A stretch of DNA of 35,130 nt. It comes from an uncultured Roseivirgaceae bacterium (GTDB lineage Bacteria; Bacteroidota; Bacteroidia; Cytophagales; Cyclobacteriaceae). The first letter of the stretch is position 1, and the number at the start of each line of letters is the position of its first letter. This document shows positions 1-35,130 of the stretch, piece by piece. A program made the translations under genes and the position numbers. The stretch is taken from assembly GCA_964643525.1 (NCBI GenBank), contig CAZXTW010000002.1, positions 3,300 through 38,429 of the forward strand, in the 5' to 3' direction. A model generated the notes under the pieces. The model made no database searches. It was not told the origin of the DNA and saw only the letters and a list, made by a program, of their open reading frames with translations.

Positions 1-45
1 GCCAAAATGAGCATGGATGATGTGAAATACAGTGCCGTGTATTGA
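1..45 (+). CDS. 3' end of an upstream CDS (partial, product unknown)
   Basis: The frame is open from the window edge (...AKMSMDDVKYSAVY*). Its TGA (43-45) overlaps the next ATG (45-47) in a TGATG junction, the same coupling seen at 5473-5477. Confidence 0.3.
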   Translation, partial: AKMSMDDVKYSAVY

Positions 46-1112
46 TGCAGTTGTTAGAAAACATACAGATTCTTGACTTTAGCCGCCTGCTGCCAGGCCC
101 CCTGGCCACTGACCTGCTACAACAGCTGGGGGCCAGCATCCATAAGGTAGAGCACCCGGTAAAAGGTGACTACACTAAACTACAGCCCCCCATGGTAAAT
201 GGAGAAAGTACGCTGTACACCGCCCTGAACGGCAATAAGCAGGTAAGCAAAATAGATTTCCTAATGCCTGAAGGGCTACAGCAGGTCAAAGCTCTGATTG
301 CAGAAGCAGATGTGGTGCTTGAGCAGTTCCGTCCTGGCGTAATGGCCCAATGGGGCCTGGGCTATGAGGCTGCCAAAGCGGTAAAAGAAGATATTATTTA
401 CATCTCGCTTAGTGGCTACGGCCAAAACGGCCCCTACGCCCAGAAGGCGGGGCATGACCTGAACTACCTGGCCCTTTCTGGCATACTGGGCCTCACTACC
501 GATGCCACCGGCCGCCCTACCCTGCCGGGTGTGCAGGTGGCTGATATTGGCAGCGGGGCCTACATGACGGTTAACGCCTGCCTGGCGGGCCTGTACCACC
601 GCCAGCGCACTGGCAAAGGCAGCTACCACGATGTATCAATGTTTGACGGGCTTCTGCCCCTGCTTACTATACCTGCCACCATGCACTGGGGTGGGGTAAA
701 CCCCAGCGAAGCCCGCTTTTTATCGGGTGCCCTGGTTAACTACAATGTGTACCAAACGGCCGATAAACAATGGGTAGCCCTGGCAGCCTTAGAAATGAAG
801 TTCTGGAATAACTTTTGCCAGTTAACCGGCCACCCCCAATGGCAGCGGCAGCACCAGTTAGAACTGGCTGTAACGGTGTTTCCGTTCCAGGAAGTAGAAG
901 TCCTGTTTGCCAGCAAATCGTTAGCAGAGTGGCTGACCCTGGCACAGCAGGCAGATATATGCCTCTCACCAATAAAGCAAGCACAAGAGGTTATGGACGA
1001 CCCTCACGTGGCTGCCAGAGAAAACATTGTGTTTGCACCCAATACTGGTCCCGATAAGCCCAGGCAGCCACAACGTTTTTGCTACCCTGTAAAAATGACC
1101 TTAAACAACTAA
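45..1112 (+). CDS. Family III CoA-transferase (CaiB/BaiF / alpha-methylacyl-CoA racemase-like)
   Basis: ORF 42..1112; I prefer the ATG at 45 because 42 is TTG. It shows family hallmarks by eye: N-terminal 'ILDFSRLLPGP', 'GHDLNYLALSG', 'QVADIGSGAY'. It is the first complete gene of a co-directional acyl-CoA operon. Confidence 0.8.
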   Translation: MQLLENIQILDFSRLLPGPLATDLLQQLGASIHKVEHPVKGDYTKLQPPMVNGESTLYTALNGNKQVSKIDFLMPEGLQQVKALIAEADVVLEQFRPGVMAQWGLGYEAAKAVKEDIIYISLSGYGQNGPYAQKAGHDLNYLALSGILGLTTDATGRPTLPGVQVADIGSGAYMTVNACLAGLYHRQRTGKGSYHDVSMFDGLLPLLTIPATMHWGGVNPSEARFLSGALVNYNVYQTADKQWVALAALEMKFWNNFCQLTGHPQWQRQHQLELAVTVFPFQEVEVLFASKSLAEWLTLAQQADICLSPIKQAQEVMDDPHVAARENIVFAPNTGPDKPRQPQRFCYPVKMTLNN

Positions 1113-1118
1113 CCTCCT

Positions 1119-1889
1119 ATGTTTCAGAAAGACCTGTTTAAAGACAAAGTTGTATTGGTAACTGGCGGCCGCAGCGGCATTGGCTACACCATTGCCGAGC
1201 AGTTTTTGCAATGTGGTGCCAAGGTATGGATAGCCAGCCGCAAAGAAGAGCCCCTGAATGAAGCTGCTGAAAAGCTAAGGCAGCTGGGGCCCGTCAGTGC
1301 CAAAGCCTGCAACATACGCGAAATTGAGGCCGTTGAAGCCCTGGCTGCGGCAGTTAAAGAAGAAGATGGCCGCCTGGATGTGCTCATTAATAATGCCGGT
1401 GGGCAGTTTCCGTCACGCGCGCAAGACATTAGCCTGAAAGGCTGGGAGGCAGTAATTAACAACAACCTGAATGGCACCTGGTACATGACCCAAACCTTTG
1501 GTAAGGAATTCTTTATACCACAAAAAGCAGGTAATGTGGTGAATATTATTGTCAACCTGTTCAGGGGGTTTCCAGGTATGGCACACACCGGGGCAGCCAG
1601 GGCCGGTATTGAAAACTTTACCAAATCATTGGCGGTAGAGTGGAGCCCCTATAATATCAGGCTCAACAACATTGCGCCGGGCATCATCCACTCTAGCGGC
1701 CTTGACCAGTACCCGCCTGAGCTACTCAAGGGCCTGAGCGACAACATACCCATGAAGCGGCTGGGCACTACCGCAGAGGTAGGCTGGCTGGCCCTGTTTC
1801 TGGCCAGTCCAATGGCGGGCTTCATCACGGGCGAATCTATTTATGTAGATGGCGGCCAGCGCCTGCATGGTGATACCTACAAATTATAA
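1119..1889 (+). CDS. Short-chain dehydrogenase/reductase, 2,4-dienoyl-CoA / trans-2-enoyl-CoA reductase (DECR/PECR)-like
   Basis: It has the Rossmann motif 'VTGGRSGIG' and 'NNAGG'. The active-site region 'MAHTGAARAGIENFTKSLAVEW' lacks the classical YxxxK, as in the DECR/PECR subgroup. It starts 7 nt after the upstream stop. Confidence 0.75.
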   Translation: MFQKDLFKDKVVLVTGGRSGIGYTIAEQFLQCGAKVWIASRKEEPLNEAAEKLRQLGPVSAKACNIREIEAVEALAAAVKEEDGRLDVLINNAGGQFPSRAQDISLKGWEAVINNNLNGTWYMTQTFGKEFFIPQKAGNVVNIIVNLFRGFPGMAHTGAARAGIENFTKSLAVEWSPYNIRLNNIAPGIIHSSGLDQYPPELLKGLSDNIPMKRLGTTAEVGWLALFLASPMAGFITGESIYVDGGQRLHGDTYKL

Positions 1890-1909
1890 CCCATAACCAA
1901 CGCATTGCC

Positions 1910-3748
1910 ATGGCAACAACCACAGCACCAGCCACAGAAAACGCTAGCAGCCAGCCCCAAAGCCACCCTAAGGGCGGTAACTTTTTGCTACAGGCCACCC
2001 CACCCAGTGCAGTGTTTACCATAGAAGAGCTTACTGAAGAACAGCGCCTGCTGCGCAACAGCGTGAATGACTTTATTGCCAAAGAAATTGAGCCCCGGTA
2101 TAAAGAAATTAACAGCCCGGCGGCCCATGCCCTATCACCAGGCCTGCTCGAAAAGGCCGGTGAGTTGGGCTTTCTTGCCGTAGGGGTGCCAGAGGCCTAT
2201 GGAGGGTATGACGTTGATTTTACCACACAGGTGGCCTTTGGCGAAAAGGCCTACTCGGCCTACCATTTTGGGCTAACCATAGGCGTGCAAACCAGCCTGG
2301 GGGTAGCCCCGCTGTTGTTTTATGGCAATGAGGCACAAAAAGCCAAGTACCTGCCTGCCATTGTTACAGCGCAGCTCAAGTCATGCTACTGCCTCACTGA
2401 ACCTGGGGCAGGCTCTGATGCCAACGCAGGCAAAACCAGGGCTACCCTGAATACGGCCGGCACCCACTACCTGCTAAACGGCCAGAAGATGTGGATTACC
2501 AACTCGGGCTTTGCCGATTTGTTTTTTGTGTTTGCCAAGGTTGATGATGACCCTAACCTTTCGTGCCTGATTGTTGAAAAAACCTTTGGAGGCATTACCG
2601 TAGGGGCTGAAGAGCATAAAATGGGTATTAACGGGTCAAGCACCCGGCAGGTGTTTTTTAATGATGTGCCTGTACCGGTAGGCAACCTGCTGGGTACTCG
2701 CAACAAAGGCTTTAAAATGGCTGTGAATGTGCTCAACACCGGCCGCATAAAAATGGGCGCATCAGTCACTTCAGTGGCCCGTAAGGTACTGAAACTGGCC
2801 ATTGACTACAGCAGCCAGCGCAAGCAGTTTGGCCAACCCATAGCTGCCTTTGGTGCCATGCAGCACAAGTTGGGCCATATGGCTGCCCGCCTGTATGCCA
2901 TGGAAAGCATGGTGTACCGCGCCGCCCATGATATTGATACGGTAAGCCACCAAATGATAGCACAGGGCAAAAACAGCCTGGAAGCCAAACCCGCCTCTAT
3001 TGCTGAGTTTGCCATTGAGTGCGCCATGATTAAGGTATACAATACCGAAGGGCTGGATATGATTGTAGATGAAACCCTGCAAATACACGGCGGCATGGGC
3101 TACAGCAAAGACACACGCATAGAGCAGTATTACCGCGACAGCCGCATTAACAGAATTTACGAGGGCACCAATGAGATCAACCGTATGCTGGCCGTTGACA
3201 TGCTGCTGCGCAAGGCCATGAAGGGCCAGCTAGACCTGATGGCCGCTGCCGCTGAGGTGAACCAGCAGGCCCAGGCAGGCACCCTGCATCACCCTGTAGA
3301 AGCTTCTAATGCCTCTGGCCCCTATGAACATGCCCATGCTGCCCTGGCAGGCTTTAAAAAGGCATGGTTACTTATTGCTGGCACGGTAGCGCAAAAGCTA
3401 CTACCCAACCTGAAAGACGAGCAGGAAGTACTGATGCATATGGCAGATATGGCCCTACAGATCTATGCCGTTGAATCGGCCACCCTACGCAGCCATAAGC
3501 ACCACCAGCCCGATGAGCGGCTTAGCAGCCTTCGCCAACAAATGGTAGTGCTGCTGTCGCATGAAGCCGCTACCAAACTTGTTGCCGCTGGCAAAGAGGT
3601 AGCTTATGTAGTGGCCGAAGGTCAGGCGGCAGAAAGCCTGATACAACAACTGCAACTGCTCACACACCTGCCCCCCTATAACCTGAAAAATGCCCGCCGT
3701 ACGTTGGCCCAGGCATTAACAGAAAAGGGGCAATACTTTTTTGATTAA
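1910..3748 (+). CDS. Acyl-CoA dehydrogenase, long form with C-terminal extension (VLCAD/FadE-like)
   Basis: 612 aa with ACAD motifs 'CLTEPGAGSDA', 'IHGGMGY', 'IYEGTNEINR', plus a C-terminal helical extension of about 170 aa. Confidence 0.85.
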   Translation: MATTTAPATENASSQPQSHPKGGNFLLQATPPSAVFTIEELTEEQRLLRNSVNDFIAKEIEPRYKEINSPAAHALSPGLLEKAGELGFLAVGVPEAYGGYDVDFTTQVAFGEKAYSAYHFGLTIGVQTSLGVAPLLFYGNEAQKAKYLPAIVTAQLKSCYCLTEPGAGSDANAGKTRATLNTAGTHYLLNGQKMWITNSGFADLFFVFAKVDDDPNLSCLIVEKTFGGITVGAEEHKMGINGSSTRQVFFNDVPVPVGNLLGTRNKGFKMAVNVLNTGRIKMGASVTSVARKVLKLAIDYSSQRKQFGQPIAAFGAMQHKLGHMAARLYAMESMVYRAAHDIDTVSHQMIAQGKNSLEAKPASIAEFAIECAMIKVYNTEGLDMIVDETLQIHGGMGYSKDTRIEQYYRDSRINRIYEGTNEINRMLAVDMLLRKAMKGQLDLMAAAAEVNQQAQAGTLHHPVEASNASGPYEHAHAALAGFKKAWLLIAGTVAQKLLPNLKDEQEVLMHMADMALQIYAVESATLRSHKHHQPDERLSSLRQQMVVLLSHEAATKLVAAGKEVAYVVAEGQAAESLIQQLQLLTHLPPYNLKNARRTLAQALTEKGQYFFD

Positions 3749-3750
3749 CC

Positions 3751-5475
3751 ATGGAGCCTACACAAACTTCTACAAACAGCCAAATGCCCCAGGTAAAATC
3801 ATTCTTAGAGTACTTTTACCATTGGGAGCAAACCACCCCGCAGGCCATTTACCTGCGGCAGCCCAAAGGCAGCACTTGGACTGACTACAGCTGGGCTGAA
3901 GTGGGCCAAATAGCCCGTACCATGGCCAGCGCCTTACAGCAAATGGGGCTGCCCCCTGGCAGCCATATTGGCATTGTATCAAAAAACTGCTGCCATTGGG
4001 TTATGGCCGACTTGGCCATTATGCTGGGTGGGTATGTTTCAGTACCCTTCTACCCCAACCTTACCGGCCCCCAGCTGGCTCAGGTTATTGATCATAGCGA
4101 CATTAAGGTGCTGTTTGTGGGTAAGCTTGAAAACTGGACAGATATGCGTGAGGGCGTGCCTGATGGCCTCGACATTATTCGTTTCCCACATTATGAAGGC
4201 AACAGTCAGGTTGCCGAAGGGAAGGACTGGAACGAGCTGCTGCAAAGCCGCCAGCCGCTGGCAGGCAACCCACTACCAGACCTGCACCAGTTATGGACCA
4301 TCTTGTATACCTCTGGCACTACGGGCACACCCAAGGGTGTAATGCACAGCTTCTATACCGCCTCGGCCTTATTAGAAAATGAACGACAGCACAATAACTT
4401 AAAACTGTTTGAAGGCGAGCATAACCGCTTTTTTTCTTACCTGCCCATGAACCATATTGCTGAGCGTGTTATTGTTGAAATCGCCAGCTTTTTTACGGGT
4501 GCCTCTATCTCATTTGGTGAAAATATAGACACTTTTGCCAGCAACCTGCAAGCCACCCAGCCCACCCTGTTTTTAGCAGTACCACGCATATGGACCAAGT
4601 TTCAAATGGCCATACTTGACCGGCTGCCGCAAAAACGCCTGAGCCTACTGCTCAAGTTACCCTTACTGTCGGGCCTGCTGAAACGAAAAATTGCCAAAGG
4701 CCTTGGGCTGAGCAAAGCCCGTATATTGCTTACCGGTGCCGCCCCTACCCCCCAGTCATTATCAGCATGGTATACCAGCCTTGGCTTGCAGTTACAAGAG
4801 GTATACGGTATGACCGAAAATTGTGGCGGCTGCACCCTGATGCGCAAAGAAAGCATCAGAACCGGCACGGTAGGGCAGCCCGTACCCAATTGTACTATTA
4901 GAATTGACCCCGAGACCCAAGAGGTGCAAACTCAAGCCCCATGGACTATGCTGGGGTATTACAAAGATCCTGATAAAACCGAACAGGTATTGAAAGACGG
5001 CTGGCTGCATTCAGCAGACCTAGGCGCGCTTGATGCCAACGGATTTTTAAAGATAACTGGCAGGCTAAATGACGTTTTTAAAACTGCCAAAGGCAAGTAC
5101 GTAGTACCCGGCCCCATTGAATGGGAGCTGGCTAAAAACACAGCACTTGAACAAATTTGTGTGGTAGGCCTGGGCATTGGTCAGCCCCTGGCTCTTGTGG
5201 TGCTATCAGAAGTAGGTAAAAGCCTGCCTGAAGCAGTGCTTAACAACACCCTACAGGCCACACTAACTACGGTAAACAACCAGTTGGCGCGCTTTCAAAA
5301 GGTAGCAGCCATTATTGTTGTGGCCGACCGTTGGGAGGTTGACACTGGTATATTAACCCCTACTATGAAGGTAAAACGCAATGTAATAGACCAACGCTAC
5401 AGCCATTTGTATACCAGCTGGTTTAATGCAGAGCAGCCAATAATTTATGCTGAACCACTAGCCAAACAGCCCTGA
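3751..5475 (+). CDS. AMP-dependent acyl-CoA synthetase (long-chain-fatty-acid--CoA ligase-like)
   Basis: AMP-binding signature 'ILYTSGTTGTPKGV', 'YGMTE', and C-terminal 'TPTMKVKR'. It starts 3 nt after the upstream stop. Confidence 0.85.
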   Translation: MEPTQTSTNSQMPQVKSFLEYFYHWEQTTPQAIYLRQPKGSTWTDYSWAEVGQIARTMASALQQMGLPPGSHIGIVSKNCCHWVMADLAIMLGGYVSVPFYPNLTGPQLAQVIDHSDIKVLFVGKLENWTDMREGVPDGLDIIRFPHYEGNSQVAEGKDWNELLQSRQPLAGNPLPDLHQLWTILYTSGTTGTPKGVMHSFYTASALLENERQHNNLKLFEGEHNRFFSYLPMNHIAERVIVEIASFFTGASISFGENIDTFASNLQATQPTLFLAVPRIWTKFQMAILDRLPQKRLSLLLKLPLLSGLLKRKIAKGLGLSKARILLTGAAPTPQSLSAWYTSLGLQLQEVYGMTENCGGCTLMRKESIRTGTVGQPVPNCTIRIDPETQEVQTQAPWTMLGYYKDPDKTEQVLKDGWLHSADLGALDANGFLKITGRLNDVFKTAKGKYVVPGPIEWELAKNTALEQICVVGLGIGQPLALVVLSEVGKSLPEAVLNNTLQATLTTVNNQLARFQKVAAIIVVADRWEVDTGILTPTMKVKRNVIDQRYSHLYTSWFNAEQPIIYAEPLAKQP

Positions 5476-6659
5476 TGCATATGAGTGATTATTACTTTAC
5501 TGAACAACATCAAACCTTTAGGCAAAGCTTGCGCAGCTTTTTGCAAAAAGAGGTAATACCCCACATAGATCAATGGGAAGCTGATGGTGAACTGCCTCGC
5601 TCAATCTGGAAGCAGTTTGGTGATATGGGCTGCTTTGGCCTGAACTACCCTGAGGCTTACGGTGGGCTGGGTTTAGACTTTTTTTATGTGACCGTTATGC
5701 TTGAAGAGCTGTGCCGCTGTAACTCAGGGGGTTTTGCTGCTTCTATTATGGCGCACCCCTTATTGGCTCTGGCCCATATCAATGCCAGCGGCAGCGAGGC
5801 ACTAAAACAAAAGTACCTGACACGCGGTATTGCTGGCGACTTGTTTGGCTGCCTGGCCGTGACCGAGCCCGGCGGTGGTTCTGATGTGGCCGCCATACAA
5901 ACTAAAGCCATTCAAACAAGCCAAAACTACATCGTGAATGGGTCAAAAACATTTATTACCAATGGTGTGCTGAGTGATTTTCTGGTGGTGGCCGTCCGCA
6001 CTGATCCGAATAGTACCGGGGCAGCAGGGCTTAGCCTGTTGGTGATAGACCGCGACAGCCCCGGACTCACGGCCACTAAACTTAAAAAGCTGGGTTGGCA
6101 TGCCTCAGACACAGGTGAGATTAGCTTAGATCATGTAGAAGTACCTACCACTAACCTACTTGGCGAAGTTGGGATGGGCTTTTACTACATCATGCAACGT
6201 TTTGCTCTTGAGCGGCTGGTCATGGCAGTATCGGCCATAGGCAGCTGCGAGTACGCCCTGGAGTACGCCCTTGACTACATGGGGCAAAGACCCGCCTTTG
6301 GTAGGCCATTAACACGCTTTCAAGAATTGCGCCACCGCATAGCTCAACTTACTACTGAAGTTGAGCGTGCCCGCTATTTTAACTACCATTTATGTGCCCT
6401 GTACCAACAAGGCACTAAAATTACAGAACAGGCAGCCATGGCCAAGCTCATGGCCACTGAGCTTGCCGATACCGTAACCTATCAATGCATTCAGTTTTTG
6501 GGTGGCTATGGGTATATGGAAGAATACCAGGCCGCGCGCATGTGGCGAGATGCCCGCATAGGCACCATTGGTGGTGGCTCATCTGAAATTATGAAAGAAA
6601 TCATTGCAAAAACAACAATAGACCGGGCGGTATACCGTGCACCGGTTACCACTGATTAA
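5475..6659 (+). CDS. Acyl-CoA dehydrogenase (LCAD/IVD-like)
   Basis: Motifs 'AVTEPGGGSDVAA', 'FLGGYGYMEEY' and 'IGGGSSEIM', with a candidate helix-G catalytic Glu in 'FALERL'. Its start overlaps the upstream stop (TGATG). Confidence 0.85.
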   Translation: MHMSDYYFTEQHQTFRQSLRSFLQKEVIPHIDQWEADGELPRSIWKQFGDMGCFGLNYPEAYGGLGLDFFYVTVMLEELCRCNSGGFAASIMAHPLLALAHINASGSEALKQKYLTRGIAGDLFGCLAVTEPGGGSDVAAIQTKAIQTSQNYIVNGSKTFITNGVLSDFLVVAVRTDPNSTGAAGLSLLVIDRDSPGLTATKLKKLGWHASDTGEISLDHVEVPTTNLLGEVGMGFYYIMQRFALERLVMAVSAIGSCEYALEYALDYMGQRPAFGRPLTRFQELRHRIAQLTTEVERARYFNYHLCALYQQGTKITEQAAMAKLMATELADTVTYQCIQFLGGYGYMEEYQAARMWRDARIGTIGGGSSEIMKEIIAKTTIDRAVYRAPVTTD

Positions 6660-6663
6660 CACT

Positions 6664-8223
6664 ATGCAAAACACTATTTATAGCAACTATTTTACTGAAG
6701 AGCATAATCTGTTTAGGCAAGGGCTGCGTGACTTTCTGGACAAAGAAGTGACACCCAATATTGACCAATGGGAGGCTGACGAGCGCATACCCAAAAACCT
6801 TTGGGCTAAATTTGGCAGCCTGGGTTACCTGGGCTTGAATTATCCTGAACAGTATGGCGGTGCCAATGCAGATTTTTTCTTTAGCGTTGTATTTCTTGAA
6901 GAAACTGCCCGGTGCTTTTCTGGCGGGTTTTCTATCACGCCCAGCGTGCAGCAATACATGGCCTCGCCATACCTGTATAAATACGGATCTGACTTCCTGA
7001 AAGAAAAATACCTGACAGGTGCCATTAGTGGTGAAAAGATATGCTCAATTGCCATATCTGAGCCTGGAGCAGGCTCTGACGCAGCCAACATCCAAACCAG
7101 GGCCATCCGCGATGGAGATCATTATGTTGTGAATGGTTCAAAAACATTCATAACCAATGGCTATTATGGTGATTTTTTAATTACTGTAGTAAAAACCAAC
7201 CCTGAGGCCGGTTCGGCCGGGGTGAGCCTGTTGGTAATTGACCGCAATGCAGAAGGCGTTAGTGCCAGAAAGCTTAAAAAGTTAGGGTGGCATGCCTCTG
7301 ACACGGCCGAACTCAATTTTGACGATGTAAAAGTACCCGTTGAAAACTTAATAGGTGAAGAGGGTAACGGCTTTTACTACTTAATGGGAGGTTTACAAAC
7401 CGAAAGACTAGCCGGGGCCATTAGCGCAGTTGCAGCTGCTGACCACGCCCTACAGTATGCCCTGCAGTATATGGCCGAGCGGCAAGCCTTTGGCAGGCCT
7501 ATTAATAAGTTTCAGGTACTGAGGCACAGGGTAGCTCAATTGGCGGCCGAGATTGAGTCAACACGTGCTTTTGTGTATCATTGCGCCAGGCTGCATAACG
7601 ACAATCAGTATGCGGTAAAAGAATGCTCAATGGCCAAGCTGCTGGCTACTGAGCTATCAGATAAAACCATGTATCAGTGCCTGCAGTTCTTTGGTGGATA
7701 TGGGTATATGGAAGAGTACAAAATAGCACGGATGTTTAGAGACAGCCGCGTTGGTACAATAGGCGGTGGCAGCTCGGAGATTATGCGAGAAATCATTGCC
7801 AAAATGGTCATTGATGATCAGAACTATCAACAAGCTGGCCCTAAAAAAGCCAGTAGGCATACAAATGGGCAACAACCAGAATTAACTGACGAAGTACCAT
7901 CAAAACCGATTAAATACAATAATCTCATGAGTTTAGAAGCAACCACTGAAGCCCTCAAAAAAAGGGCTGATGAAGCAGCCCCTTTAAACAACACCATAAA
8001 GTTTGTTATGGGTGAAGGGGTAATCATTATTGACGGAAACAATGGAAGCAACCAAGTAAGCAATGATGAGCTTGAAGCAGACTGTACCGTAAACCTTGAA
8101 AAAGCTGACTTAGATGCCATGCTAAGTGGTGAACTTGCCCCGATGAATGCATTCATGGCTGGTAAGTTAAAAGTTAGTGGTGACATGAGCGTTGCCATGA
8201 AACTACAAAGCATTGTGGGCTAG
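6664..8223 (+). CDS. Acyl-CoA dehydrogenase fused to a C-terminal SCP2 sterol/lipid-carrier domain
   Basis: The track ORF is 6637..8223. I prefer the ATG at 6664 (MQNTIYSNYF...), which aligns with the start of the upstream paralog and avoids a 23-nt overlap. The ACAD core has 'AISEPGAGSDAAN', 'FFGGYGYMEEY', 'IGGGSSEIM'. After a low-complexity linker, the last ~100 aa ('...IKFVMGEGVIIIDG...LDAMLSGELAPMNAFMAGKLKVSGDMSVAMKLQ') read as SCP2. Confidence 0.8.
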   Translation: MQNTIYSNYFTEEHNLFRQGLRDFLDKEVTPNIDQWEADERIPKNLWAKFGSLGYLGLNYPEQYGGANADFFFSVVFLEETARCFSGGFSITPSVQQYMASPYLYKYGSDFLKEKYLTGAISGEKICSIAISEPGAGSDAANIQTRAIRDGDHYVVNGSKTFITNGYYGDFLITVVKTNPEAGSAGVSLLVIDRNAEGVSARKLKKLGWHASDTAELNFDDVKVPVENLIGEEGNGFYYLMGGLQTERLAGAISAVAAADHALQYALQYMAERQAFGRPINKFQVLRHRVAQLAAEIESTRAFVYHCARLHNDNQYAVKECSMAKLLATELSDKTMYQCLQFFGGYGYMEEYKIARMFRDSRVGTIGGGSSEIMREIIAKMVIDDQNYQQAGPKKASRHTNGQQPELTDEVPSKPIKYNNLMSLEATTEALKKRADEAAPLNNTIKFVMGEGVIIIDGNNGSNQVSNDELEADCTVNLEKADLDAMLSGELAPMNAFMAGKLKVSGDMSVAMKLQSIVG

Positions 8224-8258
8224 ACTAAGGTAAATACCCCATTTGGCACTCAAAAAAA

Positions 8259-8285
8259 GCCACTGGAAACCCAGTGGCTTTTTTT
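8259..8285 (+). terminator. Rho-independent terminator of the acyl-CoA operon (A-tract upstream makes it potentially bidirectional)
   Basis: A perfect 8-bp stem GCCACTGG (8259-8266) / CCAGTGGC (8271-8278) with loop AAAC, followed by T7 and preceded by A7. Confidence 0.8.
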
Positions 8286-8949
8286 AATATCTAGCTATTG
8301 GCACTCATGCCCAAGATCACTTAGCCTAATAGTAAAGCAAAGCCTTACTTTTGAATACAAACCACCGAAATAACAGGTTTATAAATGCATAAAATCGAAG
8401 CATCAGAGCGTACCGCACTTGTTTAGATATAATTTATTCTATTTTTTTCTTGAGCCAATTTTTGTTCACTTCTCAGAATAAAAGCTCACCAGCCTATTTC
8501 ACCTTTATTTAAGATCTTATTTCATAGCATAAAAAATTGTCATATGTAATTATATTATTACATTGCGTAATATTAACATACACATGTTATTACTTATAAG
8601 TGACATCTTACTAAAGTAAAGCACTACACCATTCATTTATGAGGTAAGAATTAAGAGGAATAAAATTGAGGCTCTGCAAACAGAAACTGTAGTGTTTAGC
8701 CATTTGCATATCCTGTAGTTTTAGCACTTGCTCAACTCACCACAAAATATATGCATATAATTCAAACAATAATTGCAAACCTAAATAACATATTCATAAA
8801 TCAAATAACTAAACATTGCTCAATATTTAGCCGCTGGTATATATCCCATTAAACTTCAATAAAAGCCGTTTAAAGTCTATAACCATAACTAACCTAGTAT
8901 TATAAATTAATAATTCTCTATATCCATTTAAACGTAAACTTCAATTCTT
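8286..8949. other. ORF-free, strongly AT-rich intergenic spacer
   Basis: No track ORF lies on either strand. My own scan finds only ORFs of 33 aa or less. Hand counts give 19/60 G+C for 8401-8460 and 11/60 for 8521-8580. Confidence 0.7.
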
Positions 8950-9108
8950 ATGAAAAAGCAACGTGTATTTCCGACATTCAATGCACTAAGTGCAATTCAA
9001 CAAAGTAAACTACGCGGCGGATGCCCTGATTGTGATACAGGCCCAGAAGCGCCAAACCCGCCTAATGATCCACCTACTACTGGTACGGATGATCCACCTA
9101 ATCAGTAA
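8950..9108 (+). CDS. Small unannotated ORF (52 aa): putative double-glycine-leader peptide precursor
   Basis: My translation is MKKQRVFPTFNALSAIQQSKLRGG|CPDCDTGPEAPNPPNDPPTTGTDDPPNQ*. 'LSAIQQSKLRGG' fits the LSxxELxxIxGG double-glycine leader pattern. Local G+C (34/60 for 9001-9060) stands out from the AT-rich surroundings. It is below the 60-aa ORF-track cutoff. Confidence 0.55.
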   Translation: MKKQRVFPTFNALSAIQQSKLRGGCPDCDTGPEAPNPPNDPPTTGTDDPPNQ

Positions 9109-9210
9109 GATGTAAGCAAACCAATCAATATAGTGTTAGAATAATATTTTAATAACAGCAAGTCGGTATTATTGATATCTTTGTTAATGTAACATGATAG
9201 TTTACAGTAT

Positions 9211-10476
9211 ATGAAGAATCTTACACCTATTTACTTGCTGTTATTTTTTCTCGTTGCTTGTCAAAAACATCCATCAAGAAATATAAACCCTGCACAAGAT
9301 GTTTTAAACCTTCTAGAAGCATCTAAATCACAGCTTACCCAAACTGATTCAGCTCTTAATTTAATAATTAAGGCACAAGAAATAGCCCATAAGCATGGGC
9401 TAACTCAATATAGGGCTAGCATCCTTAACCAAAAAGGGCGTGTATATGTAGAAAAAAACCTATTGCTAGAGGCGCTTGAATGCCATTTATCAGTCATTAT
9501 GTCTACACAAAAAGCCAATGAGGTGGCCTATGCCAACCACCAATTAGGCGTATTGTATACAAGAATGAAACAATATGACAGGGCAATTAACCACTTGCAG
9601 GGTGCCTTGAAGTATTACACAAAAGCCAATAAAAATAACTGGCTGGTATTAAGCCACTTTCGGTTAGGTAAAGCTTATTTACTTAAGCAAGAATTCCCTC
9701 AAGCAGAAAACAGCTTTCAAGCTTCATTGCGGTATGCAGAAAAGTCTGGTTATGACCTTATGATTCAGTATAACTTAGATAGGCTGGCTGAAGTGTGTAG
9801 TACAACCGGCAGGTTTATTGAAGCAAAATCGTATATAAAAGCCATGCGAGAACGCTTTCAGTTAGAAAACCCTCCTGCATTGATAAGCTACCTTTTACTG
9901 TTGGGCAATACCGCAGAAGAGCTGGCACAACCAAAAGAAGCCGCACAATACTACGACCAGGCGGCCGCCGTTATTCGGCAACACCCTGATAACCATCTGT
10001 ATCTCTACGGCATGTATACTTATGGCAACTATCTGCAAAGGCACCAGAAAGATGGCATTACCATTTGGAAAGAAGCATTGAACAATTATCAGGTTGATGA
10101 ATCTAAATACACTGCTGAGCTAGTTGCTCTCTCACAAGCCTTGGGTAATTGGTATATGAATAGACAGCAGCTGCATGATGCAGCCCCATTCATTCAACTC
10201 TCCAATCGCCTACAGAGTGAACGAGTAGCCTTACTCTCTAATATGGAAACCCAATACAACCTGGCGCAGATAGAACAAGTGCAAAAGCAAGTAGCAGCGC
10301 AATATGCTCCATCACCTTCATTTTGGCAAAATTATGGTATGTATATAGTTGTGGCTATTTTAATACTATACGGTATAGTTTTATCAGTAGCCTACCGTAA
10401 CAGATATGTTAAGCTACAGACTTACAGAAAGTTGGTAATGCAGCTCATCAAACCTCATGTTGAAGAAGGTAGATAA
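9211..10476 (+). CDS. TPR-repeat lipoprotein/membrane protein with a single C-terminal TM helix (sensor-like, no output domain)
   Basis: It has a lipoprotein-type signal 'LLLFFLVAC' and multiple TPR-like helical repeats (e.g. 'YANHQLGVLYTRMKQYDRAINHLQGALKYY'). The C-terminal TM helix is 'YGMYIVVAILILYGIVLSVAY', followed by a 27-aa tail. A candidate Bacteroidetes -7 box, TATCTTTG, lies at 9176-9183. Confidence 0.7.
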   Translation: MKNLTPIYLLLFFLVACQKHPSRNINPAQDVLNLLEASKSQLTQTDSALNLIIKAQEIAHKHGLTQYRASILNQKGRVYVEKNLLLEALECHLSVIMSTQKANEVAYANHQLGVLYTRMKQYDRAINHLQGALKYYTKANKNNWLVLSHFRLGKAYLLKQEFPQAENSFQASLRYAEKSGYDLMIQYNLDRLAEVCSTTGRFIEAKSYIKAMRERFQLENPPALISYLLLLGNTAEELAQPKEAAQYYDQAAAVIRQHPDNHLYLYGMYTYGNYLQRHQKDGITIWKEALNNYQVDESKYTAELVALSQALGNWYMNRQQLHDAAPFIQLSNRLQSERVALLSNMETQYNLAQIEQVQKQVAAQYAPSPSFWQNYGMYIVVAILILYGIVLSVAYRNRYVKLQTYRKLVMQLIKPHVEEGR

Positions 10477-10481
10477 TTTAC

Positions 10482-11150
10482 CTATTCCTCATTAAATGCT
10501 TCAATACCATTTATGATTATAGGGCTTGGGTGTATACCTTTTGCTAGTTGAGCATCGTCTACTGGCGGGAGCATAGTAACTTGAAATGGAATTACACCAG
10601 CCCATACATTTAATTCGTAATCAGCTGCATCGTCAGATGGGTGCCCGGTGCGTTCTTTTGCTGAGGCATGTTCAATATCAATAGCCACTACCAGAGTAGC
10701 CTTCATTTCGGCCTCATTTGGCTGCCGTACCTCGTCCCACCTGCCTTGAAACACATTGTCACTAATTGCCCTTACAGCATTATACTTTTCCTGGCCCTCA
10801 TTAACAATGCGTGTTGCACCAAATACAGCTACCGAGCGGTAATTCATAGAATGGTGAAAAATAGACCGGGCCATAACCAAGCCGTCAGTATGTGTAACTG
10901 TTAAACTACCCTGGCCGGCCTCTACCAAGCTTGTAAGCATACGGTTTTTCAACGCACCGTGTAAATAAACAGTTTCTTCAATACGCCCATAAGCAGTAGG
11001 TATTATCACGGCCTGCCCCCGCCAAACATAGCCAACATGACAAAGAAAATGAGTGTCTAATATTGTAAAAACCTTTTGCTTATCATAACTACCTCGGTTT
11101 GGCGCGCGTTTAACCCGGTTTAAATCAGTTACATTAAATGACTGTTCCAT
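10482..11150 (-). CDS. Pyridoxamine 5'-phosphate oxidase-family (FMN-binding split-barrel) protein
   Basis: The track ORF is 10482..11180; I prefer the ATG at 11150 (MEQSFNVTDLNRVKRAPNRGSYD...). The N-terminal 'RxxxRGxYD' motif and overall size are typical of PNPOx-like flavin-binding proteins. It is divergent from a MocR regulator. Confidence 0.65.
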   Translation of the reverse strand: MEQSFNVTDLNRVKRAPNRGSYDKQKVFTILDTHFLCHVGYVWRGQAVIIPTAYGRIEETVYLHGALKNRMLTSLVEAGQGSLTVTHTDGLVMARSIFHHSMNYRSVAVFGATRIVNEGQEKYNAVRAISDNVFQGRWDEVRQPNEAEMKATLVVAIDIEHASAKERTGHPSDDAADYELNVWAGVIPFQVTMLPPVDDAQLAKGIHPSPIIINGIEAFNEE

Positions 11151-11261
11151 ATTTGAAATCTTTAATGCAAATAAATACATTTACAGGACTACCTAAAGCA
11201 GCCAGTTTTATTAAACTCAGTAGTCCGGTTACGACTTGGCTAACCCTCAGAACCACACAAA

Positions 11262-12749
11262 ATGTTACCCTTTGGCACCTTAATTCAAATTGACCGGGCC
11301 AACAAACAGCCCTTGTTTATGCAAATTGTAAATGCTGTAATTAGGCAGGTACAAACGGGCAACCTACCACCAGGTACGCAATTGCCGGGTACCCGCCAAT
11401 TGGCTGTGTTGTTACAGGTGCATCGTAAAACTGTGGTAACTGCTTATGATGAGTTATATGCTCAGGGGTGGCTAGAATGCCAACCCTCAAAAGGTACGTA
11501 TGTATCAACACAGTTACCTACTGTAGATAAAAAGGTGCTAAAGCCAGCCAAACAGTATGGCTCAATAAACCGAGCCTCTTTTCTTATAAATGACTTACCT
11601 GAGCTTGATCAGCCTCTTTATAAAGATGCCAACCAGCTACAAATTGATGATGGTATTCCAGATGTACGCCTGGCTCCTACTGAAGAATTGGCCCGCACCT
11701 ACCGATCAGTGCTTAAAACTGCCTCATCAAAACAATTGCTAAACTATGGCGAGCTTCACGGTCATCCAGTACTACGCCGGGAATTGGCCACCTACTTAAA
11801 TAGCACTAGGGGCTTAAGCATTACTGATGAGAACATAATGATTACTAGAGGCAGCCAAATGGGTATATTTCTTTGTGCTCAATTATTACTCAAAAATGGG
11901 CAGGCCGTTGCCGTAGGCAACACAAATTACATTGCTACAGATATTACGTTTCAACATGCAGGCGCTAGCCTGTTGCGAATTGAAGTAGATGAACATGGCC
12001 TTAATACTAAAGCGCTAGAACAAGTATGCGCAAAAAATAGACCAAAGGCTGTTTATGTAACGCCCCACCACCATCACCCTACAACCGTAACCTTAAGCGC
12101 CGAACGCAGACTTCATTTGCTTGAACTGGCGCGAAAGTATGGGTTTGCAATTATAGAAGATGACTATGACTTTGACTTCCATTACGGCAGAGGCCCCATT
12201 TTACCTCTAGCAAGTGCCGACCAGCAAGGGCATGTATTATACATTGGTTCTTTATGCAAACTAATTGCACCAGCTTTGCGCGTTGGTTATCTGGTGGCCC
12301 CAAAGAATGTAATTCACAAAGCAGCTATGTTAAGGCGAATTATTGACAGACAGGGCGACCACATTCTCGAATTAGCTTTGGCAAGAATGTTTAAAGAAGA
12401 CGCCATTCAACACCATACCAGAAAGGTTTTAAAAGTGTATAAAGAACGTCGTGACCTGTTTGTTCAATTAATTGACAATATTGGTAGCCAAAAAATACAG
12501 TTTAATATACCAAAGGGTGGCATGGCCCTTTGGGCACAATTTAACCAGCGCTACCCATTACCAGATGTGGCTAAAAGGGCCGCGCAAAAAGGGGTAATTA
12601 TGGCCGATGGAACGAGGTATGACTCGATGGGTAAAGGTTTGAATGCGTTGCGAATGGGCTTTGCTTCAATCAATAGGCAAGAAGCCACGCAAATTACTCA
12701 GGTGCTAAAGAGTGTACTAGACGAGATGGCGGGTAAGAAGACTATATAA
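11262..12749 (+). CDS. MocR/PdxR-type regulator (GntR wHTH fused to fold-type I aminotransferase-like domain)
   Basis: The N-terminal GntR HTH reads 'LPGTRQLAVLLQVHRKTVVTAYDELYAQGWL'. The C-terminal aminotransferase-like domain carries a candidate PLP lysine in 'IGSLCKLIAPALRVGY'. Confidence 0.85.
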   Translation: MLPFGTLIQIDRANKQPLFMQIVNAVIRQVQTGNLPPGTQLPGTRQLAVLLQVHRKTVVTAYDELYAQGWLECQPSKGTYVSTQLPTVDKKVLKPAKQYGSINRASFLINDLPELDQPLYKDANQLQIDDGIPDVRLAPTEELARTYRSVLKTASSKQLLNYGELHGHPVLRRELATYLNSTRGLSITDENIMITRGSQMGIFLCAQLLLKNGQAVAVGNTNYIATDITFQHAGASLLRIEVDEHGLNTKALEQVCAKNRPKAVYVTPHHHHPTTVTLSAERRLHLLELARKYGFAIIEDDYDFDFHYGRGPILPLASADQQGHVLYIGSLCKLIAPALRVGYLVAPKNVIHKAAMLRRIIDRQGDHILELALARMFKEDAIQHHTRKVLKVYKERRDLFVQLIDNIGSQKIQFNIPKGGMALWAQFNQRYPLPDVAKRAAQKGVIMADGTRYDSMGKGLNALRMGFASINRQEATQITQVLKSVLDEMAGKKTI

Positions 12750-12761
12750 ATGAATCAACTA

Positions 12762-13604
12762 TTAATAAAATGCCAGCTCTTTTTTACTTCGCTTTAACAA
12801 TTTGTATAGCGGCTCTCTTACCTTTGTCTCTAATTGGCGCAATTCTAAGCGTACCTGCTCTAATAAAATAGTATAAGGAGCTGGTACCTTTCCTTCACTA
12901 AAGTTGCTGCTCACAAAATTTTCTATAAACTGAAGCAATACCACCCTGTCATGCCAATTGCCCAACTTTCCTTCAAGCTTTTTAATTCGCTTATTAGTGT
13001 ATTGATCAGGCATATCTATTCTGCAAAACTTTAAAAAATCAACTATGTAATGAATCTCTTTAAGCTCCGTTCTTACTTCGTGCAACTGGGCAGGGTACTC
13101 TATACCACTAAGTAACTTTTTAACCCGCTGTAGTTTTTTGAGTATCAGTTTTTGGCCCTTATGTGCAAGCTCCGTTTTAGTGAATAACGTGTTTTCTTTA
13201 ACCTTCTTGAGCAAGCCTTTTAATGAGGCTTCACGGTACTGAACCATACCATCTACAAACGTTTCACGAGTTCGTAGTTCTCGCTCTTTCAGATGCTTTT
13301 GATAGGCAGCTATGTTTAGCGACAAATCTTTCGCGTACCGCCGGGCAAGCTGCTGTTGAACCTGCAAATCTCTAAGCACTGCTGCCGACTTGAACAAACG
13401 GCGAAACACTAAAAAATCATTTTGAAAGTTAAACCTTTCAGGGCGCAATGCACTGATAAATTGTAGGTGCGCCTTTAAGCGTTTTATACCCAAACGAACT
13501 TCATGAATGGCTTCAACATCAAACCTTGTGGCTGCGGTTTGCAGGTTGTCATCAATCATATTTTTATACCCCTGAAAAACCTTATGTGTGCTTTTTTTGG
13601 CCAT
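12762..13604 (-). CDS. CHAD domain-containing protein
   Basis: The track ORF is 12762..13622 (TTG start); I prefer the ATG at 13604. The protein is all-helical with CHAD-type conserved His/Arg motifs ('IHEVRLGIKRLKAHLQF', 'LHEVRTELKEIHY', 'GNWHD'). Confidence 0.7.
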   Translation of the reverse strand: MAKKSTHKVFQGYKNMIDDNLQTAATRFDVEAIHEVRLGIKRLKAHLQFISALRPERFNFQNDFLVFRRLFKSAAVLRDLQVQQQLARRYAKDLSLNIAAYQKHLKERELRTRETFVDGMVQYREASLKGLLKKVKENTLFTKTELAHKGQKLILKKLQRVKKLLSGIEYPAQLHEVRTELKEIHYIVDFLKFCRIDMPDQYTNKRIKKLEGKLGNWHDRVVLLQFIENFVSSNFSEGKVPAPYTILLEQVRLELRQLETKVREPLYKLLKRSKKELAFY

Positions 13605-13878
13605 TGGTATAGGCAGAAACAAGAAACTTAACAGTTACTTAACAATTTGATTACAATTATAGCAATGTAATAGGCAAGTAGCAAACATGAAATTAACTTG
13701 AAGACAGAACTAATCAACATCTATAACTATGAAAAATAGCAATTTAACTATCATATTACCTTCTCTAATTGCAGCAAAAACAATAGCAGTTTCTTTATGA
13801 GTAAGTTAGCTAAACAAGCCATTAAATTAAATTCTAAAGAATAACAGCCCGTGACTTTTTTACTTACCAGATAACAAC

Positions 13879-13904
13879 AAAAAAAGCCGGAATAAATTTC
13901 CAGC
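13879..13904 (-). terminator. Weak rho-independent terminator downstream of the T9SS-cargo gene
   Basis: On the minus strand, GCTGGA-AATTTA-TCCGGC forms a 6-bp stem with one G-U pair, followed by T7 (A7 at 13879-13885 on the plus strand). Confidence 0.4.
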
Positions 13905-13951
13905 CCTTTTGAAATAGTACGAATACACCTAAATATGATTTTTTCTTTCTC

Positions 13952-14881
13952 TTACTCTTCTTTGATTACCCTAATGGTTTCTCGTCCGGCAGGGGTCATT
14001 ATTTCATAAAAGTAGGTACCAGCCTGCAATCCATCTAAATCTACTTCAATTTCATACTGGCCAGGCTTCTCTACTTTATTGACAATTTCCTTTACATGGT
14101 TGCCTTGCCCATCAATTAAAACAATGGTAACTATACCTTTTTCTGTTAACCCATAGGTTAATTTGTTTCCATTGGTGTAAGTGGGGTTGGGGTATACTTT
14201 GGCTTGGCCGCCCGCCAAATCATCATCAGGAAACGGCAAAGGTTTATTAGGGTCAAGCAACACAAAGCCTACAGGTTCAATATTACCCAGCATAAACTTT
14301 AAGCCTCTCGGTCCCCTGGCACCAAACCGCCCGTTGTGCCCATGGTTCATCCTTTCACTATGTTTAGAACGTTCTGGTGCATCTTCAGGGCGGTGCTCTT
14401 CCATAATCCCTCGAATATCTTCACGCCACTGCTCCTTCAGGTCAGCCATGCCATCTAACAAGGCATATACAGTGGTTTCATGCGCATCAACAATTTCCCA
14501 GGCCTGTTGCTTTAACTGCCGCACTTTTTTCATATTTTCTCTGCGTTGTTGCTTTTCCTCTTCGGTGGGCTCACGTCGTTGCTCAGAAGGCCCGCTTTCA
14601 AACCTGGTTCTGTTAGCCCTGAACTCATCATGCATTACTTTTAGTTCGCCCCTAATGGCCTCCAACTGGGCCTGTTCATCTGGGCTTAGTTCTGAATCTA
14701 GCTTGGCACGCTCAGCACTTACCATTGGCCACACATTTGTTTCAATGTAGGCACGTACAGCTTTTCTAGCCTCCGGGTTTTTATGGCTGTTTTTTGGGCC
14801 GCCAGGTTGTGCAATTGCTGCAGCCCCTGATATTACTGCTACTGCAAACAATGCAATCATTGAAATCCTCTTTTTCATCAT
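13952..14881 (-). CDS. Secreted protein with T9SS C-terminal sorting domain; charged helical N-terminal passenger
   Basis: It has a signal peptide 'MIALFAVAVISGAAAIAQ'. The C-terminal ~80 aa ('KVYPNPTYTNGNKLTYGL...GTYFYEIMTPAGRETIRVI') match the Por/T9SS CTD pattern. The passenger is rich in E/R/K/Q helices. Confidence 0.75.
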   Translation of the reverse strand: MMKKRISMIALFAVAVISGAAAIAQPGGPKNSHKNPEARKAVRAYIETNVWPMVSAERAKLDSELSPDEQAQLEAIRGELKVMHDEFRANRTRFESGPSEQRREPTEEEKQQRRENMKKVRQLKQQAWEIVDAHETTVYALLDGMADLKEQWREDIRGIMEEHRPEDAPERSKHSERMNHGHNGRFGARGPRGLKFMLGNIEPVGFVLLDPNKPLPFPDDDLAGGQAKVYPNPTYTNGNKLTYGLTEKGIVTIVLIDGQGNHVKEIVNKVEKPGQYEIEVDLDGLQAGTYFYEIMTPAGRETIRVIKEE

Positions 14882-15182
14882 TACCGTGTTTTTACTTTCT
14901 CTGAAATCTTTTGTTTTCTTGCCAACTGATACGCCAAATATGGCCGTTCAGATGCCTCTACAAAAATCAATTCAACCAACAACAGGTTTACTTAAACAAA
15001 AGACTAAATACCCTACTACCAAAACCAATAGTTACAGTACTAACCTGTTGGTAGATGTCCATAATACGTTGGTAGGCAGGTATGACCCTCTGGTTGAAAT
15101 TTTTGATGCAACTCGTTAAAAAGCCTACTTTTAACGTTCACTATAGGCAGTACCCGAAACTCACAAACAACATCTATCAATT

Positions 15183-16304
15183 GTGTCTAAACCATTTCCT
15201 ATATCATTCAAAACTATATTGCCCGCCAGGTCGGTATCACATTTAATATTCTGGGCGGGTTATTACCTGGTTATAGTTTTTGTACTGGCCAATAGGCTTC
15301 AAACCGCACTGGCCCTATGGTATGGCTTTTTACTCATCTCACCTCAAATCATTATAGCCTACATCAACATGCAATGGCTGGTACCTCAGTACTTCATGCA
15401 AAAGCGGTTTCTTCATTTTGCGGTATCAGTAATAGTCTTATTTACACTATTATACTTTACTTATGAGGCTATTGGCCTTAACAGGCCCTTTCTATACAGC
15501 AGAGCTGACTTCAGAGAGTTTAGAGAATTAAAAGAGTTTGGGGGGGGCAACTTTGGCCCCAGGCGTGGCATTCCTTTTGGCGGCAACTTTCCCAGGCCTC
15601 CCCATTTCATCAAATCGGCTGTAAACCTCATGCTTACCCTCGGTGTGTTTCTACTTTCAACAGCTTATAAAGCCTCGCTTATAGCAATGAACAACGAGAA
15701 AGAAGCACAACGGCTAAAAAGTGAAGGCCTAGAGTCAGAACTACGTTTTTTAAAGTCGCAAATAAACCCGCACTTCCTGTTTAATGCACTCAATAATGTG
15801 TATAGCCTGTCTCTCATCCAATCTGAAAAAACACCAGATACCATCCTAAAGCTGTCTGAAATGCTCAGGTACATTTTGTATGACTGCAATCAGGAAAAAG
15901 TACCCCTCAACAAAGAACTAGCCTTTATTCGTAATTACGTTGACTTGATGAAACTCAAAGACGACCAGATACAAAACATTAAACTAACCTTACCCATAGT
16001 TTCAAGTAGCGATATGATTGAACCTATGCTATTTGTACCTTTTGTTGAAAATGCCTTTAAACACAGCAAAATTGAAGACCTTGTTAACGGCTGGATCAAT
16101 ATTGAACTCACCCTTTCAAACCGGCAACTCATTTTTACAATTAAAAACAGTGTGCCAGAACTCAGCTATACAAAAGACAGCGTTGGTGGCATTGGACTGG
16201 AAAATGTGCGCCGCCGGTTGCAGCTACTCTACCCGCAAAGGCATGAGCTATTCATTGACAAAACAGAACAGCAGTTTACAGCACAACTAAGCATACTACT
16301 ATGA
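15183..16304 (+). CDS. LytS/YehU-family sensor histidine kinase
   Basis: It has a GTG start and N-terminal TM helices. The His_kinase (PF06580-type) motif is 'LKSQINPHFLFNALNNVYSL' and the ATPase region is 'VPFVENAFKHS...GIGLENVRRRL'. Its stop overlaps the response-regulator start (ATGA at 16301-16304). Confidence 0.85.
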   Translation: MSKPFPISFKTILPARSVSHLIFWAGYYLVIVFVLANRLQTALALWYGFLLISPQIIIAYINMQWLVPQYFMQKRFLHFAVSVIVLFTLLYFTYEAIGLNRPFLYSRADFREFRELKEFGGGNFGPRRGIPFGGNFPRPPHFIKSAVNLMLTLGVFLLSTAYKASLIAMNNEKEAQRLKSEGLESELRFLKSQINPHFLFNALNNVYSLSLIQSEKTPDTILKLSEMLRYILYDCNQEKVPLNKELAFIRNYVDLMKLKDDQIQNIKLTLPIVSSSDMIEPMLFVPFVENAFKHSKIEDLVNGWINIELTLSNRQLIFTIKNSVPELSYTKDSVGGIGLENVRRRLQLLYPQRHELFIDKTEQQFTAQLSILL

Positions 16305-17041
16305 GTAAAATAAACTGCCTTATTGTTGACGACGAGCAGCTGGCCCGTACACTGCTAGAAAACTTTGTTGCTAAAGTACCAGTATTAGAGGTAGCAGGAC
16401 TTTGTAAAAACCCGTTAGAAGCACTAGGTATCTTGCAGCAGCAACCTGTTGAATTGATTTACCTTGATATACAAATGCCAGAACTCACGGGTACTGAATT
16501 TTTGAAAACATTACCTCAGACACCCAAAGTCATTTTTACTACTGCCTATCCTGACTATGCCCTTGAAGGGTATACACTCAATGCCATTGACTACCTTTTG
16601 AAGCCTTTCTCTTTCGAGCGATTCATTCAGGCTACCAATAAAGCAATTGGCCTGGTTCAGCTTGAACGGGCAGCCAGTTTAAATTCAAATGCAGTCCCGC
16701 AGGCAAATACAGTTAACAAGCAATCCAACCCCTACATCACCCTAAAAGCCGACCACAAAATGCATAAGGTTTGGCTAAAAGACATACTCTACATAGAAGG
16801 CATGAAAGAGTATGTGGCATTCCACCTACCCAACCAGCGAATTATAGTGTTAGAATCGCTCAAAAACCTGGAGGCTTCGTTACCAAATGGCCAGTTCATG
16901 CGCATTCATAAATCATTTATTGTGAATACGCTAAAAATTGAAATGTTAGAAGGCAACCTGGTTTATCTCGCAGGTAAGCAATTACCCATTGGTAAAAGCT
17001 ATCGTGAGGTAGTTCTAAAAAGTATTTTCGGAAAAGAATAA
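16301..17041 (+). CDS. LytTR-family response regulator
   Basis: The REC domain reads 'CLIVDDEQLAR...LIYLDIQMPELTG...LLKPF'. The C-terminal LytTR domain reads 'ILYIEGMKEYVAFH...MRIHKSFIVN'. Confidence 0.9.
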   Translation: MSKINCLIVDDEQLARTLLENFVAKVPVLEVAGLCKNPLEALGILQQQPVELIYLDIQMPELTGTEFLKTLPQTPKVIFTTAYPDYALEGYTLNAIDYLLKPFSFERFIQATNKAIGLVQLERAASLNSNAVPQANTVNKQSNPYITLKADHKMHKVWLKDILYIEGMKEYVAFHLPNQRIIVLESLKNLEASLPNGQFMRIHKSFIVNTLKIEMLEGNLVYLAGKQLPIGKSYREVVLKSIFGKE

Positions 17042-17253
17042 GGCCCCATAGGTACCTGACCTGCTTAGAACAAATCGCATTTTTAATCTATCTTTGAGTT
17101 TATCATTTTATTTATAACAAATTGTTAACTATTTGTAAGGCCTTTCTCTCAATAAAAACTTATCTATCAGCTTATTAAAAAAATAATCAATAGCAAGAGA
17201 TATCAAATTGAGGAGTGCCAACAGTGATTTAACAAAGCAGAAAATTAAAACCA

Positions 17254-17544
17254 ATGGTCGTCAGGATATTTAAAGCCACCGTAAAACCTGAACTTAAAAA
17301 AGATTTTGAAAACTTTTTTCGCTATGAGGCCATTCCATATATGCAGGTGCAAGAAGGAATAGTAAATGTAGTAACCGGAAAGCCAATTTCTCAGAATGAC
17401 AACGACTTTGTAATGGTTACTACCTGGGAAAACATAGACGCTGTAAGGAAATTTATGGATAACGAATGGAACAAAGATAAGCTGGTACGAGACGAAATGA
17501 ATATGTTAGAAAATACCCGAATTGAGCACTTTGAAGTGATCTAA
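17254..17544 (+). CDS. Small ABM/Dabb-fold (antibiotic biosynthesis monooxygenase-like) protein
   Basis: It is 96 aa with a ferredoxin-like beta-alpha-beta pattern ('VRIFKATVKPE...FVMVTTWENIDAVRKF'). The assignment rests on size and pattern only. Confidence 0.5.
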   Translation: MVVRIFKATVKPELKKDFENFFRYEAIPYMQVQEGIVNVVTGKPISQNDNDFVMVTTWENIDAVRKFMDNEWNKDKLVRDEMNMLENTRIEHFEVI

Positions 17545-17566
17545 CCCTACTAATACTTCAAACCAA

Positions 17567-18340
17567 TTAACTTTTAGCTCTAAATTGCCTGTCTATTACA
17601 ATTAGCCCATCAAGCGTTAGCATAGGCATAATGGCATCAAAATAATCAGAAAGGCCAGCCATTGTATGTGCCAGGCCACCCGTAGCCAGCTTCATTGCCG
17701 GCTGCCCAATTTCAGCTTCTGTTTTGCTTACCAATGCCTTTACCAGCCCTTCGTAACCTAATAAAATTCCAGCCTGCATGGCGTGAATTGTATTCTTACC
17801 TAAAACTGAAGTGGGTACTTTAAGGGGTATTTCAGGTAGCTTGGCCGTATTACCAGCAAGGGCTTTCATGGCTGTTTGAATGCCTGGCGCAATGGCCACA
17901 CCTAATATGTGGCCTTCAGCACCCACGGTAGTTACCGTCAAAGCAGTGCCAAAATCAACCACAAGACAGGTAGCCTTAAAATGGTCATAAGCTGCAGAGG
18001 CATTTGCTACCAGGTCAGCGCCCATCTCAGCAGGGTTATTTACATGAATAGCTAAGCGACCATACAATGAGGGGCCCACCATCAAAGGTTTTGTGCCCAG
18101 CAGCCTTTCAAGCGCCGCCTGTACTATAGGCGTCAAGGCGGGTACTACACTACACAACACGCTCCGTTTGATCTCATTCAAATGTATGTCGTGCTCTAGA
18201 AAAAAATCACGAATGTGCATCTCCACATCCCTTGGCTCATAGCTTTGATTACTCTCCAACCTAAAACTGTATACCCATTGCCCTTCAAGCCATAGCCCTA
18301 CGACAACATTTGAATTCCCAATATCTATAGCCAGTAACAT
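17567..18340 (-). CDS. coaX: Type III pantothenate kinase
   Basis: It has the ASKHA phosphate motifs 'LLAIDIGNSNVVVG' and 'LVVDFGTALTV', at 257 aa. Confidence 0.9.
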   Translation of the reverse strand: MLLAIDIGNSNVVVGLWLEGQWVYSFRLESNQSYEPRDVEMHIRDFFLEHDIHLNEIKRSVLCSVVPALTPIVQAALERLLGTKPLMVGPSLYGRLAIHVNNPAEMGADLVANASAAYDHFKATCLVVDFGTALTVTTVGAEGHILGVAIAPGIQTAMKALAGNTAKLPEIPLKVPTSVLGKNTIHAMQAGILLGYEGLVKALVSKTEAEIGQPAMKLATGGLAHTMAGLSDYFDAIMPMLTLDGLIVIDRQFRAKS

Positions 18341-18463
18341 AAGTACTTGTTTTAATTACAGCTAAGGTAAGCGTAAAAACAATGAAACATAGCCCATTTT
18401 ATGGCCAATTTTATTATCATTATTGATCAATAGCAGGGGCCTGATTTTAATTAATGGCCTACC

Positions 18464-20653
18464 ATGCAACACTTTGCTCAAAATATATACACTGTGCTAC
18501 CCTGCAATGTAAAAATTTGCCTTTTAACTGTTCTCTCATTGCTCACTGCCAGTACGCTGTACGCCCAGCTAACAATTAGTGTTATTAAAGTCCCAACAAA
18601 CACGCCTGCTAATGCTCAAGTTTACATGGCATGTAACCTGAACAACTGGCACCCCGCCCACCCCGATTATTTGCTTCAACAACAACCTGATGGTTCTTAT
18701 GCCCTTACCCTTCCATTACAATCAGATACCCTACGGTATAAATTTACTCGCGGCAGCTGGCCTTCTGTAGAGGGCAGTAAAATTGGTAAGCTCATTGCAG
18801 ACAGACTGGTGGTTGGCCCAATTGATGTACCCACCAAGGTTACTGCACGTATTCAGTCTTGGGAAGACCTGGCTACTACCAGCTACTATGACATATTTAT
18901 TGACCGGTTGCCCATCAATACACCCGCAAACACCCAACTCTTCCTTACTGGTAACTTTAACGATTGGAACCCACGAGACCTGCTTTATCAATTTCAACTA
19001 AGAGATGATGGCAATTGGCACCTCAGACTACCTTTTATGCTAGATACGTTAAGCTTCAAAATTACTAGAGGCAGTTGGGAAACTGTTGAAGGAAACGAGA
19101 GAGGCGAGATGATTACCAACCGAGAGTTTATTTCAAGAGACTATACCAGCATGACCATTCACACCAATGTACTTGGTTGGGAAGACCTGGCCCCACCCCG
19201 TTATTTTAACTTTTTGGTCTCTAAAGTGCCAGACAACACGCCCGCCGATGCATCCCTATATTTATGTGGCACATTTAACCAATGGAAGTACGGCGACGAA
19301 TCATACCGCCTTGAAAAAAGTAGTGATGGCAGCTATTACATCAACATATCATCAGAGGCAGATACCGTTTATTACCTGTTTAACAGAGGCAGTGCCCTTA
19401 TGGCAGAGTGTAACAGCAATGGTACCCCAAAGCAATATCGTAGAGCAATATACCAAAACCGCCCCAGAGAAATACCTCGTGCCGGCGAGGAGATAGTATT
19501 CATCAAGGCCTGGCTTGATTTACCTACCGCGTTCAAACAGCTTTATACCACCACATTGGCTGTACCCTTTACTATTGGGGTGTTTCTACTGGCGCTATTG
19601 GTAAATCAGTTTAAACAAAAGTACGCTAGCCGCATGGCGTTCCTGGCACTATTGTGTATTAGCTTCACCTTAGGGGCTCAACTGTTAATCATGCAACCAT
19701 GGGCCTTTGCCCATCATACCAAACTTGCCTTATTGCCCTTTCTAGGTTTACTAACTATACCCCCAACCCTCTACCACTACTTGTTGGCATTATTGGCCAA
19801 ACGCCACAAGGCACAGTTTAAAGACTGGCTGCATACTGCCCCCTTTGCGGTTTTATTAGTGCTGCTGCTGCCATTACTAATCAGCAGCAGCAACACAATC
19901 AATGAGTTAATCAGGCATGGTCAACTCAATTGGGTGTTTGCATTAGGGTACGGCATTGCTTTTACCATAGCCCTGGTTTACTGCCTGGCTAGTGTTAAGC
20001 TTTGGAACCGCACCCGCTCAGAAAACCTGCAAAGCCAATTGGCACAACCAGTAATAAAGTATGGTAAAATACTCTTGTTTTACACAACCATTACACTTAT
20101 CATCTGGGCTTCTGGCCTGCTTTTACCTGCAGCCAGCCATCTTATACGTACTGATACAACAGCCGCAGCAAACATTACTGGATATATAGTTTGGCTACTT
20201 TTAGGGGGGTATGTAGGTATAATATTTACTGCCATGACAGGCGCAAAAAGTGACTACTTTAACTTTGCCAGCAACCATACGCAAAAAACCGAACACTTTT
20301 TTCTGACCAGACAAATTCAAGAGGTAATGGCAAAAGATAAACCCTACCTTAACCCAAAGCTTACACTAAACCACCTGGCACAAATCTGCCACGTTAACCC
20401 ACAACAAATGTCGCGCGCTTTGAATGAAGGCTTTGGCAAAAACTTTTATGATTACATTAATCATCATCGTATTGCTGAATTCAAACAATTAGTAAGCCTG
20501 ACTGAAAACAAAGAAAAAACAGTACTTGAAATGGCCTACAAGGTAGGGTTCAGTTCCAAAACCACCTTTAACCGGGCATTTAAAAAAAGTACAGGGCAAA
20601 CACCAAGCGAGTACTTAAAAACTGGCTTACCAACCTCAACTGCTACTAATTAA
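18464..20653 (+). CDS. Membrane-bound AraC-family regulator: signal peptide, 3 tandem CBM20/48-like repeats, ~7 TM helices, C-terminal AraC HTH
   Basis: Three modules of about 115 aa share 'NTPA..(V/L)(Y/F)..G.FN.W....Y.......DG.......TL.(Y/F)K.TRGSW..VEG....WEDLA'. Seven hydrophobic segments follow. The C-terminus is 'LNHLAQICHVNPQQMSRALN...VGFSSKTTFNRAFKKSTGQTPSEY'. Confidence 0.8.
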   Translation: MQHFAQNIYTVLPCNVKICLLTVLSLLTASTLYAQLTISVIKVPTNTPANAQVYMACNLNNWHPAHPDYLLQQQPDGSYALTLPLQSDTLRYKFTRGSWPSVEGSKIGKLIADRLVVGPIDVPTKVTARIQSWEDLATTSYYDIFIDRLPINTPANTQLFLTGNFNDWNPRDLLYQFQLRDDGNWHLRLPFMLDTLSFKITRGSWETVEGNERGEMITNREFISRDYTSMTIHTNVLGWEDLAPPRYFNFLVSKVPDNTPADASLYLCGTFNQWKYGDESYRLEKSSDGSYYINISSEADTVYYLFNRGSALMAECNSNGTPKQYRRAIYQNRPREIPRAGEEIVFIKAWLDLPTAFKQLYTTTLAVPFTIGVFLLALLVNQFKQKYASRMAFLALLCISFTLGAQLLIMQPWAFAHHTKLALLPFLGLLTIPPTLYHYLLALLAKRHKAQFKDWLHTAPFAVLLVLLLPLLISSSNTINELIRHGQLNWVFALGYGIAFTIALVYCLASVKLWNRTRSENLQSQLAQPVIKYGKILLFYTTITLIIWASGLLLPAASHLIRTDTTAAANITGYIVWLLLGGYVGIIFTAMTGAKSDYFNFASNHTQKTEHFFLTRQIQEVMAKDKPYLNPKLTLNHLAQICHVNPQQMSRALNEGFGKNFYDYINHHRIAEFKQLVSLTENKEKTVLEMAYKVGFSSKTTFNRAFKKSTGQTPSEYLKTGLPTSTATN

Positions 20654-20874
20654 CTACATTAGCAACATCATAAACAGTCGTTAAAAATGTGAAAGCCTGA
20701 ACATCTGGTATAAAAATCTTTATTAAAGCTTACTTTACATACCATAAGTTTTTCTCTACAATTCAAGTTGGGTCATAGGCCATATTATCCTACTTATCGA
20801 AACTACCCATAAGTAATTCAAGGATTAGCCTGATTCTTTATAAAAAAAGTCGTTAAAATTAATATTTTAGTCTT

Positions 20875-21351
20875 ATGGTAGTCATAGATAACAAGAATAA
20901 AAGGATCTCAAAGGACAACCCATTGAAGGTTTTGTTAGTAGAAGACAACCCTGCACATGCAGAATTGATCATGAGAAGCCTTGAAGATCATGAAATCCAC
21001 AATAAAATATACCATATATCAGATGGTGAAGCTGCCCTAGACTTTATCTTTAACCGTGCTTCTTACTCAGATAAAGAGGCCTTTCCACGTCCTCATATTA
21101 TTCTTTTAGACTTAAGGTTGCCTCGCATTGGGGGGCTTGAAGTATTACGAGAAATCAAAGCTACTGAAGATACCAAGAAAATACCGGTAATCATCTTAAC
21201 TACCTCCAAGGCAGAAATAGATGTAAATACGGCCTATGAACATTATGCCAACAGCTATTTGGTAAAACCTGTAGATTTCGACGAGTTCATCAAATTAATG
21301 AACGATCTGGGTTATTATTGGCTTAACCTGAACAGCAGCACAGAAAAGTGA
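20875..21351 (+). CDS. Single-domain response regulator (receiver only)
   Basis: REC motifs 'VLLVEDNPAHAELI', 'IILLDLRLPRIGG', 'PVIILTTS', 'ANSYLVKPVDFDEF'. Confidence 0.85.
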   Translation: MVVIDNKNKRISKDNPLKVLLVEDNPAHAELIMRSLEDHEIHNKIYHISDGEAALDFIFNRASYSDKEAFPRPHIILLDLRLPRIGGLEVLREIKATEDTKKIPVIILTTSKAEIDVNTAYEHYANSYLVKPVDFDEFIKLMNDLGYYWLNLNSSTEK

Positions 21352-21376
21352 ACGTATCATCAATTAACAAGCGGGT

Positions 21377-22516
21377 ATGAACAACAACATGGCAAAAATC
21401 TTATTGGTAGAAGATGAAATTGCACATGCTGAAATTATAAAAAGGTACTTTGAGTCTGCACCAGACCAAATGCAAATTGATGCTGTTCATACCCTGCGAG
21501 ACGCTAAGGCATACATCGGTAAAACAATTCCTAACCTGGTCATTACTGACTTCAAGCTACCCGATGGTAAAGGCATAGAGCTTTTAAATACCTCTAAAGA
21601 AAATATGCATTACCCTGTAGTACTCATGACCAGCCAAGGTGACGAACAAATTGCCGTAGAGGCCATGAAGCTGGGAGCCCTTGATTATATCGTAAAATCA
21701 GACAGCATTTTTAGAGATATGCCAAGAATTGCCCAGCGCGCCTTACGTGAGTGGCAACTCGTTATTGATAAGAAAAAGGCTGATGAAATGCTGGCCAACC
21801 AGTACCAGGAACTAGAACGAACCAACAAAGAGCTGGACCGCTTTGTGTATAGCGCCAGTCACGACTTGAGCGCTCCTTTGAAATCAATCCTGGGCTTAGT
21901 GAATGTGATTAGAATAGAAACTGACAACAATGGGGTGCTTTACTACCTTGACCTGATGGAAAAAAGCATCAACAAGCTAGATCAGTTTATTAATGAAATT
22001 ATTAACTTTTCAAGAAACTCTCGCATTGAACTACAATATGAAGTAATTCACTTGAGTGGTCTGGTAAAAGAAATTCTGGAAAATCTCAAATTCTCAGACC
22101 GCTTTGATGAGATTAACTTCAATCTTGACATCAATGAAGACATCGAGATTAGCGCAGACAAACTCCGGCTGAAAATGGTTCTGAACAACCTCATATCAAA
22201 CGCCATTAAGTTTCAACGATTTGACCGTGAAGAGCAACCCTTTGTAAGTATTGTGGCCAAAGATGAAAAAGACTCTTTCATTATTGAAGTAGAAGACAAT
22301 GGTCAGGGCATTATGGAAAAATATGCCGATAAAATATTTGATATGTTCTTCAGGGCTACCAACACCTCTAAAGGGTCTGGCCTGGGGCTTTACATTGCTA
22401 AAGAGGCTGTAAACAAAATGGGCGGTAACATTACCGTACAATCAAAGCCTAATCAGGGCAGCCTGTTCCGTATTGAACTCAGCAAAGACACCATTGTGGT
22501 CAGTACACAGGCTTAA
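21377..22516 (+). CDS. Hybrid REC-HisKA-HATPase histidine kinase without a recognisable sensor domain
   Basis: REC: 'ILLVEDEIAHAEII...VITDFKLPDGKG'. H-box: 'FVYSASHDLSAPLKSI'. ATPase: 'NLISNAIKF', 'VEDNGQGI', 'GSGLGLYIAKE'. Confidence 0.85.
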   Translation: MNNNMAKILLVEDEIAHAEIIKRYFESAPDQMQIDAVHTLRDAKAYIGKTIPNLVITDFKLPDGKGIELLNTSKENMHYPVVLMTSQGDEQIAVEAMKLGALDYIVKSDSIFRDMPRIAQRALREWQLVIDKKKADEMLANQYQELERTNKELDRFVYSASHDLSAPLKSILGLVNVIRIETDNNGVLYYLDLMEKSINKLDQFINEIINFSRNSRIELQYEVIHLSGLVKEILENLKFSDRFDEINFNLDINEDIEISADKLRLKMVLNNLISNAIKFQRFDREEQPFVSIVAKDEKDSFIIEVEDNGQGIMEKYADKIFDMFFRATNTSKGSGLGLYIAKEAVNKMGGNITVQSKPNQGSLFRIELSKDTIVVSTQA

Positions 22517-22536
22517 AACAGCCTCTTACCAATTTT

Positions 22537-23517
22537 TTACTTACGTTGTGGCGGATCAATTGTATTACCATGCAATGATAAACCTATACCAGCCTTTACA
22601 TACCATAAATTCTCACCTAACCCTGGGCGTTTGCCCCCTTCAACCGTAAATGTTGCTCCAAAACGGCGCCCTGTAATAAACTCAATACCAGCACGGTAAC
22701 CAAGGTTACTCTCATCAAAGCCTGATGCACCTGTACTAACCAGATCATACTGTATTGGGCCAACTTCTAACAGGTCTAAAGTATTGTTTAACGTAAAAAG
22801 CACATCAGCATAAAAAGCAAAAAGCGCATAATTACTTTTTGAAGTATACTTATTCAAATCAACAATTAAGCCCCTGAAAGTAGTAATACTCCCGCCAAAG
22901 TAAATCATATTATTCTCTACGGGCACAAACACATTGCCTTGATTAGAAGCTTGTGCTCCCTCGCCAAACACAGTACCATCAGCAGCTGTAATCGTACCAT
23001 CAGTAGCATCAACTAGTCCTAAAGTGTACTTTTCCTGTTGCCAGCCCCCCCGTATACCCATAAGCATGCGCACCTCAAATGGCACCGTGGTTTCTGTGCT
23101 TTTAGTGCTTTTTGAATTGTAAACGTCAATACGCTTTACGCTACTCAGCACCTTATCAAAAAGCAGCAGTGTAGTTCCTGCAGTTGTGCGTTGGTACCTT
23201 TGCACCTCGTTGGCACTAATGGTTGTTGCGTCTTCGGCATCGCTATCCCTGCTGTCTGTTATACTGCGCTCAAGTGCAAAGTGCAACGCAAAGGGCGCTT
23301 TACGGCCATAATAATCAATAGCAGGCCTTATGCCAACCGCATACTGCTGCTCAGGGTCAACCACGGCAAAGCCACCTGCCCTAAAAAACAAATTGGCATA
23401 ATGGGGCTCATTGCTCGTGGCATTTCTATAAGCCTGCTGGCCATAACCAACCAGGCTAACAAACCAACTCAAACCCAGGGCCCACAACAACCTACTAGTG
23501 TACATTTTAGCATACAT
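22537..23517 (-). CDS. Hypothetical exported protein, possible outer-membrane beta-barrel
   Basis: The track ORF is 22537..23544 (TTG start); I prefer the ATG at 23517 or 23505. It has a signal peptide 'LLWALGLSWFVSLVGYGQQ' and alternating-hydrophobicity strands rich in G/Y/T. I recognise no family. Confidence 0.4.
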   Translation of the reverse strand: MYAKMYTSRLLWALGLSWFVSLVGYGQQAYRNATSNEPHYANLFFRAGGFAVVDPEQQYAVGIRPAIDYYGRKAPFALHFALERSITDSRDSDAEDATTISANEVQRYQRTTAGTTLLLFDKVLSSVKRIDVYNSKSTKSTETTVPFEVRMLMGIRGGWQQEKYTLGLVDATDGTITAADGTVFGEGAQASNQGNVFVPVENNMIYFGGSITTFRGLIVDLNKYTSKSNYALFAFYADVLFTLNNTLDLLEVGPIQYDLVSTGASGFDESNLGYRAGIEFITGRRFGATFTVEGGKRPGLGENLWYVKAGIGLSLHGNTIDPPQRK

Positions 23518-23620
23518 CGCATACTTAATTAGGGTAACAAACAACTACTCAACAACGGTATAATAAAAATAAACCAAACTAACCCACCTAAGCAACCAAA
23601 CCGCACAGTGTTTATACAAC

Positions 23621-23646
23621 AAAAAAACCTGCGCTGTAAGCACAGG
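23621..23646 (-). terminator. Rho-independent terminator after the RND pump gene
   Basis: On the minus strand, CCTGTGC-TTACA-GCGCAGG forms a 7-bp stem with one G-U pair, followed by T7. T5 on the plus side makes it potentially bidirectional. Confidence 0.65.
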
Positions 23647-23692
23647 TTTTTCAAAACAGTATAAAAGCATCTTGATCAATCTAATACATAAC

Positions 23693-26600
23693 CTATTCAT
23701 CTACTCGGCCTATAACAGTAGCAGGGTTGGTAAGCCATTTATACAAAATGGGCACAATCAATAACGTTAAAAAAGTAGATGATACCATGCCCCCTATAAT
23801 CGTCCACCCTAAAGGAGACCATAGCCCGGTAGCTGAAAGGGTAAGTGGCAACAATCCCAGAATAGTGGTTGTAGTTGTCAGCACAATTGGGGTAAAGCGT
23901 GTTTCACAGGCCTGCATCAGGGCTTCAATTTTATCTTTCCCACTTTTAATTAACTGGTTGGTATAATCAACCAGAATAATCGAGTTATTCACTACAATAC
24001 CCACCAGACTTATAAAACCCACAAAAGCAAAGAATGAAAACGACCAGCCGGTTAAATACAAAGCAACAAAAGAGCCTGTAATAGCCAACGGTATGGCTGA
24101 AAACACAATAAGTGGCTGCCTGAGCGACCTAAACTGTAACACCAGCACGGCAAAAATACCTATCATAGCCACCAGCAGCAGCCCACCAAGGTCACCAAAT
24201 GACTCCTGTTGGGTTTCATACTCACCCGCTATATAATAACTGTAGCCTTCAGGCAGGTTATCATTTAACTTGGCAATCACATCCTGGGTAATAACCGCAG
24301 TCTTATCAGCATCTACCACATCGGCCGTTACGGCAGTGCAACGCTGCGAGTTAAAGTGTAAAATCTCAGTTACAGCCCGCTCATAAGTAATATTGGCAAC
24401 CTGCCGCAATGGCACCTGCGCCCCTGCCTGTGTAGTAAAGTACACCTTATTAAAATCATCAATAGTAGGTTGCTCATCAAATGGCATCCGCACAATTAAA
24501 GGGTACTTCTCCCCATCATCCATCGTCAACTCATCTACCTGCAGGCCGGCAAGGCTGGCCCGTACAGCCAAATCAATATCAGCCAGGGGTAGGCCTATCA
24601 TCCCTGCCTTATCGCGGTTAATAGCTACCTTTAAATCAGTCTTATTCACCCGTAAAGGGTTAAAAACATTCAAAGTGCCAGGTGTTTTCCTGATTGTTTC
24701 CTCTAGCTCAGCTGCCAGTACCTTCAATGTATCCAAATTCTCACCAAGCACCCGCACTTCAATAGGCGCTCTGAATGGAGGGCCGTTTTTCAGCTCTTTA
24801 AATGTAATGCGTGCCCCGGCATAAGTACTGAAAATACGTCTGTAATCAGCCAGCGTTTGGTAAAAACGGGCAGGATCCCACCCTTTAAAATTAACCAGCA
24901 ATTGCCCAAAATCTTTCTTGTACTGAATACCCCTGCGGTTATAATATACCATGGGGTTGCCATGGCCAGCATTACTAAAATAACTGTCTACATAAGTAGT
25001 AGTATCCAAAATAGCCTCTACATAACGTACAGCTTCATCTGTAGCATCAATATTGCTCCCTTTTGGTGTCTCCACCTCAATCAGCAGCAGGGGCTTATCT
25101 GCCGTTGGGAAAAAGCTCACCCCTATAGAGGGAAACAACATCACACTACCCACAAAACTAGCCGTGGCAAGTAATATAATCACAATAGGGCGCTTAATGG
25201 CAAATGCCAGTACCGGTCTATAAACCTTATCAATAAAAGCAGCAATGCGGCGGTCTACCCAACGCACCTTGGCCTCTTTTTTCAGGGCTTTGCCGGCTAA
25301 AATAGGTGTAAACGTTAAGGCCAGCACCAATGAAAACAACAACACCAAAATCACTGTTACCGGTAATGAGCGCAGGTAATCACCGGGGCCACTGTTCAAC
25401 ATGGCCAGTGGGGCAAAAGCCAGTAAGGTAGTAATAGTACTGCTCACCACAGCAAAACCTACCTCTGCGGTGCCCTTAGCAGCAGCCTGCAAAATACTAT
25501 GCCCTTCCTTTCTAAACCGCACTATATTTTCTATCACCACAATGCCATTATCAACCAGCAGGCCCAGGGCAATAACCAGGGCCGCAATTGAAATTTGCTG
25601 TAGTGCATACCCACTAAAGTCTAATGCACCAATAGCCATCATAATAGAAAGGGGTATTACCGTCATAATAACCAGCGACGGCCTAAAACCAAGAAACAGG
25701 AAAATAACTGCCCCTACCAACAAAATACCCTGTATCAGGTTCACAAAAAAGTCTGAAATACGGTTGCGCACAGCATCTGCCTGTTCAAAGCCTGATATTA
25801 ACTGAACTGCATCGGGCAGGTTGGCCTTAAAACTTGCTACCGTGGCATCAAGTGCCTCAGTCAGGCGCAGCACATTCTCGCCCTCAAGCTGCGTAACTGC
25901 AACAAAAATGGCCCGTTCTCCATTATATCGGCCCTTCCAGCGTATATCTTCATAATCAAACCGCACATCGGCAATATCGCGCAGGTACACCACCTGGCTG
26001 CCATTACTGCTCACCACCGTAGCACCAATTGCTTCAATGGTTTTGTAGCCTCCACTAGACCGAATAGTGAATGACTTACCAGCTGCTTTAATTTCACCAC
26101 CCGGTATATTGGTATTGTTACCCTGTAAAATGCCTACCACCTGCTTTAAAGCAATATTGCGGCGGGCCATTTCCTGAAAATCTAACGACACCCGCACCTC
26201 TTCTTCAGGGTAAGCCTCTATCTCTACCGTATTAATACCTTTAATCTTTTCTATCTCGTACTCCAGGCCCTCGGCATAATCGTGCAAACGGTTATAGGGC
26301 AGCTCATCACTGGTTAGCGCATACTGCTTCATAATCACACGCTCAGTGGGGTTTACCCGGTCAATATCAAGACTATACAACCCATCAGGCAGCTCGTCAC
26401 GAATGGCATTCACCTCTACCACAATCTCATCATACACCTCTTCTACATCAATACCATACTCTGCTTCAATACGCAACACTGCCAGGCCATCTTCAATCGT
26501 AGTAAACACCTCAGTAATATCGCCAATCTCTTCCAGCACCTCCTCAATGGGGTCTACCACCAGCTCTTCAATATCTTCTGGCCCCGTTCCAGGGTACACC

Positions 26601-26746
26601 GCTACAATTGTATAAATAGGGAAAGTAGTATTAGGGTCTTCAGAGCGGGGCATGGTCATAAAGGCATTCAAGCCTATAAGCAGCCCCAAAAACACCAGTA
26701 TCACAACAAACTGGTAATTCTTTATTGCCAACTTAGGTAATTGCAT
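23693..26746 (-). CDS. RND efflux transporter permease (AcrB/HAE family)
   Basis: 1017 aa with a 12-TM, two-large-loop organisation and typical N-terminus 'AIKNYQFVVILVFLGLLIG...', in an operon with an MFP and an OMF. Confidence 0.9.
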   Translation of the reverse strand: MQLPKLAIKNYQFVVILVFLGLLIGLNAFMTMPRSEDPNTTFPIYTIVAVYPGTGPEDIEELVVDPIEEVLEEIGDITEVFTTIEDGLAVLRIEAEYGIDVEEVYDEIVVEVNAIRDELPDGLYSLDIDRVNPTERVIMKQYALTSDELPYNRLHDYAEGLEYEIEKIKGINTVEIEAYPEEEVRVSLDFQEMARRNIALKQVVGILQGNNTNIPGGEIKAAGKSFTIRSSGGYKTIEAIGATVVSSNGSQVVYLRDIADVRFDYEDIRWKGRYNGERAIFVAVTQLEGENVLRLTEALDATVASFKANLPDAVQLISGFEQADAVRNRISDFFVNLIQGILLVGAVIFLFLGFRPSLVIMTVIPLSIMMAIGALDFSGYALQQISIAALVIALGLLVDNGIVVIENIVRFRKEGHSILQAAAKGTAEVGFAVVSSTITTLLAFAPLAMLNSGPGDYLRSLPVTVILVLLFSLVLALTFTPILAGKALKKEAKVRWVDRRIAAFIDKVYRPVLAFAIKRPIVIILLATASFVGSVMLFPSIGVSFFPTADKPLLLIEVETPKGSNIDATDEAVRYVEAILDTTTYVDSYFSNAGHGNPMVYYNRRGIQYKKDFGQLLVNFKGWDPARFYQTLADYRRIFSTYAGARITFKELKNGPPFRAPIEVRVLGENLDTLKVLAAELEETIRKTPGTLNVFNPLRVNKTDLKVAINRDKAGMIGLPLADIDLAVRASLAGLQVDELTMDDGEKYPLIVRMPFDEQPTIDDFNKVYFTTQAGAQVPLRQVANITYERAVTEILHFNSQRCTAVTADVVDADKTAVITQDVIAKLNDNLPEGYSYYIAGEYETQQESFGDLGGLLLVAMIGIFAVLVLQFRSLRQPLIVFSAIPLAITGSFVALYLTGWSFSFFAFVGFISLVGIVVNNSIILVDYTNQLIKSGKDKIEALMQACETRFTPIVLTTTTTILGLLPLTLSATGLWSPLGWTIIGGMVSSTFLTLLIVPILYKWLTNPATVIGRVDE

Positions 26747-26750
26747 AAGC

Positions 26751-27839
26751 TTAGGGTTTAACAGTAGTTACCTGGCTGCCTTCAGAAAGGTAAGCAGCCC
26801 CAATAGTGATTACAGGTTGGTTAATGCGTGTTTCTTCTGCAAGCACAGTAAAAAAATCTTCACCAATATGGTCTGGCCTTACAGTAATGCTGTGTGCCGT
26901 TTTAGCCTGGCTATCATACACAAACACACGGGCCAGTGCCTCTTCACCCTCAACCAGGGCATCCATGCTCAACTTATAATAGGGCGCCTGGGCCGAGGGG
27001 TACAACAACACCTTGCCTATAAACCCATTGCGCAAACCATAGCGGCTGTTGGCAATAGTCAGCTCCACCTCAAAAGCACCTGTCCGTGGGTCGGCGGCAC
27101 TGGCCAGTTCAGTCACCTCAGCACTGAACGCCTTACCGGGCCAGGCATCAAATCGCACGGTGGCCGTATCACCCAGGGCCAGCCTTACAATATCGCGATC
27201 GGCTACGCCTATACGCATCACAAAGGCCCCATTGGTAGTATTGGCCAATACAAATGCCGGTGCACCTGGGGCGGCCAGCTCACCACGCTCTGCCATACGG
27301 CGCAACACCTTACCACTAAAAGGTGCCCTAATCTCAGCATACTTACGGTTAAAAGTAGCCACTTGCAAATCAGCTTTAGCCACCTCAAGCACCGTAGTCA
27401 GGTCCTGTACCTGCTCAAGCGTAGCCACTGAATCACGGTACAGATTTTGTACACGGGCCAGGTCTCGTTTGGCCTTATCAACACCATTCTGTGCTTGAAC
27501 CACACTGGCATTAATTTCAGACAGGTCAAGTGCAGCCAGCAACTGCCCTTGCTGCACATACTGCCCCTCGTCGGCGCGTATACTACTAATAATACCACCA
27601 ATCTTAAACGACAGTTTACTCTCCGTCTTTGAGGCCAGCACCCCACTGGCTTCCACAGGTATAGGCTCCTGGCTTACAGTGGGCTGTACCACCACCACGG
27701 GCCGGGCTGTAGTTTTTGCGCTATCGCCTTCTGCAATAGCATAATTCTGCTTGCATGATGTAACGGCTACCCCTGCCAGTACCAGCAGGCCTATAGCCAA
27801 TAGCGTGTGTCGTTGCATAGTATGAATGAAAATTTGCAT
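26751..27839 (-). CDS. RND efflux periplasmic adaptor (membrane fusion protein)
   Basis: It has a lipoprotein signal 'VAVTSC', a biotinyl-lipoyl-like segment 'GGIISSIRADEGQYVQQGQLLAALD' and a coiled-coil hairpin. It lies 4 nt upstream of the pump gene. Confidence 0.85.
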   Translation of the reverse strand: MQIFIHTMQRHTLLAIGLLVLAGVAVTSCKQNYAIAEGDSAKTTARPVVVVQPTVSQEPIPVEASGVLASKTESKLSFKIGGIISSIRADEGQYVQQGQLLAALDLSEINASVVQAQNGVDKAKRDLARVQNLYRDSVATLEQVQDLTTVLEVAKADLQVATFNRKYAEIRAPFSGKVLRRMAERGELAAPGAPAFVLANTTNGAFVMRIGVADRDIVRLALGDTATVRFDAWPGKAFSAEVTELASAADPRTGAFEVELTIANSRYGLRNGFIGKVLLYPSAQAPYYKLSMDALVEGEEALARVFVYDSQAKTAHSITVRPDHIGEDFFTVLAEETRINQPVITIGAAYLSEGSQVTTVKP

Positions 27840-27848
27840 GGTTCTTGG

Positions 27849-29243
27849 TTATTGGGCCAGTGCCCTGTTTAACTCTGCGTCGCTAATCAGGTAATCATAG
27901 CGGGCAATGGCCAGTTGCAACTGGGCATTGGTGTAATTAGTCCGGGCCTCAAGGTATTCTACCAAAATAGCCTGACCTTCTTCGTACTTGCGGCGCACAA
28001 GCCTGAAGGTTTTGGCTGCGCTGCGCAGGCCCATCTGCCGGGCCTGAATACTCGCAACAGCAGCTCTTTTCCGCTGGTAAGCATCATTCACTTGCATGCC
28101 TATTTGTTGCTGCACCTCTTGCAATTGCGTTTTAATCTGCTTTACCTCAAGCTGCTGCTGCTGTATACGGCTCTTATTACCCCCGCCAGTAAACAATGGC
28201 ACTGAAAGGTTCAGCTGCAACAAAGCATAATCCTGGTTGCTGTCAAAGCTGTAACCAAACCCCTGGTAACCGGCCATCATCCCGGCCGAAAGCTGAGGCA
28301 GCCTACTGCCCTTATTTAACTGCAATAACTGTTCGTTGGCTTGTTGCGCATACCGCAACTGCGCCACCTCTTCCCTACCGGTAAGGGCTTGTGCAGTCAG
28401 GCCTTCCACATCTGCATCAGGTTCTGCCAGGGTTAAAGTAGCCAGGGCTGCATCAACCTCTATGGCACTGTTAAGAGGGCGGTTCAACAAAAAATTAAAA
28501 TAATTACGTGCCCTGCTGTGTTGCTGTTGGGCAGCAGCCACCTCACTAAACAATTGGCTTAACTCATATTCGGCAGCCGAAACTACATCGGGCGTGGCCT
28601 TATGGTTTGCCACCAGTTGCTTATTGACCCGTACCAGCTCTTGCAGTAACGTTTCAGTGCTATCGTAAATAGTTAGCAACTCTGCACTTTGTAAGTACTG
28701 GTAATAGGCCACCTTAATATCCTTGGTTAGTGCTTGCCTGTAAGCATCTCGTTTGGCCTCCTGCACTGATATCAGGCTTTGCTGAGCCTTATAATTATAA
28801 TAGATATCACTATTAAACAGGGGTTGCTCAACATAAAGGCGGGTATCATGAAAATCATTTGGCAAAAACTGCTCGTTCACATTCTCCAAATTTGCCGGAA
28901 ACTGCTCACTGTCTGTCAATTGATTCAGTGTTGTGTACACAGGGTTCATCAGGTCACCTATAGGTATACCTATCGTTCGTCCGCCTGCGGCCAGCGTGTA
29001 GCTGGCATTAAACTGCACATTGGGCATAAACAGGCTGCGGGCCTGCTTCAATGCTTCTACCTGTTGTTGCACTTCCAGGTTTTCTTGTTGTAGCGCCAGG
29101 TTGGCTTCCAACCCTTCAGCTACATAGCGTTCTAACACAGTTGGCTGCCCTAGTGTACGCTGGCCAAACAAGGCTAGCGTTACAAGCAGCAGGCAGCTAA
29201 AGGTGGTACGCCATTTTATACGCATCATTATGACATTTATCAT
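27849..29243 (-). CDS. TolC-family outer membrane efflux protein
   Basis: It has a signal peptide and two OEP repeats with long coiled-coil Q/L/A-rich helices. It is the first gene of the efflux operon. The exact start among the N-terminal Met codons is uncertain. Confidence 0.85.
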   Translation of the reverse strand: MINVIMMRIKWRTTFSCLLLVTLALFGQRTLGQPTVLERYVAEGLEANLALQQENLEVQQQVEALKQARSLFMPNVQFNASYTLAAGGRTIGIPIGDLMNPVYTTLNQLTDSEQFPANLENVNEQFLPNDFHDTRLYVEQPLFNSDIYYNYKAQQSLISVQEAKRDAYRQALTKDIKVAYYQYLQSAELLTIYDSTETLLQELVRVNKQLVANHKATPDVVSAAEYELSQLFSEVAAAQQQHSRARNYFNFLLNRPLNSAIEVDAALATLTLAEPDADVEGLTAQALTGREEVAQLRYAQQANEQLLQLNKGSRLPQLSAGMMAGYQGFGYSFDSNQDYALLQLNLSVPLFTGGGNKSRIQQQQLEVKQIKTQLQEVQQQIGMQVNDAYQRKRAAVASIQARQMGLRSAAKTFRLVRRKYEEGQAILVEYLEARTNYTNAQLQLAIARYDYLISDAELNRALAQ

Positions 29244-29265
29244 CAGTTAAACACTTTGCATTTAA

Positions 29266-29278
29266 TGAACACTGTTCA
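29266..29278. promoter_or_regulatory. Putative TetR operator 1 (efflux operon promoter region)
   Basis: The 6-1-6 palindrome TGAACA-C-TGTTCA lies 23 nt upstream of the TolC start. Its reverse complement, extended (TTACTGAACAGTGTTCAT), matches 16/18 positions of the site at 29996-30013. Confidence 0.65.
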
Positions 29279-29289
29279 GTAATAAGATC

Positions 29290-29323
29290 AAAAAAAACTG
29301 TTAGCGGCATGCCGTAACAGTTT
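29290..29323 (-). terminator. Rho-independent terminator after tetR (partial insulation from the efflux operon)
   Basis: On the minus strand, a 9-bp stem AAACTGTTA / TAACAGTTT encloses a GC-rich palindromic loop (CGGCATGCCG), followed by T8. It overlaps the tetR stop codon. Confidence 0.65.
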
Positions 29324-29933
29324 ACATCTCGCGCAGCATCTGGTTAAACATATCTAATGCCTTCCATAGCATCGCTTCACGTTCTTCTGGGGGCAGCATA
29401 CGCATGCGGCAACGCAAACGCAACGACACAATGCCGTGCACAAAACCCCAAATAACCATAGCCAGCACATCCGGGTCTTTCTCCTTAAAATACCCGGCAG
29501 CCATACAATCGGCCACAGTATCAATCAGCACCTGGTGCCCACGCATACCAGCCTCCCAGGCATCGCTGGTTTTCTCTGTATCCATGGGCTCCCGCATAAT
29601 AAACATCAGGTCATAATAACTGGGGTTTTCATAAGCAAACCTAAAATAAGTGCGGCCTAGTGCCTTCAAGCGCTCCATAGGTTCATCTACCTCACGTGCA
29701 CTTTGCAGGTACTGCCCAAAGCAAGTAAATGCTTCCAGGCTAATGGCATAAAACAACTCGTTCTTATCCTTAAAATACAGGTAAATCGTGGCCGGGCTAT
29801 ACTCTATGGCCTCTGCCACATTCCTGATACTGGTCTTCTCAAAGCCCTTCTCCACAAACAGGTGGGTGGCTGCCTGCAAAATGCGCCGCCGCATCTCCTG
29901 CCTTTCTCTTTCCTTTCGTTCGGCTATACCCAT
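29322..29933 (-). CDS. TetR/AcrR-family transcriptional repressor
   Basis: The track ORF is 29322..29993; I prefer the ATG at 29933 (MGIAERKERERQEMRRRIL...). The HTH reads 'ILQAATHLFVEKGFEKTSIRNVAEAIEYSPATIYLYFKDKNELF'. It sits directly upstream of the TolC-MFP-RND genes. Confidence 0.85.
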   Translation of the reverse strand: MGIAERKERERQEMRRRILQAATHLFVEKGFEKTSIRNVAEAIEYSPATIYLYFKDKNELFYAISLEAFTCFGQYLQSAREVDEPMERLKALGRTYFRFAYENPSYYDLMFIMREPMDTEKTSDAWEAGMRGHQVLIDTVADCMAAGYFKEKDPDVLAMVIWGFVHGIVSLRLRCRMRMLPPEEREAMLWKALDMFNQMLREM

Positions 29934-29996
29934 AACTACTACGCTTTGGTCATTGATGGCACCATTACCACCATGTTCAAGTATACAACGCAAACT

Positions 29997-30015
29997 TACT
30001 AAACAGTGTTCAGTA
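29997..30015. promoter_or_regulatory. Putative TetR operator 2 (tetR autoregulatory site)
   Basis: TACTAAACA-G-TGTTCAGTA is a 9-1-9 near-palindrome with one arm mismatch. It lies 64 nt upstream of the preferred tetR start and shares its core with operator 1. Confidence 0.6.
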
Positions 30016-30303
30016 AAAAATCATCATTCTTTAAAAAATTAATGTTAACCCTAATCAAAGCTCTAAACCCCCAACCATAAATACATTTCACTATATACTA
30101 ATTATCACATTATTAAAATACATAATAGCATATACCAGCTGGTGTAAGCCAGAGAATCTTTAGCAGTACCAAAACCCCAATACGGAACAACAAAGTGCCT
30201 ATTTATCCATTAAAACAAGCTTTAAGGGCCCAATAAGGCATCTTCACATCGTCTACCGGTAACCAAGACAGTTCCCGGCCCTGCCGCAAAGCCGGCAGGT
30301 ACT

Positions 30304-30319
30304 GATGATGGCCATCATC
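30304..30319. promoter_or_regulatory. Perfect 16-bp palindrome upstream of the small lipoprotein gene
   Basis: GATGATGGCCATCATC is self-complementary. It is preceded by a second hairpin, CTGCCG-CAAAGC-CGGCAG (30281-30298), and followed by CTTTTGG. It lies 40 nt upstream of the ATG at 30359. Confidence 0.5.
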
Positions 30320-30358
30320 CTTTTGGAAGCAATTCAAAATCAGAAAAAAGGATGAAAA

Positions 30359-30565
30359 ATGTTCAAAAAATTCCGTGCAGCATTATTTGCTGTAGCCCTA
30401 TTGGTAAGCACTGCCGGCCTGGCAAGTTGCTCTGACGAGTTCTATGGTGAAGCCCCCGGCCTGCCCGAACAAGTTGCCGATAGCGGCGGCACCAACGGCG
30501 GCACCAGTGGCAATGGCGGCGAGCAACCGCATGGCCCCGATACTGGCGAAGATGACATCGAATAG
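30359..30565 (+). CDS. Small acidic Gly-rich lipoprotein (68 aa)
   Basis: It has a signal peptide with lipobox 'AGLAS|C'. The 45-aa mature part is CSDEFYGEAPGLPEQVADSGGTNGGTSGNGGEQPHGPDTGEDDIE. The gene has its own terminator. Confidence 0.65.
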   Translation: MFKKFRAALFAVALLVSTAGLASCSDEFYGEAPGLPEQVADSGGTNGGTSGNGGEQPHGPDTGEDDIE

Positions 30566-30624
30566 CGCAACACCCAACAAATCAGGCACTAACCTGTAAC
30601 AGTTTATTACTAATCCAAACAAAC

Positions 30625-30658
30625 AGAGCACCCAGCAAAACGGGTGCTCTACTTTTTT
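30625..30658 (+). terminator. Rho-independent terminator after the small lipoprotein gene
   Basis: A perfect 9-bp stem AGAGCACCC (30625-30633) / GGGTGCTCT (30642-30650) with an 8-nt loop, followed by AC and T6. Confidence 0.8.
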
Positions 30659-30780
30659 GTATATTACACTTTACCCAATAACCATCAAACAGTACAATAC
30701 CCTGGCCTTATAAATTAATGACTACATATTTTAAATACTACGCTTTGCTACCTCATTACTAAATCAATCAACCAGCACCT

Positions 30781-32991
30781 ATGAAAATATTAGCTACTAC
30801 CTACCTACTGTTTTGGGGCTTATTACTCAATGCTCAAGCCACTGACTATTTTGATGACATTCAAGCCAACTTTCGCCAAAGTGCCGCACATAGAAAGGCA
30901 GGCAACTGGCAGGCAGCTCTGCCCCCCATGTTGCAGGCAGCAACCATAGCGCACCAGAACAACGACAACAAAAGGCTAGTGCAGTGCCTCAATGAACTGG
31001 GTAATATTTACAACTACCTTGGCCAATACCACCTGGCCATACAAGTGCTAGACAGTTCGCACCAGCTGTTACAAATAAGCCCTAACTCAAAATACTATTT
31101 AACTGCCACCATCAAACTTGCCGAAGCCCATGCCGCCTTAAGCCATAAAGCAGCTACAAAAGCCAACCTGGCTGAACTATTCAAAATCACTAAAGCCAAT
31201 CAAGACAGCCTAAAGCTGGCACATGGCTACACCGTGGCGGGCGTACTCTACACCAACCTCAACCAGTTTGATAGCAGTGCCATGTATTATGACTCTGCCA
31301 TCACCCTTTACCAGGCCCTGGGCAATGCCAGCCAGTTGGCCAACACACAACACAACCTGGGCATAGTGCTAAGCAAACAAAGCAATTACCAGCAAGCCCT
31401 TACCGCTTACCTTAATGCTTTACGGTATTTTGAACAACACCAAATTGAAAGCCAGGCAGCCAATGTTTACAACAGCATAGCCACCCTGTTTGAAAAACAA
31501 AAAGACAGTACCTCTGCCATCAACTACCTAAAAGCTGGCCTGCAAAAAGCCAAACCTGGCAGTAAACTTGAAGGGCTCCTCAATTACAGCCTGGGCAATA
31601 CGCTTTTGGGCCAGGCACAGTATGACTCTGCCATAGTTCACTACTACAATGCCCTGAACACATGGAAGGCCCTGAACGACACCGTACGCATCGTCAACAC
31701 CTACCTGAGCTTGGCGCAGGCCACCTTGAAGACTGCGCCTGCCTCAGCCACAGCTCCCACTAACTTAATAGACAGCGTGGCCCCTTACGTAATTGGCATT
31801 ACTGATTCAACTCTTTTAGCAGAATACCAAACCACTTTGGGCGAGCATTTACTTGCAAAGCAAAAACCAGCCCAAGCCCTTAAAGTACTCATTGCTGCCG
31901 CTGCTACCTTTCAAGATCGTGGTCTGCCCGAACGACTTTTCAGAGTTTGGTGGTTACAACGTAGCGCCTATAGGCAGCTCAATGACTTTGAAAATTATTC
32001 TAGACTTACTTCCCTCCATGACTCAATAAATATTCTATTCAACAACCAACAAAAACAAGCCAGCCTGCAAGAGTTAGCTGTAAAGTACGAAACCGAGAAG
32101 CGTGAACAGCAAATTGAATTTCTTGAAACCGTACAACAAGAAACAGAAACCCGACTTCTTTTCCAGAATCGATTTCTCTGGACCATTTCAGCGCTAGCTG
32201 TAACACTCTTTGTCTTGGCAGCCTTCATCTACCGCAGCCGCACCAAACTGGCCAAAAAGAACATCGCCATACAAAAACTTAATGAAGAGCAAAAAGAACT
32301 GAATGAAGAACTGCATGCGGCCAACGACCAGCTAGAGCTGCGTGCCAATGAACTCATTAAAATGAACCGCACCATTGAAGAGCTAAACAGCGAGCTGAAC
32401 CACCGCACCCTGAACCACCTCGAACTTATACAAAGCTACTATGAGCTGGGCACCTACCAGGCCGAAAAGCCCGAACTACGCGAAGCCATGAAACACGGCA
32501 TGCTCAAGCTTGAAACCATGGTTGAGCTGTACCAGATGTTGCACACCCAAATAGCAGAAAACCCCAACCTGTCATTACAGCAATACATGGGTAAGCTACT
32601 ACAAAAGCTGCTACAGCTGGCTGCCCTGCCACCAGAGGTACTCACTGTCAATGGGCACGACCTGGTGCTGCCCAATAAAACCATGCTTTATATGGGCATA
32701 ATCGTGACAGAACTCGTTACCAACAGCATCAAATACGGGCACCAGCAGGGGCAACAGCTCAACATCAACATACACTGGGGCACAGAAAATAAAGGAGAGT
32801 TTGCTTTGACAGTGCAAGACAATGGCCCTGGCCTGGAACAGCCTCCTGAATCACTCAAAGACAACTCATTTGGCCTAAAAATGGTATACCTACTTACACA
32901 ACAACTCAATGGCACCCTGCAATACCACTACCGGCAGGGCGCCAATTGGCAACTACAACTGGCCAACACATTTGCTTTACAAACCAGCTAA
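30781..32991 (+). CDS. Sensor histidine kinase with extracytoplasmic TPR array (signal peptide, TPRs, 1 TM, coiled coil, HisKA_2-type H-box, HATPase)
   Basis: Signal peptide: 'LLFWGLLLNAQA'. It has many TPR-like repeats, e.g. 'CLNELGNIYNYLGQYHLAIQVLD'. TM helix: 'FLWTISALAVTLFVLAAFIY'. H-box: 'LNHRTLNHLELIQSY'. ATPase: 'IIVTELVTNSIKYG', 'VQDNGPGL'. Confidence 0.85.
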   Translation: MKILATTYLLFWGLLLNAQATDYFDDIQANFRQSAAHRKAGNWQAALPPMLQAATIAHQNNDNKRLVQCLNELGNIYNYLGQYHLAIQVLDSSHQLLQISPNSKYYLTATIKLAEAHAALSHKAATKANLAELFKITKANQDSLKLAHGYTVAGVLYTNLNQFDSSAMYYDSAITLYQALGNASQLANTQHNLGIVLSKQSNYQQALTAYLNALRYFEQHQIESQAANVYNSIATLFEKQKDSTSAINYLKAGLQKAKPGSKLEGLLNYSLGNTLLGQAQYDSAIVHYYNALNTWKALNDTVRIVNTYLSLAQATLKTAPASATAPTNLIDSVAPYVIGITDSTLLAEYQTTLGEHLLAKQKPAQALKVLIAAAATFQDRGLPERLFRVWWLQRSAYRQLNDFENYSRLTSLHDSINILFNNQQKQASLQELAVKYETEKREQQIEFLETVQQETETRLLFQNRFLWTISALAVTLFVLAAFIYRSRTKLAKKNIAIQKLNEEQKELNEELHAANDQLELRANELIKMNRTIEELNSELNHRTLNHLELIQSYYELGTYQAEKPELREAMKHGMLKLETMVELYQMLHTQIAENPNLSLQQYMGKLLQKLLQLAALPPEVLTVNGHDLVLPNKTMLYMGIIVTELVTNSIKYGHQQGQQLNINIHWGTENKGEFALTVQDNGPGLEQPPESLKDNSFGLKMVYLLTQQLNGTLQYHYRQGANWQLQLANTFALQTS

Positions 32992-32997
32992 AAAACC

Positions 32998-33804
32998 ATG
33001 CAAACAACCACTATGCAGAAAACACCCACCACCACATTCAAAATTGCCGTTGTGGAAGACGAAGCCCTAATAGCCGAAAAAATACGCTACAACCTCAAAA
33101 CCATGGGCTACCACAACACCAACCATTACAGCAGCTACCCCACTGCCCTTGAGGCCATCAAAGCCAACCTGCCAGACCTGGCCCTATTAGATATTGAACT
33201 GAGTGATCCCCCCAATGGCCCTGATGGCATAATGCTGGCCAAGGCCATCAGGCAGTTTGCCACTTTACCAGTCATCTTTCTTACCCAGCACCCCTACACC
33301 AAATTCCAGGACCGTTTACAAAACGTGCCCAACGTTGCCTACCTGCGCAAGCAGTTCTACAAAGACACCCTCCATGCGGCCATCATCCAGGCTGTCAACA
33401 ACAAGCAAAGCCAGCTACAGCCTGCCACCAACAGCACTGAACCAGAGGCAGGCATCTACACGCTCAACAACAAATTTTTCGTTTACCACGAGGGGCAGTT
33501 CCAGAGCTTCGAGGCAGACGACCTGCTGTTCATCCAGGCCGCCCGGGGCTATTCTGATATGGTATTTGGCCAACAAAGCCCGGTCAAAAAAGTAATTGTT
33601 ACCATGAACATGACTAAAGTGGCCCAGCAGCTGGGTTACCCCCAGCTGGTGCAGGTACACCGCAGCACTACCATTAACCTGCACCACCTCACGGCCATCA
33701 ACGGCAACATGCTCATTGTAGGTGGCCATGAAATACAAATGGGCCCAAAATACCGCGATGCCCTCCTCAACCACCTCCGCATCCTCAAAAACCCCAAAAC
33801 CTGA
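32998..33804 (+). CDS. LytTR-family response regulator
   Basis: REC: 'KIAVVEDEALIAEKI...LALLDIEL...'. C-terminal LytTR: 'LLFIQAARGYSDMVF...VHRSTTINLHHL'. It starts 6 nt after the kinase stop. Confidence 0.85.
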   Translation: MQTTTMQKTPTTTFKIAVVEDEALIAEKIRYNLKTMGYHNTNHYSSYPTALEAIKANLPDLALLDIELSDPPNGPDGIMLAKAIRQFATLPVIFLTQHPYTKFQDRLQNVPNVAYLRKQFYKDTLHAAIIQAVNNKQSQLQPATNSTEPEAGIYTLNNKFFVYHEGQFQSFEADDLLFIQAARGYSDMVFGQQSPVKKVIVTMNMTKVAQQLGYPQLVQVHRSTTINLHHLTAINGNMLIVGGHEIQMGPKYRDALLNHLRILKNPKT

Positions 33805-33943
33805 AATGTAGAGTTGCCACCTTAGAGGAGACCTTGAATTAAGGAGTACTCTTGGCAGCAGCCCCATAAAGGCCTAAAACCATCAATAAAGGCTTGGCCC
33901 TGGGTTTATTCATATAGCGGCTGAAGTACTACCTACCGTTTTG

Positions 33944-34897
33944 CTACTCACTTCCGTGCTTGATTTGTTCAATCACCTCAAGCGATAAACCTGTATAGAG
34001 TACAATTTTCTCAATGGGCTCACCATTAGCAATCATAGCCCTGGCAACCTCCGTTGTTTTCTCATCCTTTCCTTCAGCCAGCCCTTCAGCCTTTCCTTCA
34101 GCCTTTCCTTCAGCTTTACCAAACTTGCGGTTATCTTCAGCAATGGTTTGTAACATGCCCATATTCTTTCCTAATTTATTGTGTTGGTATAACTCTGAAT
34201 CAAATTCAATATAATTTCTTCCCTCTTTAAAGATAAAGAAATCTCTTACAAAACGCAGCAAGATGTTAATGTGTTCATCAGGGTAGCCCAAATCATATAA
34301 CCTACGTACCATTTGCCGTTGCAGGGCGCGTTTAGTGGCATCATCACCTCCTTTCACCTCTAAATATCGCCGGGCCGTTTCCATAATAAAACCAAACGGG
34401 TTATCGGCTTGCCGCAGTGCCTCAGGTGTATATCCCAACAGCTTAAATGTCTTAAACTCATACGTAACCCTGGTGCCACCAAGGCTTTCCCTGGTATAAG
34501 CAGTGGTTTTAAAACTCGGCCGGTCATCGGCCAGCACAGCTATGGCCGTCAAATCAGTGGCATCGTCAAAATGATCAGAAATACGATAGTAATACTCAAA
34601 CATCCGTTTGGCAAAACGCTTATCATAATACTCTTGCACCTCAACGTGTACCAGTAGGCAAATCGCAGCGCCATTTTTCATGGCAAACTCAATCACCATA
34701 TCGGCCCTGCGGTCAGTACCTTCATTAGCAAACAAATGCTTCAGGTCTTTATTCAACAACTTGGGGCGTACATCAAAATCGATATGTGGCACCAGCTCTG
34801 GCAAAAAATACCGAATGAAGTGAAAAGCAAAGTCTTCAATAACAACCTTCCACAACTTATCGTGGCTATAGGGGTCTTCGTTGGTGGTTCTGTGCAT
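33944..34897 (-). CDS. Rpn/YhgA-like PD-(D/E)XK recombination-promoting nuclease / putative transposase family protein
   Basis: The N-terminal 'HDKLWKVV...', 'RRADMVIEF' and 'LLVHVEVQ' give a D...ExQ nuclease motif. The C-terminal '(GKAE)n ... IANGEPIEKIVLYTGLSLEVIEQI' tail is typical of this family. Confidence 0.7.
   Translation of the reverse strand: MHRTTNEDPYSHDKLWKVVIEDFAFHFIRYFLPELVPHIDFDVRPKLLNKDLKHLFANEGTDRRADMVIEFAMKNGAAICLLVHVEVQEYYDKRFAKRMFEYYYRISDHFDDATDLTAIAVLADDRPSFKTTAYTRESLGGTRVTYEFKTFKLLGYTPEALRQADNPFGFIMETARRYLEVKGGDDATKRALQRQMVRRLYDLGYPDEHINILLRFVRDFFIFKEGRNYIEFDSELYQHNKLGKNMGMLQTIAEDNRKFGKAEGKAEGKAEGLAEGKDEKTTEVARAMIANGEPIEKIVLYTGLSLEVIEQIKHGSE
34068..34115 (-). repeat. 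Four tandem 12-nt repeats inside the Rpn-like gene (encode GKAEGKAEGKAEGLAE)
   Basis: The plus-strand units are TTTCCTTCAGCC / AGCCCTTCAGCC / TTTCCTTCAGCC / TTTCCTTCAGCT. Confidence 0.8.
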
Positions 34898-35130
34898 TGA
34901 TATGAATCAAACTAACACTACCAATATAGATAAAACCAACCTACTGTATAGCTTTTGCAACAACTATTACTTGAACAGTAACATAACCCAATCAAAACTA
35001 AGCTATTACCCTGACCCGCTAAATAGCACAGCACTAAATAGGCAATTGGTGGCGCATAATTTTTTATCATAACCCGTGCAGCACCTCAACTTACGGTTGT
35101 GGTAGAATCAAGGAAAATAGTGAGTGCAGC

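Follow-up and report, generated by a model that had tools for sequence, protein, structure and literature searches.

Is the short open reading frame (ORF) that closes a long AT-rich spacer in this stretch of DNA a gene at all and, if so, does its product belong with the peptides that carry a double-glycine (GG) leader? An earlier reading of the letters alone (hereafter the sequence-only reading) had proposed that the ORF at 8950-9108 is a selected coding sequence, that it sits alone, and that it specifies an orphan precursor with a GG leader. These proposals were followed up by computational analysis of the whole 35,130-nt stretch (hereafter the window) and of its relatives in sequence collections. 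Our analyses point to a small protein-coding gene that forms one half of a conserved two-gene module, and they make the double-glycine reading of its N-terminus plausible.

Evidence for protein-level selection on the small ORF

The ATG-to-TAA frame translates as MKKQRVFPTFNALSAIQQSKLRGGCPDCDTGPEAPNPPNDPPTTGTDDPPNQ, the same product that the sequence-only reading had given, and the count of 34 G+C among the 60 nucleotides of 9001-9060 (56.7%) was reproduced on recomputation. A 726-nt spacer (8224-8949) follows the acyl-CoA dehydrogenase-SCP2 gene (6637-8223), and the ORF lies at its 3' end. G+C content amounts to 30% over this spacer, 52% across the core codons of the ORF, and 25% over the 102 nt after its stop (9109-9210). 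The length of the ORF is unremarkable, with 761 of 2000 shuffles of 8224-9210 (38%) containing an ATG-initiated ORF of at least 52 codons. Because length alone is no evidence, the coding status rests on a diverged homologue with third-position-biased substitutions.

Gene calls for the same peptide exist on four short metagenome contigs of the same strain (L001-L004), which differ from the window by 1 nt in 1 kb and hence carry no evolutionary information. The diverged relative is L005, a 2.2-kb JGI metagenome contig, on which positions 615-770 hold a called 51-aa gene (MKKQRVLPALNALSKMHQMKLTGGCPNCDTGPEAPNPPPDMPEDDEDPPTL) directly upstream of a TPR protein gene (product P0003), in the same orientation and with the same spacing as in the window. 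The two peptides share 65% amino-acid identity. Synonymous sites are saturated between the two lineages, as judged from a pS of 0.82 in the TPR gene and an identity of about 40-47% in unconstrained intergenic DNA. Against this background, codons 1-38 of the small ORF retain 78% nucleotide identity, and their differences are distributed 5/3/17 over codon positions 1, 2, and 3, so that 17 of the 25 fall on the third position (binomial p=4e-4). The overall dN/dS of the small gene is about 0.23. Constraint is tightest in the block that opens the core (pS 0.70, pN 0.03; differences 1/0/7 by codon position), where the sole replacement is D to N. The last 13 residues, on the other hand, have diverged in sequence yet are acidic and proline-rich in both homologues, and the core as a whole (27-28 aa) has 6-8 Asp and Glu residues, 9 prolines, and not a single Lys or Arg in either.

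Third-position bias and few replacements, set against a saturated neutral background, indicate that the frame is under purifying selection, and on this substitution pattern 8950-9108 is a genuine small protein-coding gene constrained at the protein level, as the sequence-only reading had held. In L005 the frame is present, unbroken, and constrained, which runs counter to each of the outcomes (absence, frameshift, or lack of constraint) that had been named as refuting it. That the ORF instead arose by chance in an AT-rich spacer, its conservation being due to DNA-level elements only, would agree with the 38% of shuffles that yield an equally long or longer ORF and with the strong conservation of the adjoining non-coding blocks described below. 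It is, however, exceedingly improbable given the concentration of differences at third positions (7 of 8 in the core block) and the fact that, after synonymous saturation, the frame is still open, starts at the same point, and has almost kept its length. An overlapping ORF in an alternative frame has, by comparison, not retained its form in L005. The features of the locus are collected in Table 1.

Table 1. Features of the peptide-TPR locus. Identities refer to L005, and "invariant", here and in the text, refers to one pairwise comparison of the two known lineages.
Feature	Position	Strand	Observation
Conserved non-coding block	8535..8572	.	Inverted repeat TGTAAT-N6-ATTACA (8545-8562)
Conserved block AATTCTCTATATCCATTTWAACRTAAA	8911..8949	+	Abuts the peptide start codon on its 5' side; 77% identity
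Small gene	8950..9108	+	52 codons plus TAA stop; translation, same-strain gene calls, 51-aa homologue on L005
Putative 24-aa double-glycine-type leader MKKQRVFPTFNALSAIQQSKLRGG	8950..9021	+	Residues invariant between homologues; GG end
Invariant core block CP(D/N)CDTGPEAPNPP	9022..9063	+	7 synonymous differences and 1 non-synonymous difference in 14 codons
Variable acidic, proline-rich C-terminal tail	9064..9105	+	44% nucleotide identity; composition kept
Conserved block between peptide stop and TPR start	9149..9210	+	92% identity
Partner gene, 421-aa TPR protein	9211..10476	+	Pfam TPR_12 and related families; 62% identity to P0003

A tiny, lineage-restricted family

Searches for further members returned next to nothing. 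The window peptide had no family match in Pfam or NCBIfam at E<=10 and the L005 peptide no relevant one in NCBIfam at E<=1; the only weak NCBIfam match was to the CPxC zinc-ribbon region of Nop10, at E=0.014 and far below the family cut-off. Among 5.8 billion clusters, a word-indexed search gave a 98%-identical variant of the same strain and nothing else. When 1.84 billion representatives were scanned in full with phmmer, nothing was recovered beyond the L005 peptide and a single false positive of low complexity. Metagenomes scanned with the peptide alignment gave no match, nor did a scan with a degenerate DNA pattern; L005 fits this pattern, but the collection scanned apparently does not hold that contig. 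The TPR protein likewise gained no further homologues from single-sequence and profile searches or from a genome scan with the TPR alignment. Both peptides were also compared by tblastn with 80 Saprospiraceae and Bacteroidota loci anchored on the acyl-CoA dehydrogenase gene, with no homologue found. The upstream acyl-CoA dehydrogenase itself is at most 73% identical to proteins of Saprospiraceae, Lewinellaceae, and Chitinophagales metagenome-assembled genomes. With no species genome of GTDB any closer, this points to a Saprospiraceae-like member of the Bacteroidota, and a T9SS C-terminal sorting domain encoded by another nearby gene of the window fits that phylum. The sample identifiers lead to metagenome studies of marine biofilms (PMC6355793, PMC10689801). 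With two peptide members among about 15 billion predicted proteins searched, the small gene is, on the reach of these searches, a member of a tiny, lineage-restricted family.

A two-gene module with conserved non-coding blocks

The ORF had been described as sitting alone, which does not hold, since the TPR gene that follows 102 nt downstream is conserved along with it. The adjacency of the two genes is kept in L005, the only diverged relative in which it could be checked, and the flank upstream of them there is unrelated to the acyl-CoA dehydrogenase gene of the window; what L005 retains are the two genes and the elements of the spacer. Taken together, peptide gene, TPR gene, and flanking conserved non-coding blocks are, by this comparison, a two-gene module found in two diverged lineages of uncultured, Saprospiraceae-like Bacteroidota.

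Three blocks of non-coding DNA stand out. The first, which precedes the peptide start codon by about 405 nt, is 87% identical to L005 within surroundings of 38-47% identity. The second continues from the spacer into the six start-proximal codons without synonymous change. The third, between the two genes, contains a -7 box (TATCTTTG, 9176-9183) located 28 nt before the TPR start, and both lineages have here the motif TAnnTTTG, which we take to be the Bacteroidota sigma-A -7 consensus. Because this canonical box lies in a conserved spacer, the TPR gene probably has its own promoter. The same block holds a second inverted repeat, TGTAA-N9-TTACA (9188-9206), which is conserved in L005; the repeat arms are invariant and their spacers variable. 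Over the whole window, the pattern TGTAA-N8/9-TTACA is present 3 times where 0.18 copies would be expected, and L005 has two copies where 0.01 would be; these figures are indicative only because the pattern was defined after both sites had been seen. This arrangement suggests that the two repeats are shared operator-like sites through which one dimeric regulator may control the module. The DNA between the peptide and TPR genes contains neither a terminator nor an Rfam family, and its RNA fold is not significant (z = -0.4).

Such a layout raises the question of whether the ORF might act only in cis, as an upstream ORF on which ribosomes stall at NPP, DPP, and PPN and thereby tune TPR expression, the peptide itself being functionless in trans. 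An ORF on the same strand 102 nt 5' of the TPR gene with no terminator between them, several Pro-Pro motifs, and a spacer that is 92% conserved would all suit such a role. We nevertheless regard it as very unlikely, because the best conserved part of the peptide is its middle (GG-CPxCDTGPEA), whereas the C-terminal 13 residues, where stalling would take place, are the most variable, because the spacer shows neither significant RNA structure nor an Rfam match, and because the -7 box indicates a promoter for the TPR gene that would probably be separate.

The TPR partner

The partner protein begins with a lipoprotein signal (LVAC, replaced by TVAC in the homologue) whose lipobox cysteine, Cys17, is conserved with P0003, and continues with about 8 TPR-like helical hairpins, a coiled coil, and a C-terminal transmembrane helix that is likewise conserved in P0003. 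The 26-aa tail after this helix, predicted to be cytoplasmic, is basic and highly conserved (RYxKLxTYRKLVMQLIKPHV). In Pfam, only TPR families match the protein, and an output domain is absent. A model built by AF2 from an alignment of 2 sequences (mean pLDDT 73.7) consists of helices throughout, one of them spanning 371-418, and its comparison with the PDB returned generic TPR superhelices (LGN/Pins, Rap, NprR) at a TM of about 0.4, with LGN and designed consensus TPRs scoring equal to or above the Rap and NprR chains. In sequence the protein is weakly related to sensor kinases and phosphatases with TPRs, one of these relatives being the TPR histidine kinase encoded in the window itself, through its N-terminal part (E=5e-5). 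From the lipobox and the positive-inside rule, the TPR domain is predicted to face the periplasm. With the domain on that side of the membrane, only an exported peptide could meet it.

The N-terminus and the double-glycine question

Comparison of the window with L005 shows the leader residues M1-V6, P8, N11-S14 (NALS), Q18, K20 (-5), L21 (-4), and G23-G24 to be invariant. The leader consensus is matched at L-12, S-11, L-4, and GG, within 24 residues that start with MKK, and the hydrophobic residues expected at -4 and -12 are Leu in both homologues. Conservation climbs sharply immediately after the GG. Substrates of PCATs typically have leaders of 15-30 aa that are closed by Gly-Gly (or Gly-Ala/Ser) and have no hydrophobic core of the Sec type, a description that the 24 residues fit. 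The ComA/LahT consensus has Glu at -8 and Leu at -7, and the pockets of the C39 domain take residues -4, -7, and -12, that for -7 being hydrophobic (PMC6363468). Both peptides depart from this consensus: each has Gln at -7, and at -8 there is Gln in the window and His in L005. The AF2 model of the 52-aa peptide is disordered and uninformative, with no leader helix.

As to other routes of export, the best 9-residue Kyte-Doolittle mean of the N-terminus is 0.98 in the window and 0.98-1.48 across both homologues, far below the 3.26 of the true signal peptide of the neighbouring TPR lipoprotein. This confirms the earlier statement that a hydrophobic signal core is absent, and a Sec signal is ruled out on that ground. 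An atypical small lipoprotein, cut by signal peptidase II before Cys25 and then lipidated, would account for the invariant Cys that directly follows G-G and the acidic residues after it, and the window does have, in an analogous position (30359-30565), a genuine small lipoprotein ORF whose product has an acidic tail. The lipobox rule [LVI][ASTVI][GAS]C, however, bars charges just upstream of the Cys, and here position -3 is Arg in the window and Thr in L005 and Lys stands at -5 in both, inside the would-be h/c-region; together with the low hydropathy maximum, this makes such lipidation highly improbable.

None of the curated GG-leader and bacteriocin models of Pfam and NCBIfam, including TIGR04149 and PF14406, matched either homologue, so that the search by which the sequence-only reading had proposed to check the leader came out negative. 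This is weak evidence, because GG precursors of the Bacteroidetes are hyperdiverse and curated models recognized only 8 of 87 precursor clusters in one survey (PMC8939145). A local training set was also sought, and no GG-leader peptides were found among the fetched loci. The 25 genes of the window that are plausible (ORFs of 120 aa or more, not nested) include no C39/ABC exporter, HlyD-type T1SS component, radical-SAM, SPASM, ATP-grasp, LanM, or YcaO protein, and the sole HlyD-like protein is part of an AcrB-OEP-TetR efflux set. The earlier observation that no exporter or maturase is visible in the window thus stands among these 25 genes. The term orphan precursor understates the context of a peptide that is half of a peptide-TPR module. 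C39 peptidases are often or typically encoded away from their precursors (PMC8939145).

In sum, the leader assignment is supported by the invariant GG, L-4, L-12, and S-11 and by a leader/core layout that fits, whereas positions -8 and -7 depart from consensus and the models do not match. By its sequence the peptide is most like a double-glycine leader peptide, yet it is off one consensus position and escapes all curated models; on account of these two failures we count it as a variant of the double-glycine leader kind and not as a member.

If the GG were incidental, the product could be an unprocessed cytoplasmic small protein in which CPxC serves as a zinc-knuckle-like or redox motif for metal-dependent dimerization or partner binding. 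The lack of an exporter in the window and of a GG-leader model match, the non-hydrophobic residue at -7, the weak match to the Nop10 zinc ribbon (E=0.014, far below cut-off), and the conservation of the first six codons and the core as a single unit are all in line with this possibility. A lone CxxC is, however, insufficient for a Zn(Cys)4 site, the remainder of the peptide is disordered and rich in Pro and Asp, and a peptide confined to the cytoplasm could reach only the 26-aa tail of a partner whose TPR domain is predicted to be periplasmic. L-12, S-11, L-4, and GG followed by a sharp rise in conservation are moreover the pattern of a leader/core junction, and we consider the cytoplasmic alternative unlikely.

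The peptide could also be the precursor of a peptide that is made by ribosomes and modified after translation (RiPP), its GG leader guiding a CPDCDT core on which a maturase from another locus installs cross-links, such as radical-SAM/SPASM thioethers that join Cys to Asp, Asn, or Thr. The invariant C-P-(D/N)-C-D-T places Cys donors beside Asp, Asn, and Thr acceptors, and the MKK start and the GG motif are also compatible with such a precursor. SPASM enzymes of Bacteroidetes GG-precursor loci use this Cys to Asp/Asn/Thr thioether chemistry (PMC8939145). Against this, the 35-kb window lacks any radical-SAM, SPASM, ATP-grasp, LanM, or YcaO gene, TIGR04149 and PF14406 did not match, and the conserved neighbour is a TPR protein and not an enzyme. 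Maturases normally adjoin their precursors, and we judge modification of this kind to be quite unlikely; a lanthipeptide did not fit.

Discussion

The reading that we favour, with moderate confidence, is that the gene encodes an exported GG-type pre-peptide whose mature form begins at Cys25, export and cleavage being deduced from the sequence. The 52-aa product would be the pre-peptide and its 24-aa N-terminus a double-glycine-type leader, which a C39-peptidase ABC exporter (PCAT) encoded elsewhere in the genome would cleave after G23-G24. The released product would be a soluble, disordered, strongly anionic peptide of 28 aa that starts with Cys and presents a CPxC pair, as a disulfide or a metal site, on the invariant DTGPEAPNPP stretch. 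This mature peptide might act on the neighbouring periplasm-facing TPR membrane protein, as its ligand or partner, or be a signalling or binding peptide of another sort, and a single dimeric regulator would act on both repeats, one of them far upstream of the peptide gene and the other between the -7 box and the TPR start. For a core that lacks both amphipathicity and positive charge, a binding or signalling role is likelier than that of a membrane-damaging bacteriocin, and we favour such a role with the TPR protein over antimicrobial activity, although the link between peptide and TPR protein is one that we infer through guilt by association.

Known systems offer partial parallels to the exported GG-type peptide. 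Class II bacteriocins and pheromones of the ComC/BlpC type, which depend on PCAT/AMS proteins, likewise combine a short GG-ended leader lacking a hydrophobic core, with Leu at -4 and -12 and Ser at -11, and a small core. The window peptide differs from them in having Gln (or His) and Gln in place of Glu and Leu at -8 and -7, in matching none of the family models, and in having no transporter, immunity, or kinase gene beside it. Bacteroidetocins (class IIf) share with it an origin in Bacteroidota, a GG-cleaved leader, and cysteines able to form a disulfide. Their leaders are of 15-16 aa, their basic hydrophobic cores of 42-48 aa mostly have four Cys (at least two), and they are encoded in a four-gene cluster for the peptide, a 5-TM protein, a thiol oxidoreductase, and a PCAT (PMC6671954). 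The window peptide, by contrast, has a leader of 24 aa and a core of 27-28 aa without Lys or Arg, and the cluster genes are absent from the window; a bacteroidetocin is thus ruled out by leader length, anionic core, and missing cluster genes. From both class II bacteriocins and bacteroidetocins, whose cores are cationic and amphipathic, it differs in a core that is anionic (net -6 to -8), proline-rich, and non-amphipathic. The GG RiPP precursors of Bacteroidetes (TIGR04149/TIGR04139/PF14406), known from loci with ATP-grasp enzymes of branch 5 and from SPASM loci (PMC8939145), resemble it in their occurrence in Bacteroidota, their MKK start and GG motif, core Cys accompanied by Asp and Thr, and hyperdivergent sequences that escape curated models, but in the window no maturase, PCAT, or HlyD partner is found within 35 kb and the neighbour is a TPR membrane protein.

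With the RRNPP pairs (Rap/Phr, NprR/NprX, and PlcR/PapR) the module shares the juxtaposition of a small pro-peptide gene and a TPR gene. The structural neighbours of the TPR model also include Rap and NprR, whose TPR grooves bind peptides, a similarity that is generic (TM about 0.4). RRNPP receptors are cytoplasmic proteins of Firmicutes with HTH or phosphatase outputs, and their pro-peptides are exported by Sec and re-imported. The TPR domain of the window is, on the other hand, predicted to face the periplasm between a lipid anchor and a transmembrane helix and has no output domain, and the peptide has no Sec signal. One could therefore imagine an outward-facing form of peptide sensing, RRNPP-like but extracytoplasmic, in which the exported GG-leader peptide is bound by the periplasmic TPR superhelix, the signal passes through the 26-aa tail, and the palindromes mediate autoregulation, a scheme that we regard as doubtful.

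A second locus of the window is relevant here. A 68-aa ORF at 30359-30565, which is called as a gene on same-strain contigs, lies about 215 nt upstream of the TPR histidine kinase gene (30781-32991), which is itself followed by a LytTR response regulator gene. The product of this ORF carries a lipoprotein signal of textbook form (…GLASC) and an acidic tail rich in Gly and Pro (…GEAPGLPEQ…GPDTGEDDIE), and its homology to the 52-aa peptide is not significant. In both places a small acidic peptide that is predicted to be exported and would begin with Cys is encoded upstream of a membrane protein with a periplasmic TPR domain, a recurring layout (n=2) that weakly backs the idea of a ligand or partner. 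If outward-facing sensing were true, its second instance would be the 68-aa ORF for a lipoprotein, upstream of the gene for the TPR histidine kinase.

If only the conservative part of our conclusions holds, the locus adds one more lineage-restricted small gene, of value mainly for the annotation of small ORFs in uncultured bacteria of marine biofilms. If the favoured reading of an exported GG-type peptide is right, the gene would represent a peptide family that is invisible to current models, with a core that is atypically anionic and proline-rich and carries a CxxC, and it would tie a peptide of the GG type to a sensor-like membrane protein with a periplasmic TPR domain instead of a transporter, an immunity gene, or a maturase. 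TPR-TM sensor proteins are very common in Bacteroidota and, to our knowledge, their ligands are essentially unknown. From this point of view, the genetically paired peptide would be a candidate ligand for one of them.

Genomic surroundings of the peptide gene

The genes on the side 5′ of the peptide gene form a fatty-acid/acyl-CoA run, comprising a CoA-transferase III, an SDR, a 612-aa acyl-CoA dehydrogenase, an AMP-binding ligase, a second acyl-CoA dehydrogenase, and an acyl-CoA dehydrogenase-SCP2 fusion, the last of which starts with GTG and overlaps the preceding gene by 23 nt. A perfect hairpin spotted by eye 3′ of the fusion gene looks like a bidirectional intrinsic terminator; it is absent from the list returned by the terminator scan, and its Rfam matches (BTnc231, Thr/Phe leader) are weak and sub-threshold. 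On the other side, the Pyridox_ox_2 gene is convergent to the TPR gene, an orientation also found in L005, the 2.2-kb metagenome contig from a diverged relative. Farther downstream, the density of sensory genes is unusually high in two regions. A 68-aa ORF precedes the TPR histidine kinase gene, with 215 nt between the two. The lipoprotein signal of this ORF (MFKKFRAALFAVALLVSTAGLAS/C) is a textbook one, and its tail is acidic and rich in Gly and Pro. The arrangement of ORF and kinase gene parallels that of the 52-aa peptide and its TPR partner; homology between the 68-aa ORF and the 52-aa peptide is not detectable.

Features of the window and of L005
Feature	Position	Remarks
Fatty-acid/acyl-CoA genes	42-8223	all one strand
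Hairpin AGCCACTGG-AAAC-CCAGTGGCT	8252-8285	A-run and T-run on flanks
TGTAA-N8/9-TTACA repeats	8545-8562, 9188-9206	either side of peptide gene
Third repeat copy	24357-24374	
Repeats in L005	211-228, 850-868	
-7 box	9176-9183	28 nt 5′ of TPR start codon
TPR-protein tail	10339-10473	26 aa, predicted cytoplasmic; equivalent in L005
Pyridox_ox_2 (pyridoxamine-phosphate-oxidase-like) and MocR-type GntR-aminotransferase regulator	10482-12749	divergent pair
Sensory regions	15183-22516, 30781-33804	His_kinase (PF06580) + LytTR pair; 729-aa AraC-type protein; stand-alone receiver; receiver-histidine kinase hybrid; TPR-HisKA_2 kinase + LytTR pair
Efflux set	22.5-30 kb	TetR, OEP, MFP, AcrB
68-aa ORF	30359-30565	+ strand
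TPR histidine kinase	30781-32991	
LytTR regulator	32998-33804	downstream of TPR histidine kinase

Conserved elements of the peptide-TPR module

Upstream of the TPR gene, the Bacteroidota-type -7 promoter box is matched perfectly (TATCTTTG), and L005 keeps this box too; no such box lies directly 5′ of the peptide gene. The inverted repeats around the peptide gene look like the operator of a putative dimeric regulator. Both of the repeats that belong to the module are kept in L005, with invariant arms and variable spacers, and the window holds three occurrences against 0.18 expected, for a pattern fixed after the sites had been seen. At the protein level, most of the TPR domain is less conserved between the window and L005 than the tail of the same protein (RYxKLxTYRKLVMQLIKPHV), a difference that suggests a specific cytoplasmic interaction partner for the tail.

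Follow-up and report, generated by a model that had tools for sequence, protein, structure and literature searches.

A small acidic peptide gene and an extracytoplasmic TPR lipoprotein gene form a conserved two-gene cassette in uncultured Bacteroidota, probably a peptide-and-binder pair

The DNA analysed here, referred to below as the window, is a stretch of 35,130 nucleotides from an uncultured Roseivirgaceae bacterium, in which a small open reading frame (ORF) is followed, after an intergenic gap of 102 nt, by a gene for a TPR protein. An earlier note on this DNA had given coordinates for both ORFs and for the gap, all of which were correct on re-checking. Both genes are real, conserved and linked, and the locus contains the following features:

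8523..8572, + strand: conserved block of non-coding DNA, about 48 nt long; candidate promoter or operator, likely marking the left edge of the module
8912..8929, + strand: conserved 18-nt block AATTCTCTATATCCATTT, a candidate promoter or regulatory site ending 20 nt before the peptide start codon
8950..9108, + strand: small peptide ORF, 52 aa, consisting of a leader and then a core
8950..9021, + strand: leader, residues 1-24 of the small ORF, MKKQRVFPTFNALSAIQQSKLRGG, resembling a double-glycine leader
9022..9108, + strand: core, the remaining 28 aa of the small ORF, CPDCDTGPEAPNPPNDPPTTGTDDPPNQ, plus stop codon
9152..9210, + strand: conserved stretch before the TPR gene, with a -7 box and an imperfect palindrome
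9211..10476, + strand: TPR protein ORF, 421 aa
9211..9261, + strand: predicted lipoprotein signal peptide, residues 1-17, MKNLTPIYLLLFFLVAC, with lipobox LVAC at residues 14-17 and Cys17
9289..10161, + strand: superhelix of about eight TPRs made up of 16 helices (residues 27-317), predicted to be extracytoplasmic
10171..10302, + strand: long Q/E-rich juxtamembrane helix, residues 321-364, a single helix in the AlphaFold2 model
10333..10395, + strand: single predicted transmembrane (TM) helix, residues 375-395 approximately, helical in the AlphaFold2 model
10396..10476, + strand: short basic tail, predicted to be cytoplasmic, 26 aa, RNRYVKLQTYRKLVMQLIKPHVEEGR, plus stop codon; net charge +4

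The small ORF encodes a peptide of uniform design. Compared between the window and L001, a lineage whose TPR protein is 62% identical, it gave a pS of 0.62 and a pN of 0.245 over its whole length, and a pS of 0.68 and a pN of 0.095 over core residues 25-40; as judged from these substitutions, the small ORF evolves under purifying selection. Conservation at the protein level is seen in the mid-core CPxCDTGPEAPNPP and in the N-terminal MKK...L-x-GG pattern. Across lineages the precursor is 47-55 aa long, with a predicted core of 21-28 aa after GG. All five leaders start with MKK plus basic residues and carry GG at residues 23-29, with Leu at position -12 relative to GG in each of them and a hydrophobic residue at -4 in four; position -7 is hydrophobic in L006 only, and prolines, which are unusual in helical GG leaders, are present in three. 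The cores are likewise alike in 5/5 lineages, being acidic (-4 to -8), proline-rich and ending in PP followed by 2-5 residues; that of the window has a net charge of -6, nine prolines and no hydrophobic stretch. Among Bacteroidota GG peptides the MKK start is typical (PMC10352776, PMC6671954).

Searches for relatives of the peptide returned little. No relevant NCBIfam leader or bacteriocin model matched any of the five peptides at E up to 10, in a test that is insensitive, a canonical-looking GG precursor encoded in L011 being likewise without a match. The window peptide had no Pfam match, and a word-index protein search with it returned the same-species copy alone; since this search misses the true L001 homologue, we give it no weight. 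Neither a Sec nor a Tat signal was found in the small peptide, and we rejected its assignment as a lipoprotein on the grounds that it has no hydrophobic core and that the Cys directly after GG is confined to the window clade.

The earlier note had proposed the peptide precursor and the TPR protein as partners, and the peptide gene does accompany the TPR gene wherever the DNA was readable (5/5 lineages), always upstream and on the same strand, at a gap of 40-102 nt that is tight (40-53 nt) in three of them. The TPR proteins of these lineages share just 22-62% pairwise identity, and the pair is kept down to 22-24%. Because the small ORF recurs in 5/5 lineages and shows purifying selection, we judge that the pairing exceeds chance, and because this tiny gene sits upstream of the TPR gene every time, the small acidic peptide and the outward-facing TPR protein are probably a peptide-and-binder pair. 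The two genes make up a self-contained cassette: the genes that flank them are wholly different between the window, L006 and L011. It could be argued that the two genes are only inherited together as parts of a small mobile cassette and that their products do not interact directly, as the family is extremely rare and occurs in mobile or variable contexts. We regard this as improbable, however, since order, strand and spacing persist in all five lineages despite TPR identity of about 22% and unrelated flanks, and linkage that outlasts such divergence is what selection on joint function would produce.

With about five clusters among 15 billion proteins, the family is indeed very rare. Within the sensitivity of our pattern scans it was absent from 185,579 species-representative genomes, and a scan of the genome collection with the window-clade alignment gave no match; the sole match of the scan with the distant-clade alignment, L010, was rejected as an unrelated Firmicutes NB-ARC/TPR protein. 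A metagenome scan re-found the L009 lineage (as L012) together with a generic TPR fragment and nothing else, a viral sequence scan for the family gave no match, and in an exhaustive HMMER search generic multi-TPR proteins ranked directly after the family members. Marine-biofilm metagenomes are the source of at least three of the five lineages. All clusters stem from uncultured metagenomic lineages, so that genetics will need a heterologous host or a new isolate.

The non-coding DNA of the module is conserved in discrete blocks. The block at 8523..8572 is nearly identical in L001 (about 195-245), where the flanking DNA is unalignable, and holds a perfect palindrome, TGTAAT-TATATT-ATTACA (8545-8562), as well as a sigma-70-like match, TTGTCA-N16-TACATT, at 8537-8564. 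Over the window the arrangement TGTAA-N7-10-TTACA was found three times vs 0.32 expected; two of the three copies lie inside the module and both are kept in L001; in the window clade, each of the two genes is preceded by a shared palindrome. The 18-nt block before the peptide gene is identical in the window and L001 amid diverged intergenic DNA and has no match to the TAnnTTTG box. Such a Bacteroidota-type -7 box, TATCTTTG, stands at 9176-9183, where the earlier note had placed a candidate for the TPR gene, and it is followed by an imperfect palindrome, TGTAAC-atgatag-TTTACA, at 9188-9206. The whole stretch 9152..9210 differs from L001 at only 3 positions in about 60 nt, with synonymous sites of the adjacent gene saturated (pS 0.82), and is probably an internal promoter with an operator and a short 5' UTR.

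These blocks bear on the possibility that the small ORF is an upstream ORF (uORF), in which polyproline pausing (NPPN, DPPN, PPPPD) before the stop codon would couple TPR expression to EF-P or to proline supply. Every copy does carry XPPX or PPPP 2-12 residues from its stop and 40-102 nt before the TPR start, and EF-P-dependent proline-codon leaders have precedent, for example Salmonella mgtL and mgtP (PMC6460261, PMC5299641). It would also accord with the lack of a linked exporter: no PCAT or C39-peptidase ABC exporter was found in the 35-kb window, nor up to 8 kb from the pair in L006 or L011, though one may be encoded elsewhere in the genome. On the other hand, a stalling leader has no need of the protein-level conservation of the MKK...L-x-GG pattern and the mid-core motif, and the intergenic RNA has no significant folded structure (z = 0.16 and -1.23), nor did an Rfam search of the window give any match. 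Moreover, because the conserved TAnnTTTG box of the window clade lies between the genes, at least part of TPR transcription would skip the uORF. Taken together, we consider a regulatory uORF very improbable.

As to the TPR protein, the layout described in the earlier note (lipoprotein signal, TPR array, Q/E-rich helix, one TM helix and a short tail) was borne out by the sequence, by Pfam and by the AlphaFold2 model. A hydrophobic stretch precedes the lipobox LVAC, so lipidation is predicted, and the lipobox Cys is invariant in the five full-length family members aligned and occurs also in P0008. TPR_12 matched with an E-value of 2e-17 and 63.6 bits vs a cut-off of 30.1, and TPR_1, TPR_2, TPR_7 and TPR_8 also scored above their Pfam cut-offs. 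Between the window and L001 the best-conserved part of the ectodomain is the set of repeats at residues 211-270, with 77% identity. The TM segment, with a hydropathy peak of 2.5 at residue 376, recurs as a TM helix in all family members. Because a lipoprotein signal, a single C-terminal TM helix and a positive tail combine, the TPR domain is predicted to lie outside the cytoplasm; exposure of the lipoprotein on the cell surface was rejected, as the C-terminal TM helix with its positive tail would fix it in the inner membrane.

The earlier note had further described the protein as the sensor half of a TPR histidine kinase such as that encoded at 30781..32991 of the window, with the kinase module missing. 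That kinase has the architecture and the juxtamembrane text attributed to it, and no HisKA or HATPase_c domain was detected in any member of the TPR protein family. The comparison stands as an architectural analogy but not as specific homology, since only generic TPR columns align: BLASTP between the two proteins gave E = 5e-5 over the TPR repeats only, and hhalign gave 96.6% probability for family columns 42-261 vs kinase residues 39-299 only. The alignment stops before the helix and the TM segment, so this profile alignment did not recover the similarity claimed for the juxtamembrane segments. In addition, the kinase has an SPI-type signal, in contrast to the lipoprotein-type signal of the TPR protein, and lacks an adjacent peptide gene. 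We also rejected a truncated kinase pseudogene: the six family representatives (421-472 aa) are all built of a lipobox, TPRs, a TM helix and a short tail (26-65 aa), and a convergent Pyridox_ox_2 gene ends at 10482, 5 nt past the TPR stop codon, leaving no room for a lost kinase domain. On this comparative basis the TPR protein is a member of a family in its own right, not the product of a decayed kinase gene. The next-best named matches of the family profile are the transmembrane TPR sensors of Bacteroidota (P. gingivalis FimS, TPR-LuxR, TPR-AraC), which resemble it in having a signal peptide, a periplasmic TPR array, a helix and a single TM segment, but which carry HisKA/HATPase or HTH outputs in place of a tail alone.

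The AlphaFold2 model of the TPR protein (mean pLDDT 82.6) matched TPR structures in Foldseek at E of about 1e-8, and the top PDB matches of the ectodomain model were LGN/Pins TPR, consensus TPR and Rap proteins. Among them are LGN complexes solved with an extended peptide in the groove (LGN-NuMA, LGN-Inscuteable and LGN-Frmpd4), and the Rap matches RapH 3q15, Phi3T Rap 8rst and pLS20 Rap 6t46 were significant. According to the model, the ectodomain shares its fold class with LGN/Pins and Rap, TPR superhelices to which extended peptides bind. LGN/Pins, also an 8-repeat superhelix, is the best match (TM-score 0.50-0.55 by query length and 0.59-0.68 by target length), and the extended peptides that it binds along its inner groove, at about 20-30 residues, are as long as the cores described here. 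It is nevertheless a eukaryotic scaffold protein of the cytoplasm, sequence identity is 16-18%, and the likeness goes no further than fold class; matches to TPR folds are generic.

Based on these observations, we tentatively favour, at somewhat less than even confidence, a mechanism in which the peptide is exported and bound in the groove of the periplasmic TPR domain. We infer each of its steps, namely export, GG cleavage, binding of the peptide to the TPR protein and a signalling output. The N-terminal half, MKK...L-x-GG, would be a leader of the double-glycine type, and its cleavage at GG during export would release an acidic, proline-rich and probably extended peptide of 21-28 aa. The TPR protein would reside in the inner membrane, with a lipid-anchored N-terminus, a C-terminal TM helix and the superhelix of about eight TPRs in the periplasm between them. 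The concave groove of the superhelix may hold the peptide, much as LGN/Pins and Rap hold extended peptides in theirs, and occupancy of the groove might be relayed through the juxtamembrane and TM helices to the conserved basic tail, which in turn would contact a partner encoded elsewhere. Linkage, protein-level constraint, the shared design of the peptides, topology, fold, tail conservation, the palindromes and the conflict contexts described below speak for this mechanism. Against it stand the absence of a nearby PCAT, leaders that HMMs leave unmatched and that bear prolines, the lack of a conserved neighbouring kinase or regulator, the generic nature of the fold matches, and an ectodomain charge that outside the window clade is not complementary to the acidic peptide. 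The ectodomain carries a net charge of +5 in the window and L001 and of -11 to -14 in the other lineages, and overall charge complementarity between ectodomain and peptide was rejected as a feature of the family. A PCAT working with outer-membrane partners in a diderm would bypass the periplasm, leaving the route of the peptide of about 2.8 kDa to a periplasmic receptor unexplained.

This last problem would vanish if the small acidic protein stayed in the cytoplasm and bound the basic tail there. In that case the ectodomain would respond to a different periplasmic cue, with release or capture of the small protein as the output. Between the window and L001 the tail is the best-conserved segment of the TPR protein (83% vs 62% identity for the whole protein), which suggests a role in binding a partner, and its charge is positive in each of the five paired lineages (+2 to +8), where the cores are acidic. 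The absence of a Sec or Tat signal and of a linked exporter would fit as well. However, the MKK...GG N-terminus looks like an export leader, the tail sequences are not conserved across distant lineages, the charge pairing is based on just five pairs, and a disordered acidic peptide of 50 aa has no evident effector function. We consider cytoplasmic binding to the tail quite improbable.

The surroundings of the pair in other lineages raise a further alternative to binding and signalling in the periplasm. In L006 the pair is surrounded by an integrase, a WHH/colicin-DNase polymorphic toxin and a tail-fibre-like protein, and in L011 by CRISPR cas genes and, next to them, an ATP-grasp gene that has a GG-leader precursor to itself; in these two distant lineages the pairs sit in conflict or mobile-element regions, and peptide-regulated antagonism would fit such settings. 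The same toxin gene and the RiPP-like ATP-grasp pair would, however, also suit a non-signalling product, that is, a secreted bacteriocin-like, RiPP-like, adhesive or matrix peptide with the TPR lipoprotein as its periplasmic chaperone, docking or retention factor, or self-immunity factor. LanI lipoproteins, which bind their own lantibiotic, provide a model for immunity of this kind. The order of a peptide gene and then a membrane protein gene, at the close spacing seen in three lineages, recalls bacteriocin-immunity operons, and the TPR protein has no output domain and no linked kinase. Uncharacterised TPR genes have also been noted in Bacteroidales RiPP clusters with GG-motif precursors (PMC10352776), which would agree with a secreted product. 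Yet the strongly acidic core does not resemble the membrane-active bacteriocins or the cationic proline-rich antimicrobial peptides that are known, and no modifying enzyme is conserved with the pair: none flanks it in the window, and the ATP-grasp gene of L011 has no counterpart in the other lineages. Nor would a protein that only binds in the periplasm need a cytoplasmic tail as its most-conserved segment. On balance, a non-signalling secreted product seems unlikely, albeit worth keeping in view.

Returning to a periplasmic TPR domain that binds its neighbour's peptide, the arrangement combines traits of several known systems. Like the systems of the RRNPP group (Rap/Phr, NprR, PlcR/PapR, PrgX, Rgg, AimR/AimP), with which the earlier note had drawn a parallel, it places a gene for a secreted peptide beside a TPR gene for a protein of about 350-450 aa, and a small gene adjoins the TPR gene in 5/5 lineages, secretion of the peptide and its binding as cognate ligand being putative. 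RRNPP receptors, however, are cytoplasmic, sense re-imported peptides and bear an HTH or response-regulator-binding domain, whereas the TPR domain here is predicted to lie outside the cytoplasm between the lipobox and the TM helix, and Pfam and NCBIfam found TPR families only; the protein is not a member of the group on account of this topology and the missing effector domain. RRNPP propeptides also use Sec-type or PptAB export, in contrast to the GG-leader-like peptide here, and the group is one of Firmicutes and their phages, with no sequence relationship to the TPR protein beyond generic TPRs. With the GG-leader substrates of PCATs (class II bacteriocins, pheromones, bacteroidetocins and Bacteroidales RiPP precursors) the peptide shares a short precursor, GG and hydrophobic residues at -4 and -12, but it differs in having no PCAT nearby, no HMM match and prolines in its leaders, and its core, unlike that of known bacteriocins, is acidic, proline-rich and non-amphipathic. 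Kinase-less extracytoplasmic co-sensors that contact a separate kinase are known from ExoR-ExoS/ChvI, YycH/YycI-WalK and MzrA-EnvZ, ExoR being a Sel1/TPR-like periplasmic protein. ExoR, YycH/YycI and MzrA resemble the TPR protein in lacking a catalytic output; none of them is known to have a dedicated adjacent peptide gene, and no kinase or regulator is conserved adjoining the pair here.

As a whole, the interpretation offered in the earlier note is partly supported; it withstood two of the refuting conditions that the note had named, a failure of the two genes to co-occur in other genomes and an origin of the TPR gene by truncation of a kinase gene. Carrying it further, one may speculate that the pair is an inside-out Gram-negative counterpart of RRNPP, in which a lipid-anchored TPR receptor devoid of a catalytic domain would sense a GG-leader peptide in the periplasm and signal through its TM helix and conserved tail to a partner encoded elsewhere, the cassette spreading among marine-biofilm Bacteroidota on conflict or mobile islands and controlling antagonism loci there; we think this full scenario unlikely, though worth stating. 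Peptide-based cell-cell signalling is well established in Firmicutes; no receptor of such a kind in Bacteroidota was described in the literature searched, and to our knowledge few ligands have been established for the periplasmic TPR sensors that abound in this phylum. If the binding proposed here is true, the pair would be the first example of a peptide ligand for an extracytoplasmic TPR module of the Bacteroidota type and a model for signal sensing by the kinase-linked versions, its importance being limited by a rarity of about five clusters in uncultured lineages. Being small, conserved and enzyme-free, the pair is a directly testable ligand-receptor candidate that calls for one synthetic peptide and one soluble ectodomain.

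The small peptide ORF and the TPR gene downstream of it, as described in the earlier note, are both present in the window on the same strand and are separated by 102 nt. The pair is kept in all five lineages and the flanking genes are entirely different among them, so that the co-occurrence elsewhere on which the earlier note had staked its proposal is borne out in differing surroundings. DNA was found for three of the four distant relatives of the TPR protein, and in 3/3 the TPR gene is immediately preceded, on the same strand, by a small ORF built in the same way. The pair in the window and the small ORFs of the related loci are as follows.

8950..9108, + strand: small ORF, 52 aa, MKKQRVFPTFNALSAIQQSKLRGG then CPDCDTGPEAPNPPNDPPTTGTDDPPNQ
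9211..10476, + strand: TPR gene, 421 aa
L001 (locus encoding the relative P0002): small ORF, 51 aa, MKKQRVLPALNALSKMHQMKLTGGCPNCDTGPEAPNPPPDMPEDDEDPPTL, 102 nt 5' of the TPR gene
L006: small ORF, MKKTKRHTSPGLAWLPQWQLMQLTGGNTGGSGSDPHDDTDNPPPPDK, 42-nt gap to the TPR gene, same strand
L009 and L012 (one lineage): small ORF, MKKKLRLDPLRVQSMRLPLPQTWSLKGGTGQGGNTEGDASDEPPSDPPPPDK, 53-nt gap to the TPR gene, same strand
L011: small ORF, MKKNKLRLEPFRVLSMRLPVPQGILARGGDQNTTSNSEPYTDDEPPPIKPPETHS, 40-nt gap to the TPR gene, same strand

Because the surroundings are lineage-specific, the conserved unit, as judged from sequence, is the two genes plus their control region and nothing more. The gene pair is real and conserved; the function proposed for it below is plausible and unproven.

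Codon comparison of the window with L001 gave pS 0.62 and pN 0.245 for the whole small ORF and pS 0.68 and pN 0.095 for core residues 25-40, in which the majority of changes are third-position synonymous. Since pS exceeds pN, the comparison indicates that the small ORF is under purifying selection. The L006 copy was missed by the original annotators. In 5/5 lineages the peptide starts with MKK and basic residues, and all five carry a double-glycine motif (GG) at residues 23-29; position -12 is Leu throughout and position -4 is mostly hydrophobic. The cores (n=5) comprise 21-28 residues without a hydrophobic stretch, have a net charge of -4 to -8 and 5-9 prolines, and end in PP followed by 2-5 residues; a CxxC motif occurs in the window clade (window and L001) only. 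The peptide and TPR ORFs share a reading frame, lying 261 nt apart in this count with three in-frame stop codons between them, which is probably a coincidence, though the gap is exactly 102 nt in the 62% relative too.

The TPR protein of the window begins with the lipoprotein-type signal MKNLTPIYLLLFFLVAC (lipobox LVAC), matches several TPR families and no other family above threshold in Pfam, and contains a single, strongly hydrophobic helix (about residues 375-395) ahead of a basic 26-residue tail; the lipoprotein signal, TPR array, single transmembrane (TM) helix and short tail were thus found as claimed. All six TPR proteins are built alike: a lipobox Cys is followed by about eight TPRs, a long helix and a single TM helix, and 26-65 residues form the cytoplasmic tail; the lipobox of the L011 protein is restored when the true start is used. 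In the AlphaFold2 model (mean pLDDT 82.6), 16 paired helices (27-317) are predicted to precede one long helix (321-364) and the TM helix. The best PDB match of the model is the LGN/Pins TPR domain, whose structures contain long extended peptides in the groove; consensus TPR superhelices come next, then Rap receptors with and without Phr pheromones. These matches to a predicted model establish the class of fold and do not establish homology. When the window is compared with L001, the most conserved segment is the cytoplasmic tail (83% vs 62% overall) and the second most conserved is ectodomain residues 211-270 (77%).

The earlier note had likened the architecture of this protein to the sensor half of the TPR histidine kinase at 30781..32991. 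That kinase is as described there, including its quoted juxtamembrane text: a signal peptide, TPR array, juxtamembrane segment, TM helix, and HisKA_2 and HATPase domains, with a LytTR response regulator after it. The architectural likeness stands, whereas the specific juxtamembrane similarity does not: BLASTP aligned 167 TPR residues at 25% identity (E = 5e-5), the family profile covers kinase residues 39-299 only, and neither the juxtamembrane helix nor the TM helix of the kinase aligned to that profile. Judging from these alignments, the resemblance is architectural only. The next named matches in the profile search were Bacteroidota TPR kinases, TPR-LuxR and TPR-AraC; membership of the TPR protein among TPR histidine kinases was rejected. 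A decayed kinase gene, which the earlier note had named among the outcomes that would count against its proposal, was also rejected, since every family member ends soon after the TM helix, the tail is more constrained than the remaining protein, and in the window a convergent Pyridox_ox_2 gene ends 5 nt beyond the TPR stop codon. A 787-nt intergenic region (29994-30780) precedes the kinase/LytTR regulator pair; a regex scan found no GG-leader-type small ORF there or elsewhere in the window.

We propose that the precursor would be exported and cleaved after GG, that the periplasmic TPR superhelix would then take up the acidic proline-rich peptide in its concave groove, and that the long helix and TM helix would pass the bound state on to the conserved tail. 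This is the best-supported reading, favoured over its rivals. The data establish the linkage, the constraint on the peptide as protein, the topology signals and the fold class; export, binding and signalling are inferred. Its main weaknesses begin with export: the window holds no peptidase-containing ABC exporter (PCAT) and none is linked to the pair, HMM searches gave no support for the leader, and prolines are present in the leaders. One rival is that the small ORF is a polyproline uORF, for which the mgtL and mgtP leaders (PMC6460261, PMC5299641) are a precedent. The peptide's way into the periplasm is a weak point of periplasmic binding, and another rival has the acidic peptide stay cytoplasmic and bind the basic tail. 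The lack of charge complementarity between ectodomain and peptide outside the window clade likewise weakens the binding step. A further rival is that the two genes are co-inherited without interaction. No kinase is linked to the pair, a main weakness of the relay step, and the rival here is a non-signalling pair serving as chaperone, in retention or in immunity. Under the favoured export, binding and relay reading, the cassette would work most like an RRNPP peptide/TPR pair; unlike in RRNPP, its TPR receptor is extracytoplasmic and without an effector domain, for which reason RRNPP membership was rejected. TPR genes beside GG-motif precursors have been noted, uncharacterised, in Bacteroidales RiPP clusters (PMC10352776); a RiPP cluster was rejected as the identity of the cassette. 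Literature searches found no description of a periplasmic TPR peptide receptor in Bacteroidota.

Three non-coding blocks around the pair are conserved far over background in the window clade.

8523-8572: conserved block, about 48 nt, with the perfect palindrome TGTAAT-N6-ATTACA inside
8912-8929: conserved block, 18 nt, just 5' of the peptide start codon
9152-9210: conserved block, about 60 nt, with the -7-type box TATCTTTG and the imperfect palindrome TGTAAC-N7-TTTACA

The box was confirmed at 9176-9183. Two palindromes of the form TGTAA-N8/9-TTACA, a pattern observed 3 times in the window vs 0.32 expected, lie in the module: one at 8545-8562, about 400 nt 5' of the peptide gene, and one at 9188-9206, in the stretch from the -7 box to the start codon of the TPR gene. 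L001 keeps both (211-228 and 850-868), and they may be a shared operator of some regulator. The blocks, with their palindromes and box, suggest that in this clade the genes share an operator and that the TPR gene has an internal promoter. The 40-53 nt gaps of the other three lineages contain no -7-type box, and the two genes are therefore probably co-transcribed there. RNA folding predicted no significant structure for the intergenic RNA of the pair, and Rfam gave no match in the window. A conserved block of about 30 nt, comprising the small hairpin GCTTTCGCYGAAARGC then AAAACAA, occurs at L012 ~656-690 and L011 ~7637-7670, about 20-30 nt 5' of the peptide start codon, and is missing in the window clade.

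The TPR protein is very uncommon: among 5.8 billion proteins, a word-indexed search returned just a 99% same-species copy and the 62% relative P0002, and exhaustive HMMER over 1.84 billion cluster representatives added four full-length relatives of equal size and design (P0004, P0008, P0029 and P0040; 22-26% identity to the window protein), the remaining matches being generic TPR stretches within long proteins. In a set of 15 billion proteins the family amounts to about five clusters (50% identity), a rarity that restricts its general importance. No member turned up in pattern-based scans of 185,579 species-representative genomes, IMG/VR had none, and a JGI metagenome scan added no lineage. 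Marine-biofilm metagenomes (BioSample SAMN08714533, PMC6355793) are the source of the window-species copies and of the L006 and L011 lineages.

The window pair, by contrast with the pairs of L006 and L011 described below, has a metabolic operon on one side and unrelated genes on the other. The remaining gene content of the window is typical of Bacteroidota and includes a T9SS C-terminal sorting domain, LytS/LytTR pairs and operons for RND efflux and acyl-CoA metabolism. Just past the acyl-CoA dehydrogenase/SCP2 gene, a strong hairpin with symmetric A/T runs (AAAAAAAGCCACTGGAAACCCAGTGGCTTTTTTT, 8252-8285) looks like a bidirectional intrinsic terminator closing the metabolic operon; beyond it lie 726 nt of AT-rich intergenic DNA (GC 0.28-0.32). 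In a 729-aa protein (18464-20653) Pfam recognises nothing but a C-terminal AraC-type HTH; the N-terminal ~630 aa show neither a family match nor similarity to the TPR protein. L006 (5600-7467) and L011 (5572-7445) have in common four small genes 5' of the pair, in strand order -, +, +, - and with weak HTH or phage-repressor-like matches, near an integrase (L006) or cas1, cas2 and cas4 (L011); by gene content this region resembles a mobile or conflict island. In L006, the region at 10416-17309, about 1 kb 3' of the pair, encodes a secreted phage-tail-collar-like (tail-fibre-like) protein and a 1591-aa polymorphic toxin with a terminal WHH/colicin-DNase nuclease domain, together with two small ORFs as candidate immunity genes. 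In L011, a second GG-leader precursor of canonical appearance (9601-9789, MNKLQRLSDSLFDELPQHSASTLKGG|ALTRYALCTDCAEHGSHTDYGYHEDPEKDPDSGTVL) lies about 300 nt 3' of the TPR gene; the original annotation has a different 44-aa ORF overlapping it instead. This precursor immediately precedes a RimK-like ATP-grasp gene (9826-10779), with which it may form a graspetide-like RiPP pair.
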